Shown here one piece after another: positions 1-64,000 of a DNA stretch of 64,000 nt; position 1 is the stretch's first letter, and the number at the start of each line of letters is the position of its first letter. Origin of the DNA: Octopus bimaculoides. Its lineage: Eukaryota. The notes beneath the pieces were generated by a model. The model was not told the DNA's origin, did no database searches, and worked only from the letters and a program-made list of their open reading frames with translations. Location of the stretch: positions 16,210,438-16,274,437 of the forward strand of contig NC_068991.1 of the NCBI RefSeq assembly GCF_001194135.2. Reading direction: 5' to 3'. The position numbers were made by a program, and so were the translations under genes.

Positions 1-151
1 ATATATATATAGGTGCATATGACAGGCTTCCACACAGTTTCTGTCTACCAAATTCACTAACAATGGGCTAGTGTAGAAGACACTTGCCCAAACTACTGTG
101 ACACATGCCTGTTACTAACTATACAAAATAATAATAATAATAATGACAATG

Positions 152-196
<45 letters not shown>

Positions 197-198
<2 letters not shown>

Positions 199-693
199 GT
201 GTTATCGTGTACACTGTTTTGTCTTGGTATAAAAGATGGACTACAGCAAATATTATGCTCAATACCACAGATTTGCTTGTCAGTTGTTTGACCTTAACCA
301 GTTGAGCATGTCCCTTGGTGGCTGATGATATGTGCATCTGTGATCATGAGCAGAAGTAGTGGAGGAGCATCATAGCCGTGTGTTGAAAGGAATTCTTAGA
401 GGTTTGGATAATTCACCTTTGGAAACATGGGTGGTTCGTTCAACATCCTTAAACAACCCGTATTTAGGGACCATTTGAGCGGGATGGACTACTCGACCAG
501 AAGAAAATTCTAACTGGGCCCCACCTGCACCGTCATGTGCTGTTTATCTTGATATGAGATCATCATGTCGCGCACATATGGTTGTGATGTATGTGCCTGG
601 TGTACCCTTATCAGACGGGTAGTCATGGTGGGTATACTGGGCTTCATATATTTTACCCCAGTGTCACTTTGATGGTATGCACTGCTCTCTCAC
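197..693 (-). mobile_element. Dispersed repeat (retroposon-like family); second copy at 5424-5656 (+) and a fragment at 9588-9730 (+)
   Basis: 197-693 is the reverse complement of the gtgagagagcagtgcatg...gacactggggtaaaatatac...ggtggggcccagttagaattttcttc block seen at 5424-5656; ends in an (ATT)n tail. Confidence 0.75.
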
Positions 694-2499
694 ACAATAA
701 TAATAATAGTACAGGAATAAATTATGTTTATTGTACACCAATTAGTGTAGTATTGTATGATATGCCCAATCAGTGATCGTCTCATCACTATTTCAGCATG
801 TACAGTGAAGATCATTCATTGCTCACAATATAATAACAGAAGTTAAGAAAAGATTGTAAATAAGTAAACAATAAAAATAGCTGAAAGCTAAAAGAAATAT
901 AACAAAAAAAACTACAATTTCTTGGAAGTCATCCAAAAAAACCCTCCTAGGAGTGTCCATCATTCCCAAATATTCTTATTAAAGTCAAGCATAAAAATAA
1001 TTGAGGATTGGGTCTGTCTGACCAGAAATATCCTGCAAATAAGAATGCAGGAAATACAAACCAACTAGGTTACTTCTACTCAATCAGCCAACTTGCTAGA
1101 AATGGCAGCCAAAATTCTTCTTCATATTACATCCTGTTGGCATTTTGTTTTTATTTTCTGGGGTTTTTTTTTTTGTTTTTAAAGGACAAATAGGGAAACA
1201 TTAAATAATGCAGACCTTGATATACTGTGCCTGAATACTGCAGGAAAGCAGTGATAGTCAAAGGATAAGAGTCCTTTTGACCATAGGGCTGCTTGGTCCT
1301 AACAGATTTAAAATTAAAAACAAACCACCACTACCCCTACCACCACCAATACTACTACTACTGCTGGTTATGATGCAAGTTATTTCTACAGACTCATAAC
1401 GGATACTAATATTTTGTTTGTAAATTACGCTATTTACCTTTACACATACATACCCACATACAAACGTTCACATATATATACATGTGGATGTAAGAATATA
1501 TATAGGCACATAGATATATAGATATAGTATTATTTTATATATATATATATATATNNNNNNNNNNNNNNNNNNNNNNNNNNNNNNNNNNNNNNNNNNNNNN
1601 NNNNNNNNNNNNNNNNNNNNNNNNNNNNNNNNNNNNNNNNNNNNNNNNNNNNNNNNNNNNNNNNNNNNNNNNNNNNNNNNNNNNNNNNNNNNNNNNNNNN
1701 NNNNNNNNNNNNNNNNNNNNNNNNNNNNNNNNNNNNNNNNNNNNNNNNNNNNNNNNNNNNNNNNNNNNNNNNNNNNNNNNNNNNNNNNNNNNNNNNNNNN
1801 NNNNNNNNNNNNNNNNNNNNNNNNNNNNNNNNNNNNNNNNNNNNNNNNNNNNNNNNNNNNNNNNNNNNNNNNNNNNNNNNNNNNNNNNNNNNNNNNNNNN
1901 NNNNNNNNNNNNNNNNNNNNNNNNNNNNNNNNNNNNNNNNNNNNNNNNNNNNNNNNNNNNNNNNNNNNNNNNNNNNNNNNNNNNNNNNNNNNNNNNNNNN
2001 NNNNNNNNNNNNNNNNNNNNNNNNNNNNNNNNNNNNNNNNNNNNNNNNNNNNNNNNNNNNNNNNNNNNNNNNNNNNATATATATATATATATATATATAT
2101 AAAATAATACTATATATATATATATATATTAATGGTGCAAAACTGAGTAATTTCAATCTGGTTGATTACTGATGAAGAATTAGAGACCTTCTGTGCCTGT
2201 CTTCTGTCCATTTGTGCATTCAGTATACGTTATACATTTTTTACAATACATTTTTTATTTTAGATATATATGTATATGTATATATGTATATGCACACACA
2301 CACACACATATACATATACATACATGTGTGTGTGTGTGTGTGTGTAATTATCAGTTTGTTGCCCATAAGTTAGAAAATAGTACATTCAATATGAGAAATG
2401 AAGACTCTCTTTCAGAATCAAAGATAGGCCCAATGTTACAATGCTAGCCAACTTAATATGGCAATTAAAAGAGGATCCCTTACCATACAAAAGCAACTA

Positions 2500-2985
2500 G
2501 AAATTGTTACAACGACCTGGACCACATCTGAATGAAAGTGATCATTGCAAGCTTTGCTTGGTAGAAAGGAAAAAATCATCCTCGTCCATATGCATCACAT
2601 GACCATACAAACACAGACTTCTCTCTTACATGCAACATATGATGCCTCATATACCCAATTTTTCTATTAATTCATTTACAGTGTTGCACATGCATACTGA
2701 TATTACCCATCCAGTGGAGCATGCTGGTTTCATTTCTTTCAAGCCTTCACAGGTCTTCTGTAACTACAGCCCATGTTTCACTGCCATGCAGCATAGTTGT
2801 ACATACACAGACATCATACAATCTGCCTTTCACTCTGCGGTAGAGATCCTTTGTTACTAACAACGGTAGTAGCTCACTGAACTTTGCCCAGCCGATTCTT
2901 TTTCTAGCAGCTACACTTTCAGAATTTCCTCTTCCACTGCTAACTTGTTCATGTAGGTAAAGGAAGCTATCCACACCTAAAATTT
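2500..2985 (-). mobile_element. RTE-clade LINE remnant (RT C-terminal region)
   Basis: Translation ESVAARKRIGWAKFSELLPLL...VKGRLYDVCVCTTMLHGSETWAV...RLERNETSMLHWM resembles RTE LINE ORF ends; decayed. Confidence 0.8.
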
Positions 2986-3762
2986 CTTCTCTAGTTCAGG
3001 TAGGGATTCAGTTATAAGAACAAAATCATCTACATAGAGGAACTCCCAAGGGAAGCCAGACAGCTGCTCTGGCAACGATCACGCTCGAACGGTGCTCTTA
3101 GTGCTCCACTGGTACAGGTGCCATCACGATTTCACTTTCGCTTGCCCCAACAGGTCTTCGCAATATAATATATTGTATTTGGGGAGGGTCATTTTTTTAA
3201 TCACCAAATAAACACACGCACTATATATTTGTTCTTCACTCGTTTATTACTGTTCATATTTTAACTCATGTCCATATAGAGGGCGCTATAGAATCAAGGT
3301 GGACAGTGTAGCCAAAATGAATAATATAATTTTATGATTAAAGCAGGGAAAACGAAAATTCAGTTATCTGAACAATTCATAGTAGTCATTTAAAGGCCAG
3401 GTAATCCTGCATGTGTTAAGCAAGGTAAACAAAATGATATTTATGGTGGATCATATGCGTGTGTGTGTGTGAGACGTGTGTATGTATGTATGTATGTATT
3501 TGTAAGCACTCAAATATGTGACAAAATGTTGTGCCTATGTGTGTGGATACATACCAATGCAAATATCAGAATGTAAATATATCTATATGTTCTACACGTA
3601 GACACACAAACACACACACACAGAGGCATACACGTACACTTCCTTAACTCTAAATTTGACAGATTTGACAGCCACCATTTAAACTAGTTGTTCTCTCCCT
3701 CTATCACCTCTCCCTTTCTCCCTGCTTCTGTCTCTCTGTCACTCTCCCTTTCTCTCTCTCTC

Positions 3763-3807
<45 letters not shown>

Positions 3808-3810
3808 ATA

Positions 3811-3862
<52 letters not shown>

Positions 3863-3957
3863 GATATAGATATGTCACAGTTTCTCTCTCTCTCTCTCTC
3901 TTTTCTCTTTATACCGTTCTAGCTCTGCTTCTCTCTTTCTCATTCTTTAATTTCGTC

Positions 3958-4019
3958 ATGTCAAATTTATTCTTATTCATCTGTGCTGGCCTCGTTCTTA
4001 CAAGGAATTCCTTAACAAG
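3958..4019 (+). CDS. EGF gene exon 1 (signal peptide)
   Basis: ATG at 3958 with G at -3; hydrophobic [11 protein letters not shown] core; AG|GTTTGA donor at 4020 in phase 2, which fits exon 2 (AG+T = Ser). Confidence 0.65.
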
Positions 4020-4681
4020 GTTTGATGCTTATAATTATTATTTGTTTTGTTTCTTGTGTTAATGATTATTATTATTATTCTTTTAGCTCGGGTTTCATTG
4101 GAAATCCTGTAGCGGGCTGCTATGTGCAGCCTAGGATACCATGCTATCTGTTCTTTTCAGCTAATACTTTTCTGATGATTCTGTCCATGCCAAAGAGGCA
4201 AAACCATTTGTAACAAACCTACTGAGCACTCTATTCTGGTTTCTTTTATATTCCTCTTGATGCCTTCTGATACTGTCCACAACGACACAACAGCAATTGA
4301 CACTATCTTCACCTTCTTCATATTCCATAGTTGGGCTATTTCATATTTAACAGGGTTATATATGTCTATTTTGTTTTTGCCTTCTTTCTTGACTATTTGT
4401 GGATTAAAGGGACATGCAATATCACTTATATAGCATTATTTGTTTTTAAAGCAGTGAGCTGGTAGACTTCTTAGCATGCTGGGCAAAATGCTTAGCAACA
4501 TTTCATGTGTCCTTATGTTCTGAGTTCAAATTCCGTTGAGACTAACTTTGCCTTTTATCCTTTCAGGGTTGATAAAAAAAAAGTACCAGTTGTGTACTGT
4601 GGTTGATGTAATCAACTATCCCTTCCCCCAAATTTCAGGCCTTGTGCCTATAGTAGAAAGAATTATTATTATTACTACTAC

Positions 4682-4714
<33 letters not shown>

Positions 4715-4837
4715 CATTATTAATATTATTATTATCATTATTATTATTATCAATATTACTATTATCATTATTATTATTATCAATATTATTATTATTATTA
4801 TTATTATCAATATTATTATTATTATTATTATTATCAA

Positions 4838-4911
<74 letters not shown>

Positions 4912-5678
4912 NNNNNNNNNNNNNNNNNNNNNNNNNNNNNNNNNNNNNNNNNNNNNNNNNNNNNNNNNNNNNNNNNNNNNNNNNNNNNNNNNNNNNNNNN
5001 NNNNNNNNNNNNNNNNNNNNNNNNNNNNNNNNNNNNNNNNNNNNNNNNNNNNNNNNNNNNNNNNNNNNNNNNNNNNNNNNNNNNNNNNNNNNNNNNNNNN
5101 NNNNNNNNNNNNNNNNNNNNNNNNNNNNNNNNNNNNNNNNNNNNNNNNNNNNNNNNNNNNNNNNNNNNNNNNNNNNNNNNNNNNNNNNNNNNNNNNNNNG
5201 CTGCAATCTGGCAGAATAATTAGCATGCTGGGCGAAATGCTTAGCGGTATTTCGTCTGCCGCTACGTTCTGAGTTCAAATTTTGTTGAGGTGGACTTTGC
5301 CTTTCATCCTTTCAGGGTCAATAAATTAAGTATCAGTGAAACACTGGGGTCAATGCGATTGACTAGTCCCCTCCCCACAAATTTCAGGGTTTTTGCCTTT
5401 AATAGAAAGTATTATTATTATTGAGTGAGAGAGCAGTGCATGCTACCAAAGTGACACTGGGGTAAAATATACAAAGCCCATTATACCCATCATGACTACC
5501 CGTCTGATAAGGGTACGCCAGGCTCATGCATCACAACCATATGTGCGCGACATGGTGATCTCATATCAAGATAAACAGCGCATGACCTCGCAGGTGGGGC
5601 CCAGTTAGAATTTTCTTCAGGTCGAGTAGCCCATCCCGCTCAAGAGGTCCCTGAATAATAATAGTAATAATAATAATA

Positions 5679-5719
<41 letters not shown>

Positions 5720-8700
5720 CAAAGGCAGTGAGCTGGCAGAATCCTTAGTATGAATTTCACTCATTGCTAAATTCTGAGTTCAAATTCTCCCGAGGTCGAC
5801 TTTGCCTTTCATCCTTTCAGGGTCGATAAAATGAGTACCACTTGAGTACTGGGGTCGATGTTATCGACTATTCCCTGCCCCCAAATTTCAGGTCTTGTGC
5901 CTAAAATAGAAAGGATCATTATTATCATTATTGTTTTTGGTGGTGTTGATGTTGTTTTTGCTGTTCTTTTTGTTGTTGTTATTTATAGTAAACTGGGGAG
6001 TTATATGATTAACTAAAAAATCTTTGAAGGTGTGCCCCAGCATGGCCATGGTGTAATGACAGAATAGCAAAATAAAAGAATAATGCTACAAATAATAACA
6101 ATATCATTTCTGACAGTACATAAACTGTCAATCTGTCAGTGATTTTGGTGCAGCTCCGATGTTATTGTTGTTATTGTTGCTGATGGTGTTACTGTTAAGT
6201 TTGGCTATGTTCATTTATGTGTGTGTGTGTGTGTGTGTGTGTGTGGATTTATGAGTATGCGTTTGTGTGATTTGTGTATGTGTATGTGTGCGTATGTGTG
6301 TGCATGTGTGTGAGAAAGAATTTGTGAGTATATGTTTGGGTGATTTGTGTGTGTGTGTGTGTGTGTGTGCGTGTGTGTGTGTGAGAATTTGTATGTGTGT
6401 GTGTGTGAATTTTTGAGTATGCGTTTGTGTGATTTGTGCATGTGTGTATGTGTGTGCATGTGTGTGAGAGAGAATTTGAGAGTTTGCGTTTGAGTGATCT
6501 GTGTGTGTGTGTGTGTGTGTATGTGAGAATTTGTATGCGTTTGTGTGATTTGTGCATGTGCATATATGTGTGCATGTGTGTGAGAGAGAATTTGCAAGTA
6601 TGTGTTTGGATGATTTGTGTGTGTGTCTGTGAGAATTTGTATGCATTAGTGTGATTTGTGTGTGTGTGTGTGTGTGTAATGTGTGGTGTGTGTGTGTGTG
6701 TTTGAATAGGTGTGAGTTTGTGGCAGTGTGTGTATTCATGTGTATGTCTGTAAGTGAGCATACATTTGTGTATGTTTGTGTGCTGTGGGCTTGTGTTTGT
6801 AAATGTGTAAGTCTGTGCATATGTGTGGATATCTGTATGTGCACCCATTTTAATGTGCATGTATGTATTTGTGTGTGCATATACGTGTATCCGTATGCAT
6901 GTGTCTCCTGTATATGTGTGCTTGTGTGTATGTATGGTTGTCTAGTGTGTGTGTGTCTATATTTTCTGTGCTTGCATATAAGTATATGTATGTGGATGAG
7001 TGCTTCTGTATATTTCAATGTGCAACTCTAAGACTTCTGTATATTTATGAGGTTGTCACTGAATGTTTTTATTGTACTTTAACAATTTACACATTCTTTT
7101 GACTATAACAATAGATTCTGACATGGACACAAGGCCAAACATTCTGCAGGCTGATTAAACTGATTTAGCCAGTATTTATTTGATTGGTCCATAACCCCAC
7201 CCGCTGGAAGCGTAATTTGCTTGCATAGCCAGTGGAGTGGCATCATTTGATAGCTAAAGCAATGTGAAGCACATTGTGATCAGCAATGTGTAACAACATC
7301 CAATAGTCTAGTCGATACTATGATATTATATATATATATATATATATATATNNNNNNNNNNNNNNNNNNNNNNNNNNNNNNNNNNNNNNNNNNNNNNNNN
7401 NNNNNNNNNNNNNNNNNNNNNNNNNNNNNNNNNNNNNNNNNNNNNNNNNNNNNNNNNNNNNNNNNNNNNNNNNNNNNNNNNNNNNNNNNNNNNNNNNNNN
7501 NNNNNNNNNNNNNNNNNNNNNNNNNNNNNNNNNNNNNNNNNTATATATATGTACATAAAACATAGCAGACACACAGGTGTGTGTGTGTGTGTGTACACAT
7601 GTGTGCACACCACATGTGTGCACACCACATGTGTAGTGATATATATAAAAAAATGTAGTCCTACTTTTAGCAATACCACATACCTTTTCATAATAACTTG
7701 TAAGTTTATTAAAGCAATAATTTTTATCTTAACACACACAAACAAGCTCACAAATATATACTTATGTGTGTGTATACATATATATATATGTATAAACATA
7801 CGTGCGTGTGTGTATGCATGTCTATAATCGCACGCACGCGCCTCATGTAACAATACGTTATATAAGCGTGGAATCCTAGGAAACCGGTGGCGGTTTTAAA
7901 AGGTGAATAAATGTTTGCTCTAAAAGAAGAAAAAAACGTGACATTTAATCATAAAATATCACAAGAGGAATATTTTTAAAAAAACCAATCTTTTTCAAGT
8001 AAATCCATTCATGTTTGTGCTAGTACTAGTTGTCTCCCCTCCACGCATCTCTCTCTCAGCTTTTCTTCAGGAAATATTGCTTTGCCATTGAAACTTGTTA
8101 AATATATTTTCTCGATTTTACTGTGTTAGGCAATCGCTAATAGTGTTTTATCGGAAATTTTTGAAACTAACACAAACTGTATGTGTTGGATAATTTTGTG
8201 TGTTCGTCCTGGGTAGGTCTGTCAGAATTATCTTCTCCTTAATATGTACGAACCATATCTACATATTTATATATACTCTTTTACTTGTTTCAGTCATTTG
8301 ACTGTGGCCATGCTGGAGCACCGCCTTTAGTCGAGCAAATCGACCCCAGGAATTATTCTTTAGAAGCCTAGTACTTATTCTATCGGTCTCTTTTGCCGAA
8401 CCGCTAAGTTATGGGGGCGTAAACACACCAGCATCTGTTGTCAAGCGATGTTGGGGGAACAAACACAGACACACAAACATATACACACACATACATATAT
8501 ATATATACATATATACGACGGGCTTCTTTCAGTTTCCGTCTACCAAATCCACTCACAAGGCTTTGGTCGGCCCGAGGCTATAGCAGAAAACACTTGCCCA
8601 AGATGCCACACAGTGGGACTGAACCCGGAACCATGTGGTTGGTAAGCAAGCTACTTACCACACAGCCACTCCTGCGCATTTATATATTTATCTTAATTTT

Positions 8701-11510
8701 CAATTGCGCGCATGACTGTCGTGGCGGAACTCCACTAATCATAGAGGTACTTGATTAGGCCCTGAATTGTACTTAATTATGACCACCACAATTACCAAAT
8801 TCACTTCATTTGCATGAAATAACAACCAAATTTACTTTAAAAATCGCTCATACTTTTTCTTTTTCTTTTTTTTTTTTTTGAAAAGGATAGACACATAGTC
8901 TTATGTACTTTATACTTGAATATATAAACAAAAAAACTAAAGCAGTCAAGACTGGATTAGAGAAGTATTAAGGCTAACTTAGGAGTGGAATCACCTACTA
9001 ATCCATTAGCACCAAATGATCTTGTTACAATTGTTATTGTTTAGCCACAAGCTATCCACGACCAGATTATCTCGTGTCCTTTTTTTTTTTTGATGTCAGT
9101 AGTGTTGTAAGATTTTAGGAACAAATTGGCTGTTATTTCTAGCAAGATGACTGACCATGTAGATGTTCCCTCATTGACTCATAACTGGCATTGTTTTTAA
9201 ACATTACATTCAACATTACCTGTTTCTCAGCTTGTTTGTTTATTTGTATGTATGTATGTGTATGTATGTATGTATGTATGTATGTATGTATGCATGTATG
9301 TGATTGTATGTATCTATGTATGTATGTGTATATGTGTGTGTATGTATGTATGTTCTTTTCTTTGGCCATTATTTTATTTCTTTACCCATTTCATTTTACA
9401 GCAGCGAAACATGCACCAACCAGTGCAACTGCAAAACCTGGTTTGGGGTGAATGCATGCAAATTTAGGTATGTTGACAGCCTTCTTCTTCTTCTTCTTCT
9501 TATTCTTCTTCTTATTATTATTATTCTCCTCCTCTTCCTCCTCCCTCCCCCTCCATCCCTCCCCCTCCTCCTCTTCCTCCTCATCATTGAGTGAGAGAGC
9601 AGCACATGCNNNNNNNNNNTTATTCTCCTCCTCTTCCTCCTCATCATTGAGTGAGAGAGCAGCACATGCCACCAAAGTGACACACACAGGTACAATTATA
9701 CAAAGCCCAATATACCCATCATGGGGACTGTCACATTAAGTTCACAGCATACAACTACTATGATCTTGGTGTGTTTACGTGCCCGTAACTTAGTGGTTCG
9801 GCAAAAAGAGATCGATAGAATAAGTACTAGGCTTACAAAGAATAAATCCTGGGGTTGATTTGTTTGACTAAAGGCAGTGCTCCAGCATGGCCACAGTCAA
9901 ATGACTGAAACAAATAAAAGAATAAAAGAAAGAATAATTAATTCTTCGCTTAGATGGTGAGCTAGCAGAATTGTTGGCACACAGGGCAAAATGCTTAGTG
10001 GCATTTTATTCAGCCTTATGTTCTGAGTTCAAATTCTACCAAGGTCACCTTTCAGGGCTCAATAAAATAAGTAGCAGTTAAGTACTGGGGTAGGGTGATG
10101 TAATCAACTTAACCCCTCTCCCAAACTTAGTGGCCTTGTACCAACATTTGAAATCAATAATTAATTCTTTGTTTTAGGTGGCAAGCTGGCTGAAGTGTAA
10201 GCATGTCGGACAAAACACTTAGCAGCTTTTCTCCCATTTTTTTTTTTATATTCTAAACTCAAACCCCACCAAGGTTTAATTTTGCCTCTCATAATTTCAG
10301 TGGGGGCAATAAAATAAAGTACCAGTCAAGAACAGTGGGGTCAACGTAATCAGCTTAATCCCTCATCCTCACAGAATTGCTGGTCTTGTGCCAAAATTAG
10401 AAAAGGACTATTAATTCTTTATTTGTGTGTTTAATTTTACAGTGAACATCTCCAGAAGAACTGTAAATGTTGTCCAGGTTTCTACATCACAAACGAATAC
10501 ACATGTGAAGGTTTGTACATCACTGTACTTTTTAACTTTCTTACTGGTTCCATTTATTGTGCTGTGGACATGCTGGGCCATACGTTTTCATCAGTACGTG
10601 TGGGTGGCATGTAAAAGCACCCACTACACTCTGAGTGGTTGGCGTTAGGAAGGGCATCCAGCTGTAGAAACTCTGCCAAATCAGATTGGAGCCTGGTGTT
10701 GCCATCCGGTTTCACCAGTCCTCAGTCAAATCGTCCAGCCCATGCTAGCATGGAAAGCGGACGTTAAACGATGATGATGATGAATAACATCAACCACCAC
10801 CACCACCACCAAAACTACTCCAGAACTTATTTTCCTGACTAGGTCTTATTCATTTTATTGTAATTTGAAAAATTCAAGGCAAATCGAAACTGGGAGAAAT
10901 TCAAACTTAAGAAGATACCCAAGAAAATACCACATGACGTTTTATCTGATGCTGTTCCATTTCTGCCATCTACCGGTCATATTTGATTTATGGTAGGATT
11001 TCAATTGTTCCCATTTGCTTTTGTTTGTGATTATTGTTATTGTTATTGTTTAACCACATCTCATCTCAGAATATGCAAACTTATGATATATATATATATA
11101 TATATATATATCAGATTGGAGGCTGGTGTTGCCATCCGGTTTCACCAGTCCTCAGTCAAATCGTCCAACCCATGCTAGCATGGAAAGCGGACGTTAAACG
11201 ATGATGATGATGATGATGATGATGATATATATCTGTAAAAATATGTGACACTTATTCGGTAGCCATGATAAAACTCCGAGTTTCGGATGCCAGGGTGGGT
11301 ACCCACACCAACATCTCTTCAGTTATCCGGACAGGAATTTTCAATGGCCGGATAACTGAAGAGATGTTGGCATGGGTTCCCATCCCAGCATCCGAAACTC
11401 GGAGTTTTATCATGGCTAACAAATAAGTGTCACATATTTTTACAGATAAATTCCTCTATTTACATAATATCAAGGTCTCTTTCTTTCTTTTGTTGTCCTT
11501 TCTATCAATA

Positions 11511-11551
<41 letters not shown>

Positions 11552-11959
11552 CCATTATCATCATTGTTTCAAAGTCCAATTTTCCATACTTGCATGGGTT
11601 GTACAGAATTTGTCAAGGTAGATTTTCTCCAGCTGCATGCCCTTCCTGTCACCAACTTTCACCTGTTTCCAAGTAAGGTGATATTTCCCTATGACCAGAC
11701 ATGTCTTGGATGACTGGAAATGAAAGGACACCATTTGCATGACACTGAAAACTATCATGTGATGTCAAAGAAAGGAGACACCAACACACACATGCACATT
11801 TTTCTCCGTGTTTTTCTCCTTGTCTCCATATTCTTTCTGTTGAAGAGCGTAGCTCGAAATGTTAAAGACTTTCCGTATTCCCGGGCGTCATACTAATACA
11901 TCCTTTTGTTGTTTACACCACCTGTCCTCGTCTGTTGTTGTTTTTTTTCATACATTCTC

Positions 11960-12002
<43 letters not shown>

Positions 12003-13903
12003 ACAGACATCTTTCAGTTTCCATCAACCAAATCCACTCTCAAGGATTTGGTCAGTCTGGGGCTATGGTGAAAGATACTTGCCCAAGTGATTGGGAAACA
12101 AACTTATTACTACACAGCCACATCTATATACTGAAGCAACTACTACAATGTAGAAGAGCCAGTTTATCCATTTGAAAACATACAAAATCTGTTAATATTC
12201 ACCTTTTCTATATTTCTAAACAATACTGTAAAGTTGGTGTGTGTGAAACAGTATCATTGTCTCTGGGGTGTATAGCCAGGCCACTATTATCTCCCTTCCT
12301 ATTCATAAGGTGCTATAATGCTTCATTGCACCATTGCATTAATTAAATAAAATCTATGAAATCCCTCTCTCAAACATTTTTGTTTTTCCCTACAGATGTA
12401 AATGAATGTCTAAAGAAACCAGTAATCTGTCAACAGGACTGTATAAACACCATAGGAAGTTATCACTGTTCTTGCAAAAAGGGGTTTTACCTGGAAAAAA
12501 ATAACCACACCTGTAAAAGTAATTATGACTTTTTATTTATTCATTTTTAACTGTCCTGTGATATACAGAACATCAGTCTGTCCATCCCTTGCCATGCTCT
12601 TGTTTATTTCAACAAGTTTTTTTACTGTTCTTGTCATCAGGAGTTTTACCTGGAGGAAAATAAACACACCTGTAAAAGTAATAATGACATTTTATTTATT
12701 TATTCATCTTTAACCATTCTGTGTTGTACAGAGTATTGATCCAGCCACCCTATGCTGTACTCCTAGTTTATTTCCAAGAGTTTTATTGCATACCTTTTGA
12801 GAAGAACTCTATGTGTGGTTCAAACTAGTATGTGTGAAACAGTATCTTCGTCTCAGGGTGTATATAGCCAGGTCACTATTATCTCCCCTCCCATTCAACG
12901 TCTTGTCATTTCGGCATGTGAAACTTCTAACCCAGACACGTTTTTTTGTTTTTTTTTGCCTCTTTCCCATTATTTCTCTTTATTTTTCTTTCCTCATTTC
13001 TCTCTGTTGAAGAGCATAGGCTCGAAATATCAAAGACTTTTCTATTTTCCCTGAACCAGACTAATACATCTTGTTTGTTGTTCCCTCACCTGTCTCTATC
13101 TTTTGGTTTTTGTACATTTGAACCATATGAACCTTGTGTGTGTGTGTGCATGTGCATAATGGGAGTGCAACTCATAAGCAAGTCTATACAGTATATGTGG
13201 TCAGAATTGACATGTCTGCAATGGTGTGAATATCTCTGGATGTATATAGTTGTGGTGAGGCTTCAGTTTATGATACAAGTATATATGGTATATGTAGTCA
13301 GAATTGGAATGTCTGAAATGGTATAACTGTCTCTGTGAGTATATATTTGTGATGACGGTACAAGTTATATGCAAGTACAAATGGTACATGTAGTCAGAAT
13401 TAGTCTGTGTGAAATGGTATGACCATCTCTGGGTGTATATGATTGTAATGAGGGTGCAATTTATATCCAAGTACATACGGTATATGTCGTTAGACTGTTA
13501 TGCCTGGAATAGTTTAACTCTCCCTGGGTGTTTATAAAAGCAATAGAAGTGCAACTTATATGCAAGTATATACAGTATGTATAAATAGAATTGATGTATC
13601 TGACATGGTATGAATGTCTTAGTGAGTGTATATAATAATGGTGATATTATCATAGAGTGAAATGCTTTTTATTTCTGTACAATACAGGTAAAACTAATTG
13701 TCAGAACATGTATCCCCAGTGTGAACACTATTGCAAAGACCTCAAAACTGGTCCAGTTTGCTTTTGTAATGAAGGTTATGAACTGTCTCACGATGAATTT
13801 TCTTGTGTTCGTAAGTACTTTAAGTTTTATATCACATCAAAATATAATCAAATTTCGAATACTCATCATCGTCATCATCATCATCATCATTTAACATCTA
13901 TCT

Positions 13904-13960
<57 letters not shown>

Positions 13961-15012
13961 GTCTCTGTCTCCTCCTCTCTCTCTCTCTCTGTTCATGTGT
14001 GTGAGCATATTTCTCTTTATGTGTCCAAGGAAAGGAAACACATTTATGTCAGTCGTGTTCAATTGTCAAACTGTACTGACTTTCTCTTTATCTTTCCCTT
14101 TCACTTTCTCTTTCTCTCTCTCTTTCACTTTCTCTTTATGTTCATATTTATGTGTGCAGGCATGTGACTGGTGTGCCAAAGGTTCAACCATTCATTCAAT
14201 TCATCACCTTCATTTACTTTTATCATACTGAACACATATGTATTTATTTCAGACAAAACGAAATGTATTCCTCACTTCAACTTCTGTCACCATACTTGTG
14301 TCCCACATCACACAGGGTATAAATGCAAATGCAGAAAAGGTTATAAGCTAGACCCCAACGGTTACAGTTGTACTAGTAAGTATTTAAAATTGTTTATTAA
14401 GAATTCAATTTATGTTTTTTTGTGCATTTTAACTGGTACTCTGTCAGTTATGATGAGGGTCTCAGGAGATCTAATCAACAGAGCAGCCTGCTCATGAAAT
14501 TAAAGTGCAAGTGGCTGAGTGCTCCACAGACACATGTACCCTTAGTGTAGTTCTCAGAAAAATTCAGCATGACACAGAATGTGACAAAGCTGGCCCTTTG
14601 AATTACGGGTATGACTCATTATTGCTTGGTGAGTGGACTGGAGCAATGTGAAATGAAGTGTCTTACTCAAGGATACAATGCACCACAAGGAATCGAATGT
14701 TAATGATTCTGCCAGCTCACCGCCTTCATTATAATAATAATAATAATAATAATAGCAATAATAATAATAATAATGATGATGACAATAATAATAATAGCAA
14801 TAATAATTATAATAATCAACAAAAAACTTCCAAACTGTGGTTTTATTACCTTAAATGCTTTTGTCATTTCAGAAATAACTCGTTCTCATAGAAGGCATCA
14901 TTTCTTTAGAGGTATGCATAGACATGTTAAACCTACAACACTCCAGCCTGACCATGTCCATCACCATCCCTATGACTACCACCATGTGGAGAATGACTAC
15001 TACTATCACTAA
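3958..15012 (+). CDS. Predicted secreted EGF-repeat protein with His-rich C-terminal tail, 212 aa; join(3958..4019,10443..10510,12396..12518,13688..13810,14253..14375,14873..15012)
   Basis: Six exons with GT-AG boundaries and matching phases (2,1,1,1,1) give 639 nt = 212 aa + TAA. Translation: [48 protein letters not shown]...TCK SKTNC...SCV HKTKC...[13 protein letters not shown]...YYYH*. Exons 3-6 are strongly supported; exon 1 is inferred from its signal-peptide character and phase match. Confidence 0.8.
4447..5915 (+). mobile_element. Three copies of tRNA-derived SINE family B (about 4447-4660, 5199-5410, 5722-5915) separated by (ATT)n
   Basis: Shared gagctggcagaa...ttagc...ctgagttcaaattc...gactttgcctttcatcctttc...ggtcgat...caaatttcagg sequence in each copy. 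Confidence 0.8.
6213..7020. repeat. Degenerate (GT)n cryptic microsatellite field with recurring gtgatttgtg / gagaatttg units
   Basis: Direct inspection; the His/Thr and Cys/Val ORFs in the track are translations of this repeat. Confidence 0.9.
8275..8677 (-). mobile_element. Full-length tRNA-derived SINE family A
   Basis: Reverse complement of gcgcaggagtggctgtgtggtaagtagc (A-box-like) ...gggttcagtccc (B-box-like) ... internal (TA/TG)n ... gactgaaacaagtaaaagagt tail. Confidence 0.9.
10443..10510 (+). CDS. EGF gene exon 2 ([22 protein letters not shown])
   Basis: ttttacag acceptor and gaag|gtttgt donor; the trailing G plus AT of exon 3 gives Asp of E-D-V-N-E-C. Confidence 0.8.
10590..10783 (+). 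mobile_element. SINE/retroposon family C; further copies 11112-11225 (+), 48452-48790 (-), 57100-57325 (+)
   Basis: Shared ggcgttaggaagggcatccagctgtagaaactctgcc...cccatgctagcatggaaagcggacgttaaacgatgatg with a (GAT)n tail. Confidence 0.8.
11232..11446. mobile_element. Palindromic MITE with 99-bp inverted arms, TA-flanked
   Basis: 11232-11330 is the reverse complement of 11348-11446 with about 8 mismatches; 17-nt loop; TA at 11230-31 and 11447-48. Confidence 0.85.
12396..12518 (+). CDS. EGF gene exon 3, calcium-binding EGF module
   Basis: [41 protein letters not shown] has six Cys, the D-x-N-E-C start and the C-x-N-x4-Y-x-C-x-C hydroxylation consensus; 123 nt, phase 1-1, ccctacag / gtaatt. 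Confidence 0.93.
13160..13630. repeat. Tandem repeat, about 96-bp unit x about 5 diverged copies
   Basis: caagt anchor at 13179, 13276, 13372, 13468, 13563; gtcagaatt at 13200, 13297, 13393. Confidence 0.85.
13688..13810 (+). CDS. EGF gene exon 4, EGF-like module
   Basis: [40 protein letters not shown], six Cys; 123 nt, phase 1-1, atacag / gtaagt. Confidence 0.92.
14253..14375 (+). CDS. EGF gene exon 5, His-rich EGF-like module
   Basis: [40 protein letters not shown], six Cys; 123 nt, phase 1-1, atttcag / gtaagt. Confidence 0.92.
14873..15012 (+). CDS. EGF gene terminal exon, His/Tyr-rich tail
   Basis: tgtcatttcag acceptor in phase 1; [49 protein letters not shown]; AATAAA copies follow near 15100-15115. 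Confidence 0.8.
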
Positions 15013-15037
15013 CTCGACCAGTAAGCTCCTCTACAAA

Positions 15038-15078
<41 letters not shown>

Positions 15079-16257
15079 AATAATAATAATGATAATAATA
15101 AATAAATAAATAAATTAGTTAAAACCAACTAAGATGTATTTCAAGAGAAAATTACGAAGAAATGGATATATTTGGAATGGAATTGATTGTTATGAGAATA
15201 AAGAACACAGTATGTACAATACTGATTTCTGATTCTTTTGTTTTTTAAATCTTAACCCCACCCACCCAGTATATCTACAGCTAATAATGAGAAAATGCTC
15301 AGTGTTTTTATTAGATAAATTCAAGAAGGTAGTGATGTACTGAATGATGAATGCAAAAGAACCAAAAAAAATAATTGAATTTAAGTCTGCCTCTTAGTTG
15401 AAGAGTTTGAAAATGGGGAGAAAAAGATTTCGACAAATGCAACTGATTGATTGGTAAAATTAAATGATTAATTAAATAATTGATAGGTGCAGGAGTGGCT
15501 GTGTGGTAAGTAGCTTGCTTACCAACCACATGGTTCTGGGTTCAGTCCCACCTTGGGTGTCTTCTACTATAGCCTCGGGCCAACCAAAACACCTTAACTG
15601 CACAGCCATCAGCCATACCTGTGTCTATTATGGGAATAAGGAGGCAAAGTAAGATTAATTAATAGATATGGCTGGGTATATGAGAGAATGATCACGGAAG
15701 AAGTTCTCAGTTCTTAGTATAGATAAATAGATGGTGCATCATCACAAGTGATTGCAGCTGCAAATGGTTTGATGTGGTAATTGCAAAATTTTCCCAAGGG
15801 GAAATAATACATTCCTTGTAAGCAGTTGAGGGTCAGTGACTGTAAGAGCATCCAGCCCTAGAAAAATCTGCAAGACGCATCAAACCCATACAAGAATGGA
15901 AGAGTGGACATTAAAGGAAAGGATAGTGTATATCCTTATCATAATAACTACAAGAAAACCAACAAGAGGGCAGTGCTCTTGCTAATTCTTTTTTCTTTTT
16001 TTTTAATGATCTTAAATTCTGAAAAAATTCATTAAAAAGTCAATTTGCATTTTTAGTTCTTCTTATAATATTAGAAATTGCATTTTCATAATGAATGTAA
16101 TTAATTTTCTTTATTTGTGTGTATCTAATAACATTTCCTTCAATAAAACCATATCAATTTACATGTAATACAATACAAAATATTTCTTTTCTTTAGCATA
16201 GTGCGATGACTGTATATAACCTGAAAAATTTAAGCACAGCTATCTGTCTGTCTGTCC

Positions 16258-16329
<72 letters not shown>

Positions 16330-16358
16330 CACAGTTGAGATTCTAACCCTTTATATAC

Positions 16359-16418
<60 letters not shown>

Positions 16419-17816
16419 TGTGTGTGAGTCTGTGTGTCTGTGTGTGTGTACAGTGGGGAATGGAGTATAAACATTTCGATTTTTTAAAAAATTATTTAAT
16501 CTAGTGTTTCCTAGTCTGGGATTTGCACACAGCTGGAGATCCACGAAGACAGCACAGAGGAGGTGGAGATGGAGATGAGGGCAGGCTCCATGAGCTGGGT
16601 TCAAAATTTGTTGAACAGACAGACTTTTCAAAGTCTTGAGATCTGTAGGAAAAATTCATAAAAAAAAAAATTGGATCCTAGATAGTAAAAAGATTGGATT
16701 GAGGACTACTCATAGTAGTCATAAGAAAAGGGGCAGACCCCATAATCTTTGCAACCCCTCTCCCACTCACTTTAGACCTGCTGAGGTCGTTGTTGTTGTT
16801 GTTAGTACCATTGATGGTGGTGGTTGTAGTTTTGTTGTTGCTTAGCCCCAGGTCAACCCTGATGCAGCAGACTTATGGTGAAAGATGTAGTTTTGATCAT
16901 CTCATCCATATTTTTCTTTCAGACTAACTTATCAAACGTGTTCTTCATTTTTCTTAGGACAACAGAGCAGTCTCTTTGACTCTGTAACATGTCGGAGTTC
17001 AATTCACAAAATATTACTGTTATATTGGAGTTTAATATATAAAAATATTAGTAAAGAATAAAAAGTTTAGGAAGGTATAACAATGCACTATAGAACAAAA
17101 AAAATGGACTATATACCTGTTGTAACTTGGTAAACTATAGTCCGATGATATTTGGAATTAGAATTCCTTCTTCAGTTCTTATTTACTGGAGTCTCTGCTA
17201 TAAACTGTCTATATTACTGTCACATTGGAAATCAATCAGTAAAAAAAATACTGTCACAATGAAGATCGATCAATAAACTACTAGTGTTATGCTGGAAATC
17301 AATCAACAAACGATTACTGTCACACTGGAGATTAATCAATAAAAAATTACAATAATCTATAAAAAAAAAAATTCTGTTGCACTTTACATGGAGTCTGACG
17401 GTTTAACCACTGAGCCATGTTTTAATAATCATACCTATTTATAACTTAATGAATACTACATTTTGCAAGTCTCCATATATTAATATGGATTTTCTACAGC
17501 CTTCAATTATATTTTTAGAAATTTGTGGTGCACCCAGATACCCATTATAGCACACAAATGCACTGAGGTGCACCATTTTTGAACCAACCACTGTGGTAAG
17601 ATATAATTTGAGGTAAAGTTGGCTGCCCTTTCTAGCAATTTGAGCTTCTGCATAAAGGGTTTCCTCACTGAAGCAGTTGATAATTTGCTTAGAACTTCTG
17701 TAGTGATACCTGTAAGGCGAAATGTAGAAGGAAAGAGAATTCCAGAGGGTTGTAAATTTTGAGGAGGAAGGACTGTATTAAATATTTAGTATAGGCCTTG
17801 TGTATGTGAGAGACTG

Positions 17817-17870
<54 letters not shown>

Positions 17871-20263
17871 CACACATATATATATACACTCACACACACT
17901 ACATACATATATCTTTTATAGATTATCTTATACTGAGTTCAGTCATTGGATTGCAGCCATTCCATGCCTCCTTTGTTTCACCTTTTGACTGGTACTTTAT
18001 TTTATTGATGCCCAAAAGGATGAAAGGCAAAGTTAACCTTGGCAGGATTTGAACTTAGAATTTGAAGAGCCAGAAAAAAAATACGTCTAAGCATTTTGTC
18101 CACCGCACTAACAATTCTGGCAACTCAATAATGAACTTATTAACACCTTTGATAAATAGGTCTGCTCAATCAAGACTGGACCTCGGGCTATAAACAATAA
18201 CAACAACAACAACAACAACAACAATCAAATAATGTTCATGATGAAAAGTTGTGTAATAACAATTTGTAACAATTGATTAATTAAATAAAAAGACAATCTC
18301 TCTCTTACTTTTCCTTATCTTTCTTATCTTTTTCCCCATCACATCTTCTGTATCACTCCCCCACCTTACTCACCTTCTCTCGCTCTCTCTCAATCTCTCT
18401 TTCTCTTCATCGCACACGCAAACACGCACACGCACACACACTTTCCTTTTTTCTCTCTTCATCTCCCTCTCTTTTCCCTGTATTTCTTTACCCTTTCTCC
18501 TGCTTTCACTTCTTCACTGTTTCCTCACTGCTCCCCCCCTCTCTCTTTGGATCAAATTTTCTCTTTCTCTCAGTGACTTTCTCTTTCTCTTTCATTCTCT
18601 GTGTTTTACATACTCTTTCACCTCCCCCCTCTCTCTTTCTCTTCACCTTAAGTCAATGCTAATCTAATCTATCTTCCATTAAGGATAATTTGTTGGGTGA
18701 TATTCAGTGTTTTCTAGTAAGAACAGAAATCTTGGTTAATCCACCCATCAATCTACCATGATATTATCAGGGGGAGGGGTAGTAATTGGCAATTAACTTT
18801 TATAGGGGAGGAGATGTGGTTTGAGTGTGGGTGGGGGTAGTGTTTGTTGTGATGGGGGAGGGTAACTTAAATGGAGAGAAATAAGTCCGAAACAACATAT
18901 ACACTAAGAATGGACCTGGTATTCACACATAAACATTAAATCAGATTGTGACAATTTAACCCACATTAATCACTGGTATCATGTCATGTATAAACACCAG
19001 TGTGGGTTTTGCTGCCTCAGGCACTGATTATCAGATTTTATGATGGAAATGGTTTCGTGACATTTCCTTTTTATTTTGTATTTAGATACGTATTAATATA
19101 TATACATAAATATATATATATATATATATANNNNNNNNNNNNNNNNNNNNNNNNNNNNNNNNNNNNNNNNNNNNNNNNNNNNNNNNNNNNNNNNNNNNNN
19201 NNNNNNNNNNNNNNNNNNNNNNNNNNNNNNNNNNNNNNNNNNNNNNNNNNNNNNNNNNNNNNNNNNNNNNNNNNNNNNNNNNNNNNNNNNNNNNNNNNNN
19301 NNNNNNNNNNNNNNNNNNNNNNNNNNNNNNNNNNNNNNNNNNNNNNNNNNNNNNNNNNNNNNNNNNNNNNNNNNNNNNNNNNNNNNNNNNNNNNNNNNNN
19401 NNNNNNNNNNNNNNNNNNNNNNNNNNNNNNNNNNNNNNNNNNNNNNNNNNNNNNNNNNNNNNNNNNNNNNNNNNNNNNNNNNNNNNNNNNNNNNNNNNNN
19501 NNNNNNNNNNNNNNNNNNNNNNNNNNNNNNNNNNNNNNNNNNNNNNNNNNNNNNNNNNNNNNNNNNNNNNNNNNNTATATATATATAATATATAGTGTAT
19601 AGTGTAAAGTGTAGAGTAAAATTGTTTTTATTATAATTGAACATAAAGACAAACATCAATATAATTTAGATTATTACATATATAATACATATGTATTACA
19701 TATATCAAGGATAAAATGTCTTTCTTCAGCCATTGGTTTTTAAGGCCAGTTTCCCAAATTCTGTGGCAAATATAGATGCCAGTCCATTGCAGCGTTACTC
19801 ATTTTTGCTCAAGAATGCAATGCATCACTCAGTCCAGGAATCAAAACCACATTTTATGATCATGAGTGTAACGCCCCAACCACTAAGCCACTGTTACATA
19901 TGTAACACATACATAATGGAAAAACACCCTGCAGAATGAAATGGTCAATAAAATAGAAATAAAGTTTTAAAATGTTATCCTTTCTGTGTGGCCTGGTGCC
20001 AAATGATCCAAGGCCCCAAACTGGTCAGCAGCTGAGTGGTAGTGGACCCCTGCTCTACAGGGTCCAAGATGGGGATTATAGAGGGTATTTATGTCTGCTT
20101 GTAATGAAATGGTTGGTTAAGTCTATTATTGAAAGCATGGTTTATGCTGAGCCTGGTCTTATTCAATTGTGAATGACAGCCATAATAGGTGGTGAATAAT
20201 TCATATGTGGATTATACATACATGTGTCTAATTATAAATGTATACAACCTTATAAAAGTTTGT

Positions 20264-20311
<48 letters not shown>

Positions 20312-20961
20312 TNNNNNNNNNNNNNNNNNNNNNNNNNNNNNNNNNNNNNNNNNNNNNNNNNNNNNNNNNNNNNNNNNNNNNNNNNNNNNNNNNNNNNNNN
20401 NNNNNNNNNNNNNNNNNNNNNNNNNNNNNNNNNNNNNNNNNNNNNNNNNNNNNNNNNNNNNNNNNNNNNNNNNNNNNNNNNNNNNNNNNNNNNNNNNNNN
20501 NNNNNNNNNNNNNNNNNNNNNNNNNNNNNNNNNNNNNNNNNNNNNNNNNNNNNNNNNNNNNNNNNNNNNNNNNNNNNNNNNNNNNNNNNNNNNNNNNNNN
20601 NNNNNNNNNNNNNNNNNNNNNNNNNNNNNNNNNNNNNNNNNNNNNNNNNNNNNNNNNNNNNNNNNNNNNNNNNNNNNNNNNNNNNNNNNNNNNNNNNNNN
20701 NNNNNNNNNNNNNNNNNNNNNNNNNNNNNNNNNNNNNNNNNNNNNNNNNNNNNNNNNNNNNNNNNNNNNNNNNNNNNNNNNNNNNNNNNNNNNNNNNNNN
20801 NNNNNNNNNNNNNNNNNNNNNNNNNNNNNNNNNNNNNNNNNNNNNNNNNNNNNNNNNNNNNNNNNNNNNNNNNNNNNNNNNNNNNNNNNNNNNNNNNNNN
20901 NNNNNNNNNNNNNNNNNNNNNNNNNNNNNNNNNNNNNNNNNNNNNNNNNNNNNNNNNNNNN

Positions 20962-20994
<33 letters not shown>

Positions 20995-21161
20995 CACACA
21001 ATAGGCTACTTTCAGTTTCTGTCTACCAAATCCACTCACAAGGCTTTGGTCAACCTGAGGCTATAGTAGAAGACACTTGCCCAAGGTGCCACACAATGGG
21101 ACTGAACCCAGAACCATGTGGTTGGGAAGTAATCTTCTTACCACATAGCCATTCCTGCGCC

Positions 21162-21199
<38 letters not shown>

Positions 21200-21260
21200 C
21201 ACACACAGAAGTGTATGTGTGTGTATGAGTGTGCATCTATGTATACAAGTGTATATGTAG

Positions 21261-21294
<34 letters not shown>

Positions 21295-21439
21295 ATGTAT
21301 GTACATGTGTATGTGAGTATGTACATGTCCTTGAGATAGTAGCTTGTTGCCAAAGCTTTCTTTTGTCGGTGTTCAATACATTTTCATTCCATTTTTTCCT
21401 CCTTTCTTTTTTGTTTCATTATTTAATCAGCACTGATTG

Positions 21440-21740
21440 ATTTTCCTCCTCTATAAAGAGCTAATCTCCATCAACATGACAGAACAAGAAGATGAACTAC
21501 CAAACCTACCAACAGCCACAACTACCTACCTATACAACCACACTCACCTACTTACAGGTAGCCGCGTTTATCTAGGAACAGCCACCTACCAACGCTCGTA
21601 CTCTCCTGCCAACCATCACCCTCACCACATTCCAACAACCGAACTAATTTTTGAGCATGGTGACACTCATTCTAACTACCAATGGCTTCACTCATCTACC
21701 AACATTAACGCTCAACTGACCTGAGGAGAAAGCTCAACAT
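21440..21740 (+). mobile_element. Possible Penelope-like element 3' remnant
   Basis: TELIFEHGDTHSN loosely resembles the LIF-x-LGTL-x-P end of Penelope GIY-YIG domains; weak match. Confidence 0.3.
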
Positions 21741-22283
21741 CAGGCAGGCATGGCTGTGTGGTAAGAAGCTTGCTTCCCAACCACATAGCTCCAAGTTCAG
21801 TCTTTCTCCTATACACCCTCTCATATCTGCCTTTAATGTCCCCCCCCCCACTATTACCTTTGTTTGTCACTCACTATTTCCACCCCTATGTATCTCTGAT
21901 CTCCATCTCTGTCACTGTACATCCCACTCTCTCTCTCCACCTCACACAATTCGCATCAACTCACTATTTCTTATTTATCTACAGCTTTATTATAAAATCT
22001 TGCTCTGCACCTACCCCATTTTTTCGTACTGCCACCTATCCCCTCCTCCTTCTTCTCCTCTCTGATTTGTATTTTCTTTGCTATGACCGCACCCGCTTCA
22101 CAAACTGATATTCACAACTGACCATGATATCTCCTCTTGTTCACCATTCACGGCATTCACCTCTATCCTTATCTCTAGCCATCAGTCACTCTCTTTCAAC
22201 ACTTGCAAAAAACTCAAAAACTTGACTATAAATATAGTTAAGATCACAAAATAGATTAAATATTTAAAAAAAAATTAAATATA

Positions 22284-22649
22284 GGCATAGGAGTGGCTGT
22301 GTGGTAAGTAGCTGGCTTACCAACCACATGGTCCCGGGTTCAGTCCCACTGCGTGGCATCTTGGACAAGTGTCTTCTACTATAGCCTCGGGCCGACCAAA
22401 GCCTTGTGAGTGGATTTGGTAGACGGAAACTGAAAGAAGCCCGTCATATATATGTATATATATATATGTATGTGTGTATGTGTTTGTGTGTCTGGGTTTG
22501 TCCCCCCAACATCGCTTGACAACTGATGCTGGTGTGTTTATGTCCCCGTAACTTAGCGTTTCGGCAAAAAGAGACCGATAGAATAAGTACTAGGCTTCTA
22601 AAGAATAAGTCCTGGGGTTGATTTGCTCGACTAAATGCGGTGCTCCAGC
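22284..22649 (+). mobile_element. SINE family A copy running into an N gap; a 5' half copy lies at 21002-21160 (-)
   Basis: Same head, internal microsatellite and 3' part as the 8275-8677 copy. Confidence 0.88.
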
Positions 22650-23663
22650 NNNNNNNNNNNNNNNNNNNNNNNNNNNNNNNNNNNNNNNNNNNNNNNNNNN
22701 NNNNNNNNNNNNNNNNNNNNNNNNNNNNNNNNNNNNNNNNNNNNNNNNNNNNNNNNNNNNNNNNNNNNNNNNNNNNNNNNNNNNNNNNNNNNNNNNNNNN
22801 NNNNNNNNNNNNNNNNNNNNNNNNNNNNNNNNNNNNNNNNNNNNNNNNNNNNNNNNNNNNNNNNNNNNNNNNNNNNNNNNNNNNNNNNNNNNNNNNNNNN
22901 NNNNNNNNNNNNNNNNNNNNNNNNNNNNNNNNNNNNNNNNNNNNNNNNNNNNNNNNNNNNNNNNNNNNNNNNNNNNNNNNNNNNNNNNNNNNNNNNNNNN
23001 NNNNNNNNNNNNNNNNNNNNNNNNNNNNNNNNNNNNNNNNNNNNNNNNNNNNNNNNNNNNNNNNNNNNCGTGTGCGTGTGTGCGCATGTGCGTGTGTGTG
23101 CATGTCCTGTGCACACATAAATATATAAACATACACATAGATAACACAGAAAAGATACACACACACACATACACACACACACACAAACACATAAATTGAG
23201 ATATAAACAGATACACATACATTCATATATAGCCATAATACACATACTGACATCATAGATTCAGTCACATATACTTACATACATACACAAACACATATTT
23301 ACATATGCACACACACATGGATATACACATACATACTCACACAAATAACAATGTATACACACATACACGCACATGTACACACACACACACACAACCACAT
23401 GTATACAGATTACATAAAGCACAAACTCACTTATAAATATATGGGACTAAAATAGAAATTTAATCCTTAAATAAAATAAAAATATTTTCCACAAACATTT
23501 TATATGAAAGGAAAAAAATTCAATCAGAAATCTTTGCTTGAAACTTTTGTTCTGTTAGTCTTAACATAATTAATGCAGGAGCAGGGTGGTAAAAGTACAT
23601 AATATATTCTAATTAGAAATAATTACACATTGTAGAATAAAACATTAGTTAATGATTAATATG

Positions 23664-24150
23664 TGGAGGCGCAATGGCCTAGTGGTTAGAGCAGCGGACT
23701 CCCGGTCATAGGATTGCGGTTTCAATTCCCAGAACGGGCGTTGAGTGTTTATTGAGCGAAAACACCTAAAGCTCCACGAGGCTCCGGCAGAGGATGATGG
23801 CGAACCCTGCTGTACTCTTCCACCACAACTTTCTCTCACTCTTACAACCTGTTTCTGTTGTGCCTGTAATTCAAAGGGTCAGCCTTGTCACACTGTGTCA
23901 CGCTGAATCTCCCCGAGAACTACGTTAAGGGTACACGTNNNNNNNNNNTCACTCTTACAACCTGTTTCTGTTGTGCCTGTAATTCAAAGGGTCAGCCTTG
24001 TCACACTGTGTCACGCTGAATCTCCCCGAGAACTACGTTAAGGGTACACGTGTCTGTGGAGTGCTCAGCCACTTGCACGTTAATTTCACGAGCAGGCTGT
24101 TCCGTTGATCGGATCAACTGGAACCCTCGACGTCGTAAGTGATGGAGTGC
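23664..24150 (+). mobile_element. tRNA-derived SINE family D
   Basis: gtggaggcgcaatggcctagtggttagagcagcggactcc...gcggtttcaattccc tRNA-like head with A/B-box-like motifs, followed by a non-tRNA body; interrupted by a 10-N gap. Confidence 0.75.
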
Positions 24151-24706
24151 CGACAACATAATGATTAATATTGGTTTCAGATTTTGGCACAAGGCCAGCA
24201 ATGTCAGGGAGGGGATAAACTGATTACATCGATCCCAGTGTTCTACAGGTAATTATTCAATCGACACCAAAAGGATGAAAGGCAATGTCAACTGCAGCAG
24301 AATTTGAACTCACAATGTGATGATGGATGAAATGCTGCCAAGCATTTTGCCCAGTGTGATTCATTCAACTAAAAAATTCTTCAAAACAGTGCCCCAGCAT
24401 GGCCGCAGTCAAATGACTGAAACAAATAAAGAGTAAAAAGTAAAAAAATAGGCATAGAGGAATATGGTGTGCTCCATATGGATATGGAGTATCTGACACC
24501 CTGTCACTCAGACCGACTGTGTGATGCTCCCTGTGATACTCCCTGTATACACTGTGATACTCCCTGTGATACTCCCTGTGATACTCCCTGTATACACTGT
24601 GATACTCCTTATATACACACAGAGTGCCTCAGTTTGAATTGAACTCAAGACCGCATGTCCATGAGTTGAACACTGTAACCACTGAACCATGTACTTTCAT
24701 TTAGAA

Positions 24707-25404
24707 CAGTGGTTCCAAACTTTTTCGAGCTGCCGCCCCCTTGACACCCAGGTCACATTGCTAGCGCCCCCACCCCAACTGACCATCACAAACATAGACC
24801 TCTTGCTGAAGCAAATTCAAAGCAACTGTATTTCACGAATAAAACTTCACCTATAGGTGCAGGAGTGGCTGTGTGGTAAGTAGCTTGCTTACCAACCACA
24901 TAGTTCCGGGTTCAGTCCCACTGCATGGCACCTTGGGCAAGTGACTTCTGCTATAGCCTCAGGCCGACCAAAGCCTTGTGAGTGGATTTGGTAGACGGAA
25001 ACTGAAAGAAACCCGTCATATATATGTATGTTTGTGTATACGTTTGTGTGTCTGTGTTTGTCCCCCCCAACATCGCTTGACAACTGATGGTGGTGTGTTT
25101 ACGTCCTCGTAACTTAGCAGTTCGGCAAAAGAGACCGATAGAATAAGTACTAGGCTTCCAAAGAATAAGTCCTGGGGTCGATTTTCTCGACTAAAGGCGG
25201 TGCTCCAGCATGGCCACAGTCAAATGACTGAAACAAGTAAAAGAGTAAAAGAGTAACAAACCCATTATTTTGTTCTTTTTACATGAATAGCTCCCCCATT
25301 ATTGCCCCACTTTTCTTCAATGCCCCCTTGGAACTTTCCACCGCCCCCAAGGGGTGGGGTGGGGTGGGGTGGGGTTGCAATACCGCCCACTTTGGGAACC
25401 ACTG
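24707..25404. mobile_element. hAT-type MITE with a perfect 8-bp TSD, interrupted by a SINE A copy (24856-25256)
   Basis: TIRs cagtggttccaaa / tttgggaaccactg; TSD ATTTAGAA at 24699-24706 and 25405-25412. Confidence 0.9.
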
Positions 25405-26285
25405 ATTTAGAACTACAACTTTATGGGATACCTTCCCTTGCTGGCAACAGTGTCTCTATAACTCAATGACCTACTGATGTTCAAACTAGATAGCACCCTC
25501 CCATCAACCTCACCAATGTTCTAGGGTATTTTAAAGCTTGTAGGCATTATTCTCTTTCTATTTTGACTAAGAAATTTACCAAAAAAAAAATTTTTTTTTA
25601 ATTCCGGTTTTTTCTTTCAAAATCTTTTTTAAGAAGATCTGAAAAGAAACAAAATTCTTTTACTTAATTTTATCTAATTTTACCTAATTTTTATCTAATT
25701 AAAATTAAAAGGAAATTATTGAAGGTAATTTAACTGACATTATCCATTAAGAATGTGATACAAGCAAACCCCAAGAATAATTCTTCAGGAGATGCAACAT
25801 CGCTAATAACAAACATTTAAAATGCTAAGTTTGTATATATGCTGAATGAAGAAAAAAATAAAGAAAAGAAATGTAAACAATTTGCGCACTTAAAATAATA
25901 AAACAGAACTTAATGAAATAAGGAAAAAATAAAAATAAAGAAAAAGTAAAGTGAAATTAAAATTAAAAAAATTATTAATATATATAAAATAATATTTTGA
26001 TAAAAAAAATGCATTCTTAAAAGCTTAAAGAAGTAGGTTATCTGAGATAGTTCTTTCAGATATGGCTCATACCCCATTAAGTGGTTTAATTCGTTCTGAT
26101 AAATGTGTGCGTGCACGCATGTGTGTGTGTGTGCGCGCGCGCGCATGCATGTGTGCATGTATGTGTGTGTGCATGAGTGTGTGTGCGCACGCGCGTATAT
26201 ATATATATATATACGTATATATATGTATGCATATTTACATAGTATATATGCATATCTATATAAATATATACGTACATGTGTATGC

Positions 26286-26328
<43 letters not shown>

Positions 26329-26752
26329 TATATATATATATATATACATATATATATACACACACACATAAGAGTATGTGTTGAAAATATATGCAGCTAC
26401 ACACAGTTTTATACAGGTATGCATAAATAACGAATGTACATGTGCATGTCTATATATATGCTTGCATGTGTATGCATAATGAGTCTCTTTGTGTGTGTAT
26501 GCGGAATAGTAATCATGGTCGTAGTATAGTAGTGGTAGTAGTAGCAGTAGCAGCAGCAGCAGCAGCAGCAAATCTTGTGCAAACAAATAAGAAAATATAC
26601 TCAATATAGAACTCGTAGACAGAATGTTGCTTGTGTTTCAAGTGGAAAAATCCAGCATGTCACGTAATGACTATCTCTCAGAGTGGAGTGGCATCTAATT
26701 GATCAGCTGAGAGTCTTAGTTTGAAATACATCTACCTTCCAGACTCTCTCTC

Positions 26753-26806
<54 letters not shown>

Positions 26807-26839
26807 NNNNNNNNNNNNNNNNNNNNNNNNNNNNNNNNN

Positions 26840-26886
<47 letters not shown>

Positions 26887-26945
26887 TTTGTATATGTTGC
26901 ACGTATACATGTATGCATGTATGTATACATGTGTGTGTGTGTGTG

Positions 26946-26982
<37 letters not shown>

Positions 26983-27354
26983 TTGTATATGTGTAAATAT
27001 ATTTATGTATGTACATACACACACACATATTATAAAATATGGTGATGATAGTGAGATATAAGTATATATCACCATCCTCATCATCATTATTGTTTTAATG
27101 TTCACTTTTCTATTCCAGCATCTATCAGACAAAATTTGTTGACGCAGATTTTCTATGGCAGGATGCTCTTCCTATTGCCAATATTCGCTTGTTACCATGC
27201 AAGGTAATATTTCTCCTTAACCAAACATATTATTACTGATGTGAAGCATAAAGAGCTGGAAGAAAGTTACAATTCTGCCAGGTTACCACCTTAACAACAA
27301 CAGCAACAACAATAATTCTTCTGAATTTGGGCTCAGAATTTGTATGGACTAGTG

Positions 27355-27553
27355 CAGGGTTCACCAAACTATGGCCCATGAGCCATATCTGGCCTGCTGC
27401 CGCTCTGTACCTTTTGTGTAAGTACCTGCATTTGCCTCTGGTATGGCATCAGTGTTTGGAACAACTCATGTCTGTGAGCAAACATTTTCAAAAATGAAGC
27501 ATGTGAAGTCAGCACATCGAACGAGATCGACTGATGAAGATTTGAAAGTAATT
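27355..27553 (+). mobile_element. hAT transposon deletion remnant (5' TIR plus C-terminal dimerisation-domain fragment)
   Basis: cagggttcaccaaactatggccc resembles hAT termini; 27431-27553 translates FASGMASVFGTTHVCEQTFSKMKHVKSAHRTRSTDEDLKVI, matching the hAT F-G-(S/T)-T-x-x-C-E-x-x-F-S motif. Confidence 0.75.
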
Positions 27554-27929
27554 AGGAAGGGCATTCAGCTGTAGGAACCATGCCAACACAAACACTGCAG
27601 CATGATGCAGTCTCCCAATTTGTTGGATCCTGTCAAACTGTCCTACTCATGCCAGTATAGACAATAGACATTAAACGATGATGATTCTATTTTGTGTGAG
27701 TATAAAACAGTAATAATGAATATAAATGCATGTGTGTGCACGTGCGCGCATGTGTGTGTGTATTTGTATGCAGGTATGTGTGTAAATAAAAGTATATCTA
27801 CCATGTTTAGGTACATATATATTTATGAACATACACATATCATAAACGTATACATACTTGCATTCATATCATTCATATATACACATATACATATGCATGC
27901 ATATATACACATACATATATGCATATATG

Positions 27930-27970
<41 letters not shown>

Positions 27971-29701
27971 NNNNNNNNNNNNNNNNNNNNNNNNNNNNNN
28001 NNNNNNNNNNNNNNNNNNNNNNNNNNNNNNNNNNNNNNNNNNNNNNNNNNNNNNNNNNNNNNNNNNNNNNNNNNNNNNNNNNNNNNNNNNNNNNNNNNNN
28101 NNNNNNNNNNNNNNNNNNNNNNNNNNNNNNNNNNNNNNNNNNNNNNNNNNNNNNNNNNNNNNNNNNNNNNNNNNNNNNNNNNNNNNNNNNNNNNNNNNNN
28201 NNNNNNNNNNNNNNNNNNNNNNNNNNNNNNNNNNNNNNNNNNNNNNNNNNNNNNNNNNNNNNNNNNNNNNNNNNNNNNATATATATATACTTAAATATAT
28301 ACTTTAGGTGGCAAATATACTATATATATACTTATATATTTATATACATACATACATACATACATATACACACACATATGCACACACACACATTTATATA
28401 GACATGAGTAAACATTTTTTGTTGTCAAAATATTTTTGCATCTTGTCTCATAAGTGATAAGGCATTTCATTGATATTTAAATTTATTAACGCCTAATGCC
28501 TATCTTGTGTGTTTAGTCACTACCATGTGCCCTGTATATGTGTACTTAAGTGTATGTATATGTATGTATGAAAGTATGTAGGTAAATATGTCAGTAAGTT
28601 GGTAGATAGGAAGGCAGATATGAATGTGTGTGTGTTTGTGTGTGAATGTATATTTGTATGTGTGCATGTGTATAAGTTGGTATGTGTGTATGGCTGTATG
28701 AATGAATATATGAATATTTGTCTGCGCAATGCATATTTGTGTATATACGAAATGAATGTATGTATGTACTTCTATGTATAAACGGGTGTACATATGAATG
28801 TACAGACGTATGCAGATCTTTCTTTGAGAATAAGTACTAGGCTTGCAAAGAATAAGTCCTGGGGTTGATTTGTTGACTGAAACAAATAAAAGAATAAAAG
28901 AATATATATGAACTTCACACAGTCCTCTGGCTTGCCAGGTCCTGTCAAACCGTCCAACACATACCAGCATGTAAAACAGACATCAAATGATGATGATTAT
29001 GATAATGATGATATCTACATGGAAACAATGTAATATGTATGTACAGATATTTAGATATGATATACATATAATACTTTGGACTTTGAGATATCAAAGTTTC
29101 ATTTGTTACATTTGTGTGGAGGAAGAGAGATCTTATACATATTTGATTAACATCAACACGGGTTCATTTTTTTTTTTTTTCATAAAAGATGCAAAATACA
29201 ATAAGACAAGCAGAATGACTGAAAAATAAGTGACACACACACACACTTGAATGGCAGTGTAAAGTTATATTGGTTCCACACAATTATCATCTGTGGAAAT
29301 GGAAGATTGATATATCAGCCGTGTGTGTGTGTGTGTGTGTGTGTATGTAAATATTGCTGTCATACACAGTAAAATTAGCATATCACTGTAGGGATAGAAA
29401 ATTATAATTATGGGATGTAGAAATTAGTAGAAATTTGCAGTGTGGTAAGAAACTTGCTTCTCAGCCACATGGTTCTAAGTTCAATCTCACTGCGTAGCAC
29501 CTTAGGCAGGTGTCTTCAACAATAGCTTTGGGCTGACCAAAGCCTTGTGAGTGAGTTTGGTAGATGGAAACTGAAAGAAGCTCATTGTGTGTCCACCCTG
29601 CTGGGTGGATAGTGCTAGGAAGGACATCCAGTTATAAAAACAGCCAAAACAGACACAGGGATCTGGTGCATGCTCCTGCTTAATCAGCTCCTGTCAAACC
29701 G

Positions 29702-30179
29702 CTGCCCTGGGTCAAGAGGGTGGCTGCTGGAAGACCCTATGTCTGGCAACAGGTCTCTGCACTATGCCACACAAGTAAGAGAAACCAGTCGTGGCTCTCA
29801 GACAATTTCTGCGGCCACACCACCTCTAACATCTGGCCACCTAACTCCCCAGACTGCAACTCCCCTTGATTATTATGTGTGGGGTGCAGTTGAGCAAGAG
29901 ACCAACAAAACTCCTTGTAACTCCAAAGATGAACTGAAGGCAAGGATCATGGCGGCATTCACCAACTTAAACAAGGAAACTGTCCAGAAGAGTTGCAACA
30001 GATTCCAAAGTTGTCAGGAGACCATGGTTGAAACCAATGATGACTTCATTGAATAAATTTAATCTTTAGTATTCCAAGATATTTTTATGTAACTTTGGTA
30101 AATATATCTGTTATAATGAGATGTCAGTGTTATTTTCATTTTTGCATAATTTAGATGACAGTTTATTCACCACACCCTG
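29702..30179 (+). mobile_element. Tc1/mariner DD37D (maT-type) transposon 3' remnant, defective
   Basis: WVKRVAAGRPYVWQQ(V)SA.CHTS...WLSDNF...IWPPNSPDCN/PLDYYVWGAVEQETNKTPCNSKDELKARI...FIE*. There are 37 residues between the second and third catalytic positions, the second Asp is mutated to Val, and there is a 1-nt frameshift. Ends ...caccacaccctg|TA. Confidence 0.88.
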
Positions 30180-30964
30180 TACCTCCCTCCCTCCCTACCT
30201 ACCTACCTATCTGTGTATCTATCTGTGTATCTATCTATCTATCTAATTATTTATTTAATATCTTGTGGATGATGGATGTGAATAATATCAACATTCATAT
30301 ATCAATAACACAAGATTACATGTCCTACAACAGTTAATTTGATTAGGCTTTTTTTTAAAAACAAAGTGGAGGACCAATCAAATTAATTCTTGTAATACAT
30401 GTACTCCTATATATTATCTATTTAAGAATATCAATATCATGACAATGCTAAATATCTTGAAATTTCTCTCATACATCATCCCTAGATGGCTGTGATCATG
30501 GACTTCCATTCCAAAGTTTGAAGATTTATGATTTCTAGAGGAAAAGATACAACAGATAGCCTTTTTGTGGTTTATTTACTTACACTTTTCTCTCTGTTAG
30601 TCTCCTGCTCTCCTGAGCTTAAGCCTGAAGTACAGGGCTTATTTACTCTAGGGCAATTATGAGTAGTAATGGTTTTTGTAGTTGATGTCAGGGCATGTCC
30701 GTTCACTCACAGGCCTGTATGATTCTTTGGAGTTCTGTATGATTGCCGGGGACAGTCCAACTTCTTGTGTATTGGTAGCATGAGAAAATGCACCCAGTAC
30801 ATTCTGTGAATGGTTTGGCAATAAGAAGAGTATTCAACCATAATGACCAAACCAGATGATACATACCGGTACCATTCTATGAGAGTTGTCGCAGAGCCCA
30901 ATGAGAAAGAGATGACTCAGACTTTGATTACCTGTTCAACCCACGCCAGCCTCTAAAGCGGACA

Positions 30965-31351
30965 TAAAATAATGTTGACGACAATGATGGGGGTGGTGAC
31001 GATTATGATGATAATGAGGATGATGGTGATGATGATGATGGTGGTGGTGGTAGTGGTGATTATGATAATTAAGATGATGATGATGATGATGGTGGTGATT
31101 ATGAAGATAATGAGGATGATGGTGATGGTGATGATTAAGGTAACAATGAAAACTAGGTGTAGGTGTTGACAGAAATATTGATGACGATGATGGTGACGAT
31201 GATGATGATGATGACGGTGATGATAACGATGATGACGACAATGATGATGACGATGATAATGATGATGATGATGACGATGGTGACAACAATGATGATGCTG
31301 ATGATGATGATGATGATGATGACGATGGTGACGACAATGATGATGCTGATG

Positions 31352-31383
<32 letters not shown>

Positions 31384-31672
31384 GATGATGATGATGGTGA
31401 TGATGACGATTGTGATGATGATGATGACGATGGTGACGACAATGATGATGTTGATGATGATGATGATGATGATGGTGATGATGATGGTGATGATGATGAT
31501 GGTGGTGATGATGATGATGGTGATGATGATGGTGATGACGACGATGATGGTGATGATGATGATGATGACGACAATGATGATGATGATGATGATGACGATG
31601 ATGATGATGATGATGATGTTGACGATGATGATAATGGTGATGATGGTGATAATGATGATGATGATGATGATC
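30965..31672. repeat. (GAT/GGT/GAC)n trinucleotide field
   Basis: Direct inspection; source of the poly-His/Ser/Ile/Met ORFs in the track. Confidence 0.95.
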
Positions 31673-33505
31673 CGCATGAAATAACACAAAGTTTGTCGCG
31701 CTAGGCTTGCATGAAGATTATGTTAAAATGTTAAAAGTACGAGAGCCTGCGGAATATACGGTTCACTCCAGCCAGCCAGTCACACTGGAACTCGATGAGT
31801 AAGGAAGTTGCGTCTTAATAATACAGCAACTGGAAACACACCCATCATGAAAACTAACGGATTAATCTATTTGCATCATTTATTTATTTATTTTTTTCTT
31901 TCTATTTTTACTGTCTGCCTGACATTGTATACGAAGGTGTAGCACCTGGTGACGTCAGCGTCAGCACACATAGTGATGTAAACAAACGGAGGAAAAAAAA
32001 AACACACCAATTTGTGATTCATTTCTTTTATACATTTAGTTTTTTTTTTTTTGTTATTAAATTATTTTTTTGATTCATTTATTGTCGATGTGAGGCAAAT
32101 TTATTTATTGTTATCATTGTTGTTGTTGCAGTTTCTTTTTTGTTAATCTTGCACCCCCCCAACCTGCAGCCCCCCGCCATCACTCCTTAGCAGTGAATCA
32201 CAAAAAACAAAATTATTGTCGTTGTTCTAATTCTCATCATCAAATCACAACTTCGACATTACAATTATCATCATCATCAACATCTCTACCACCACTACCA
32301 CCACCACCACCACCACTACCACCACCACCATCGCCACTACTACCATCATCATCATCATTGTCACTGTCATTGTCATCATCATCATCATCATCATTATTCT
32401 CATCATTATCATCAATATCAGTCACTACCAATATCCCCTTTTTCACACATTTTCTTCTTTCTTCTTACCATCGCGATTACATACCCACACCCATATCCTC
32501 ACACACACTCATACACCTACACCCATATCCTCACACACACACTCATACACCTACACCCATATCCTNNNNNNNNNNTTGTCATCATCATCATCATCATCAT
32601 TATTCTCATCATTATCATCAATGTCAGTCACTACCAATATCCCCTTTTTCAATCATGACCACCACCATCATCGTCAAATCATCAGCATCATCATCATCAC
32701 CGTCGTCGTCATCAATGCTACACAAACTACCCCCTCAACACTGTTGTCGTCATCATTCAATTTTACCAACTCATCATCATCACTGGCGTCATCATTTCCA
32801 CAGCCACCACTAACACCCCTCCCCTCATTGTCGTCATCACTGTCATCATCGTTCTTGCTCATTGTCCTTATCAACTTCCATATCATAATTATAACTGGAG
32901 GCAAAGAGGGAAACTAATAAATGACAGTCAGAAGATCGTGTTTCACCAACAAATCATCTTTCTTATTCAACTATTTATCTGTCAAGCCAATATGGTGAAT
33001 TTGACCTGCTAAAAATAGCAGCTAAATTCCCTCACCTTACACTTTACTATCAGAACATCACATTGAACAATGTGGTATGAGATATGCAAGATGAGATGGT
33101 CACTGGTCAGCTCAACCAGGTGAGGTTGAGCTTAGAGCAATATCTATCCATCTATCTATCTACTTACACGTCAATATATCTACCTTATTCTCTTTATCTA
33201 CCTACCTGTCTACTTTGTACAGACCTACATTCTCAGTCTATCTAATTAATTCAATAATAGTATGAATTCTTTTATAAGAATTCATCAAGTAGCTAGCATG
33301 AAAAAACCCTCATAAGGGAAAAATCCATCACTTATTCCCCAAAATATATTTATTTATATAAGGGCATTTCTATACATGACTGCCTCACGCTAAGAGGAAC
33401 TCTAAGGTCAAACTACCATAATAAACACATTTTTTATAAAATAAATAAATATCTAGCTATCTATCCATCTATCTATCTATTTATCCATCTATCCATCCAT
33501 CTATC

Positions 33506-33536
<31 letters not shown>

Positions 33537-33566
33537 CCATCTATCTATCTATTTATCCATCCATCC

Positions 33567-33605
<39 letters not shown>

Positions 33606-33949
33606 AATCATCTGCCTGCTTACATACACAACTTCATATCTACTTATTATTATACTTTTGCCCTGAGTTGGTTCCAAGACCTATGATCAAAGTCATTCCA
33701 ACAGTGACGATCACATTTTTCCCCCCTTTCTATACACAATGTATCATAAAAAAACATTAATCTCTGTGTTCTTACTTTTATAAGGATAACGAGATGTGCT
33801 TTGAGAAGATGTTTAACTATTATTTCCAGCAAGATGGATGGGCTTATAGTTTCTCTCCTCATTGCCTCAACTGTTACTGTGTTGTTGGTATCACTTTTGG
33901 CATAGTGGCTGTGGTTGCTGTAGCAGTTGCTTTCTTGTGGTGATTGTTG

Positions 33950-34890
33950 TTATTGTGCTAATATCTGTGTTGTTGCTGAGGTGGTAGTATCTGTGCCATT
34001 ATTGTTGTGGTATGTGTAGTTGCTGTGATCAATGTACTTTTGTTGTTGTGGTGATGGTATGTAGTGGTGATATCTGTTCTAGTGACGTTTTGATGGTAGT
34101 GATGGTAACTGTTGTTGGAGTGGTAGAGGTGGTGATATCTGCGTTGTTGTGGTAGTGGTAATTGTGATATCTGTGCTGGTGTTGTAGTGGAGATATCTGT
34201 GCTGTTGTGGTGGTAATTGTGATATCTGTGCTGTTGATGTGCTAGTAGTGGTGATATCCATGTGGTGGTGTAGTGATATCTGTGTTGTTGTGGTGGGGGT
34301 GGTAGTAGTGATATCAATGTGGTGTAGTGGTATCTGTGGTAATATTTGTGTTGTGGTGGCAGCAGTATTGATATCTGTGCTGTTGTGGTAGTGGTGGTGA
34401 TATCTGTTGTAGTGGTAGTGGTGATACTGTATTGTTGCAGTGGTAGTATTAATATTTGTGTTGTTGTGGTGTTGGTAGTGGTGATGTGTTGTTGTTGTGG
34501 TAGTGGTGATACCTGTGTTGTTATTGTGGTGGTAGCGGAGATATGTCATTGTGGTGGTGGTAGTGGTGATATCTGTGTTGTTGTGGTGGTGGTAGTAGTG
34601 ATATTTGTGTTGTTGTGGTGGAGGTAGTGGTGGTATGTGTTGTGGTGGTGGTGGTATTGGTGATATCTGTGTTGTTGTTGTGGTGGTAGTGGTGGTGGTA
34701 TCTGTGTTGTTGTGGTGGTGGTAGTGGTGATATCTATCGCTGTGGTGGTAGTAGTGGTGATATCTGTGTTATTGAGGTGGTGGTAGAGGTGATATCTGTG
34801 CCATTGTGGTGGTGGTAGTGGTGATATCTGTGCTGTGGTGGTGGTGGTGATGATGACATTTGTGACTAGTGGTGATATCTGTTATGACAT
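33950..34890. repeat. Degenerate minisatellite: (GTG/GTT)n spacers punctuated by a gtgatatctgtg core
   Basis: GATATC recurs roughly every 25-40 bp across about 900 bp. Confidence 0.85.
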
Positions 34891-36019
34891 GCGCTGTACT
34901 ATAACAATATAGTACTCTATCAATCAATAATTTCCAAACTTTTTTTAATTAATAATTTAAAAACGTTTCTTTATATTATTGTCTATTAAAATTTTTTTAA
35001 AAACAGCCATCATAAAGACACCCTTGAAACCCTACCGGCAAATTTCGGTCTTTTGTTATGGACCCCGCACCACCATAACTTTCATTTCCTGTATAAAAAC
35101 GAGACATTGTTATAATTTGTCATTATATTGTTTTCAAAACATCAGCGAAATTGTTAATAACCGTGGTTGTTATGGCATTGCTTCCGTTAGTTGAGGTAGT
35201 AAGTGATAATTAGTGATATCTGAGCTTGTTATTATGGTGATATCATAAAGTGTGAGTGTGTGTGTGTTTGTGCGTAAAGGTGGTGGGAAGGCGGATATAT
35301 TGAAAAATGAATAAATAAATAAATAAATAAATGACTCACGAAATTAACCAATGAAATGGCTAGAAATCATATTGAGACGATAGGAGGAGGAGAAAGCGAC
35401 AGGACACATAGATACACACACATACACGTGTGTGTTAGTTATATAGTATTTATATGCTGCGCGTGCATTCCTTTTATTTATTTATCTCTCGTGCTAGGAC
35501 AGCAGGTACTGCTATTAATTTATCCGGAGGATTACCACTGGATTTAGCAAGCTTTTTTATTAATATACTGTCGCTACTACAATTACTTATTATCTCCACC
35601 ACTCTTATTATTATTGCTGAATGTGCGGGAAGGAAGGTGGTGGGACTTGACCTATCTTGTGTACATATATATATTTGTATATCAACACTTGAACTTACTA
35701 GATTTGTGAAAATAACGTAGAAAGTTTGTTGTCAAGAAAAACGAAAGAAAAGCTCTTATTTCCGTGTTGTTTTGTATCACGAACTAAACTAAAACAAATC
35801 TGATTTCTTTTTATGATATTGTTGTTATTGTGGAGAGAGAAATTTTATCTTATTTTTCTGTAATATAAATTCGTTCACATGGATTACTTTTATTGTTGAA
35901 ATCAGATTTTTGAAATTCAATAACCACCACCTGACTAAAAGGAAAAAGTCAACATTGAAAATTACCTGATAATTGTAAGTAGAAAACACACTCCACTAAA
36001 CAATTTGATGAATTCTGTG

Positions 36020-36065
<46 letters not shown>

Positions 36066-36149
36066 GTGTGTGTGTATATATAAAATAAACGTTTAATCTA
36101 CAAACTATATATTTTGTTTTGCTTATTACTTTTCGGGAAATAAAAGTTC

Positions 36150-36434
36150 AGTTCCCGAAGGAACAAAATATATTTTGTTGATTATGGATTAAATGTTTAT
36201 TCACTTTCAGACTTGCCTTTGAGTTCTTTTCTAAGTAACCAGAAATAGCTTCTTTGAAGTTGTCACCTTCTGTTATATGTGTTTGAGTATATATAATATA
36301 TATATATGTTCTTTAGTTCCCGAAGGAACAAAGTATATTTTGTCGATTATGGATTAAATGTTTATTCACTTTTAGACTTCTTTTCTAAGTAACCAGAAAT
36401 AGTTTCTTTGAAGTTGTCACCTTCTGTAATATGT
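36150..36434. repeat. Tandem duplication, start-to-start 165 bp
   Basis: agttcccgaaggaacaaa...gaagttgtcaccttctg at 36150 and 36315; copy 2 lacks an 11-bp segment. Confidence 0.9.
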
Positions 36435-37427
36435 ATGTGTATACACACACATGTATATATTATATACTTGGAGACATGTATAGGCTAAAAAGTTTGATAT
36501 ACACTTAGAAAGAAAAAAAAAGACATTGATTTCTCATCACGAAGAGAAAAAGGCTGTTTTATTTTTAAGAATTATTGGCGGAGTTGTTATTTTTCTGCTT
36601 TAATATTATATTTTGTTTTAATTTGCGCGGTTCTGTTCCTTCCCTTACAAAAACATCTCCTTCACTGATGAACTGTTTTTCTAAACGTATTATATGAAGT
36701 TCAGTCCCAAATTGTTCAACCGCAAACGTCATTTTTTTTCCTTTTACGTTTTATTTAATTCTTAAATTACCTGAACAGAACACACACACGTGTGTGTGTG
36801 TGTCTGTGGTCCTTAAACTACGGGGAAGTCGGTAATACTTGGAACAAGCTATAACGCAAGGCGACATCTCCACAAATGTTATTGATGTTTGTCGAAACTG
36901 TATTGATTTCTGCTTTTGATAACTTCGGGCGAAGGTAAAGAATACGCACACTCAATGTTTAGGAGTACAGGGTTAGAGTTGCGCTGAAAACGGTTGGTGT
37001 GCGTATTCTTTACCTTCGCCAAACTTCGATATATATATGTATATACATGTATGTATGAATAGTTAAACACGTCGTGTTAATAAAAGATAAACTTCGATAG
37101 TTTTCAGCCGATATTATAGGCCCAAACATCAATATATAATAGCTTTTAAACTTCTTAACTACTATTATTAGCAGATTTAGCGAAGCACATGTAAATTTGT
37201 GTTTGCAAGCTACTTTTAGTTAATGCATACATACGTGTGTGTGTAATAAAGATGGCATGAGACAAAACAGTTTGCAGTACTGTCAATTAGTCTATAATCA
37301 TTTTCGTTTTCATTAGTGTTATTGAACTTTTCAATCTATTCCCCTCACATAGTTAACTGCTTTTGCAATAATTAATTAGTTCTGTGTGTGTGTGTGTCAC
37401 TGTGTTTCGTATATGTATCTATACTAT

Positions 37428-37460
<33 letters not shown>

Positions 37461-37600
37461 GCTGCTGCAAACAAGCTTGGGAAGGCTGCCTTTGTGACAT
37501 TAAGTAGCATAGTTCAACGCTTGCTCGACGTAAACAAATGTTGTCTCTAGGGATGTTGTTAGTGGCGGGGTTTTCTTCATGTTTTTGTTATATGTACCAC

Positions 37601-37936
37601 ATACACACTGAGATGGAAAATGTTCATCACTTTTTCTGTCCGTGTGTGTGTGTGTGTCTGTCTGGGACTTTTTTTCTGTCACCTAACAGTATTCTCATGT
37701 CTGTTGGGATTTTTACGAAAATATATTAAAGAAGAGAGAGTGAGAGAAAGAAAAATTAGTATTATATACACACTGAGATGAAAAATGTTCATCACTATTT
37801 GAGTGTGTGTTTTTCAGTCTGGGACTTTTTTTTTGTCACCCAACAATATTCTCATGCCTTTGTTGGGATTTTGGGAAAATATAATATCAAGGCAGAGAGA
37901 GTGAGAGAAAGAAATAAAAATGAAAAATTAGTGAGT
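37601..37936. repeat. Tandem duplication, start-to-start 165 bp
   Basis: atacacactgagatg...gagagagtgagagaaag at 37601 and 37766. Confidence 0.88.
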
Positions 37937-38775
37937 GACGTCTGGTAAAATGTTGTTAGTGTTTTTCCTGTGAGAAATATTGCGAAGAAAATAGAATATC
38001 GTGAACGACTGCGCACACACACGCTCACTCTCTCACACACATGTGCGTATATTTCTTTTGTTTCAGTAATTGTACAGCGGCCATACTGGGGCACCTTCTT
38101 GAAGCGTTTTGTTCAGTTTCCTTCCATCAAATCCACAAGCAAGGGTACCATGCTGTGGGACTGAACCCGAAATCATGCGGTTGGGAAGCAAGCTTGTTAT
38201 CACTTAACTACTGGTTTACAGACTTATAAATCTGTTTAGGATTATTCTTTATATCTTCAAAACAGACTTATAAACCAATAAACTCGTTAAAGTATATTCA
38301 TGCTGTGGAATCCGCTTATTACAACCACGGACAACCGTATCAAATTGTTATCGTTATCTTAAAGTGATTACATTAAGCAGCATTCGCTGTTTAACTCCAC
38401 TTCTCTAATTTCCTCAGTACTTTTTTTAGTTTGTGAATGTTCTTGTTCTTGACATACAGACGTGTGTATAGACATATATATGCGTGTGTGTGTGTGTATA
38501 GGCTTACATGCAGTTGGGTGTTACAAACAGAAGAATAAAGTTGATGATTTGCTTCACTCTGTCCAAGTTCAATTTCGATCAGTCTTTTTCTTATCTTTTT
38601 TGTCGCACATGGCGAGTGACTCTAAGCTGAGACTGAGTGAAACCCTCTGTTTTGAAAAAAAAAACAAAAAAACTAATATATACGCCGTATGTAAACAAAA
38701 AAGTGGCACTATCATGCTATTAGCTGTCAGAAGTGAAAGTGCTCACTGTTTTTCGAAGCGCTGAAATGTTTAGTA

Positions 38776-38943
38776 GAACAAGTAGAAAGATAAATTTTAT
38801 TCAACGTATAGATACTGAACAGTATAGATATAAAGGATAAAATCCTTTTTTTTGTTTTTAAAAGCAGAAAAAAGGATTTTATCCTTTATATCTATACTGT
38901 TCAGTATCTATGCGTTGAATAAAATTTATCTTTCTACTTGTTC
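38776..38943. repeat. Near-perfect 168-bp palindrome (possible MITE)
   Basis: 38776-38851 is the reverse complement of 38868-38943 with one mismatch; the centre ttgtttttaaaagcag is itself nearly self-complementary. Confidence 0.92.
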
Positions 38944-41900
38944 CAACAAATATATAGTATTATAATCAGTGAGACGTCGCATGTGCCTAGTGGTTTATAT
39001 CGATTTCTAACAGGCACAACAAACCAACACATCTGGGTCGTTGATTCATGCTAACCAATAACTTAACTTTGGTTCTTTTCTTTTAAGGGATGAAACTTTT
39101 GAAAAACTACACATTTATACACTTCAAATGCAAACGAAATATCTTCCAATACCTTTTATCTTTTACTTGTTTCAGTTATTGGACTGCAGCCATGCTGGGG
39201 CACTGCCTTTAAGGGTTTTAGTGGAATAAATCGACCCCAGTGCTTTTTAAAATGTCTGATACTTATCCTAGCGGTGTCTTTTGTCGAATCAAGTTACGGG
39301 AATGTAAACAAACCAATATCGGTTGTCAAGCAGTGGGAATGGACACACGCGCGCGCGGTTATGGTGATAACATGAAAAAATTGTCTTGCTTGGAATTTCA
39401 CACCATTCTTCCCACTCTCAACTTTGTTTTTCTTCGTAGTTCCCTTTAAAATGCATATTTTTAATCAAGTGAATTTGGTAGACTGAAACTAGAGGCCCGT
39501 CGTATTATATGCGTTTGTCCCCCAACAGCGCTTCACAATCGGTGTTGGTTTGTTCACGTCCTCATTACTCATCGGTTCGGCAAAAAGAAAGGTAGAATCA
39601 GACTTTAAGAATGAGTGCTAGGGTCGATTTGTTCGACTAAACCCCTTCAAAGGCGATGCCCTCGCATGGCTGCAGTCCAATGACTGAAACAAATAAAAAA
39701 TAATGGGATGTGATTTGAGAGAAGTTTAGCTATTATTTCCAGCGGGCTCAGTTGGCTTACAGATTCTCCTCTCATTGCCTCAACTGGTATTGTGTTGTTA
39801 ATTTTTGCATAGTGGTTCTGGTTGTTGTTATATTGTAAAAACGTACAAAAAGTCTTCAATTGAATTAAAAACAATGAGGAAGTGAAAGCTCACTATTGTA
39901 TATACAGACTATTGTTTACATTTTAAATACGTATTACTTTCATTTTTCTTGCTGGAATATTCTGTAACAGAACTCAAAACCATTGATTCTGATTATGTGA
40001 ATTTTATCAATTCTGAAAAGATGGAAGGGAAAGTCGGGCCACGGTTAGATTTTTCAGTACTTATTTATTAGTTCTTGTTTGGCTCCAAGCTCAACGCTCA
40101 TTCACCAAATCTATGAATGATCAAAGGTTTTGCTGCTGTGACCATCAGCTCATTGTTTTAGAGATATATGTGTCTTTATTTAAGATGCTAAGGTGTGATT
40201 TGTCGGAGAATTGCATACTATTTCTAGCAGGTGAATCAACCCCATAAAGGCCTCTTTGTTGACTCAATACCGGCAGTATTGTAGAAATAAGTTTTGTGAA
40301 AATATGTGTGTATACATATATGTACTTGCGTGTGTGATTGTGGCAGTGTGTGTATGTATATATATATATATATATATATATTGTAATATGTATGGTAGTT
40401 TATATCAAACTTTGTTATTATCCAGAAACTTTCCTCAATGTACGCACGCACGCAACCAATAATCCTNNNNNNNNNNNNNNNNNNNNNNNNNNNNNNNNNN
40501 NNNNNNNNNNNNNNNNNNNNNNNNNNNNNNNNNNNNNNNNNNNNNNNNNNNNNNNNNNNNNNNNNNNNNNNNNNNNNNNNNNNNNNNNNNNNNNNNNNNN
40601 NNNNNNNNNNNNNNNNNNNNNNNNNNNNNNNNNNNNNNNNNNNNNNNNNNNNNNNNNNNNNNNNNNNNNNNNNNNNNNNNNNNNNNNNNNNNNNNNNNNN
40701 NNNNNNNNNNNNNNNNNNNNNNNNNNNNNNNNNNNNNNNNNNNNNNNNNNNNNNNNNNNNNNNNNNNNNNNNNNNNNNNNNNNNNNNNNNNNNNNNNNNN
40801 NNNNNNNNNNNNNNNNNNTCCATCTTGTATATGTGTCTAAAACCAACGTAAATTTCTATCAATGAACAGATGAGTTGTTAACCTACTTCTTTCAGCTGAC
40901 ACGTGTTTCACTAATAATAATATCCGTTATATAAGGAAAAACTTACAATAAGCAGATTACATTATCAAATCATCATGCAAGGTTTCCTTTATATAACATG
41001 CCAAAATTTGAAACCGTTATTATTGCTATTAATGAAATATGTGTAAGATGACTTAATTGAATAATTTGTGGACAAATTCTTGTTTTTTTTTTTTCTTCTT
41101 TCATATGTAATCTGTGATTCATCTAACTCCGAAGATTGGTGAAAGGAGTTGTATTGGTGAATACGAGTTGTTGCAATTTTCTCTTTTGATGTATAAAGAA
41201 TGCACATAAAATTTTTGTTTTCATACAATTGAAATCCATACACACACATGTATAGATGTATATTATAGTGCAACATATATATGCGTGGCTGTGTGGTTAA
41301 GAAGCCTACTTCCAACCACATGATCCCACTATGTGGCACTACAGGTATGTCTTCTATTATAGTAGAGTGGATTTAATAGACGGAAACTGAAAGAGGCCCA
41401 TTGTATTTATGTGTGTGCTTGCATGTGTATTTGTGTCTGTCTCCACCACCACTTGGCGGCCGGTATTGGTCTGTTTACATCCCTCTAACTTAGCGGTGCG
41501 GCAACAGGGACCGATAGAATTATTATTGATGCTGATTTGTGCAACTAAACCCTTTGAGGTAGCGCCCCCAGCATGACCGCAGTCTAATGCCTGTAATGTG
41601 TGTGTGAGTGTGCTGATTGCTGACAAATATTAAAAAGAAAAAAAAAAAAAAAAGGTTACTTAATGCATCAGCAGTTTAAATGTATGAGTTCATTTGCAAA
41701 GAATGCAGAAATATGGTTTGGTTTGTCTGTGAGGAATTTTCGTGAGGTAATAGGGGTGAGGGAGGGGGGATAAATGGGTGAAAAAAATACGTGTGTGACA
41801 AAGTAAAATGCAAGTCACCGAAGAAATATGTCTTTTGTTAGTTTTAAACCAATGCTTCTATTTGATGTCAAATAGTTTTCCAGCTTGTCAGGATTGTTTA

Positions 41901-42023
41901 GCATCAGCACCACTTTGATCCAGCAAATTCTGTTACGATCAGACTTTTTCTAGCCTTGACCAGTTAAGTTGTTGTCAAGGCGGCAGGCTGGCCGAATCGT
42001 TAACATGCCAGGCAAAATATTAA

Positions 42024-42299
42024 CCCATTACCTCCCATAATTCTATTAACTGGAATTTTTTTTATGAAACTTTGATTTCTAGCATAAAACAGTCTTAGAA
42101 ACACACTGGAATGATCAAAATAACATTTTAAATAGAAATAAGCGAGATATTGGGTGAAAAATTAGCAAACCTCATTTGAATATGAGAGAAATATACCTAG
42201 TAGATATAGCAAAAAGGTTAGATATGTGTAAATATTGACAGATAATTATGAAATTTGTAATTTTTAAGTGATCTTATGAGATCACTGGTAGGTAATGGG
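42024..42299. mobile_element. piggyBac-type MITE, copy 1
   Basis: TTAA|cccattacctccc ... ggtaggtaatggg|TTAA. Confidence 0.88.
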
Positions 42300-43504
42300 T
42301 TAAAACACCTTGGCTCATAGATCCGCTTGGTTAGAGTATTTAATAACTGTTTAACCACCATTAACCAGGATGATTCTGTCAAAGCAAACCTATTTATTAT
42401 AATTTATCAATATTTTTTTTTATTATTATTCAAGGCAGCAAACTAGCAGAATTGTTGTCATACCAGGCAAACTGTTTAGTGGCATTTTGCCCATCTTCAC
42501 ATTCTGAGGTCAAACGCTCACAAGATCCAGTAACAGATGTACACAATCGTACACCTCTGTGTATAAACACACACAAAAGTATTTAAGCAAATGTACTTCA
42601 GTATGCAAACAAAAAGGACGGACACTATTTCTGTATCAACACGTATACAGTTTATTTACGCATTGTCTAATGCCTATACACAACCTCACATACATCCAAA
42701 CTAATATCTTACTTGTGCTTCTTGTGTATAAACACAAACACACTGCGAACTTATGTATAAAAGGCATGCACGCAGGTATTATCCGAGGAGAGCAAGCAAA
42801 GACATCTTGCTTCACATGCACTTAGGCATTAATACACTCCTATCATTGATGCACATAAAATGGTACAGAGACGAATTGTCTCAGCTGATAATTTTGTTAT
42901 CGCAGTGTGTTGCTGGAAGTTTTGCGGTGTATTTACAGCTGTTCTGTGTTTTTTGTGGACCCCAAGGCAAGGAGCATTTAATCTGCCTGCTTTTACTCTG
43001 TATGACAATACTCCTGCCTACTTCAAAACCTAGTGGTTAACGATATGAAAGTAATCTATTAACGATTAAATACCACAAGTGCATGCGTGCGTGCGTGGTG
43101 TTTTTTGCTTTTCATAATGGTTTTTATGTACACATACATGCTTACTCTTTCAGTATATAAATATGCATGTCAGATGCAATAAAATGTGTTCACTATATGT
43201 AAGCGCATGTGTGTGTGTGTTTGAAAAATAATACAACACACAAATGCACATCATCATCATTACCATTTTGATGTCTGTTTTCTGAAGCTTGCATGGCTCA
43301 GATGAAATTTGTTGATGCAGATTTCCTTTGGCACAAAAGACTGGAAACAAACAATGACATCCAGCTGTAGAAACCATGCCACAACAGACAGTTGGAGTCT
43401 GGAAACCTCCTTGCTAACCAGCTCCATATCAAACCATCCAACCCATGCCAGCATGTAGAGCTGATGTTAAACAATGATAATGATAATCAAGACTTACATT
43501 GAGA

Positions 43505-43620
43505 CCATAGTGCTGTGGTGCACTGTCTGGCTGTAGAACAGTGTTTAAGATTATAGTTTCCCTTTTCATGTCTGGTAGCAAAACATTTTTCAGAAACTCC
43601 TTTGTTATCACAATGTCAAA
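43505..43620 (-). mobile_element. Mariner/maT transposase fragment
   Basis: EFLKNVLLPDMKRE...VLQPDSAPQH resembles the QQD(S/N)APxH second catalytic motif. Confidence 0.5.
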
Positions 43621-43774
43621 AAAAAAAAAATTTGAAATGGAAAAGATGTGGTATTGAGCATTTTCATAGCCATTTACTTGACAGACATGTTGACAGTCCT
43701 TTCACCAACATAAAAGGTAGCTTTATCACTGAATAGAATCTACCTATGGTAGTCAGTATCATTGCCTTAGCAAC

Positions 43775-44095
43775 AGTGAAGGTGCATGGCTCAGTGATTA
43801 GAGCACTGAGGTAGTGAGTTAGACTCCTGGACTGGGCTGTGTGTTCTTGAGCAAGACACTTTATTTCACATTGCTCCAGTTTCCTCAGCTGTAGAAATGA
43901 GTTGCGACATTACTGGTGCCAAGCTATATCAGCCTTTGCCTTTCCCCTTGGATAATATCAGTAGTATGGAGAAGGGAGGCTGGTATGCATGGGTGACTGC
44001 TGGTCTTCCATAACAACCTTGCCTGGACTTGTGCCCTGGAGGGGAACTTTCTAGGTGCAATCCCATGGTCATTCATGACTGAAGGGGGTCTTTCC
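43775..44095 (+). mobile_element. tRNA-derived SINE family E; second copy about 62896-63215 (+)
   Basis: gtgaaggtgcatggctcagtg...ttcttgagcaagacactttatttcac...ggtgcaatcccatggtca shared between copies. Confidence 0.78.
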
Positions 44096-44327
44096 CTTTA
44101 TATATATCTATGCATGTAGGTCTTTGTGTTTGTCACCCACCACCACCTGACAACTGGTGCTGGTGTATTTACGTCTTCTGTAACTTAGCAGTTTGGCAAA
44201 AGTGACTGATAAAATAAGTACTAGGCTTTGTCAGTACTGGGGTTGATGCATTCAACTAAAAATTCTTCAAGGCAGTGCCCCAACATGGTCAGTCTAACCA
44301 ATGAAACCAGTAACAAAAAAAAGAAGA

Positions 44328-44718
44328 GGCGTGCCTATGTGGTAAGTAGCTTGCTTACCAACCACATGGTTCCAGGTTCAGTCCCACTGCGTGGCACCTT
44401 GGGCAAGTGTCTTCTACTATAGCCTTGGGCCAACCAAAGCCTTGTGAGTGGATTTGGTAAACGGAAACTGAAAGAAGCCCCTCGTATATATGTATGTGTG
44501 TATATGTTGTGTATCTGTGTTTGTCCCCCCAACATCGCTTGACAACCGATACTGGTGTGTTTAGGTCCCCGTAACTTAGCGGTTCGGCAAAAAGAGACCA
44601 ATAGAATAAGTACTAGGCTTACAAAGAATAAGTCCTGGGGTCGATTTGATTCGACTAAAGGCGGTGCTCCAGCATGGCCACAGTCAAATGACTGAAACAA
44701 GTAATAGAATAAAAGAAA
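44328..44718 (+). mobile_element. Full-length SINE family A copy
   Basis: Same consensus as 8275-8677. Confidence 0.88.
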
Positions 44719-45632
44719 AGAAGGAATTAGATTTTAGACACCTTTGAATAGAGCTGTAGGAGACAGAGTACATTTGAAACCTGCCATTGTGAACTGTGTG
44801 GCTTTTGTTGAAAATGAATGGTAATGGATGGCTGTTTCTGAGATTCTGTGGCCTTGCAGGTTTTCAACTGAGCCTTTGTTTTTGTGTCTATGACATTTGA
44901 GAAACTTGCCTTAACTGTGTGAGAGCGAAAGAAAAAAAAAAGTAAGTGAAGCAACAGAGTAGCTGGATATAGTAAAACAGTGTATAGGTGTGTGTGTGTG
45001 TGTGTGTGTGTGTGCATACATGAGAGAGAGAATGGTGAGAATAGGTTAGATTAGAAGGATAAGAAAGTAAAACAGGAAAAAATTGAAATATATATACACA
45101 CAGGTTATGAAAGAGAGCGAGAGTAAATGTGATTGGATGGATGTCAATGTCCTGGTGAGCAAAAACAGTGGAAGAGTCAAAGAAATGGAAGGATTAATAA
45201 TTGAGAGCTTTGTACATAGAAGCTATGTTACTAGTTCCTCCTCATCACCACCACCACAACAATCTTTCTATATCATCTTGACATTAATGAGATGATGCAA
45301 CAGCATCGGTGGTAACAATCACAACAACCACCTTGCTCTGTCTTTTCTTTCAACGACAGACACCATCAACCTTCTAAAATGGTTCTTCCTACCCACTTTG
45401 AAAGGTTGATTTGCTACCTACTGCTCCACATAACATACTCCTTTCTTCCTCTCTTGCCAGTTTGTCTATCTATCTAGTCTTCCTTATTACACACTTTGTC
45501 ACTCTTTTCTTTCTCTTTCTTGTCAATTTATCATTCTTTCTCTTATATTCTCAATCTTTCCCCATTTTTTTTTTAGTTTTCTTGCTCTCTCTACCTCCAT
45601 TTTTCTCTCCCTTTTTCTTTTACAATCTTTAA

Positions 45633-46975
45633 CCCTTTCGTTACTGTATTTATTTTGAGATGCTCTGTGTTTCTTTCAATTATCTATATATATAAAAATG
45701 AGAATGTGTGTCTGTCTGTCTGTCTGTCTGTGTGAATCCCTAAAACTCGAGAACTACGCAACCAATTTCATTCAAATTTTACACATGCCTTACTTAGGGT
45801 TCCAGTTGTTTTAGTCAAAAAAAATTTTTAACTTCTTGCAGAGTTCGAGCCCACAGCAACATATCTCCTCCACTATTTAAGTATTACGTGTCAAAAGTGA
45901 AACAAAAACACTCATGTCAAATACTTTCACTTTANNNNNNNNNNNNNNNNNNNNNNNNNNNNNNNNNNNNNNNNNNNNNNNNNNNNNNNNNNNNNNNNNN
46001 NNNNNNNNNNNNNNNNNNNNNNNNNNNNNNNNNNNNNNNNNNNNNNNNNNNNNNNNNNNNNNNNNNNNNNNNNNNNNNNNNNNNNNNNNNNNNNNNNNNN
46101 NNNNNNNNNNNNNNNNNNNNNNNNNNNNNNNNNNNNNNNNNNNNNNNNNNNNNNNNNNNNNNNNNNNNNNNNNNNNNNNNNNNNNNNNNNNNNNNNNNNN
46201 NNNNNNNNNNNNNNNNNNNNNNNNNNNNNNNNNNNNNNNNNNNNNNNNNNNNNNNNNNNNNNNNNNNNNNNNNNNNNNNNNNNNNNNNNNNNNNNNNNNN
46301 NNNNNNNNNNNNNNNNNNNNNNNNNNNNNNNNNNNNNNNNNNNNNNNNNNNNNNNNNNNNNNNNNNNNNNNNNNNNNNNNNNNNNNNNNNNNNNNNNNNN
46401 NNNNNNNNNNNNNNNNNNNNNNNNNNNNNNNNNNNNNNNNNNNNNNNNNNNNNNNNNNNNNNNNNNNNNNNNNNNNNNNNNNNNNNNNNNNNNNNNNNNN
46501 NNNNNNNNNNNNNNNNNNNNNNNNNNNNNNNNNNNNNNNNNNNNNNNNNAGACATCCTTTGGGTCTTTTTATTATCACTACGACACACATAGTCCCCAGT
46601 TGGTAACATTGATTTCAAGGCCCGCCTAGATGAGAGACTGGCATTCCACTTAATGTCTATGTTCCATGCTGGCATGGATTGGAGAGTTATTAATGTAGAA
46701 ATATGGTATCGTAGCTACTAACAGTTGAGGGTTGCGTAGTCTAGACGGCGTTTTTAGATTTCATTATTCTCTTTAACCCGGGCAAAGGCGGGTATTTCTG
46801 CTAGTTTTAAATATAACAAAGAATTTAGTAAAATAACTTGGTTATCATTAAGCTAGTGTTAGGAACATAAATTGCAACTAAGGCTTAGTGGTATATTTTA
46901 ATGGAAAACTTATGAAATCAAGACATTTGTTCTATGGAGCCAGAGCCGGTTTTGGCCAGGTTGGTAACAAAAGGG
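45633..46975. mobile_element. piggyBac-type MITE split by a Helitron-like insertion
   Basis: TTAA|ccctttcgttac ... gtaacaaaaggg|TTAA termini with an insertion between 45682 and 46805. Confidence 0.8.
45683..46804 (+). mobile_element. Non-autonomous Helitron-like element (interior partly N gap)
   Basis: Inserted between A and T; 5' TC(tatatatataaa); 3' hairpin ACCCG...CGGGT at 46776-46793, then CTAG 8 nt later; no TSD. Confidence 0.78.
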
Positions 46976-47344
46976 TTAATCTCTATGGTAGTCTCTCTAT
47001 TCAACTGTATTACACTCTCAAACTGTCTTCCAACACTTAAGTTTGTGCTAGCTAGTGTGGCTAAGACCATTCTGGAGCATATATTTACCAATTTTCTGGT
47101 GTAGCAGCTCCTTTGTTGGTTCATCCTTTTGGAGTTGAATGAATAACAAGTCAATAAAACTCCACCCTAAAAGGTAAGGCTCTAGCATGGCCACATTTGA
47201 CTAAAGCCAGTAAGAGAATAACCTCCTTTATCAATTCTCGAAAAACAAATGACAGTGGCAGGGTTTGAACCTCAGACAGAGGCATGGAAATGAATACTGC
47301 CAGATGCTGCTCTGTCATTTTTGCCACTTCTGAAAACCGCTTTT

Positions 47345-48140
47345 TAATTTTGGCACAAGGCCAGCAATTTCAGGGTGTTGGGGTTAGTTGATTACATCAC
47401 CCAGTGCTCAACTAGTACTTCATTTTATTGACCCCTAAAAGGATGAAAGGCAGTTGCCCTTGACTGAATTTGAACTCCTAATGATTCTGTCAGCTTGCAA
47501 CTTTGATATCAGTAATAATCCTATCTACTATAGGCACAAGACCTGAGTTTTTTTTATTTTTAGGGGAATGGGCTAGTTGGTTACATTGACCCCGTACTCA
47601 ACTGGTACTTATTTTATCGACCCTAAAAATATGAAAAGCAAAGTGGAGCTTGGTGGAATTTGAACTCGGAACATTAAGACAGATGAAATACCACTAAGCA
47701 TTTTCTCTATTGTGCTAACGATTCTGCCAGCTTCTTTAATTGTAACAACAACAACAACAATAATCTTTTCTACTCTAAGCACAAGGCCTGTAATTTTAGG
47801 GGAGGGGGCCAGTCAGTTAGATTGATCCCAGTATGCTACTGGTACTTAATTTATAAACCTTGAAAGGATGAAAGGAAAAGTTGACCTCGGTGGAATTTGA
47901 ACTCAGAACGTAAAGACAGACGGAATACGGCTAAGCATTTTGCCCAGCATGCTAATGTTTCTGCCAGCTTGCAGTCTTAACAACAACAATAATAATAATA
48001 ATAGTTTCAAATTTTGGCACAAGGTCAGCAATTTATAGGTAGGGATCATGTCAATTACATTAACCTTTAGCATTTGATTAGTAGTTAATTTTATTAGCCT
48101 GAGAGGGTTGGAAGGCAATTTTATTTGACACTTTAATGAT
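47345..48140 (-). mobile_element. Chain of four SINE family B copies separated by (CAA/AAT)n
   Basis: Repeated ggcacaaggcc...ttacat...ggtact...aaaggatgaaaggc...gaatttgaactc blocks. Confidence 0.75.
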
Positions 48141-49414
48141 TCTGTGTGAGGTTAAGAAGTTTGTTTTGGAACCACTTGGCTAGTAGTATGATTTAATATC
48201 CTATGCTGTAGCCATGGGTCGACTAGTTTGTTGTGAGTGAAATTGATAGTGGACAACTGAAGAAGCCCATCATGTATGTTTGTGTGTATATACACACACA
48301 CATGTACACATACACATGACAGGCTGTGTGTTAAGAAGTTTGTTTCTCAACCACATAGTTCCAGATTCAGTTTCACTGTAAGGCACTTTTGGGCCAACCA
48401 AAACCTTGTGAATAGATTTGGTGGTAGATAAAAGCTGAAAGAAACCTTGTGTCATCATCATCATCATCATCATTTAACGTCCGCTTTCCATGCTAGCATG
48501 GGTTGGACGATCTGACTGAGGACTGGTGAAACCAGATGGCTGCACCAGGCTCCAATCTGATCTGGCAGAGTTTCTACAGCTGGATGCCCTTCTTAACACC
48601 AACCACTCAGAGAGTGTAGTGGGTGCTTTTACATGTCACCCGCATGAAGACCAGTCAGGCGGTACTGGCAACGGCCACGCTCGAAATGGTGTCTTTTATG
48701 TGCCACCCGCACAAGAGCCAGTCCAGGGGCACTTGCAACGATCTCGCTCGAAAATCCTTACACATGTCACGGGCACAAGTGCCAGAAAGGTGACGTGTGT
48801 GTGTATAAATACATATGTTTGTGTGTGTGTATTGGTGTCTCCTTTGACTTCATGTATAAATGAGTGTCACTGTCATATGATGTCCTTTGTTTCCAGTGTT
48901 ACTTGAAAACAAGAATCAATGGCAAGAAGGGCATCTAGTCATAGAAAATCTGCTTCAACAAATCCCTTCTGACCCATGTTAGCATAGAAAAGTGAACATT
49001 AAAATGATGATATATGCTTTTGTGTGAGTGAATTTATGTTACCCTCTGTCTTCATGTGCATTCACTGTTTGTAAACAAAAACTTCATTGTTCAAACAGGT
49101 AATGTTGTTTGCTTGTATCATCACAAAAGCAAGTCTGGGCTCCTTCTTGACTTGTTGCTTGTTCTTTATAAAGCAAAACACACATCCAAATGGTGTTGTT
49201 TGTTCATTATTGTTTGCATTACTATGTCCAGGCAGAGCAAATACTGCACGGCAGTGTGTCTAATAACTCTGTGAATTTACTGCTTTTATGTCTGTATTGA
49301 CTGTGTGTATTATATATTATGTATGTCTAATGTCACCTTTACTTGTTTTTCAGGGTGGCTGTTTTACTTTGGAAGAGTCAATAGAGTTCTTTCACAGTGG
49401 TGGATTCTGCAAAA

Positions 49415-51209
49415 ATGTTCAAGAAGCATAAAAAGCCAGATCGAGCATTGTACGTGTTCCCTGCACGTCGCATGATTGCAGAAAATGAATCGCAGCAGAA
49501 ACCTTCTTTAATTAATGATGAGCTTGAATACAACAGCAACAGCAGTGTCGATGTCACACACAGAAATACTGTGAACACTGATATTACACATCAATGTAAA
49601 CACCTGGAGTCTCCTTCAAGCAGACAACAACGTACTGTTTCAATTGCCACAAGAGATCAGGTAAATGGTCTCCACAAAATTCTGTCCAACAAGTTAAATA
49701 ATGAATCCTCTCCATACAGACAACAGCGTAATGTTCCAAGAGCTAGCAGGTCTCCATCAAACAAGTTTAATAATAAAACTTCCCCTAACAGACAACAACT
49801 TATCGTTACTTATACCAGCAAGGACCAGATAAATAACGGTATCCACAAGACTTTATCAAATACTTTGAATAATAATAATAAATCTTTTCCAGATGAGGGT
49901 GAATTCGGTGTGACAAAGGAAGTCGGTCATGATTTTGTTTGTTCCAGACAGTTTGGTCGTGCTAGGCAGCCATACTCCTCAAACTCACAAGAAGCAAATA
50001 AATTTATGGGAGCAGGAAGAGGAAGGCTGCTTTCCCTTATGGAAAATTACTTGAAGATGGAATCAGAAGAAAGGAATGGCCACAGTAAAGAATCTGATTC
50101 TTTGACATCTGCAGATACTTGTGGTACTGTCATCCACAATCAGCATACAATACACAATAATTCTCATCCAAACTCTTCATCTAATGGTGTTTTACGAAAC
50201 AAACGTGAGAATCCCAGAATTTTGGGTAAAGGGAGAGCTCGCTTAGCTAAAAAGTCTACAATGGCTGAAAAAAAATCTCCAAGAGTTTCATTGGACAGAA
50301 GCTCCTTGAATAGTCCAGACATGTCAGCTGGACAGTTTGACTCCTGTGATCAAGAGGAAGAAGTGCAGCAACAGGAAGAAAAATCTCCAAGAGTCTCAAT
50401 GGACAGAGGCTCGTTGAAGAGTCCAGACATATCATGGGACAGTTCTGAAATTCCAGATGGAGACAACACTACTGAAAAGACTGCTGTGGAAAACAAACCT
50501 CTGAGCTGGGCTGAAGAAATGAGAGAATTTGATCGACTTCATCTTAAGGGTAATAACAGTGATTATGATGATGATGATGATGATAGTAATTGTAGCATGT
50601 CACCACATGTTCTGAGGAATTCAGTCGAGAAAGAGAACTGGTTATATAACAGTGGATCACCTGAAAATCATGTTTCATACAAAACAAATAACTATTCACC
50701 CAATGGAAACCAATATTCTGAGAATGGAGTAAATAACAGGCATCGCTCTAAACATCGGATTAACACACGATGGCGGACAGTTTCCAATGATTCCGGTTCT
50801 AATGGTAACAGTTTCAACTCTAGAAATAAAGTGACATCCAATTTTGTTGTCAATGGAAACCAAGTTTCTCCGAAAGACCTACAGCATAAAATAAATAGCA
50901 TCACAAACAATGGGAGAATTAACACTTCTTCATATGGGAATAAGCGGACATCACTAACAAACGGTGACCATACGGAAAGAATAACCAAATCTTGGGAAGA
51001 AAGCTTTCTATCACGATGTTCAGCAGCTGGCTACAAATTCTTTGATACTCATTGTCACCTAGATAGAATCTTTGATGATCTGAAAAGTAAATCAGAAAAA
51101 CATTTCTCAAATTTCAAAGAATTTAAAGAAGCAAATTGGACAACATTTCCAAAAGAATTTGCTGGTTGCTTAACTGTCTTTTGTGATCCTTGGAGATTTG
51201 ATTCTAAAG
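49415..51209 (+). CDS. TATDN2: TATDN2 first coding exon (exon probably starts at the acceptor at 49354)
   Basis: tgttttttcag acceptor ends at 49353; in-frame TAG at 49382 precedes ATG 49415; 598 codons of S/N/R-rich sequence followed by DTHCHLD; aaag|gttagt donor. Confidence 0.9.
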
Positions 51210-54200
51210 GTTAGTCTTAATGAAACCATTTAGCTTACTTTTTTGTATTTTTACTTTCTTATCCCGTGCTTGTTGTTTTACCATGTATTAATTTTTCTAC
51301 ATAATAACAACCAATATATATGCTTAAATGTATTTGTTTTTCTCTAATAAATTGCACTTTGGGTTTGAGGCTCTGATGAAACTGTAAGGTGTTACTCAGG
51401 CACTCAACTTTGAGTGAGTGGAAACAACTGTAAATTAACGAAGTTCGTAAAATCGTTTATTCCTTTGTCATCACTTTTCTTATAATAATAACTAATATAA
51501 ATGTTGGTTGGTTTCTCTGGTGATGCTTTACATTGTATAAAGAGAAGGGGAAAGATTGTAGAAGAGAAATACAGAGAAAGTTGAGGTGGGAGTGCAGAAT
51601 GAGTATCTATGGTGATCTTTTGGAGAAAGTTTATCAAAACTGAAAATATTTGTGGGATAATTTCCATGAAAACTTTGTTTTTTCAATATTTTTTTCAGCT
51701 GAATCACTTGTCTGTGTATGTACAGGGTGTCCACAAAGTTTGGGTACATGGAGTAAATAAAAAGGCGTAGTAGTGGCTGTGTGGTAAGTAGCTTGCTTAC
51801 CAACCACATGGTCCCGGGTTCAGTCCCGCTGCGTGGCATCTTGGGCAAGTGTCTTCTGCTATAGCCTTGGGCCAACCAAAGCTTTGTGAGTGGATTTGGT
51901 AGACAGAAACTGAAAGAAACCCGTCGTATATATGTATATATATGTATGTGTGTGTGTATGTGTTTGTCCCCCCAACATCGCTTGACAACCGATGCTGGTG
52001 TGTTTATGTCCCTGTAACTTAGCGGTTCAGCAATAGAGACCGATAGAATAAGTACTAGGCTTCTAAAGAATAAGTCCTGGGGTCGATTTGCTCGACTAAA
52101 GGCGGTGCTCCAGCATGGCCACAGTCAAAAGACTGAAACAAGTAAAAGAGTAAAAGAGAGTAAACAATTCAATACAAGAAATAATAATTTCTTGAAGTAT
52201 GTGTTAATCCCCTTGTACCCAGACTTTGTGGACACCCTGTATAATTTGTGTATGTAATATGTGCTTTTGTGCATGTATTTCTGTATGTATATGTTAAATG
52301 TTGTTTGGTTAGTTGATTGATTACTCCTGTCCCTCTCTACATTCTAAAGAAAGAGAGTAAAAGATAAACAGAGTTAATGTAAGATATGCACAATGGGTGT
52401 CTCTGTAATAATAAAAGCTGATATAAATGTTGGTTGGTTTGCTGGTTGATTGATTTCCCCAATTTACACTTTACATTGTACAGAAAGAGCGGGAGTAAAA
52501 GAGAGAAGAGAGAGAGAGTTAACATAAGAGATACAGGATGAGTGTCGATAATGTTTAGGGGGTAAGTCAGTTACATTGACTCCAGTGCATAACTGGTACT
52601 TATTTTATCAACTCTGAAAGGATGAAAGGCAAGGCCATCGTCAGCAAAATTTGAATTTAGAACATAAAAAGCTGGAAGAAATGCTTATTTCTTTACTGCC
52701 CACAAGGGGGATAAACATAGAGGGGACAAACAAGGACAGACAAAGGGATTAAGTCGATTACATCGACTCCAGTGCGTAACTGGTACTTATTTAATCGACC
52801 CCGAAAGGATGAAAGGCAAAGTCGACCTCGGCGGAATTTGAACTCAGAACGTAGCGGCAGACGAAATACTGTTAAGCATTTCGCCCAGCGTGCTAACGTT
52901 TCTGCCAGCTCGCCGCTGGAAGAAATGCTGTTAAGCATTTTGCTTGGCACAGTAACGATTTTGCAAGCTCACTGATTTTGAGTGTCTCCATATCAACCAT
53001 TTTATCCCCATAAAAATTTTTTTTTCTCAAGGTCATTCATTACTCATGGATTTAGTGTTTGTGTGCTATGAGATGATGACTGTGTTGATGATTGATTACA
53101 GACGTATGTTGAGCACGTGGTTAGAGGCAACAGAAAGTGCTGATGTACTAACTGCCCAAAGGTCATAAGTTCAAACCCTAGCTGGAGTCATTAAATTGTA
53201 TATTCATTCAGGCATGCCACATTAGTAACTTTGCTTGCTTCAGGCTTCTTCACTGAAACAAATAAACCTTCCTTATCTTCATTTATTTATCTTCTTCATC
53301 CTGATTCCTTGGTTTTTTTTGGGTTTTTTTACGGTTCATTGGTTAGCAAGCTGGAATAACATGCAACTATTAAAAGAGAATCATTGTTGCATTGATTCAC
53401 ATGCAAATATGCAATATTGCATATTGTTGAAGCAATTGTTTTTACGGCTAAATGCATTCCATTGCTATTGCTAATCACTGAGGCGTGAATTAGGGAATGA
53501 GTGGGATCTATTTCAGCCTAACCTTTCTAAGTAATCTAGCTCAATAGTGGTTCAGTTGTCTCTTGTTACTGTATTTTTGCAAAAAAAAAAAAAAAAAAAA
53601 AAAAGATATTTCTTAAGCTGCAACAATAATTGATGTGATAATGACATAATAATTAGTTTTGAATTTTGGCGCAAGGCCAGCAATTTTTAGGAGACGGGAG
53701 TTAATTGCTTACATTGACCTCGGTATTTTACAGGTACTTTATTTTATCAACCTTGAAAGGATGATTGGCATTGTTGTTAACCTTGGTGAGATTTGAACTA
53801 TGGCAATAATGATAATGCTAATAATAATAATAATAATAATAATCCTTTCTATTACAGGCACAAAGCCTGAAATTTGTGCGGAGGGGACTAGTCAATTACA
53901 TTGACCCCAGTACTCAGCTGGTACTTAATTTATCCACCCTGAAAGGATGAAAGGCAAAGTTGACCTTGGCAGAATGTAAGGACGAACCAAATGCCGCTAA
54001 GCATTTTACCCACTGCACTAATGATTCTGTCGGCTTCCTGACAATGATAATAATAATAATCCTTTCTATTGTGGGCACAAGGCCTGAAATCCTGGGTATA
54101 AGGGACTAGTAGATTACATCAACTCCAGTGCTCTACTGGTATTTATTTTATTGACCCTTGAAGGATGAAAGGCAAAGCTGACCTTGGTGGAATTTGAACT

Positions 54201-54279
54201 CAGAATGTTATGACAGGCAAAATGCTTGGCAACAATTTGCCTGCTGAGCTAATAATTTTGCCAGCTTACTGCCATAATA

Positions 54280-54315
<36 letters not shown>

Positions 54316-57300
54316 GGTTTCAAATTTTGGCATGAAACCAGTAGTTTTGTGAGAGGAGGTAAATTGATTACATTGATCCCAGTGTTCAACTAGTATTTGA
54401 TTGATTGAATTTGAAAGGATGAAAAGCAAGGTTGATCACATCAGCATTTGACCTCAGAATGTGAAGATGGGCAAAATGCCACTAAGCAGTTTGCCTGGTA
54501 TGACAACAATTCTGCTAGTTTGCTGCCTTGAATAATAATAATAATAATAATATTGATAAATTATAATAAATAGGTTTGCTTTGACAGAATCATCCTGGTG
54601 GTGGTGGGGGTGGTTAAACAGTTATTAATTACTCTAACCATGCAGATCTATGATCCAACGTGTTTTAACCCTTTACCTACCAGTGATCTCATACGAGATC
54701 ACTTCAAAATTGCAAATTTCATAATTATCTGTCAATATTTACACATATCTAACCTTTTTGCTATATCTACTAGGTATATTTCTCTGATATTCAAATGAGG
54801 TTTGCTAATTTTTCACCCAATATCTCGCTTATTTCTATTTAAAATGTTATTTTGAAATGTTATTTTGATCATTCCAGCGTGTTTCTAAGGCTGTTTTATG
54901 CTAGAAATCAAAGTTTCATAAAAAAGAAATTCCAGTTAGTAGAATTATGGGAGGGAATGGGTTAATCATGACTGTCCCATCTGTTTACAGGTATCTAAGA
55001 GTACCTTATCTAATGTGTCCCTTTTGTGTTTTTTTTTTAGCATGGTGAGATGTGATTTGAGGAAGATTTAGCTTCTCTTTCTAGCAAGTCAACTAATCAT
55101 GTAGTGGCTCCCTCAGTTTGTTTATAAAAATACTTTCAGGTAGTTACATGGTAACTGCCTCTACATGTAGGAGAGTGCTGATTCTACACAAACAAACATC
55201 TTGGACTACATCCAAAAAATGATGCAGCCATCTGTCTTGTTTGTTTTCTCTACTACTACAACAATGGCATCTAATCCGTGGAGCTGACTAGTTACCTGCT
55301 AATTTCACTCAGAGCCTTCCAACTCACTATTTTTTTGTCTTTCCTCCATTTGTCACCCATGTTGTGATCACCACCCTAAGCCCTTCACTTACTACAACCA
55401 GTCCTTCCATGCCATAATGTCATCCCGCTAAAATTTTCCTCTCTGAGAATTGTATTTTCCTGTGCTATGTTCCTGATTTAGTGGAAACAGCCTAAATGTA
55501 ATCTCTGAGGCTAATGAGATCACTAGTGATCTCTGTATTCCTGTACACCTGTGAAACATGAACACTGACAGCAGAAATCGAAAGAAGAATCCAAGTTACA
55601 GAGATGAAATGTTTCAGGGGACTTTCGGGAATATCATACAGAGATTGTGTCACAAATGAGGGAGTGAGAAGAAGAAGAATGAGGCAGGCAATAGGGCCCT
55701 ATGAGGAACTTCTTAACACAGTGAAGAAATGCAAGCTTAGATGGTTTGGGCAAGTCACCCACTTATCAGGGATGGCCAAAACAATCCTCCAGGGAATAAA
55801 AGTGGAAAACACAGACAGAGAAAGAGGTGGGGAAACATCTGTGAGGGGACAAGCCTAAAGATGAGATGCAATGCAAAAGCAGAAGCGGGAGATAGACGGG
55901 AGGGATCTGATCGCAGTGTCATAAGTGGTGCCCCAACGGTCAGCCAGACTATGGGATACATAATGTAATCTCTTCCAAATTCCCATTAAAGTGGTAATGA
56001 ACAACACCTGTAGGAAAAGATAAAATACTAAAAATAGACAACTGCTCATGTTACAGCTTCATAGTCAAGTGTGTTTATGTGTCATCGTTAATTTTGTCTC
56101 CTATCGCTGTTGTTTACTTTCGTTTTTAATTGAAAAAAATGAACTGTTTTTTTGGTTTTTTTTGCAATGAAAAAAAGCACATAACAAACCTAGCACTTTG
56201 TCCTGGTAAACAAGCGAGGCTTAGACTCTTTATAGTTGAAGAAATTATTGATGATAGTTATTCTTTGGATGAAGAGTTACTCTTATGCAGACAATCAAAC
56301 TGGTGAAACAGATGAGGAAAGTAGCGATTTGGATGAACAAATATGGTAGTTGAGAGAAAGGCCTATTATTGTTGTTTTCCTGAATTTTTATTTTTTATTT
56401 TGTGATTCTGTCCATTAGTTTGCTTGCAATTGTTACTCTTGAGCTGCAATATGCAACTATTTTTTTGCCTAGGAGCCCAGGTGGGGGGTAGTTACATGGG
56501 AGGTCCAGGTCTGAGAGGGTTAACCATGTCATTCTTAGTAATCTTGAAGTGGTTGTGAAAGCTATGGGCATGGGTGCTTCCTCTATGCCAAAAAAAAAAA
56601 AAAAACAGAAATAGAGAGAGAGAGAGAAATGGGAGATAATATCTTGATTTGCTAGAAATTACACCCAAATCTTTTTTGAAGACTTGAAGAGCATGCTGGT
56701 TTGAAGCTGAATCATATTGATCTGGCATCTGTTCATCTGCAAGTCTCTACATGGTTGAGCCAGCTGAGAGACCAAAGCCTGAGGCTGCAGTAGAAGACAC
56801 CTGCCTGAGGTGGATTTGATAGATAACTAAATAGCAATTGAAAGAACCCTGTTGTACATACGTGTATTTGTGTGTGTGTGCATGTGTGTGTCAGTATACA
56901 TTTTTACATTTGCACCTCTCCAAAAATTGCTGTGCAACAAGAAGGTGGTATTGTCATTTCTCCTGTCTTTGAAAATATGCTGAATAAGAAGATCCCTTAC
57001 ACAGTTAAGTGTTAGCGACAGAAAGAGCATCCAGATGTAAATCAGAGCCTCAATACTATATTTGTCTAACCCATGCTAGCCTGGCTAAATGAACAAACAA
57101 TCTGGTACGTTGCCAGTACCACCTGACTGACCTTCGTGCTGGTGGCACATAAAAGCACCCGCTACACTCTCGGAGTGGTTGGCGTTAGGAAGGGCATCCA
57201 GCTGTAGAAACTCTGCCAAATCAGATAGGAGCCTGGTGTAGCCGTCTGGTTCACCAGTCCTCAGTCAAATTGTCTAACCCATGCTAGCATGGAAAGCAGA

Positions 57301-60300
57301 CGTTAAACGATGGTGATGATGATGAATATATGTATGTGTGTGTGTTTGTGTTTACATCACTCTAAAAACCGATGTTGCATTTGTCATGTCCCCATTGCAA
57401 TTCAAGAAACTGATTGATAAAGTCCTTGACATGAATAATATTGGGATTGACAGATTTGACTTAAATCCCCTAAAGTTAGTGCTCTAGTATAGCTGCAGCC
57501 CTTTATTATATATATCCATTAAAAGAGTGGTCATTTTCCATACTTGTCTGGTTTGGGTAGAGTTTATTGAGGCAAATTTTCTATGGTCAGGTACCTTTCC
57601 AACAGTCATGCAGTTTTAAGTCAAGGGGACACAGACATATGCACATAAACACATGAATGCACATGATGGGCTTCTTTCAGTTTCCACCTATTAAATCCAA
57701 TCAGAAGATTTTGGTCAGTCTCGGGCTGTAATAAAAGGCACTTGCCCAAAGTGTACCCTACAGTGGGACTGAACTCAAAACCATGTGGTTGGGAAGTAGT
57801 CTTTAACCACATATCCATGCCTGCACCCACATTAAAAAAGTGAGAGAGAGAGAAAGAGATGTTTTCTAAATATGAAATGATTTCAAATTTGATCTCTTGC
57901 AGGAAGTCTGCTATGTAGCTTCATCATGGAAGACAACGTGTGGATAGCAATGGGATGTCACCCAAAGAGGGTGAAGTATTTCACTGCTGAACGAATGCAG
58001 CAACTGAAGGATTGCCTGTTGCAGGTGCCATCCATTGTAGCTGTTGGAGAGATAGGATTAGACTACTCTGGAGTGTAAGTATCAATGTTTGTGTTGTTGT
58101 TGTTAAGTTTCCCAAATCAGTCTTGATTATGTAGGACCTTTGAATCAGAGATTTTCCAGTCACGACCATTCTGTCATTTTTTTTTTTTTTTTTTNNNNNN
58201 NNNNTTTTTTTTTTTTTTTGTTAGTTTTCTTTTTCAGGCATAATGTATTTAGAACTAGCTGATTCTATGTCTTCCTTTTTTAAGATGGTAGGTTGTGATT
58301 TGAGAGAATGCAATATATATAGGGTTCTTCCCATTGGCTCATATTGTTGATGCAGCTGAATTTTTAAAAAAATAAATTTTTGTACCCATATCTCAAGTGT
58401 TTCTGTCTAAGTTAAGAATTTATCAAGGATTATTTTGATAATAATTTTGTTATTATTAAGTTGGTACCAGAACATAATTTAAGCTTGAATTAATTATGAA
58501 TTTAGGGTTTCCTAGTTTGATAATGATAGCTACTTGATAGTATTATCTGTGATTATAAGTAGCTTCCTTTGTATAAATATCCCCTTCTTATATCAATTTT
58601 TTTTTGTTATTGTTTCAGGTTTTATCAACAAATAGATGATCAAAAACGGGCTTTACGGGATCAAATCAGACTAGCAGTTGACATGAATAAACCAATTATC
58701 ATACACTGTAGAGATGCTGAAGAAGATTGCCTTCAGATTTTTCTGGAAGTAAGTTTTAGCTAAGCTCTTCAAAGTGATTCATCTTTCAACTGTTGTATTA
58801 AGGAGTTATCTTAACTACACCTGCATAGAAATCTTGTCGTTATCATTATTTAACATCCATATTCCATGCTGGCAGGGATTGAATTGTTTGACAGAATCTA
58901 TTTGGTCTAATGATCACATGTTCCAGCATCTACATATGTATGGTTTTTCTTAATGACATGATGATGATGATAATGCATGCTGTCAAGTCTTACTTGTTTG
59001 CAAGCGACAGCTATAGTTGTAGGTTATTATATATAATGTGCTTATTACAAAATACATTTAATATTTTAAGAATAATTTCCTTTCTATTTTATTCAAGGAA
59101 TGTCCTCAGAACTGGCCCATCCACCTTCATTGCTACACAAATTCCTATAATTGTGCACAGAAATGGCTGAATGCCTTTCCAAACCTTTGCATTGGACTAA
59201 CTCCCAAAGTGACTTACAAAAGTTCCACAGCACTCCATGACACAGCTCACAGGATATCTTTAGACCGTCTTCTTTTGGAAACTGATGCTCCCTACTTTAT
59301 TCCTTCAATGGTAAGTAAAAAGATTTGTCTCATGATGTGTCTGCATCTTCTTTTCCTTTTTTTTTCTTTTTGCTTTAAATTCTGATATAATTGTGAACGG
59401 TATTTGTAGAAAATTTCATTAAAAAAAACCTATTCTTTTGAAATTTTTATCTGAAAGGTATTTGTTGAAATTTCATTAAAAAATATCCATTTTTCACATT
59501 GTTTTGAATTAATCATGCATTATCTTGTTGCTCTGAGATTTTGAAGACGTGATTGTTTATAATTTGAATGACATTGTCAGGTAGGTGTAAGAAGCCAGAT
59601 CTGGCCAGTTTGAACTTAAAACAAGTAAAATATCCTGAGCTGGATATGGCCGGTTTAAATGGTAAAGGGTTAATTTGGAGCTACTTCAAAATTTGTTTGG
59701 GTCGTTTTTTCTCATATACTCTTTTACTCTTTTCAGTCATTTGACTGTGGCCATGCTGGAGCACCGCCTTTAGTCGAGCAAATCGACCCCAGGCCTTATT
59801 CTTTGAAAGCCTAGTACTTATTTTATCGGTCTCTTTTGCCGAACTGCTAAGTTACGGGGACGTAAGCACACCAGCATTGGTTGTCAAGTGATGTTAGGGG
59901 TACAAACACAAACATACAAACATATACACACACAAGTATATATATATATATATACATATATACGACAGGCTTCTTTCAGTTTTCCATCTACCAAATCCAC
60001 TCACAAGGCTCTGGTCGGCCCGAGACTATAGTAGAAGACACTTGCCCAAGGTGCCACGCAGAGGGAATGAACCCAGAACCATGTGGTTGGTAAGCAAGCT
60101 ACTTACCACTCCTGCGCCTATAGTTACCTTTCATCTTTCTCTCCTATTAGACCTTAGCTAATAGTGTCAGTTAACAAATATTCATTCTATGTGGTGATTC
60201 ATAATGTTCTGCACCATTTTTACAATGTTAATTGATTGGATGTTTCTCTGTAAATCCAGTGATGAGGGTAGATAAGATGAATGAAAACTCAGACAAATCT

Positions 60301-60561
60301 TAGTGTGGTCATTTTCAAAACACAGCCTCTCTGACATTGCGGAGCAGCCAAAGAAGATAGATCCACAAACTTTACTTTCTCATTCTTAACAATTTGTTCA
60401 TCTTTTTTTTGTAGGTTTCACAGAATTCAATGGTTACCTCACATCCGGGAATGGCTTTCTCTGTCGCAGAAACTGTCGCAGACCTAAAGAACATCAGTGT
60501 GAAAGAAGTTCTGAAAGCTTGCCTGGAGAATACACAGAGACTTTACGGAATCAAACTATAG
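49415..60561 (+). CDS. TATDN2: TatD-family nuclease, TATDN2-like, 818 aa; join(49415..51209,57903..58074,58619..58748,59098..59310,60415..60561)
   Basis: GT-AG exons with phases 1,2,0,0 give 2457 nt. TatD motifs present: FFDTHCHLD (HxH), GCHP, AVGEIGLDY, IIIHCRDA, IHLHCY, LLETDAPYF, SHPG, ENTQRLY. The long low-complexity N-terminus and the D-T-H-C-H-L-D / ETDAPYF / HPG pattern match TATDN2 rather than TATDN1 or TATDN3 (from memory of the family). Confidence 0.9.
51723..52239. mobile_element. Tc1/mariner-type MITE (TA TSD) interrupted by a SINE A copy (51764-52161, +)
   Basis: TA|cagggtgtccacaaagtttgggtaca ... tgtacccagactttgtggacaccctg|TA. Confidence 0.88.
52691..52914 (-). mobile_element. 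Young full-length SINE family B copy
   Basis: Retains many CpGs; reverse complement of gcggcgagctggcagaaacgttagcacgctgggcgaaatgc... Confidence 0.85.
53651..54530 (-). mobile_element. Chain of four SINE family B copies separated by (AAT)n
   Basis: Copies at about 53651-53800, 53840-54042, 54058-54268 and 54314-54530. Confidence 0.78.
54669..54961. mobile_element. piggyBac-type MITE, copy 2 (inverted relative to 42024-42299)
   Basis: TTAA|ccctttacctacc ... gggagggaatggg|TTAA; reverse complement of copy 1 plus a 13-bp internal duplication aaatgttattttg. Confidence 0.88.
55490..55970 (+). mobile_element. RTE/BovB-like LINE 3' remnant
   Basis: LMRSLVISVFLYTCET*TLTAEIERRIQVTEMKCFRGLSGISYRDCVTNEGVRR...KKCKLRWFGQVTHLSGMAKTILQG, with an internal stop. 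Confidence 0.85.
57903..58074 (+). CDS. TATDN2: TATDN2 coding exon 2
   Basis: GSLLCSFIMEDNVWIAMGCHPKRVKYFTAERMQQLKDCLLQVPSIVAVGEIGLDYSG; ttgcag / gtaagt. Confidence 0.92.
58619..58748 (+). CDS. TATDN2: TATDN2 coding exon 3
   Basis: FYQQIDDQKRALRDQIRLAVDMNKPIIIHCRDAEEDCLQIFLE; tttcag / gtaagt. Confidence 0.93.
59098..59310 (+). CDS. TATDN2: TATDN2 coding exon 4
   Basis: ECPQNWPIHLHCY...FPNLCIGLTPKVTY...ISLDRLLLETDAPYFIPSM; attcaag / gtaagt. Confidence 0.93.
59490..59671. mobile_element. Partial piggyBac-type MITE (right end)
   Basis: Ends ggccggtttaaatggtaaaggg|TTAA; left terminus not found. Confidence 0.55.
59718..60118 (-). mobile_element. Full-length SINE family A copy in the last TATDN2 intron
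   Basis: Reverse complement of the 51764-52161 consensus, with a small deletion in the head. Confidence 0.9.
60415..60561 (+). CDS. TATDN2: TATDN2 terminal coding exon
   Basis: VSQNSMVTSHPGMAFSVAETVADLKNISVKEVLKACLENTQRLYGIKL-TAG; ttttgtag acceptor. Confidence 0.92.
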   Translation, partial: VSQNSMVTSHPGMAFSVAETVADLKNISVKEVLKACLENTQRLYGIKL

Positions 60562-60562
60562 A

Positions 60563-60568
60563 AATAAA
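60563..60568 (+). promoter_or_regulatory. Candidate polyadenylation signal right after the TATDN2 stop
   Basis: AATAAA begins 2 nt after TAG. Use is not demonstrated and the region is very AT-rich. Confidence 0.3.
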
Positions 60569-63489
60569 CAAAAAAATTTTTTAAAAAAAGTAAAATTTAC
60601 CATATCAGAATTTAATTATTATTTTTCCTTCATTGAAATATATCAAATTTTTTTCATTATTTTCTTCACGTTTATTTTTAATTTTTTACCCCAAATGTTT
60701 TTGTCCCTCCTAAAGTACCAAATCTTGGGTTGCAGCTTTATATCTGCTGAAGGTATTTCAGCTTAACAATTGTTTCTACAAAAAGTGTAAAACCTGCAAT
60801 TCTGAGAAGAGATTAATCAATGTCATCAACCCCAGATCTTTATTGGTATTTCATTTGATCACACCCCAAATGGATGAAAGGTGAAGTTAATCTTAGTAGC
60901 AGGATTTGAACTCAGACTGTGTGATTAAGAAGTTTGCTTCCTAACCATGTTGTGTCCAGTTCAATTCCACTGCGTGGCGCCTTGGGTGGGTGTCTTTCAC
61001 TGAAGTCCTGTACCAAACAAAGCTTCATGAACGGATTTTATTGATAGAAACTAGTCCAGTGTGTGTGTGTGTGTGTTAGTGTATATGTGTGTGTGTATAT
61101 GCATGTGTCTGTGTGTTTGGGTATAGCTTTGTCCTGAAATCACATAATAGTTGTGAGCAAGCATCACCATCATACAAGCAAGGTTGTTCATTTCTAGTCT
61201 TGGGAAAATATTTTGCCTGGAAACAGGTGATGCTTGGTGACAGAAAAGGCATTCAGCAGTAGAGAGAAATTCTGCCTTAGCAAATTCCGTCTGACCCATG
61301 CAAGCATGAGAAATTGGACATTGAATAATGATGAAGGTAAAGAGTTGGAACTAATATCACTAAGCACTTTCTCTTACACTGAAACGATTCTGCCAGCTCA
61401 TCACATGTATTTCTGCAAAATGGACTCCTCCTCTGAAGATGATGTATGAATGTTCAGCTTTTGCTGAATGACCTGTTCAAATGTGCATGCCAGACATTAG
61501 CTCACTCTCTCCATAAAATATACACTCTGAACAGGTGCACAGTATACCAAGAGTCAGGTGATGAAGTGTTTTGCTCAAGAATGCAATGCACCACCCATTC
61601 TAAGAATTGAAACGCATGTGCAACACCCTAACCACTAGGTCATGTGCCCTCACAGTGAACAAAATACTTCATTTTATCTTTTTAATCCACTATTTACTCT
61701 TATCCACCATCCACTCTTCAACCCTATTCAATTTTTACTGTTGTTGTCCACTCCATCTCTTTCCCATCTTTCACCCCACCATGCACTATTGCAACCTTCA
61801 CCAACCCTCTTGGTCCCTCTATCCCCATCCCTTTCTACTCACCTTGTTCCTTGGGGGCCCACTCAACCACATCATCACCATTATTTCTAACTCTCTTTTT
61901 AGCATCACCTTAGCCACTCCCACCCTCTCTTCTACAATATGAATAATCAAGTAGCTTCCCTGCAGCAAGAAACCTCTTCTGCTCTGGGCCCCTTCTCTCA
62001 TACTTTAGCCCTTCATCTCAAGGCATAAAGCTTTCCCTTCGGAGTTCGGAGTTTTGCAAGCTGCTTGGCAACCTCACTGGTGCTGGTGGCAGGAAAAATG
62101 CATCCAATGTATGATGTAAAATTGTTGGCATTAGGAAAGGTATTCAGCCATAGAAACTATTCCAGAGCAGACACTGGAGCACAATGCAGTCCTTGGATCC
62201 ATCACATCCCGTCCAACCCATGCCAGAATGGAACATGGACATTAAATTATAATGATTCTACATTTCTTCATTTCACCAAGGTATCTGTAATATGTAAGCT
62301 TTTTTTTTTTTTTTTNNNNNNNNNNGGGTTCTGTATAACCAATAGCTTTCTATCAAGCTTTGATCAAATTTTATCAGTGACAATAAGGTATGATTTTTGA
62401 GGGAAATTTGGTTCTATTTCTTGCAATTCATGCAACTGTAGTAGAAGTTGGCTTGTTTAACAATTCTTTGTCTTTACTGGCTGACGTGGGTTGGTCAGAA
62501 TTGTCATACTTTCTTCATAATTTTTACTACGACAGCTACGAAGAGCCAAAATTTTGATGTCTGTTTCCTAGCACTCCTCTAAATTTTTCAATAATGAGCT
62601 TATTGTATACAGTGTGCAGGTGCACTGTCACTCATTGGAAAAGCTTAAAAAAGGGGACACAGGACAGATAGAAGTCCTGGACAGGAAGACAACAATGAGA
62701 GAGAAGTACATGTATAGTAAACAATAAAATACAAAACAGGAAAGTGGTTATTTAAGAGTCATAAAGAGAAAAAGATGCTTAGGCATGTCTGGAGCAGTGT
62801 TGGAGAATTTCAAGAAACACAGAATATTTTAAGGATGTAGTGTTCTGTCGGCCAATGCCAAGAGAAGCAATATGCTTAAGATATTGTATGAGAAAGTGAA
62901 GGCAAATGGCTCAATGGTTAGAGTGTTGGGCTTAGAGTTGTGAGTTTGATTTCTTGGACTAGGCTGTGAGTTGTATTCTTGAGCAAGACACTTTATTTCA
63001 TGTTGTTTCAGTTCACTCAGTGCCAAGCTGTATCAGCCTTTGCCTTTCCCTTAGACATTGGTGGCACGAGGGGGGGGGAGACTGATATGCATGGGTGACT
63101 GGTGCTGGTTGTCCACAAGCAACTTTGCTGGACTTGTACCATGGAGGGTAACTTTTAGGTGCAATCCCATGGTCACTTATGACCAAAGGTGGGAGGGGGG
63201 TCTTTACCCCCACTTCATGGTATGTGAATTGGATGACAAATTTATGCCTATGACCTGAATAAGAACTCAGAAAACAAAAGTCCAGAACAGAACATAGCAA
63301 GGCATCCTGTAAGAGACTCTTCCAGTACACAGGCCTATACTAGAATTTTATTTTATCAACCTCAGCAGGACTTGAATTCAGAAAGCAAGGAACCGGGAGT
63401 AAACACTACAAGGTATTTTGTCCAATGCTCTAATGACTGTCAAATACTTACATGATCATAAAATAGTGTGTGGGCTTATAAGGAATATA

Positions 63490-63700
63490 ACTACACTCTT
63501 TGAGATCCACTATGAAATGCTGTTCCCACATTTTAGACAGTACTGTTACACACAACCACCTGATAGCATATCCAAAAGAGAGCTCGCCTACTGCTTAGCA
63601 AAAACTCCTTAGTCAACACACTAACTTCTCACCCACAGCATTTATAATTCTATCACAACAGCCTTTGTTCCTTAGAACTAACTACTTTTGTATAAAACAC
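63490..63700 (+). mobile_element. CR1/L2-like LINE remnant; related fragment about 55150-55260
   Basis: TMKCCSHILDS and TQTNILDYIQK resemble the P-x-M-E-Y-C-S-H-I-W...LDRIQ end of CR1/L2 reverse transcriptases; heavily decayed. Confidence 0.5.
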
Positions 63701-64000
63701 CTCCATCCAACTTATCTGTCCTTCCTCCTAATGTTTGCTCACACTACTCCTTTTTACTATAGTCATTAGCATTTCAGATTTGATGTCATCATTTCTATTT
63801 GTTTTGTTCTTTGTCTGTAGACTGATTTCTTTGTTAATACCACCATATTCCTTGACATTTAGCCATCCATTTCTTCTGTCTTATGAAAAGTTCAGCAGAG
63901 TTGATGACTTTGGACTATATACAAATTTGTGTGTGTGCATGTGTACAAGTGTCTGTATATGCATGTGTTGCTGTTGTACATTTGTATGTCTTTATATATG

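Follow-up and report, generated by a model that had tools for sequence, protein, structure and literature searches.

What protein is encoded between positions 3958 and 15012 of a 64,000-nucleotide stretch of the Octopus bimaculoides genome (the window), and what might its histidine- and tyrosine-rich C-terminal tail do? The first-pass annotation had joined six exons to a product of 212 aa. These six are reproduced exactly, with AG/GT borders throughout and an in-frame join giving 212 aa and 23 His, but a further coding exon of 66 nt (9402-9467, ...ttttacag/CAGCGAA...AATTTAG/gtatgt), which lies in readable sequence outside any gap, had been missed, and the true count is seven exons and 234 aa. 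The product that includes this exon is identical letter for letter to XP_014771064.1 / A0A0L8HML1 (Octopus bimaculoides), while the 212-aa version is absent from a collection of 15 billion proteins. We are thus almost certain of the gene model, a single-copy, seven-exon protein-coding gene of O. bimaculoides (Table 1). RefSeq and UniProt already list the gene, with automatic names that mislead, and it is no unannotated discovery. Its RefSeq entries are predicted (XP_) models.

Table 1. Features of the locus in window positions. L001 denotes the gap-free O. sinensis locus; a slash marks an exon-intron border.
Feature	Position	Strand	Content	O. sinensis
Coding exon 1 (isoform X1)	3958..4019	+	M1-T20 plus 2 nt, signal peptide; ATG; donor AAG/gtttga; next intron phase 2	L001 10001-10062, 3/62 mismatches
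Assembly gap 1	4912..5199	.	Intron 1; starts inside (ATT)83 run	Flanks map to L001 ...11745 and 11756...
Assembly gap 2	7352..7541	.	Intron 1	Flanks abut (L001 16940 and 16925)
Alternative first coding exon, RefSeq isoform X2 (accession ending _052827488.1)	8181..8212	+	Donor GG/gtaggt	AAG in place of ATG
Coding exon 2	9402..9467	+	(S) + 21 residues; first 4 Cys of 8-Cys N-terminal EGF-like module; phase-2 introns both sides	L001 22513-22578, 3/66 mismatches
Assembly gap 3	9610..9619	.	Intron 2, 143 nt 3' of exon 2; (CTT)n/(CCT)n run	Flanks L001 22654 and 22765, ~110 nt apart
Coding exon 3	10443..10510	+	23 residues, second half of 8-Cys module; EGF_2-type signature C-x-C-x2-[GP]-[FYW]-x(4,8)-C	
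Coding exon 4	12396..12518	+	Calcium-binding EGF module (DVNEC...); Asx-hydroxylation consensus; 123 nt; phase 1 both sides	
Coding exon 5	13688..13810	+	Non-calcium-binding EGF module; 123 nt; phase 1 both sides	
Coding exon 6	14253..14375	+	His-enriched EGF module, 6 His/41 residues; 123 nt; phase 1 both sides	5 His in module
Coding exon 7	14873..15012	+	46-aa Cys-free tail plus TAA stop	Zero indels over 140 nt
Likely poly(A) signal AATAAA	15197..15202	+	185 nt past stop	Identical context at L001 34669

The start of isoform X2 is not conserved in O. sinensis, and its first exon probably marks a minor start or a spurious one. At the 3' end, the coding region closes at the stop chosen in the first-pass annotation, and the likely poly(A) signal downstream of exon 7 is conserved in O. 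sinensis. All three assembly gaps are intronic and fall within microsatellites of introns 1 and 2. Positions 327-20000 of the window are collinear with L001, and since all seven exons recur in the O. sinensis gene, whose product is also 234 aa long, the gaps hide no exon.

The O. sinensis orthologue shows AG/GT borders at all exons, 85% protein identity and no indels. It also retains the His-rich tail, with 11 His and 6 Tyr among 46 residues; this evolutionary comparison consists of a single orthologue pair at dS = 0.14, too close to test persistence of the tail. At the nucleotide level the CDS has diverged as much as the introns (7.9%), and its substitutions fall evenly on the three codon positions (15:21:20); most residues are therefore weakly constrained. 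Such a flat pattern would also suit a decaying or mis-predicted gene, with a tail that is functionless translated low-complexity sequence of microsatellite origin. The locus is in fact rich in microsatellites, of which a (CAT)n in intron 5 gives a spurious His run and an (ATG)n follows just past the stop, and the database entries have the status of predictions. We nevertheless regard decay as highly improbable. The 705 nt contain not a single stop or indel, although neutral simulation leads to an expectation of 8.2 gap openings (P = 0.0003), and the same simulation assigns low probabilities to the preservation of all Cys (P = 0.0035), to the lack of stops combined with retention of all 26 Cys (P = 0.0007), and to 34 or fewer replacements (P = 0.023). 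Furthermore, 12 of 12 splice sites are intact in both species, the tail is not built from a repeated unit, and independent annotation of the two species yields the same model. The reading frame and the cysteines of the gene are under constraint; for the rest, it changes at nearly the pace of its own introns.

The encoded protein is composed of a signal peptide, an 8-Cys EGF-like module, a cbEGF module, two EGF modules and the Cys-free tail of 46 aa. Its four EGF-type modules contain 26 Cys, sufficient for 13 disulfides. What had been described as a 4-Cys module (CKCC..C) turns out to be only the second half of the 8-Cys module, the first half being encoded by the missed exon 2. Cleavage of the predicted signal peptide is likely to occur after SLT; the call was made by eye and from hydropathy, with Kyte-Doolittle 9-mer means of up to 2.98 in a core that is not preceded by a basic n-region. 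Removal of the signal peptide would leave a mature chain of about 213 residues that opens with the divergent N-terminal module, split across two exons. No hydrophobic segment is apparent in the sequence of the C-terminus, and we consider the product very probably a secreted EGF protein.

In agreement with the first-pass annotation, which had listed one cbEGF and two EGF modules, Pfam matches on the 234-aa protein comprise only EGF_CA (1.6e-9, exon 4 module), cEGF and FXa_inhibition, the best stretch of the latter being residues 159-187 in the exon 6 module. PROSITE-type patterns for cbEGF and Asx hydroxylation match residues 66-92, and four EGF_2 signatures are matched. Pfam found no CUB, EMI, collagen, vWA or fibulin C-terminal domain, and the lack of a TM segment stated in the first-pass annotation also holds; neither the N-terminal module nor the tail is covered by any Pfam family. 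In sequence matches to the PDB, residues ~27-107 or 50-107 align to paired EGF modules of LRP4 and LDLR. The AF2 model shows EGF hairpins with pLDDT 70-87 over residues 50-190, including beta-hairpins of the exon 5 module at pLDDT 75-84, and its Foldseek matches are the tandem EGFs of LRP2, Notch1, NELL, LDLR and factors IX/X. The tail is modeled with pLDDT below 50 and zero secondary structure; the low pLDDT of the tail and of residues 1-47 may reflect a thin alignment instead of disorder.

The protein lacks the defining features of both SCUBE2 and EGFEM1, the names assigned by RefSeq. Like SCUBE1-3 it is secreted and carries cEGF/cbEGF modules of the C-x-[HQ]-x-C-x-N-T-x-G-S-Y-x-C-x-C type, and SCUBE-named proteins are among its database matches. 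SCUBEs, however, are ~1000 aa long, and their roughly nine EGFs are accompanied by a spacer, Cys-rich repeats and a CUB domain. With 234 aa, four EGF-type modules and no CUB, the SCUBE name of the O. bimaculoides product is a best-hit artefact. EGFEM1 is the RefSeq name of the O. sinensis orthologue. EGFL7 and EGFL8 are small secreted proteins whose N-terminal Cys module closes with CC-x-G-[WY] and precedes EGF and cbEGF modules, and the octopus module likewise ends in CKCCPGFY...C directly before the cbEGF. However, this module spans ~42 residues with 8 Cys, compared with ~70-75 residues and ~7 Cys in EMI; PF07546 gives no Pfam match even at E up to 10, and EGFL7/8 have no His-rich tail. CCBE1, which carries a CC-x-G-Y motif ahead of its EGFs, and the fibulins/EFEMP are also secreted, matrix-associated proteins with cbEGF modules, but the octopus protein has neither collagen G-X-Y repeats nor a fibulin C-terminal module.

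The tail itself comprises 12 His and 5 Tyr among 46 residues. The counts of 12 tail and 23 total His given by the first-pass annotation are exact, and the proportion of 12/46 greatly exceeds a 2.5% background (binomial p about 1e-9). A cationic block of 16 residues is followed by an acidic His/Tyr block, PDxxHHHxYDYxHxENDYYY, whose tyrosines adjoin Asp or Glu. The cationic block is identical in O. sinensis at 15 of 16 residues. Nine of the 12 tail His are kept at 26% replacement, which is what random replacement at that rate predicts and a degree of conservation that near-neutral drift would account for; with dN/dS 0.63, the tail is conserved no better than the remainder of the protein. The tail gave no match to any family.

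That the cationic block is the best-conserved part of the tail would suit a modulator of matricellular or signalling type akin to EGFL7, SCUBE, NELL or the fibulins. In such a protein the EGF modules would engage a receptor or a partner in the matrix, and the basic, His-rich tail would anchor it, depending on Zn2+ or pH, to polyanions resembling heparan sulfate, by analogy with the His-rich region of vertebrate HRG. The EGF modules are indeed of the cEGF/FXa type common to SCUBE, fibulins, LDLR-family proteins and NELL, and the CC-x-G-[FWY] motif resembles the end of EMI-type modules as in EGFL7 and CCBE1. Yet slow evolution and broad conservation are usual for developmental signalling proteins, the octopus gene is fast, no full-length relative was found outside Octopus, and Pfam detects none of EMI, CUB and fibulin-C; we therefore hold such a role to be doubtful. 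Processing of the tail is a further option: a convertase cut at the dibasic RR (SHRR/HH) would release a cationic, His-rich, histatin-like peptide of ~38 residues able to act against microbes or to sequester metal, the EGF part serving as carrier. The RR site and the subsequent HHFFRG-HRHVK are invariant between both species, and a composition of His, Arg, Lys, Phe and Tyr recalls histatins. But P4 is Ser, hence no furin R-x-x-R site exists, the tail lacks any family match, and the acidic C-terminal half would offset much of the charge (7 K+R versus 4-6 D+E), which makes this precursor improbable.

No full-length relative was found in searchable databases outside O. bimaculoides and O. sinensis, in line with the lineage restriction proposed initially. 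The accessions of the product occur in no paper within the searchable literature, and the protein was not found in the O. vulgaris skin-mucus proteome supplements. A small, secreted and apparently lineage-restricted protein with an overall dN/dS of about 0.5 (0.52; 1.2 in the N-module, from few sites), a CDS diverging like its introns, and 26 mature Cys and frame kept could be a fast-evolving effector, for example of saliva or venom, reproduction or immunity, in which the disulfide-locked EGF scaffold is kept while exposed residues and tail diversify. The acidic Tyr-rich end, with DY motifs that resemble known sulfation sites in sequence and may be sulfated, or the cationic His block would then touch a prey, gamete or microbe target. 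Overall dN/dS nevertheless stays below 1 (Fisher p about 0.03-0.05), and in one pairwise comparison positive selection is inseparable from relaxed constraint. Toxin and immune families are often clustered, but no tandem paralogue cluster exists in the window or at the O. sinensis locus. On balance an effector is possible, though rather unlikely.

As the best explanation we put forward, with somewhat better than even confidence in the whole, a seven-exon gene for a secreted EGF protein with a working tail; a tail acting as pH/metal switch is a tentative part of it. Outside the cell, the EGF rod would serve as a stable scaffold stiffened by Ca2+, with the tail as its working end. Imidazole has a pKa of about 6-6.5. 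In an acidic secretory compartment the imidazoles of the tail would be protonated and cationic; at the pH of hemolymph or seawater they would be neutral and could coordinate Zn2+, Cu2+ or Ni2+. Given such pH-dependent protonation and metal coordination, the tail would switch its binding with pH and metal. Candidate partners are polyanions, another copy of the protein, or a matrix, and self-association might proceed through the cationic half facing the acidic, possibly sulfated-Tyr half.

Comparable components are found in other secreted systems. The mussel foot protein mfp-2 combines EGF repeats with DOPA, and mfp-4 is His-rich; together with vertebrate histidine-rich glycoprotein and histatins, they illustrate EGF scaffolds in secreted material, modifiable Tyr, and His-rich, pH-dependent binding of metal or polyanions. 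Neither Pfam nor family matching of the tail detected a sequence relationship to any of these four; they are much longer or shorter than the octopus protein, and their His regions are repetitive. A cephalopod precedent is given by the squid beak HBPs, disordered His/Tyr-containing peptides with pH-driven assembly (PMC11931252). DgHBP1-3 and suckerins are, like the octopus protein, secreted in cephalopods, and His with Tyr drives their pH-dependent assembly (PMC11931252), but the likeness is an analogy only. HBPs contain more than 50% Gly/Ala/His with pI about 6 and repeated GHG-type motifs, suckerins consist of modular Ala/His and Gly-rich blocks, and both lack EGF modules. In contrast, the tails of the two Octopus species have 28-30% Gly+Ala+His (His 24-26%, Tyr 11-13%), show no repeat unit and are joined to EGF modules.

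The first-pass annotation was right that this is a genuine small secreted protein of EGF modules, ending in a Cys-free tail rich in His and Tyr. A metal-binding, pH-responsive, matrix or gland role for it is a plausible conjecture.

The six exons of the first-pass annotation were rebuilt with canonical AG/GT borders throughout and join into a 639-nt frame for a product of 212 aa with 23 His, 23 Cys and 15 Tyr. The histidine counts given there (23 in total, 12 among the final 46 residues, alongside 5 Tyr) are exact, and the description of the gene was right in all but one exon. Six exons and 212 aa do not constitute the complete model, since a 66-nt in-frame exon was left out between what are now coding exons 1 and 3 (see table). 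It was traced through a protein search, where XP_029643095.1 of Octopus sinensis (234 aa) shows 22 more residues at this place. The exon lies in readable sequence outside the assembly gaps, starts with CAGCGAAACATG, ends with AAATTTAG, and is bordered by ttttacag and gtatgt. Short in-frame exons are easily overlooked when an AT-rich, microsatellite-laden genome is read by eye.

The seven-exon product comprises 234 aa and is the same in every residue as XP_014771064.1 / UniProt A0A0L8HML1 of O. bimaculoides; the gene is thus already annotated. The 212-aa version is absent from a collection of 15 billion protein sequences. The gene is real; RefSeq and UniProt carry it as a prediction that is still uncharacterised. 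In RefSeq, the O. bimaculoides entry is named 'SCUBE2 isoform X1' and the O. sinensis entry 'EGF-like and EMI domain-containing protein 1' (EGFEM1). These names are misleading and conflict between orthologues. RefSeq isoform X2 uses an alternative first exon (window 8181-8212), whose ATG was rejected as a conserved start, as O. sinensis has AAG at that place. The O. sinensis gene consists of seven exons equal in length to those of O. bimaculoides, with canonical splice sites throughout. An AATAAA is found 185 nt past the stop codon in a context identical in both species, which supports the last exon as first drawn. An (ATG)13 microsatellite (window 15037-15075) begins 25 nt past the stop codon, AAT/AATA repeats come next, and the 3' UTR is mostly low-complexity sequence. 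Transcript-derived copies of the gene were not found in the protein collection, where each orthologue maps to one contig, its chromosome.

Coordinates of the gene, the predicted protein modules, the assembly gaps and neighbouring features (L001 is the gap-free O. sinensis locus used for comparison)
Feature	Position	Strand	Remarks
Coding exon 1	window 3958-4019
Coding exon 2	window 9402-9467		exon missed at first
Coding exon 3	window 10443-10510
Coding exon 4	window 12396-12518
Coding exon 5	window 13688-13810
Coding exon 6	window 14253-14375
Coding exon 7	window 14873-15012
Predicted signal peptide	residues 1-20		11-residue hydrophobic core, Kyte-Doolittle up to 2.98; small residues at -3/-1 (S-L-T/S)
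N-terminal 8-Cys module	residues 25-64		C-x3-C-x-C-x8-C-x9-C-x-C-C-x10-C; split by a phase-2 intron
cbEGF	residues 66-106		calcium-binding EGF, full cbEGF and Asx-hydroxylation consensus
Two non-calcium EGFs	residues 107-147 and 148-188
Cys-free tail	residues 189-234
Gap 1	window 4912-5199		starts within (ATT)83 run at 4662-4911
Gap 2	window 7352-7541		flanks map to L001 16815-16940 and 16925-17703, i.e. abutting
Gap 3	window 9610-9619		within (CTT)n/(CCT)n run
TatD-like DNase gene candidate, downstream	window 49385-51211 and 59062-59382	+
Bcl-2-family gene (Pfam PF00452)	L001 1-1458	-	upstream of the O. sinensis orthologue
Interspersed repeat copies	window 8255-8688, 11962-12087, 59807-60158
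Interspersed repeat copies	window 22320-22589, 24954-25190, 44338-44733, 51531-52124	-

All three assembly gaps are intronic, and window positions 327-20000 are collinear with L001 3562-41344. In L001, the counterpart of gap 1 is an (ATT)52 run that ends at 11745, with the right-flank match beginning at 11756, and the flanks of gap 3 are about 110 nt apart (22654, 22765) within a (CTT)n run at 22591-22771. Since O. sinensis has the same seven exons with canonical splice sites, the gaps conceal no coding sequence. The O. sinensis gene spans 24 kb (L001 10001-34206) compared to 11 kb in the window (3958-15012); the extra length consists mostly of repeat insertions, which occur in all introns.

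Within the gene, window 12624-12732 is a copy of 12460-12568: part of the cbEGF exon, namely its 3' half, has been duplicated in tandem together with the start of the following intron (donor gtaata). It is found in O. sinensis, too (L001 27066-27149), and is therefore older than the split of the two species. With its only plausible acceptor (tcatcag/GAG), the copy would make an exon of 37 nt and throw the reading frame into a stop; the duplicate thus looks like a dead relic. A (CAT)n run in intron 5 (window 13866-13892), which reads HHRHHHHHH in the frame of exon 5 when the splice donor is disregarded, was rejected as an alternative His tail, the O. sinensis frame stopping right after the exon (VRK*).

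Downstream, a 609-codon Ser/Asn/Asp-rich open frame (49385-51211) is without Pfam match and ends in ...FDTHCHLD, and Pfam recognises TatD_DNase (E = 1.7e-15) in a later exon at 59062-59382. The two appear to belong to one gene, a TatD-like DNase whose N-terminus is extended by a long low-complexity stretch. The O. bimaculoides counterpart of the Bcl-2-family gene would sit just left of the window start, a useful synteny anchor. An interspersed repeat of about 300-450 bp with an internal (TA/TG)-rich microsatellite has two copies in introns of the EGF gene and several further ones at the O. sinensis locus; it has no tRNA or Rfam match, and scans of the whole window for tRNAs and Rfam families returned none. 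Three open frames lack Pfam matches. By eye, we take the one at 29619-30053 (+) to resemble the C-terminal end of a mariner/Tc1-type transposase, and those at 55562-55855 (+) and 2750-2995 (-) to resemble C-terminal ends of LINE reverse transcriptases; all three are probably decayed mobile-element remnants.

The orthologues of O. bimaculoides and O. sinensis are identical at 200 of 234 residues, with zero indels. Nei-Gojobori estimates for the whole protein are dN 0.072 and dS 0.140 (dN/dS 0.52), dN being smaller than dS at p about 0.03-0.05 only; by region, dN/dS amounts to 0.46 in the three EGFs, 0.63 in the tail and 1.2 in the N-terminal module, the latter from very few sites. The coding sequence diverges at 56 of 705 positions (7.9%), equal to the mismatch fraction of 8.8 kb of collinear intron and flank, and substitutions are spread over codon positions as 15:21:20. 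In 20,000 neutral simulations, the probability of no premature stop with all 26 mature Cys kept was 0.0007, and that of at most 34 replacements was 0.023. Furthermore, 103 gap openings in 8840 nt of intron lead to an expectation of 8.2 in the coding sequence, where none is observed (P = 0.0003). Neutral simulation and indel test together rule out a pseudogene or an artefact, and a decaying gene is essentially excluded: the gene is clearly kept by evolution. The picture obtained from these substitutions is that of a disulfide scaffold and reading frame that are fixed, and of residues between the cysteines that change almost freely.

The signal peptide proposed earlier looks plausible on hydropathy and sequence, by its hydrophobic core and the small residues at -3/-1. 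No further hydrophobic segment follows this core in the 234-aa sequence, and the protein likely carries a signal peptide and no membrane anchor. The N-terminal 8-Cys module, searched alone, has no Pfam match and no PDB sequence match. Its second half (residues 50-64) shows an EGF_2-type signature, HMMER aligns residues 27-107 to LRP4 EGF pairs, and MAFFT aligns the module with the EGF modules, with a 10-residue insert; we call it a divergent, putatively EGF-like module. Pfam and consensus patterns agree with the first reading of one cbEGF followed by two further EGF modules. The calcium-binding consensus [DEQN]-x-[DEQN]2-C...C-x-[DN]-x4-[FY]-x-C with its Asx-hydroxylation site is matched at residues 66-92 in both species and in one module only. 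The three canonical EGFs occupy an exon of 123 nt each, phase 1 on either side, and a single-exon EGF with phase 1 at both ends is a classic shuffling unit.

Pfam reports EGF-type families only: FXa_inhibition PF14670 (59.5 bits, cut-off 33.4), cEGF PF12662 (46.3, cut-off 26.6) and EGF_CA PF07645 (38.3, cut-off 27). The reported absence of collagen, vWA and fibulin C-terminal domains is thereby borne out, and CUB and EMI are absent as well. An earlier AlphaFold2 model from a two-sequence alignment was unusable (mean pLDDT 41.9). With a 14-sequence alignment, residues 50-190 were predicted as EGF hairpins at pLDDT 70-87; pLDDT was below 50 for residues 1-47 and for the tail, which has no predicted secondary structure. 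Foldseek with this model retrieved tandem-EGF structures only (LRP2, Notch1 EGF4-7, NELL, LDLR, and factor IX/X light chains). The protein is a member of the EGF-module superfamily; a matricellular or signalling role is among the less likely readings.

In 5.8 billion proteins, searched twice by word index, no full-length relatives turned up outside O. bimaculoides and O. sinensis, and the remaining matches are confined to the EGF region (18-73% of the query), with no comparable tail. An HMMER scan of 1.84 billion representatives yielded 9731 EGF matches. The best 150 of these are all giant multi-EGF proteins, none aligned past about residue 198, and a short orthologue with a score under 176 bits would fall outside this selection, so that absence beyond Octopus is not proven. 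The word-indexed query with the 46-aa tail alone returned nothing from the 5.8 billion proteins; as it missed its own two source proteins, an empty result with such short low-complexity queries does not mean absence and is uninformative on this point. For many cephalopod genomes, the searched collections may contain no protein sets, and the designation 'lineage-restricted' is therefore provisional. Literature searches by the accessions and both RefSeq names brought up nothing relevant to the gene, and it is not among the entries of octopus skin-mucus proteome supplements. Of two candidates from the literature, the Nautilus EGF-ZP shell matrix protein is a different gene, and the 'egf-like' epidermal marker of the squid cell atlas is not linkable to the octopus gene.

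The octopus protein does not show the hallmarks of any named family whose label it bears or that it resembles. SCUBE proteins combine about nine N-terminal EGF repeats and a Cys-rich spacer with a C-terminal CUB domain, whereas the octopus protein has four EGF-type modules in 234 aa, gives no CUB match at E up to 10 and ends 46 residues past its last EGF. Proteins with an EMI domain (PF07546), i.e., EGFEM1, EGFL7/8, MEGF and emilin/multimerin, share with the N-terminal module solely its CC-x-G-[FWY] ending; neither the full octopus protein nor the isolated module matches EMI at E up to 10. In line with the first-pass annotation, which saw no obvious fibulin or CCBE1 here, the protein lacks the defining traits of both. 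Fibulins carry a C-terminal module after the cbEGF array, whereas the octopus C-terminus is without Pfam match and lacks the PF22914 domain of a fibulin-2-like database match (P0158). CCBE1 has collagen-like G-X-Y repeats, whereas the octopus protein shows neither G-X-Y runs nor a collagen Pfam match. Squid beak His-rich proteins (HBPs) consist of Gly, Ala and His to more than 50% and contain tandem GHG-type repeats (PMC11931252); the octopus tail, in contrast, has 13 of 46 such residues in O. bimaculoides and 14 of 46 in O. sinensis, with no repeat unit. Both beak HBPs and suckerins differ from the octopus protein in composition and lack EGF modules, and it lacks their repeats. The architecture of EGF modules with a His/Tyr tail corresponds to no described family, the gene itself being in the databases as a prediction.

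The tail is kept in the one orthologue, with 11 His and 6 Tyr in O. sinensis versus 12 and 5 in O. bimaculoides. Nine of the 12 His are retained, exactly what 26% replacement predicts, and the only notably conserved part is a 16-residue cationic block (15 of 16 identical); the two species are too close to test the antiquity of the tail. In composition, it contains 24-26% His, and the last EGF is enriched as well (6 His in O. bimaculoides, 5 in O. sinensis). The tail is bipartite, the cationic block lying in the first half, while the second half is acidic with many His and Tyr. The tyrosines (YDY, NDYYY) have Asp or Glu neighbours, as is usual at sites of tyrosine O-sulfation. Release of the tail as a histatin-like cleaved peptide is one of the less likely explanations.

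The best-supported guess is that the tail is a module for binding or self-association, switched by pH or metal. The EGF array would serve as a scaffold that is rigid and resists proteases, and the tail as its interaction end. Since the imidazoles of His titrate near pH 6-6.5, an acidic secretory granule would make the tail more positive, by up to about 12 charges compared with hemolymph or seawater, and the neutral tail could chelate Zn2+, Cu2+ or Ni2+. Mussel byssal proteins and vertebrate HRG have His-rich regions that serve as analogues, as do those of the squid beak HBPs (PMC11931252). Extended to a full proposal, which we consider unlikely as it stands, the gene would encode an octopod- or cephalopod-specific, fast-evolving secreted protein, a disulfide-locked EGF rod with a zwitterionic His/Tyr tail as a pH- or metal-triggered latch, perhaps dependent on sulfo-Tyr or DOPA, and would supply a new building block for a material or secretion found only in octopus. 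Such a protein would be soluble in the acidic granule and, once released, would self-associate or bind a substrate, possibly in the beak, sucker lining, egg-stalk cement or saliva. The main rival is an effector in saliva, reproduction or immunity, which the fast evolution fits as well as it does the pH- or metal-switch. No sign of an unusual function is among our findings, and as things stand this is an ordinary uncharacterised gene.

The His-based material chemistry of cephalopods has so far been described for beak HBPs and suckerins, both of which are built quite differently. If the latch on an EGF scaffold holds true, it would add to this chemistry a compact, genetically simple module and a new way to couple EGF modules with His-based assembly, and would give an example, in octopus, of a secreted protein that evolves fast and is restricted to one lineage.
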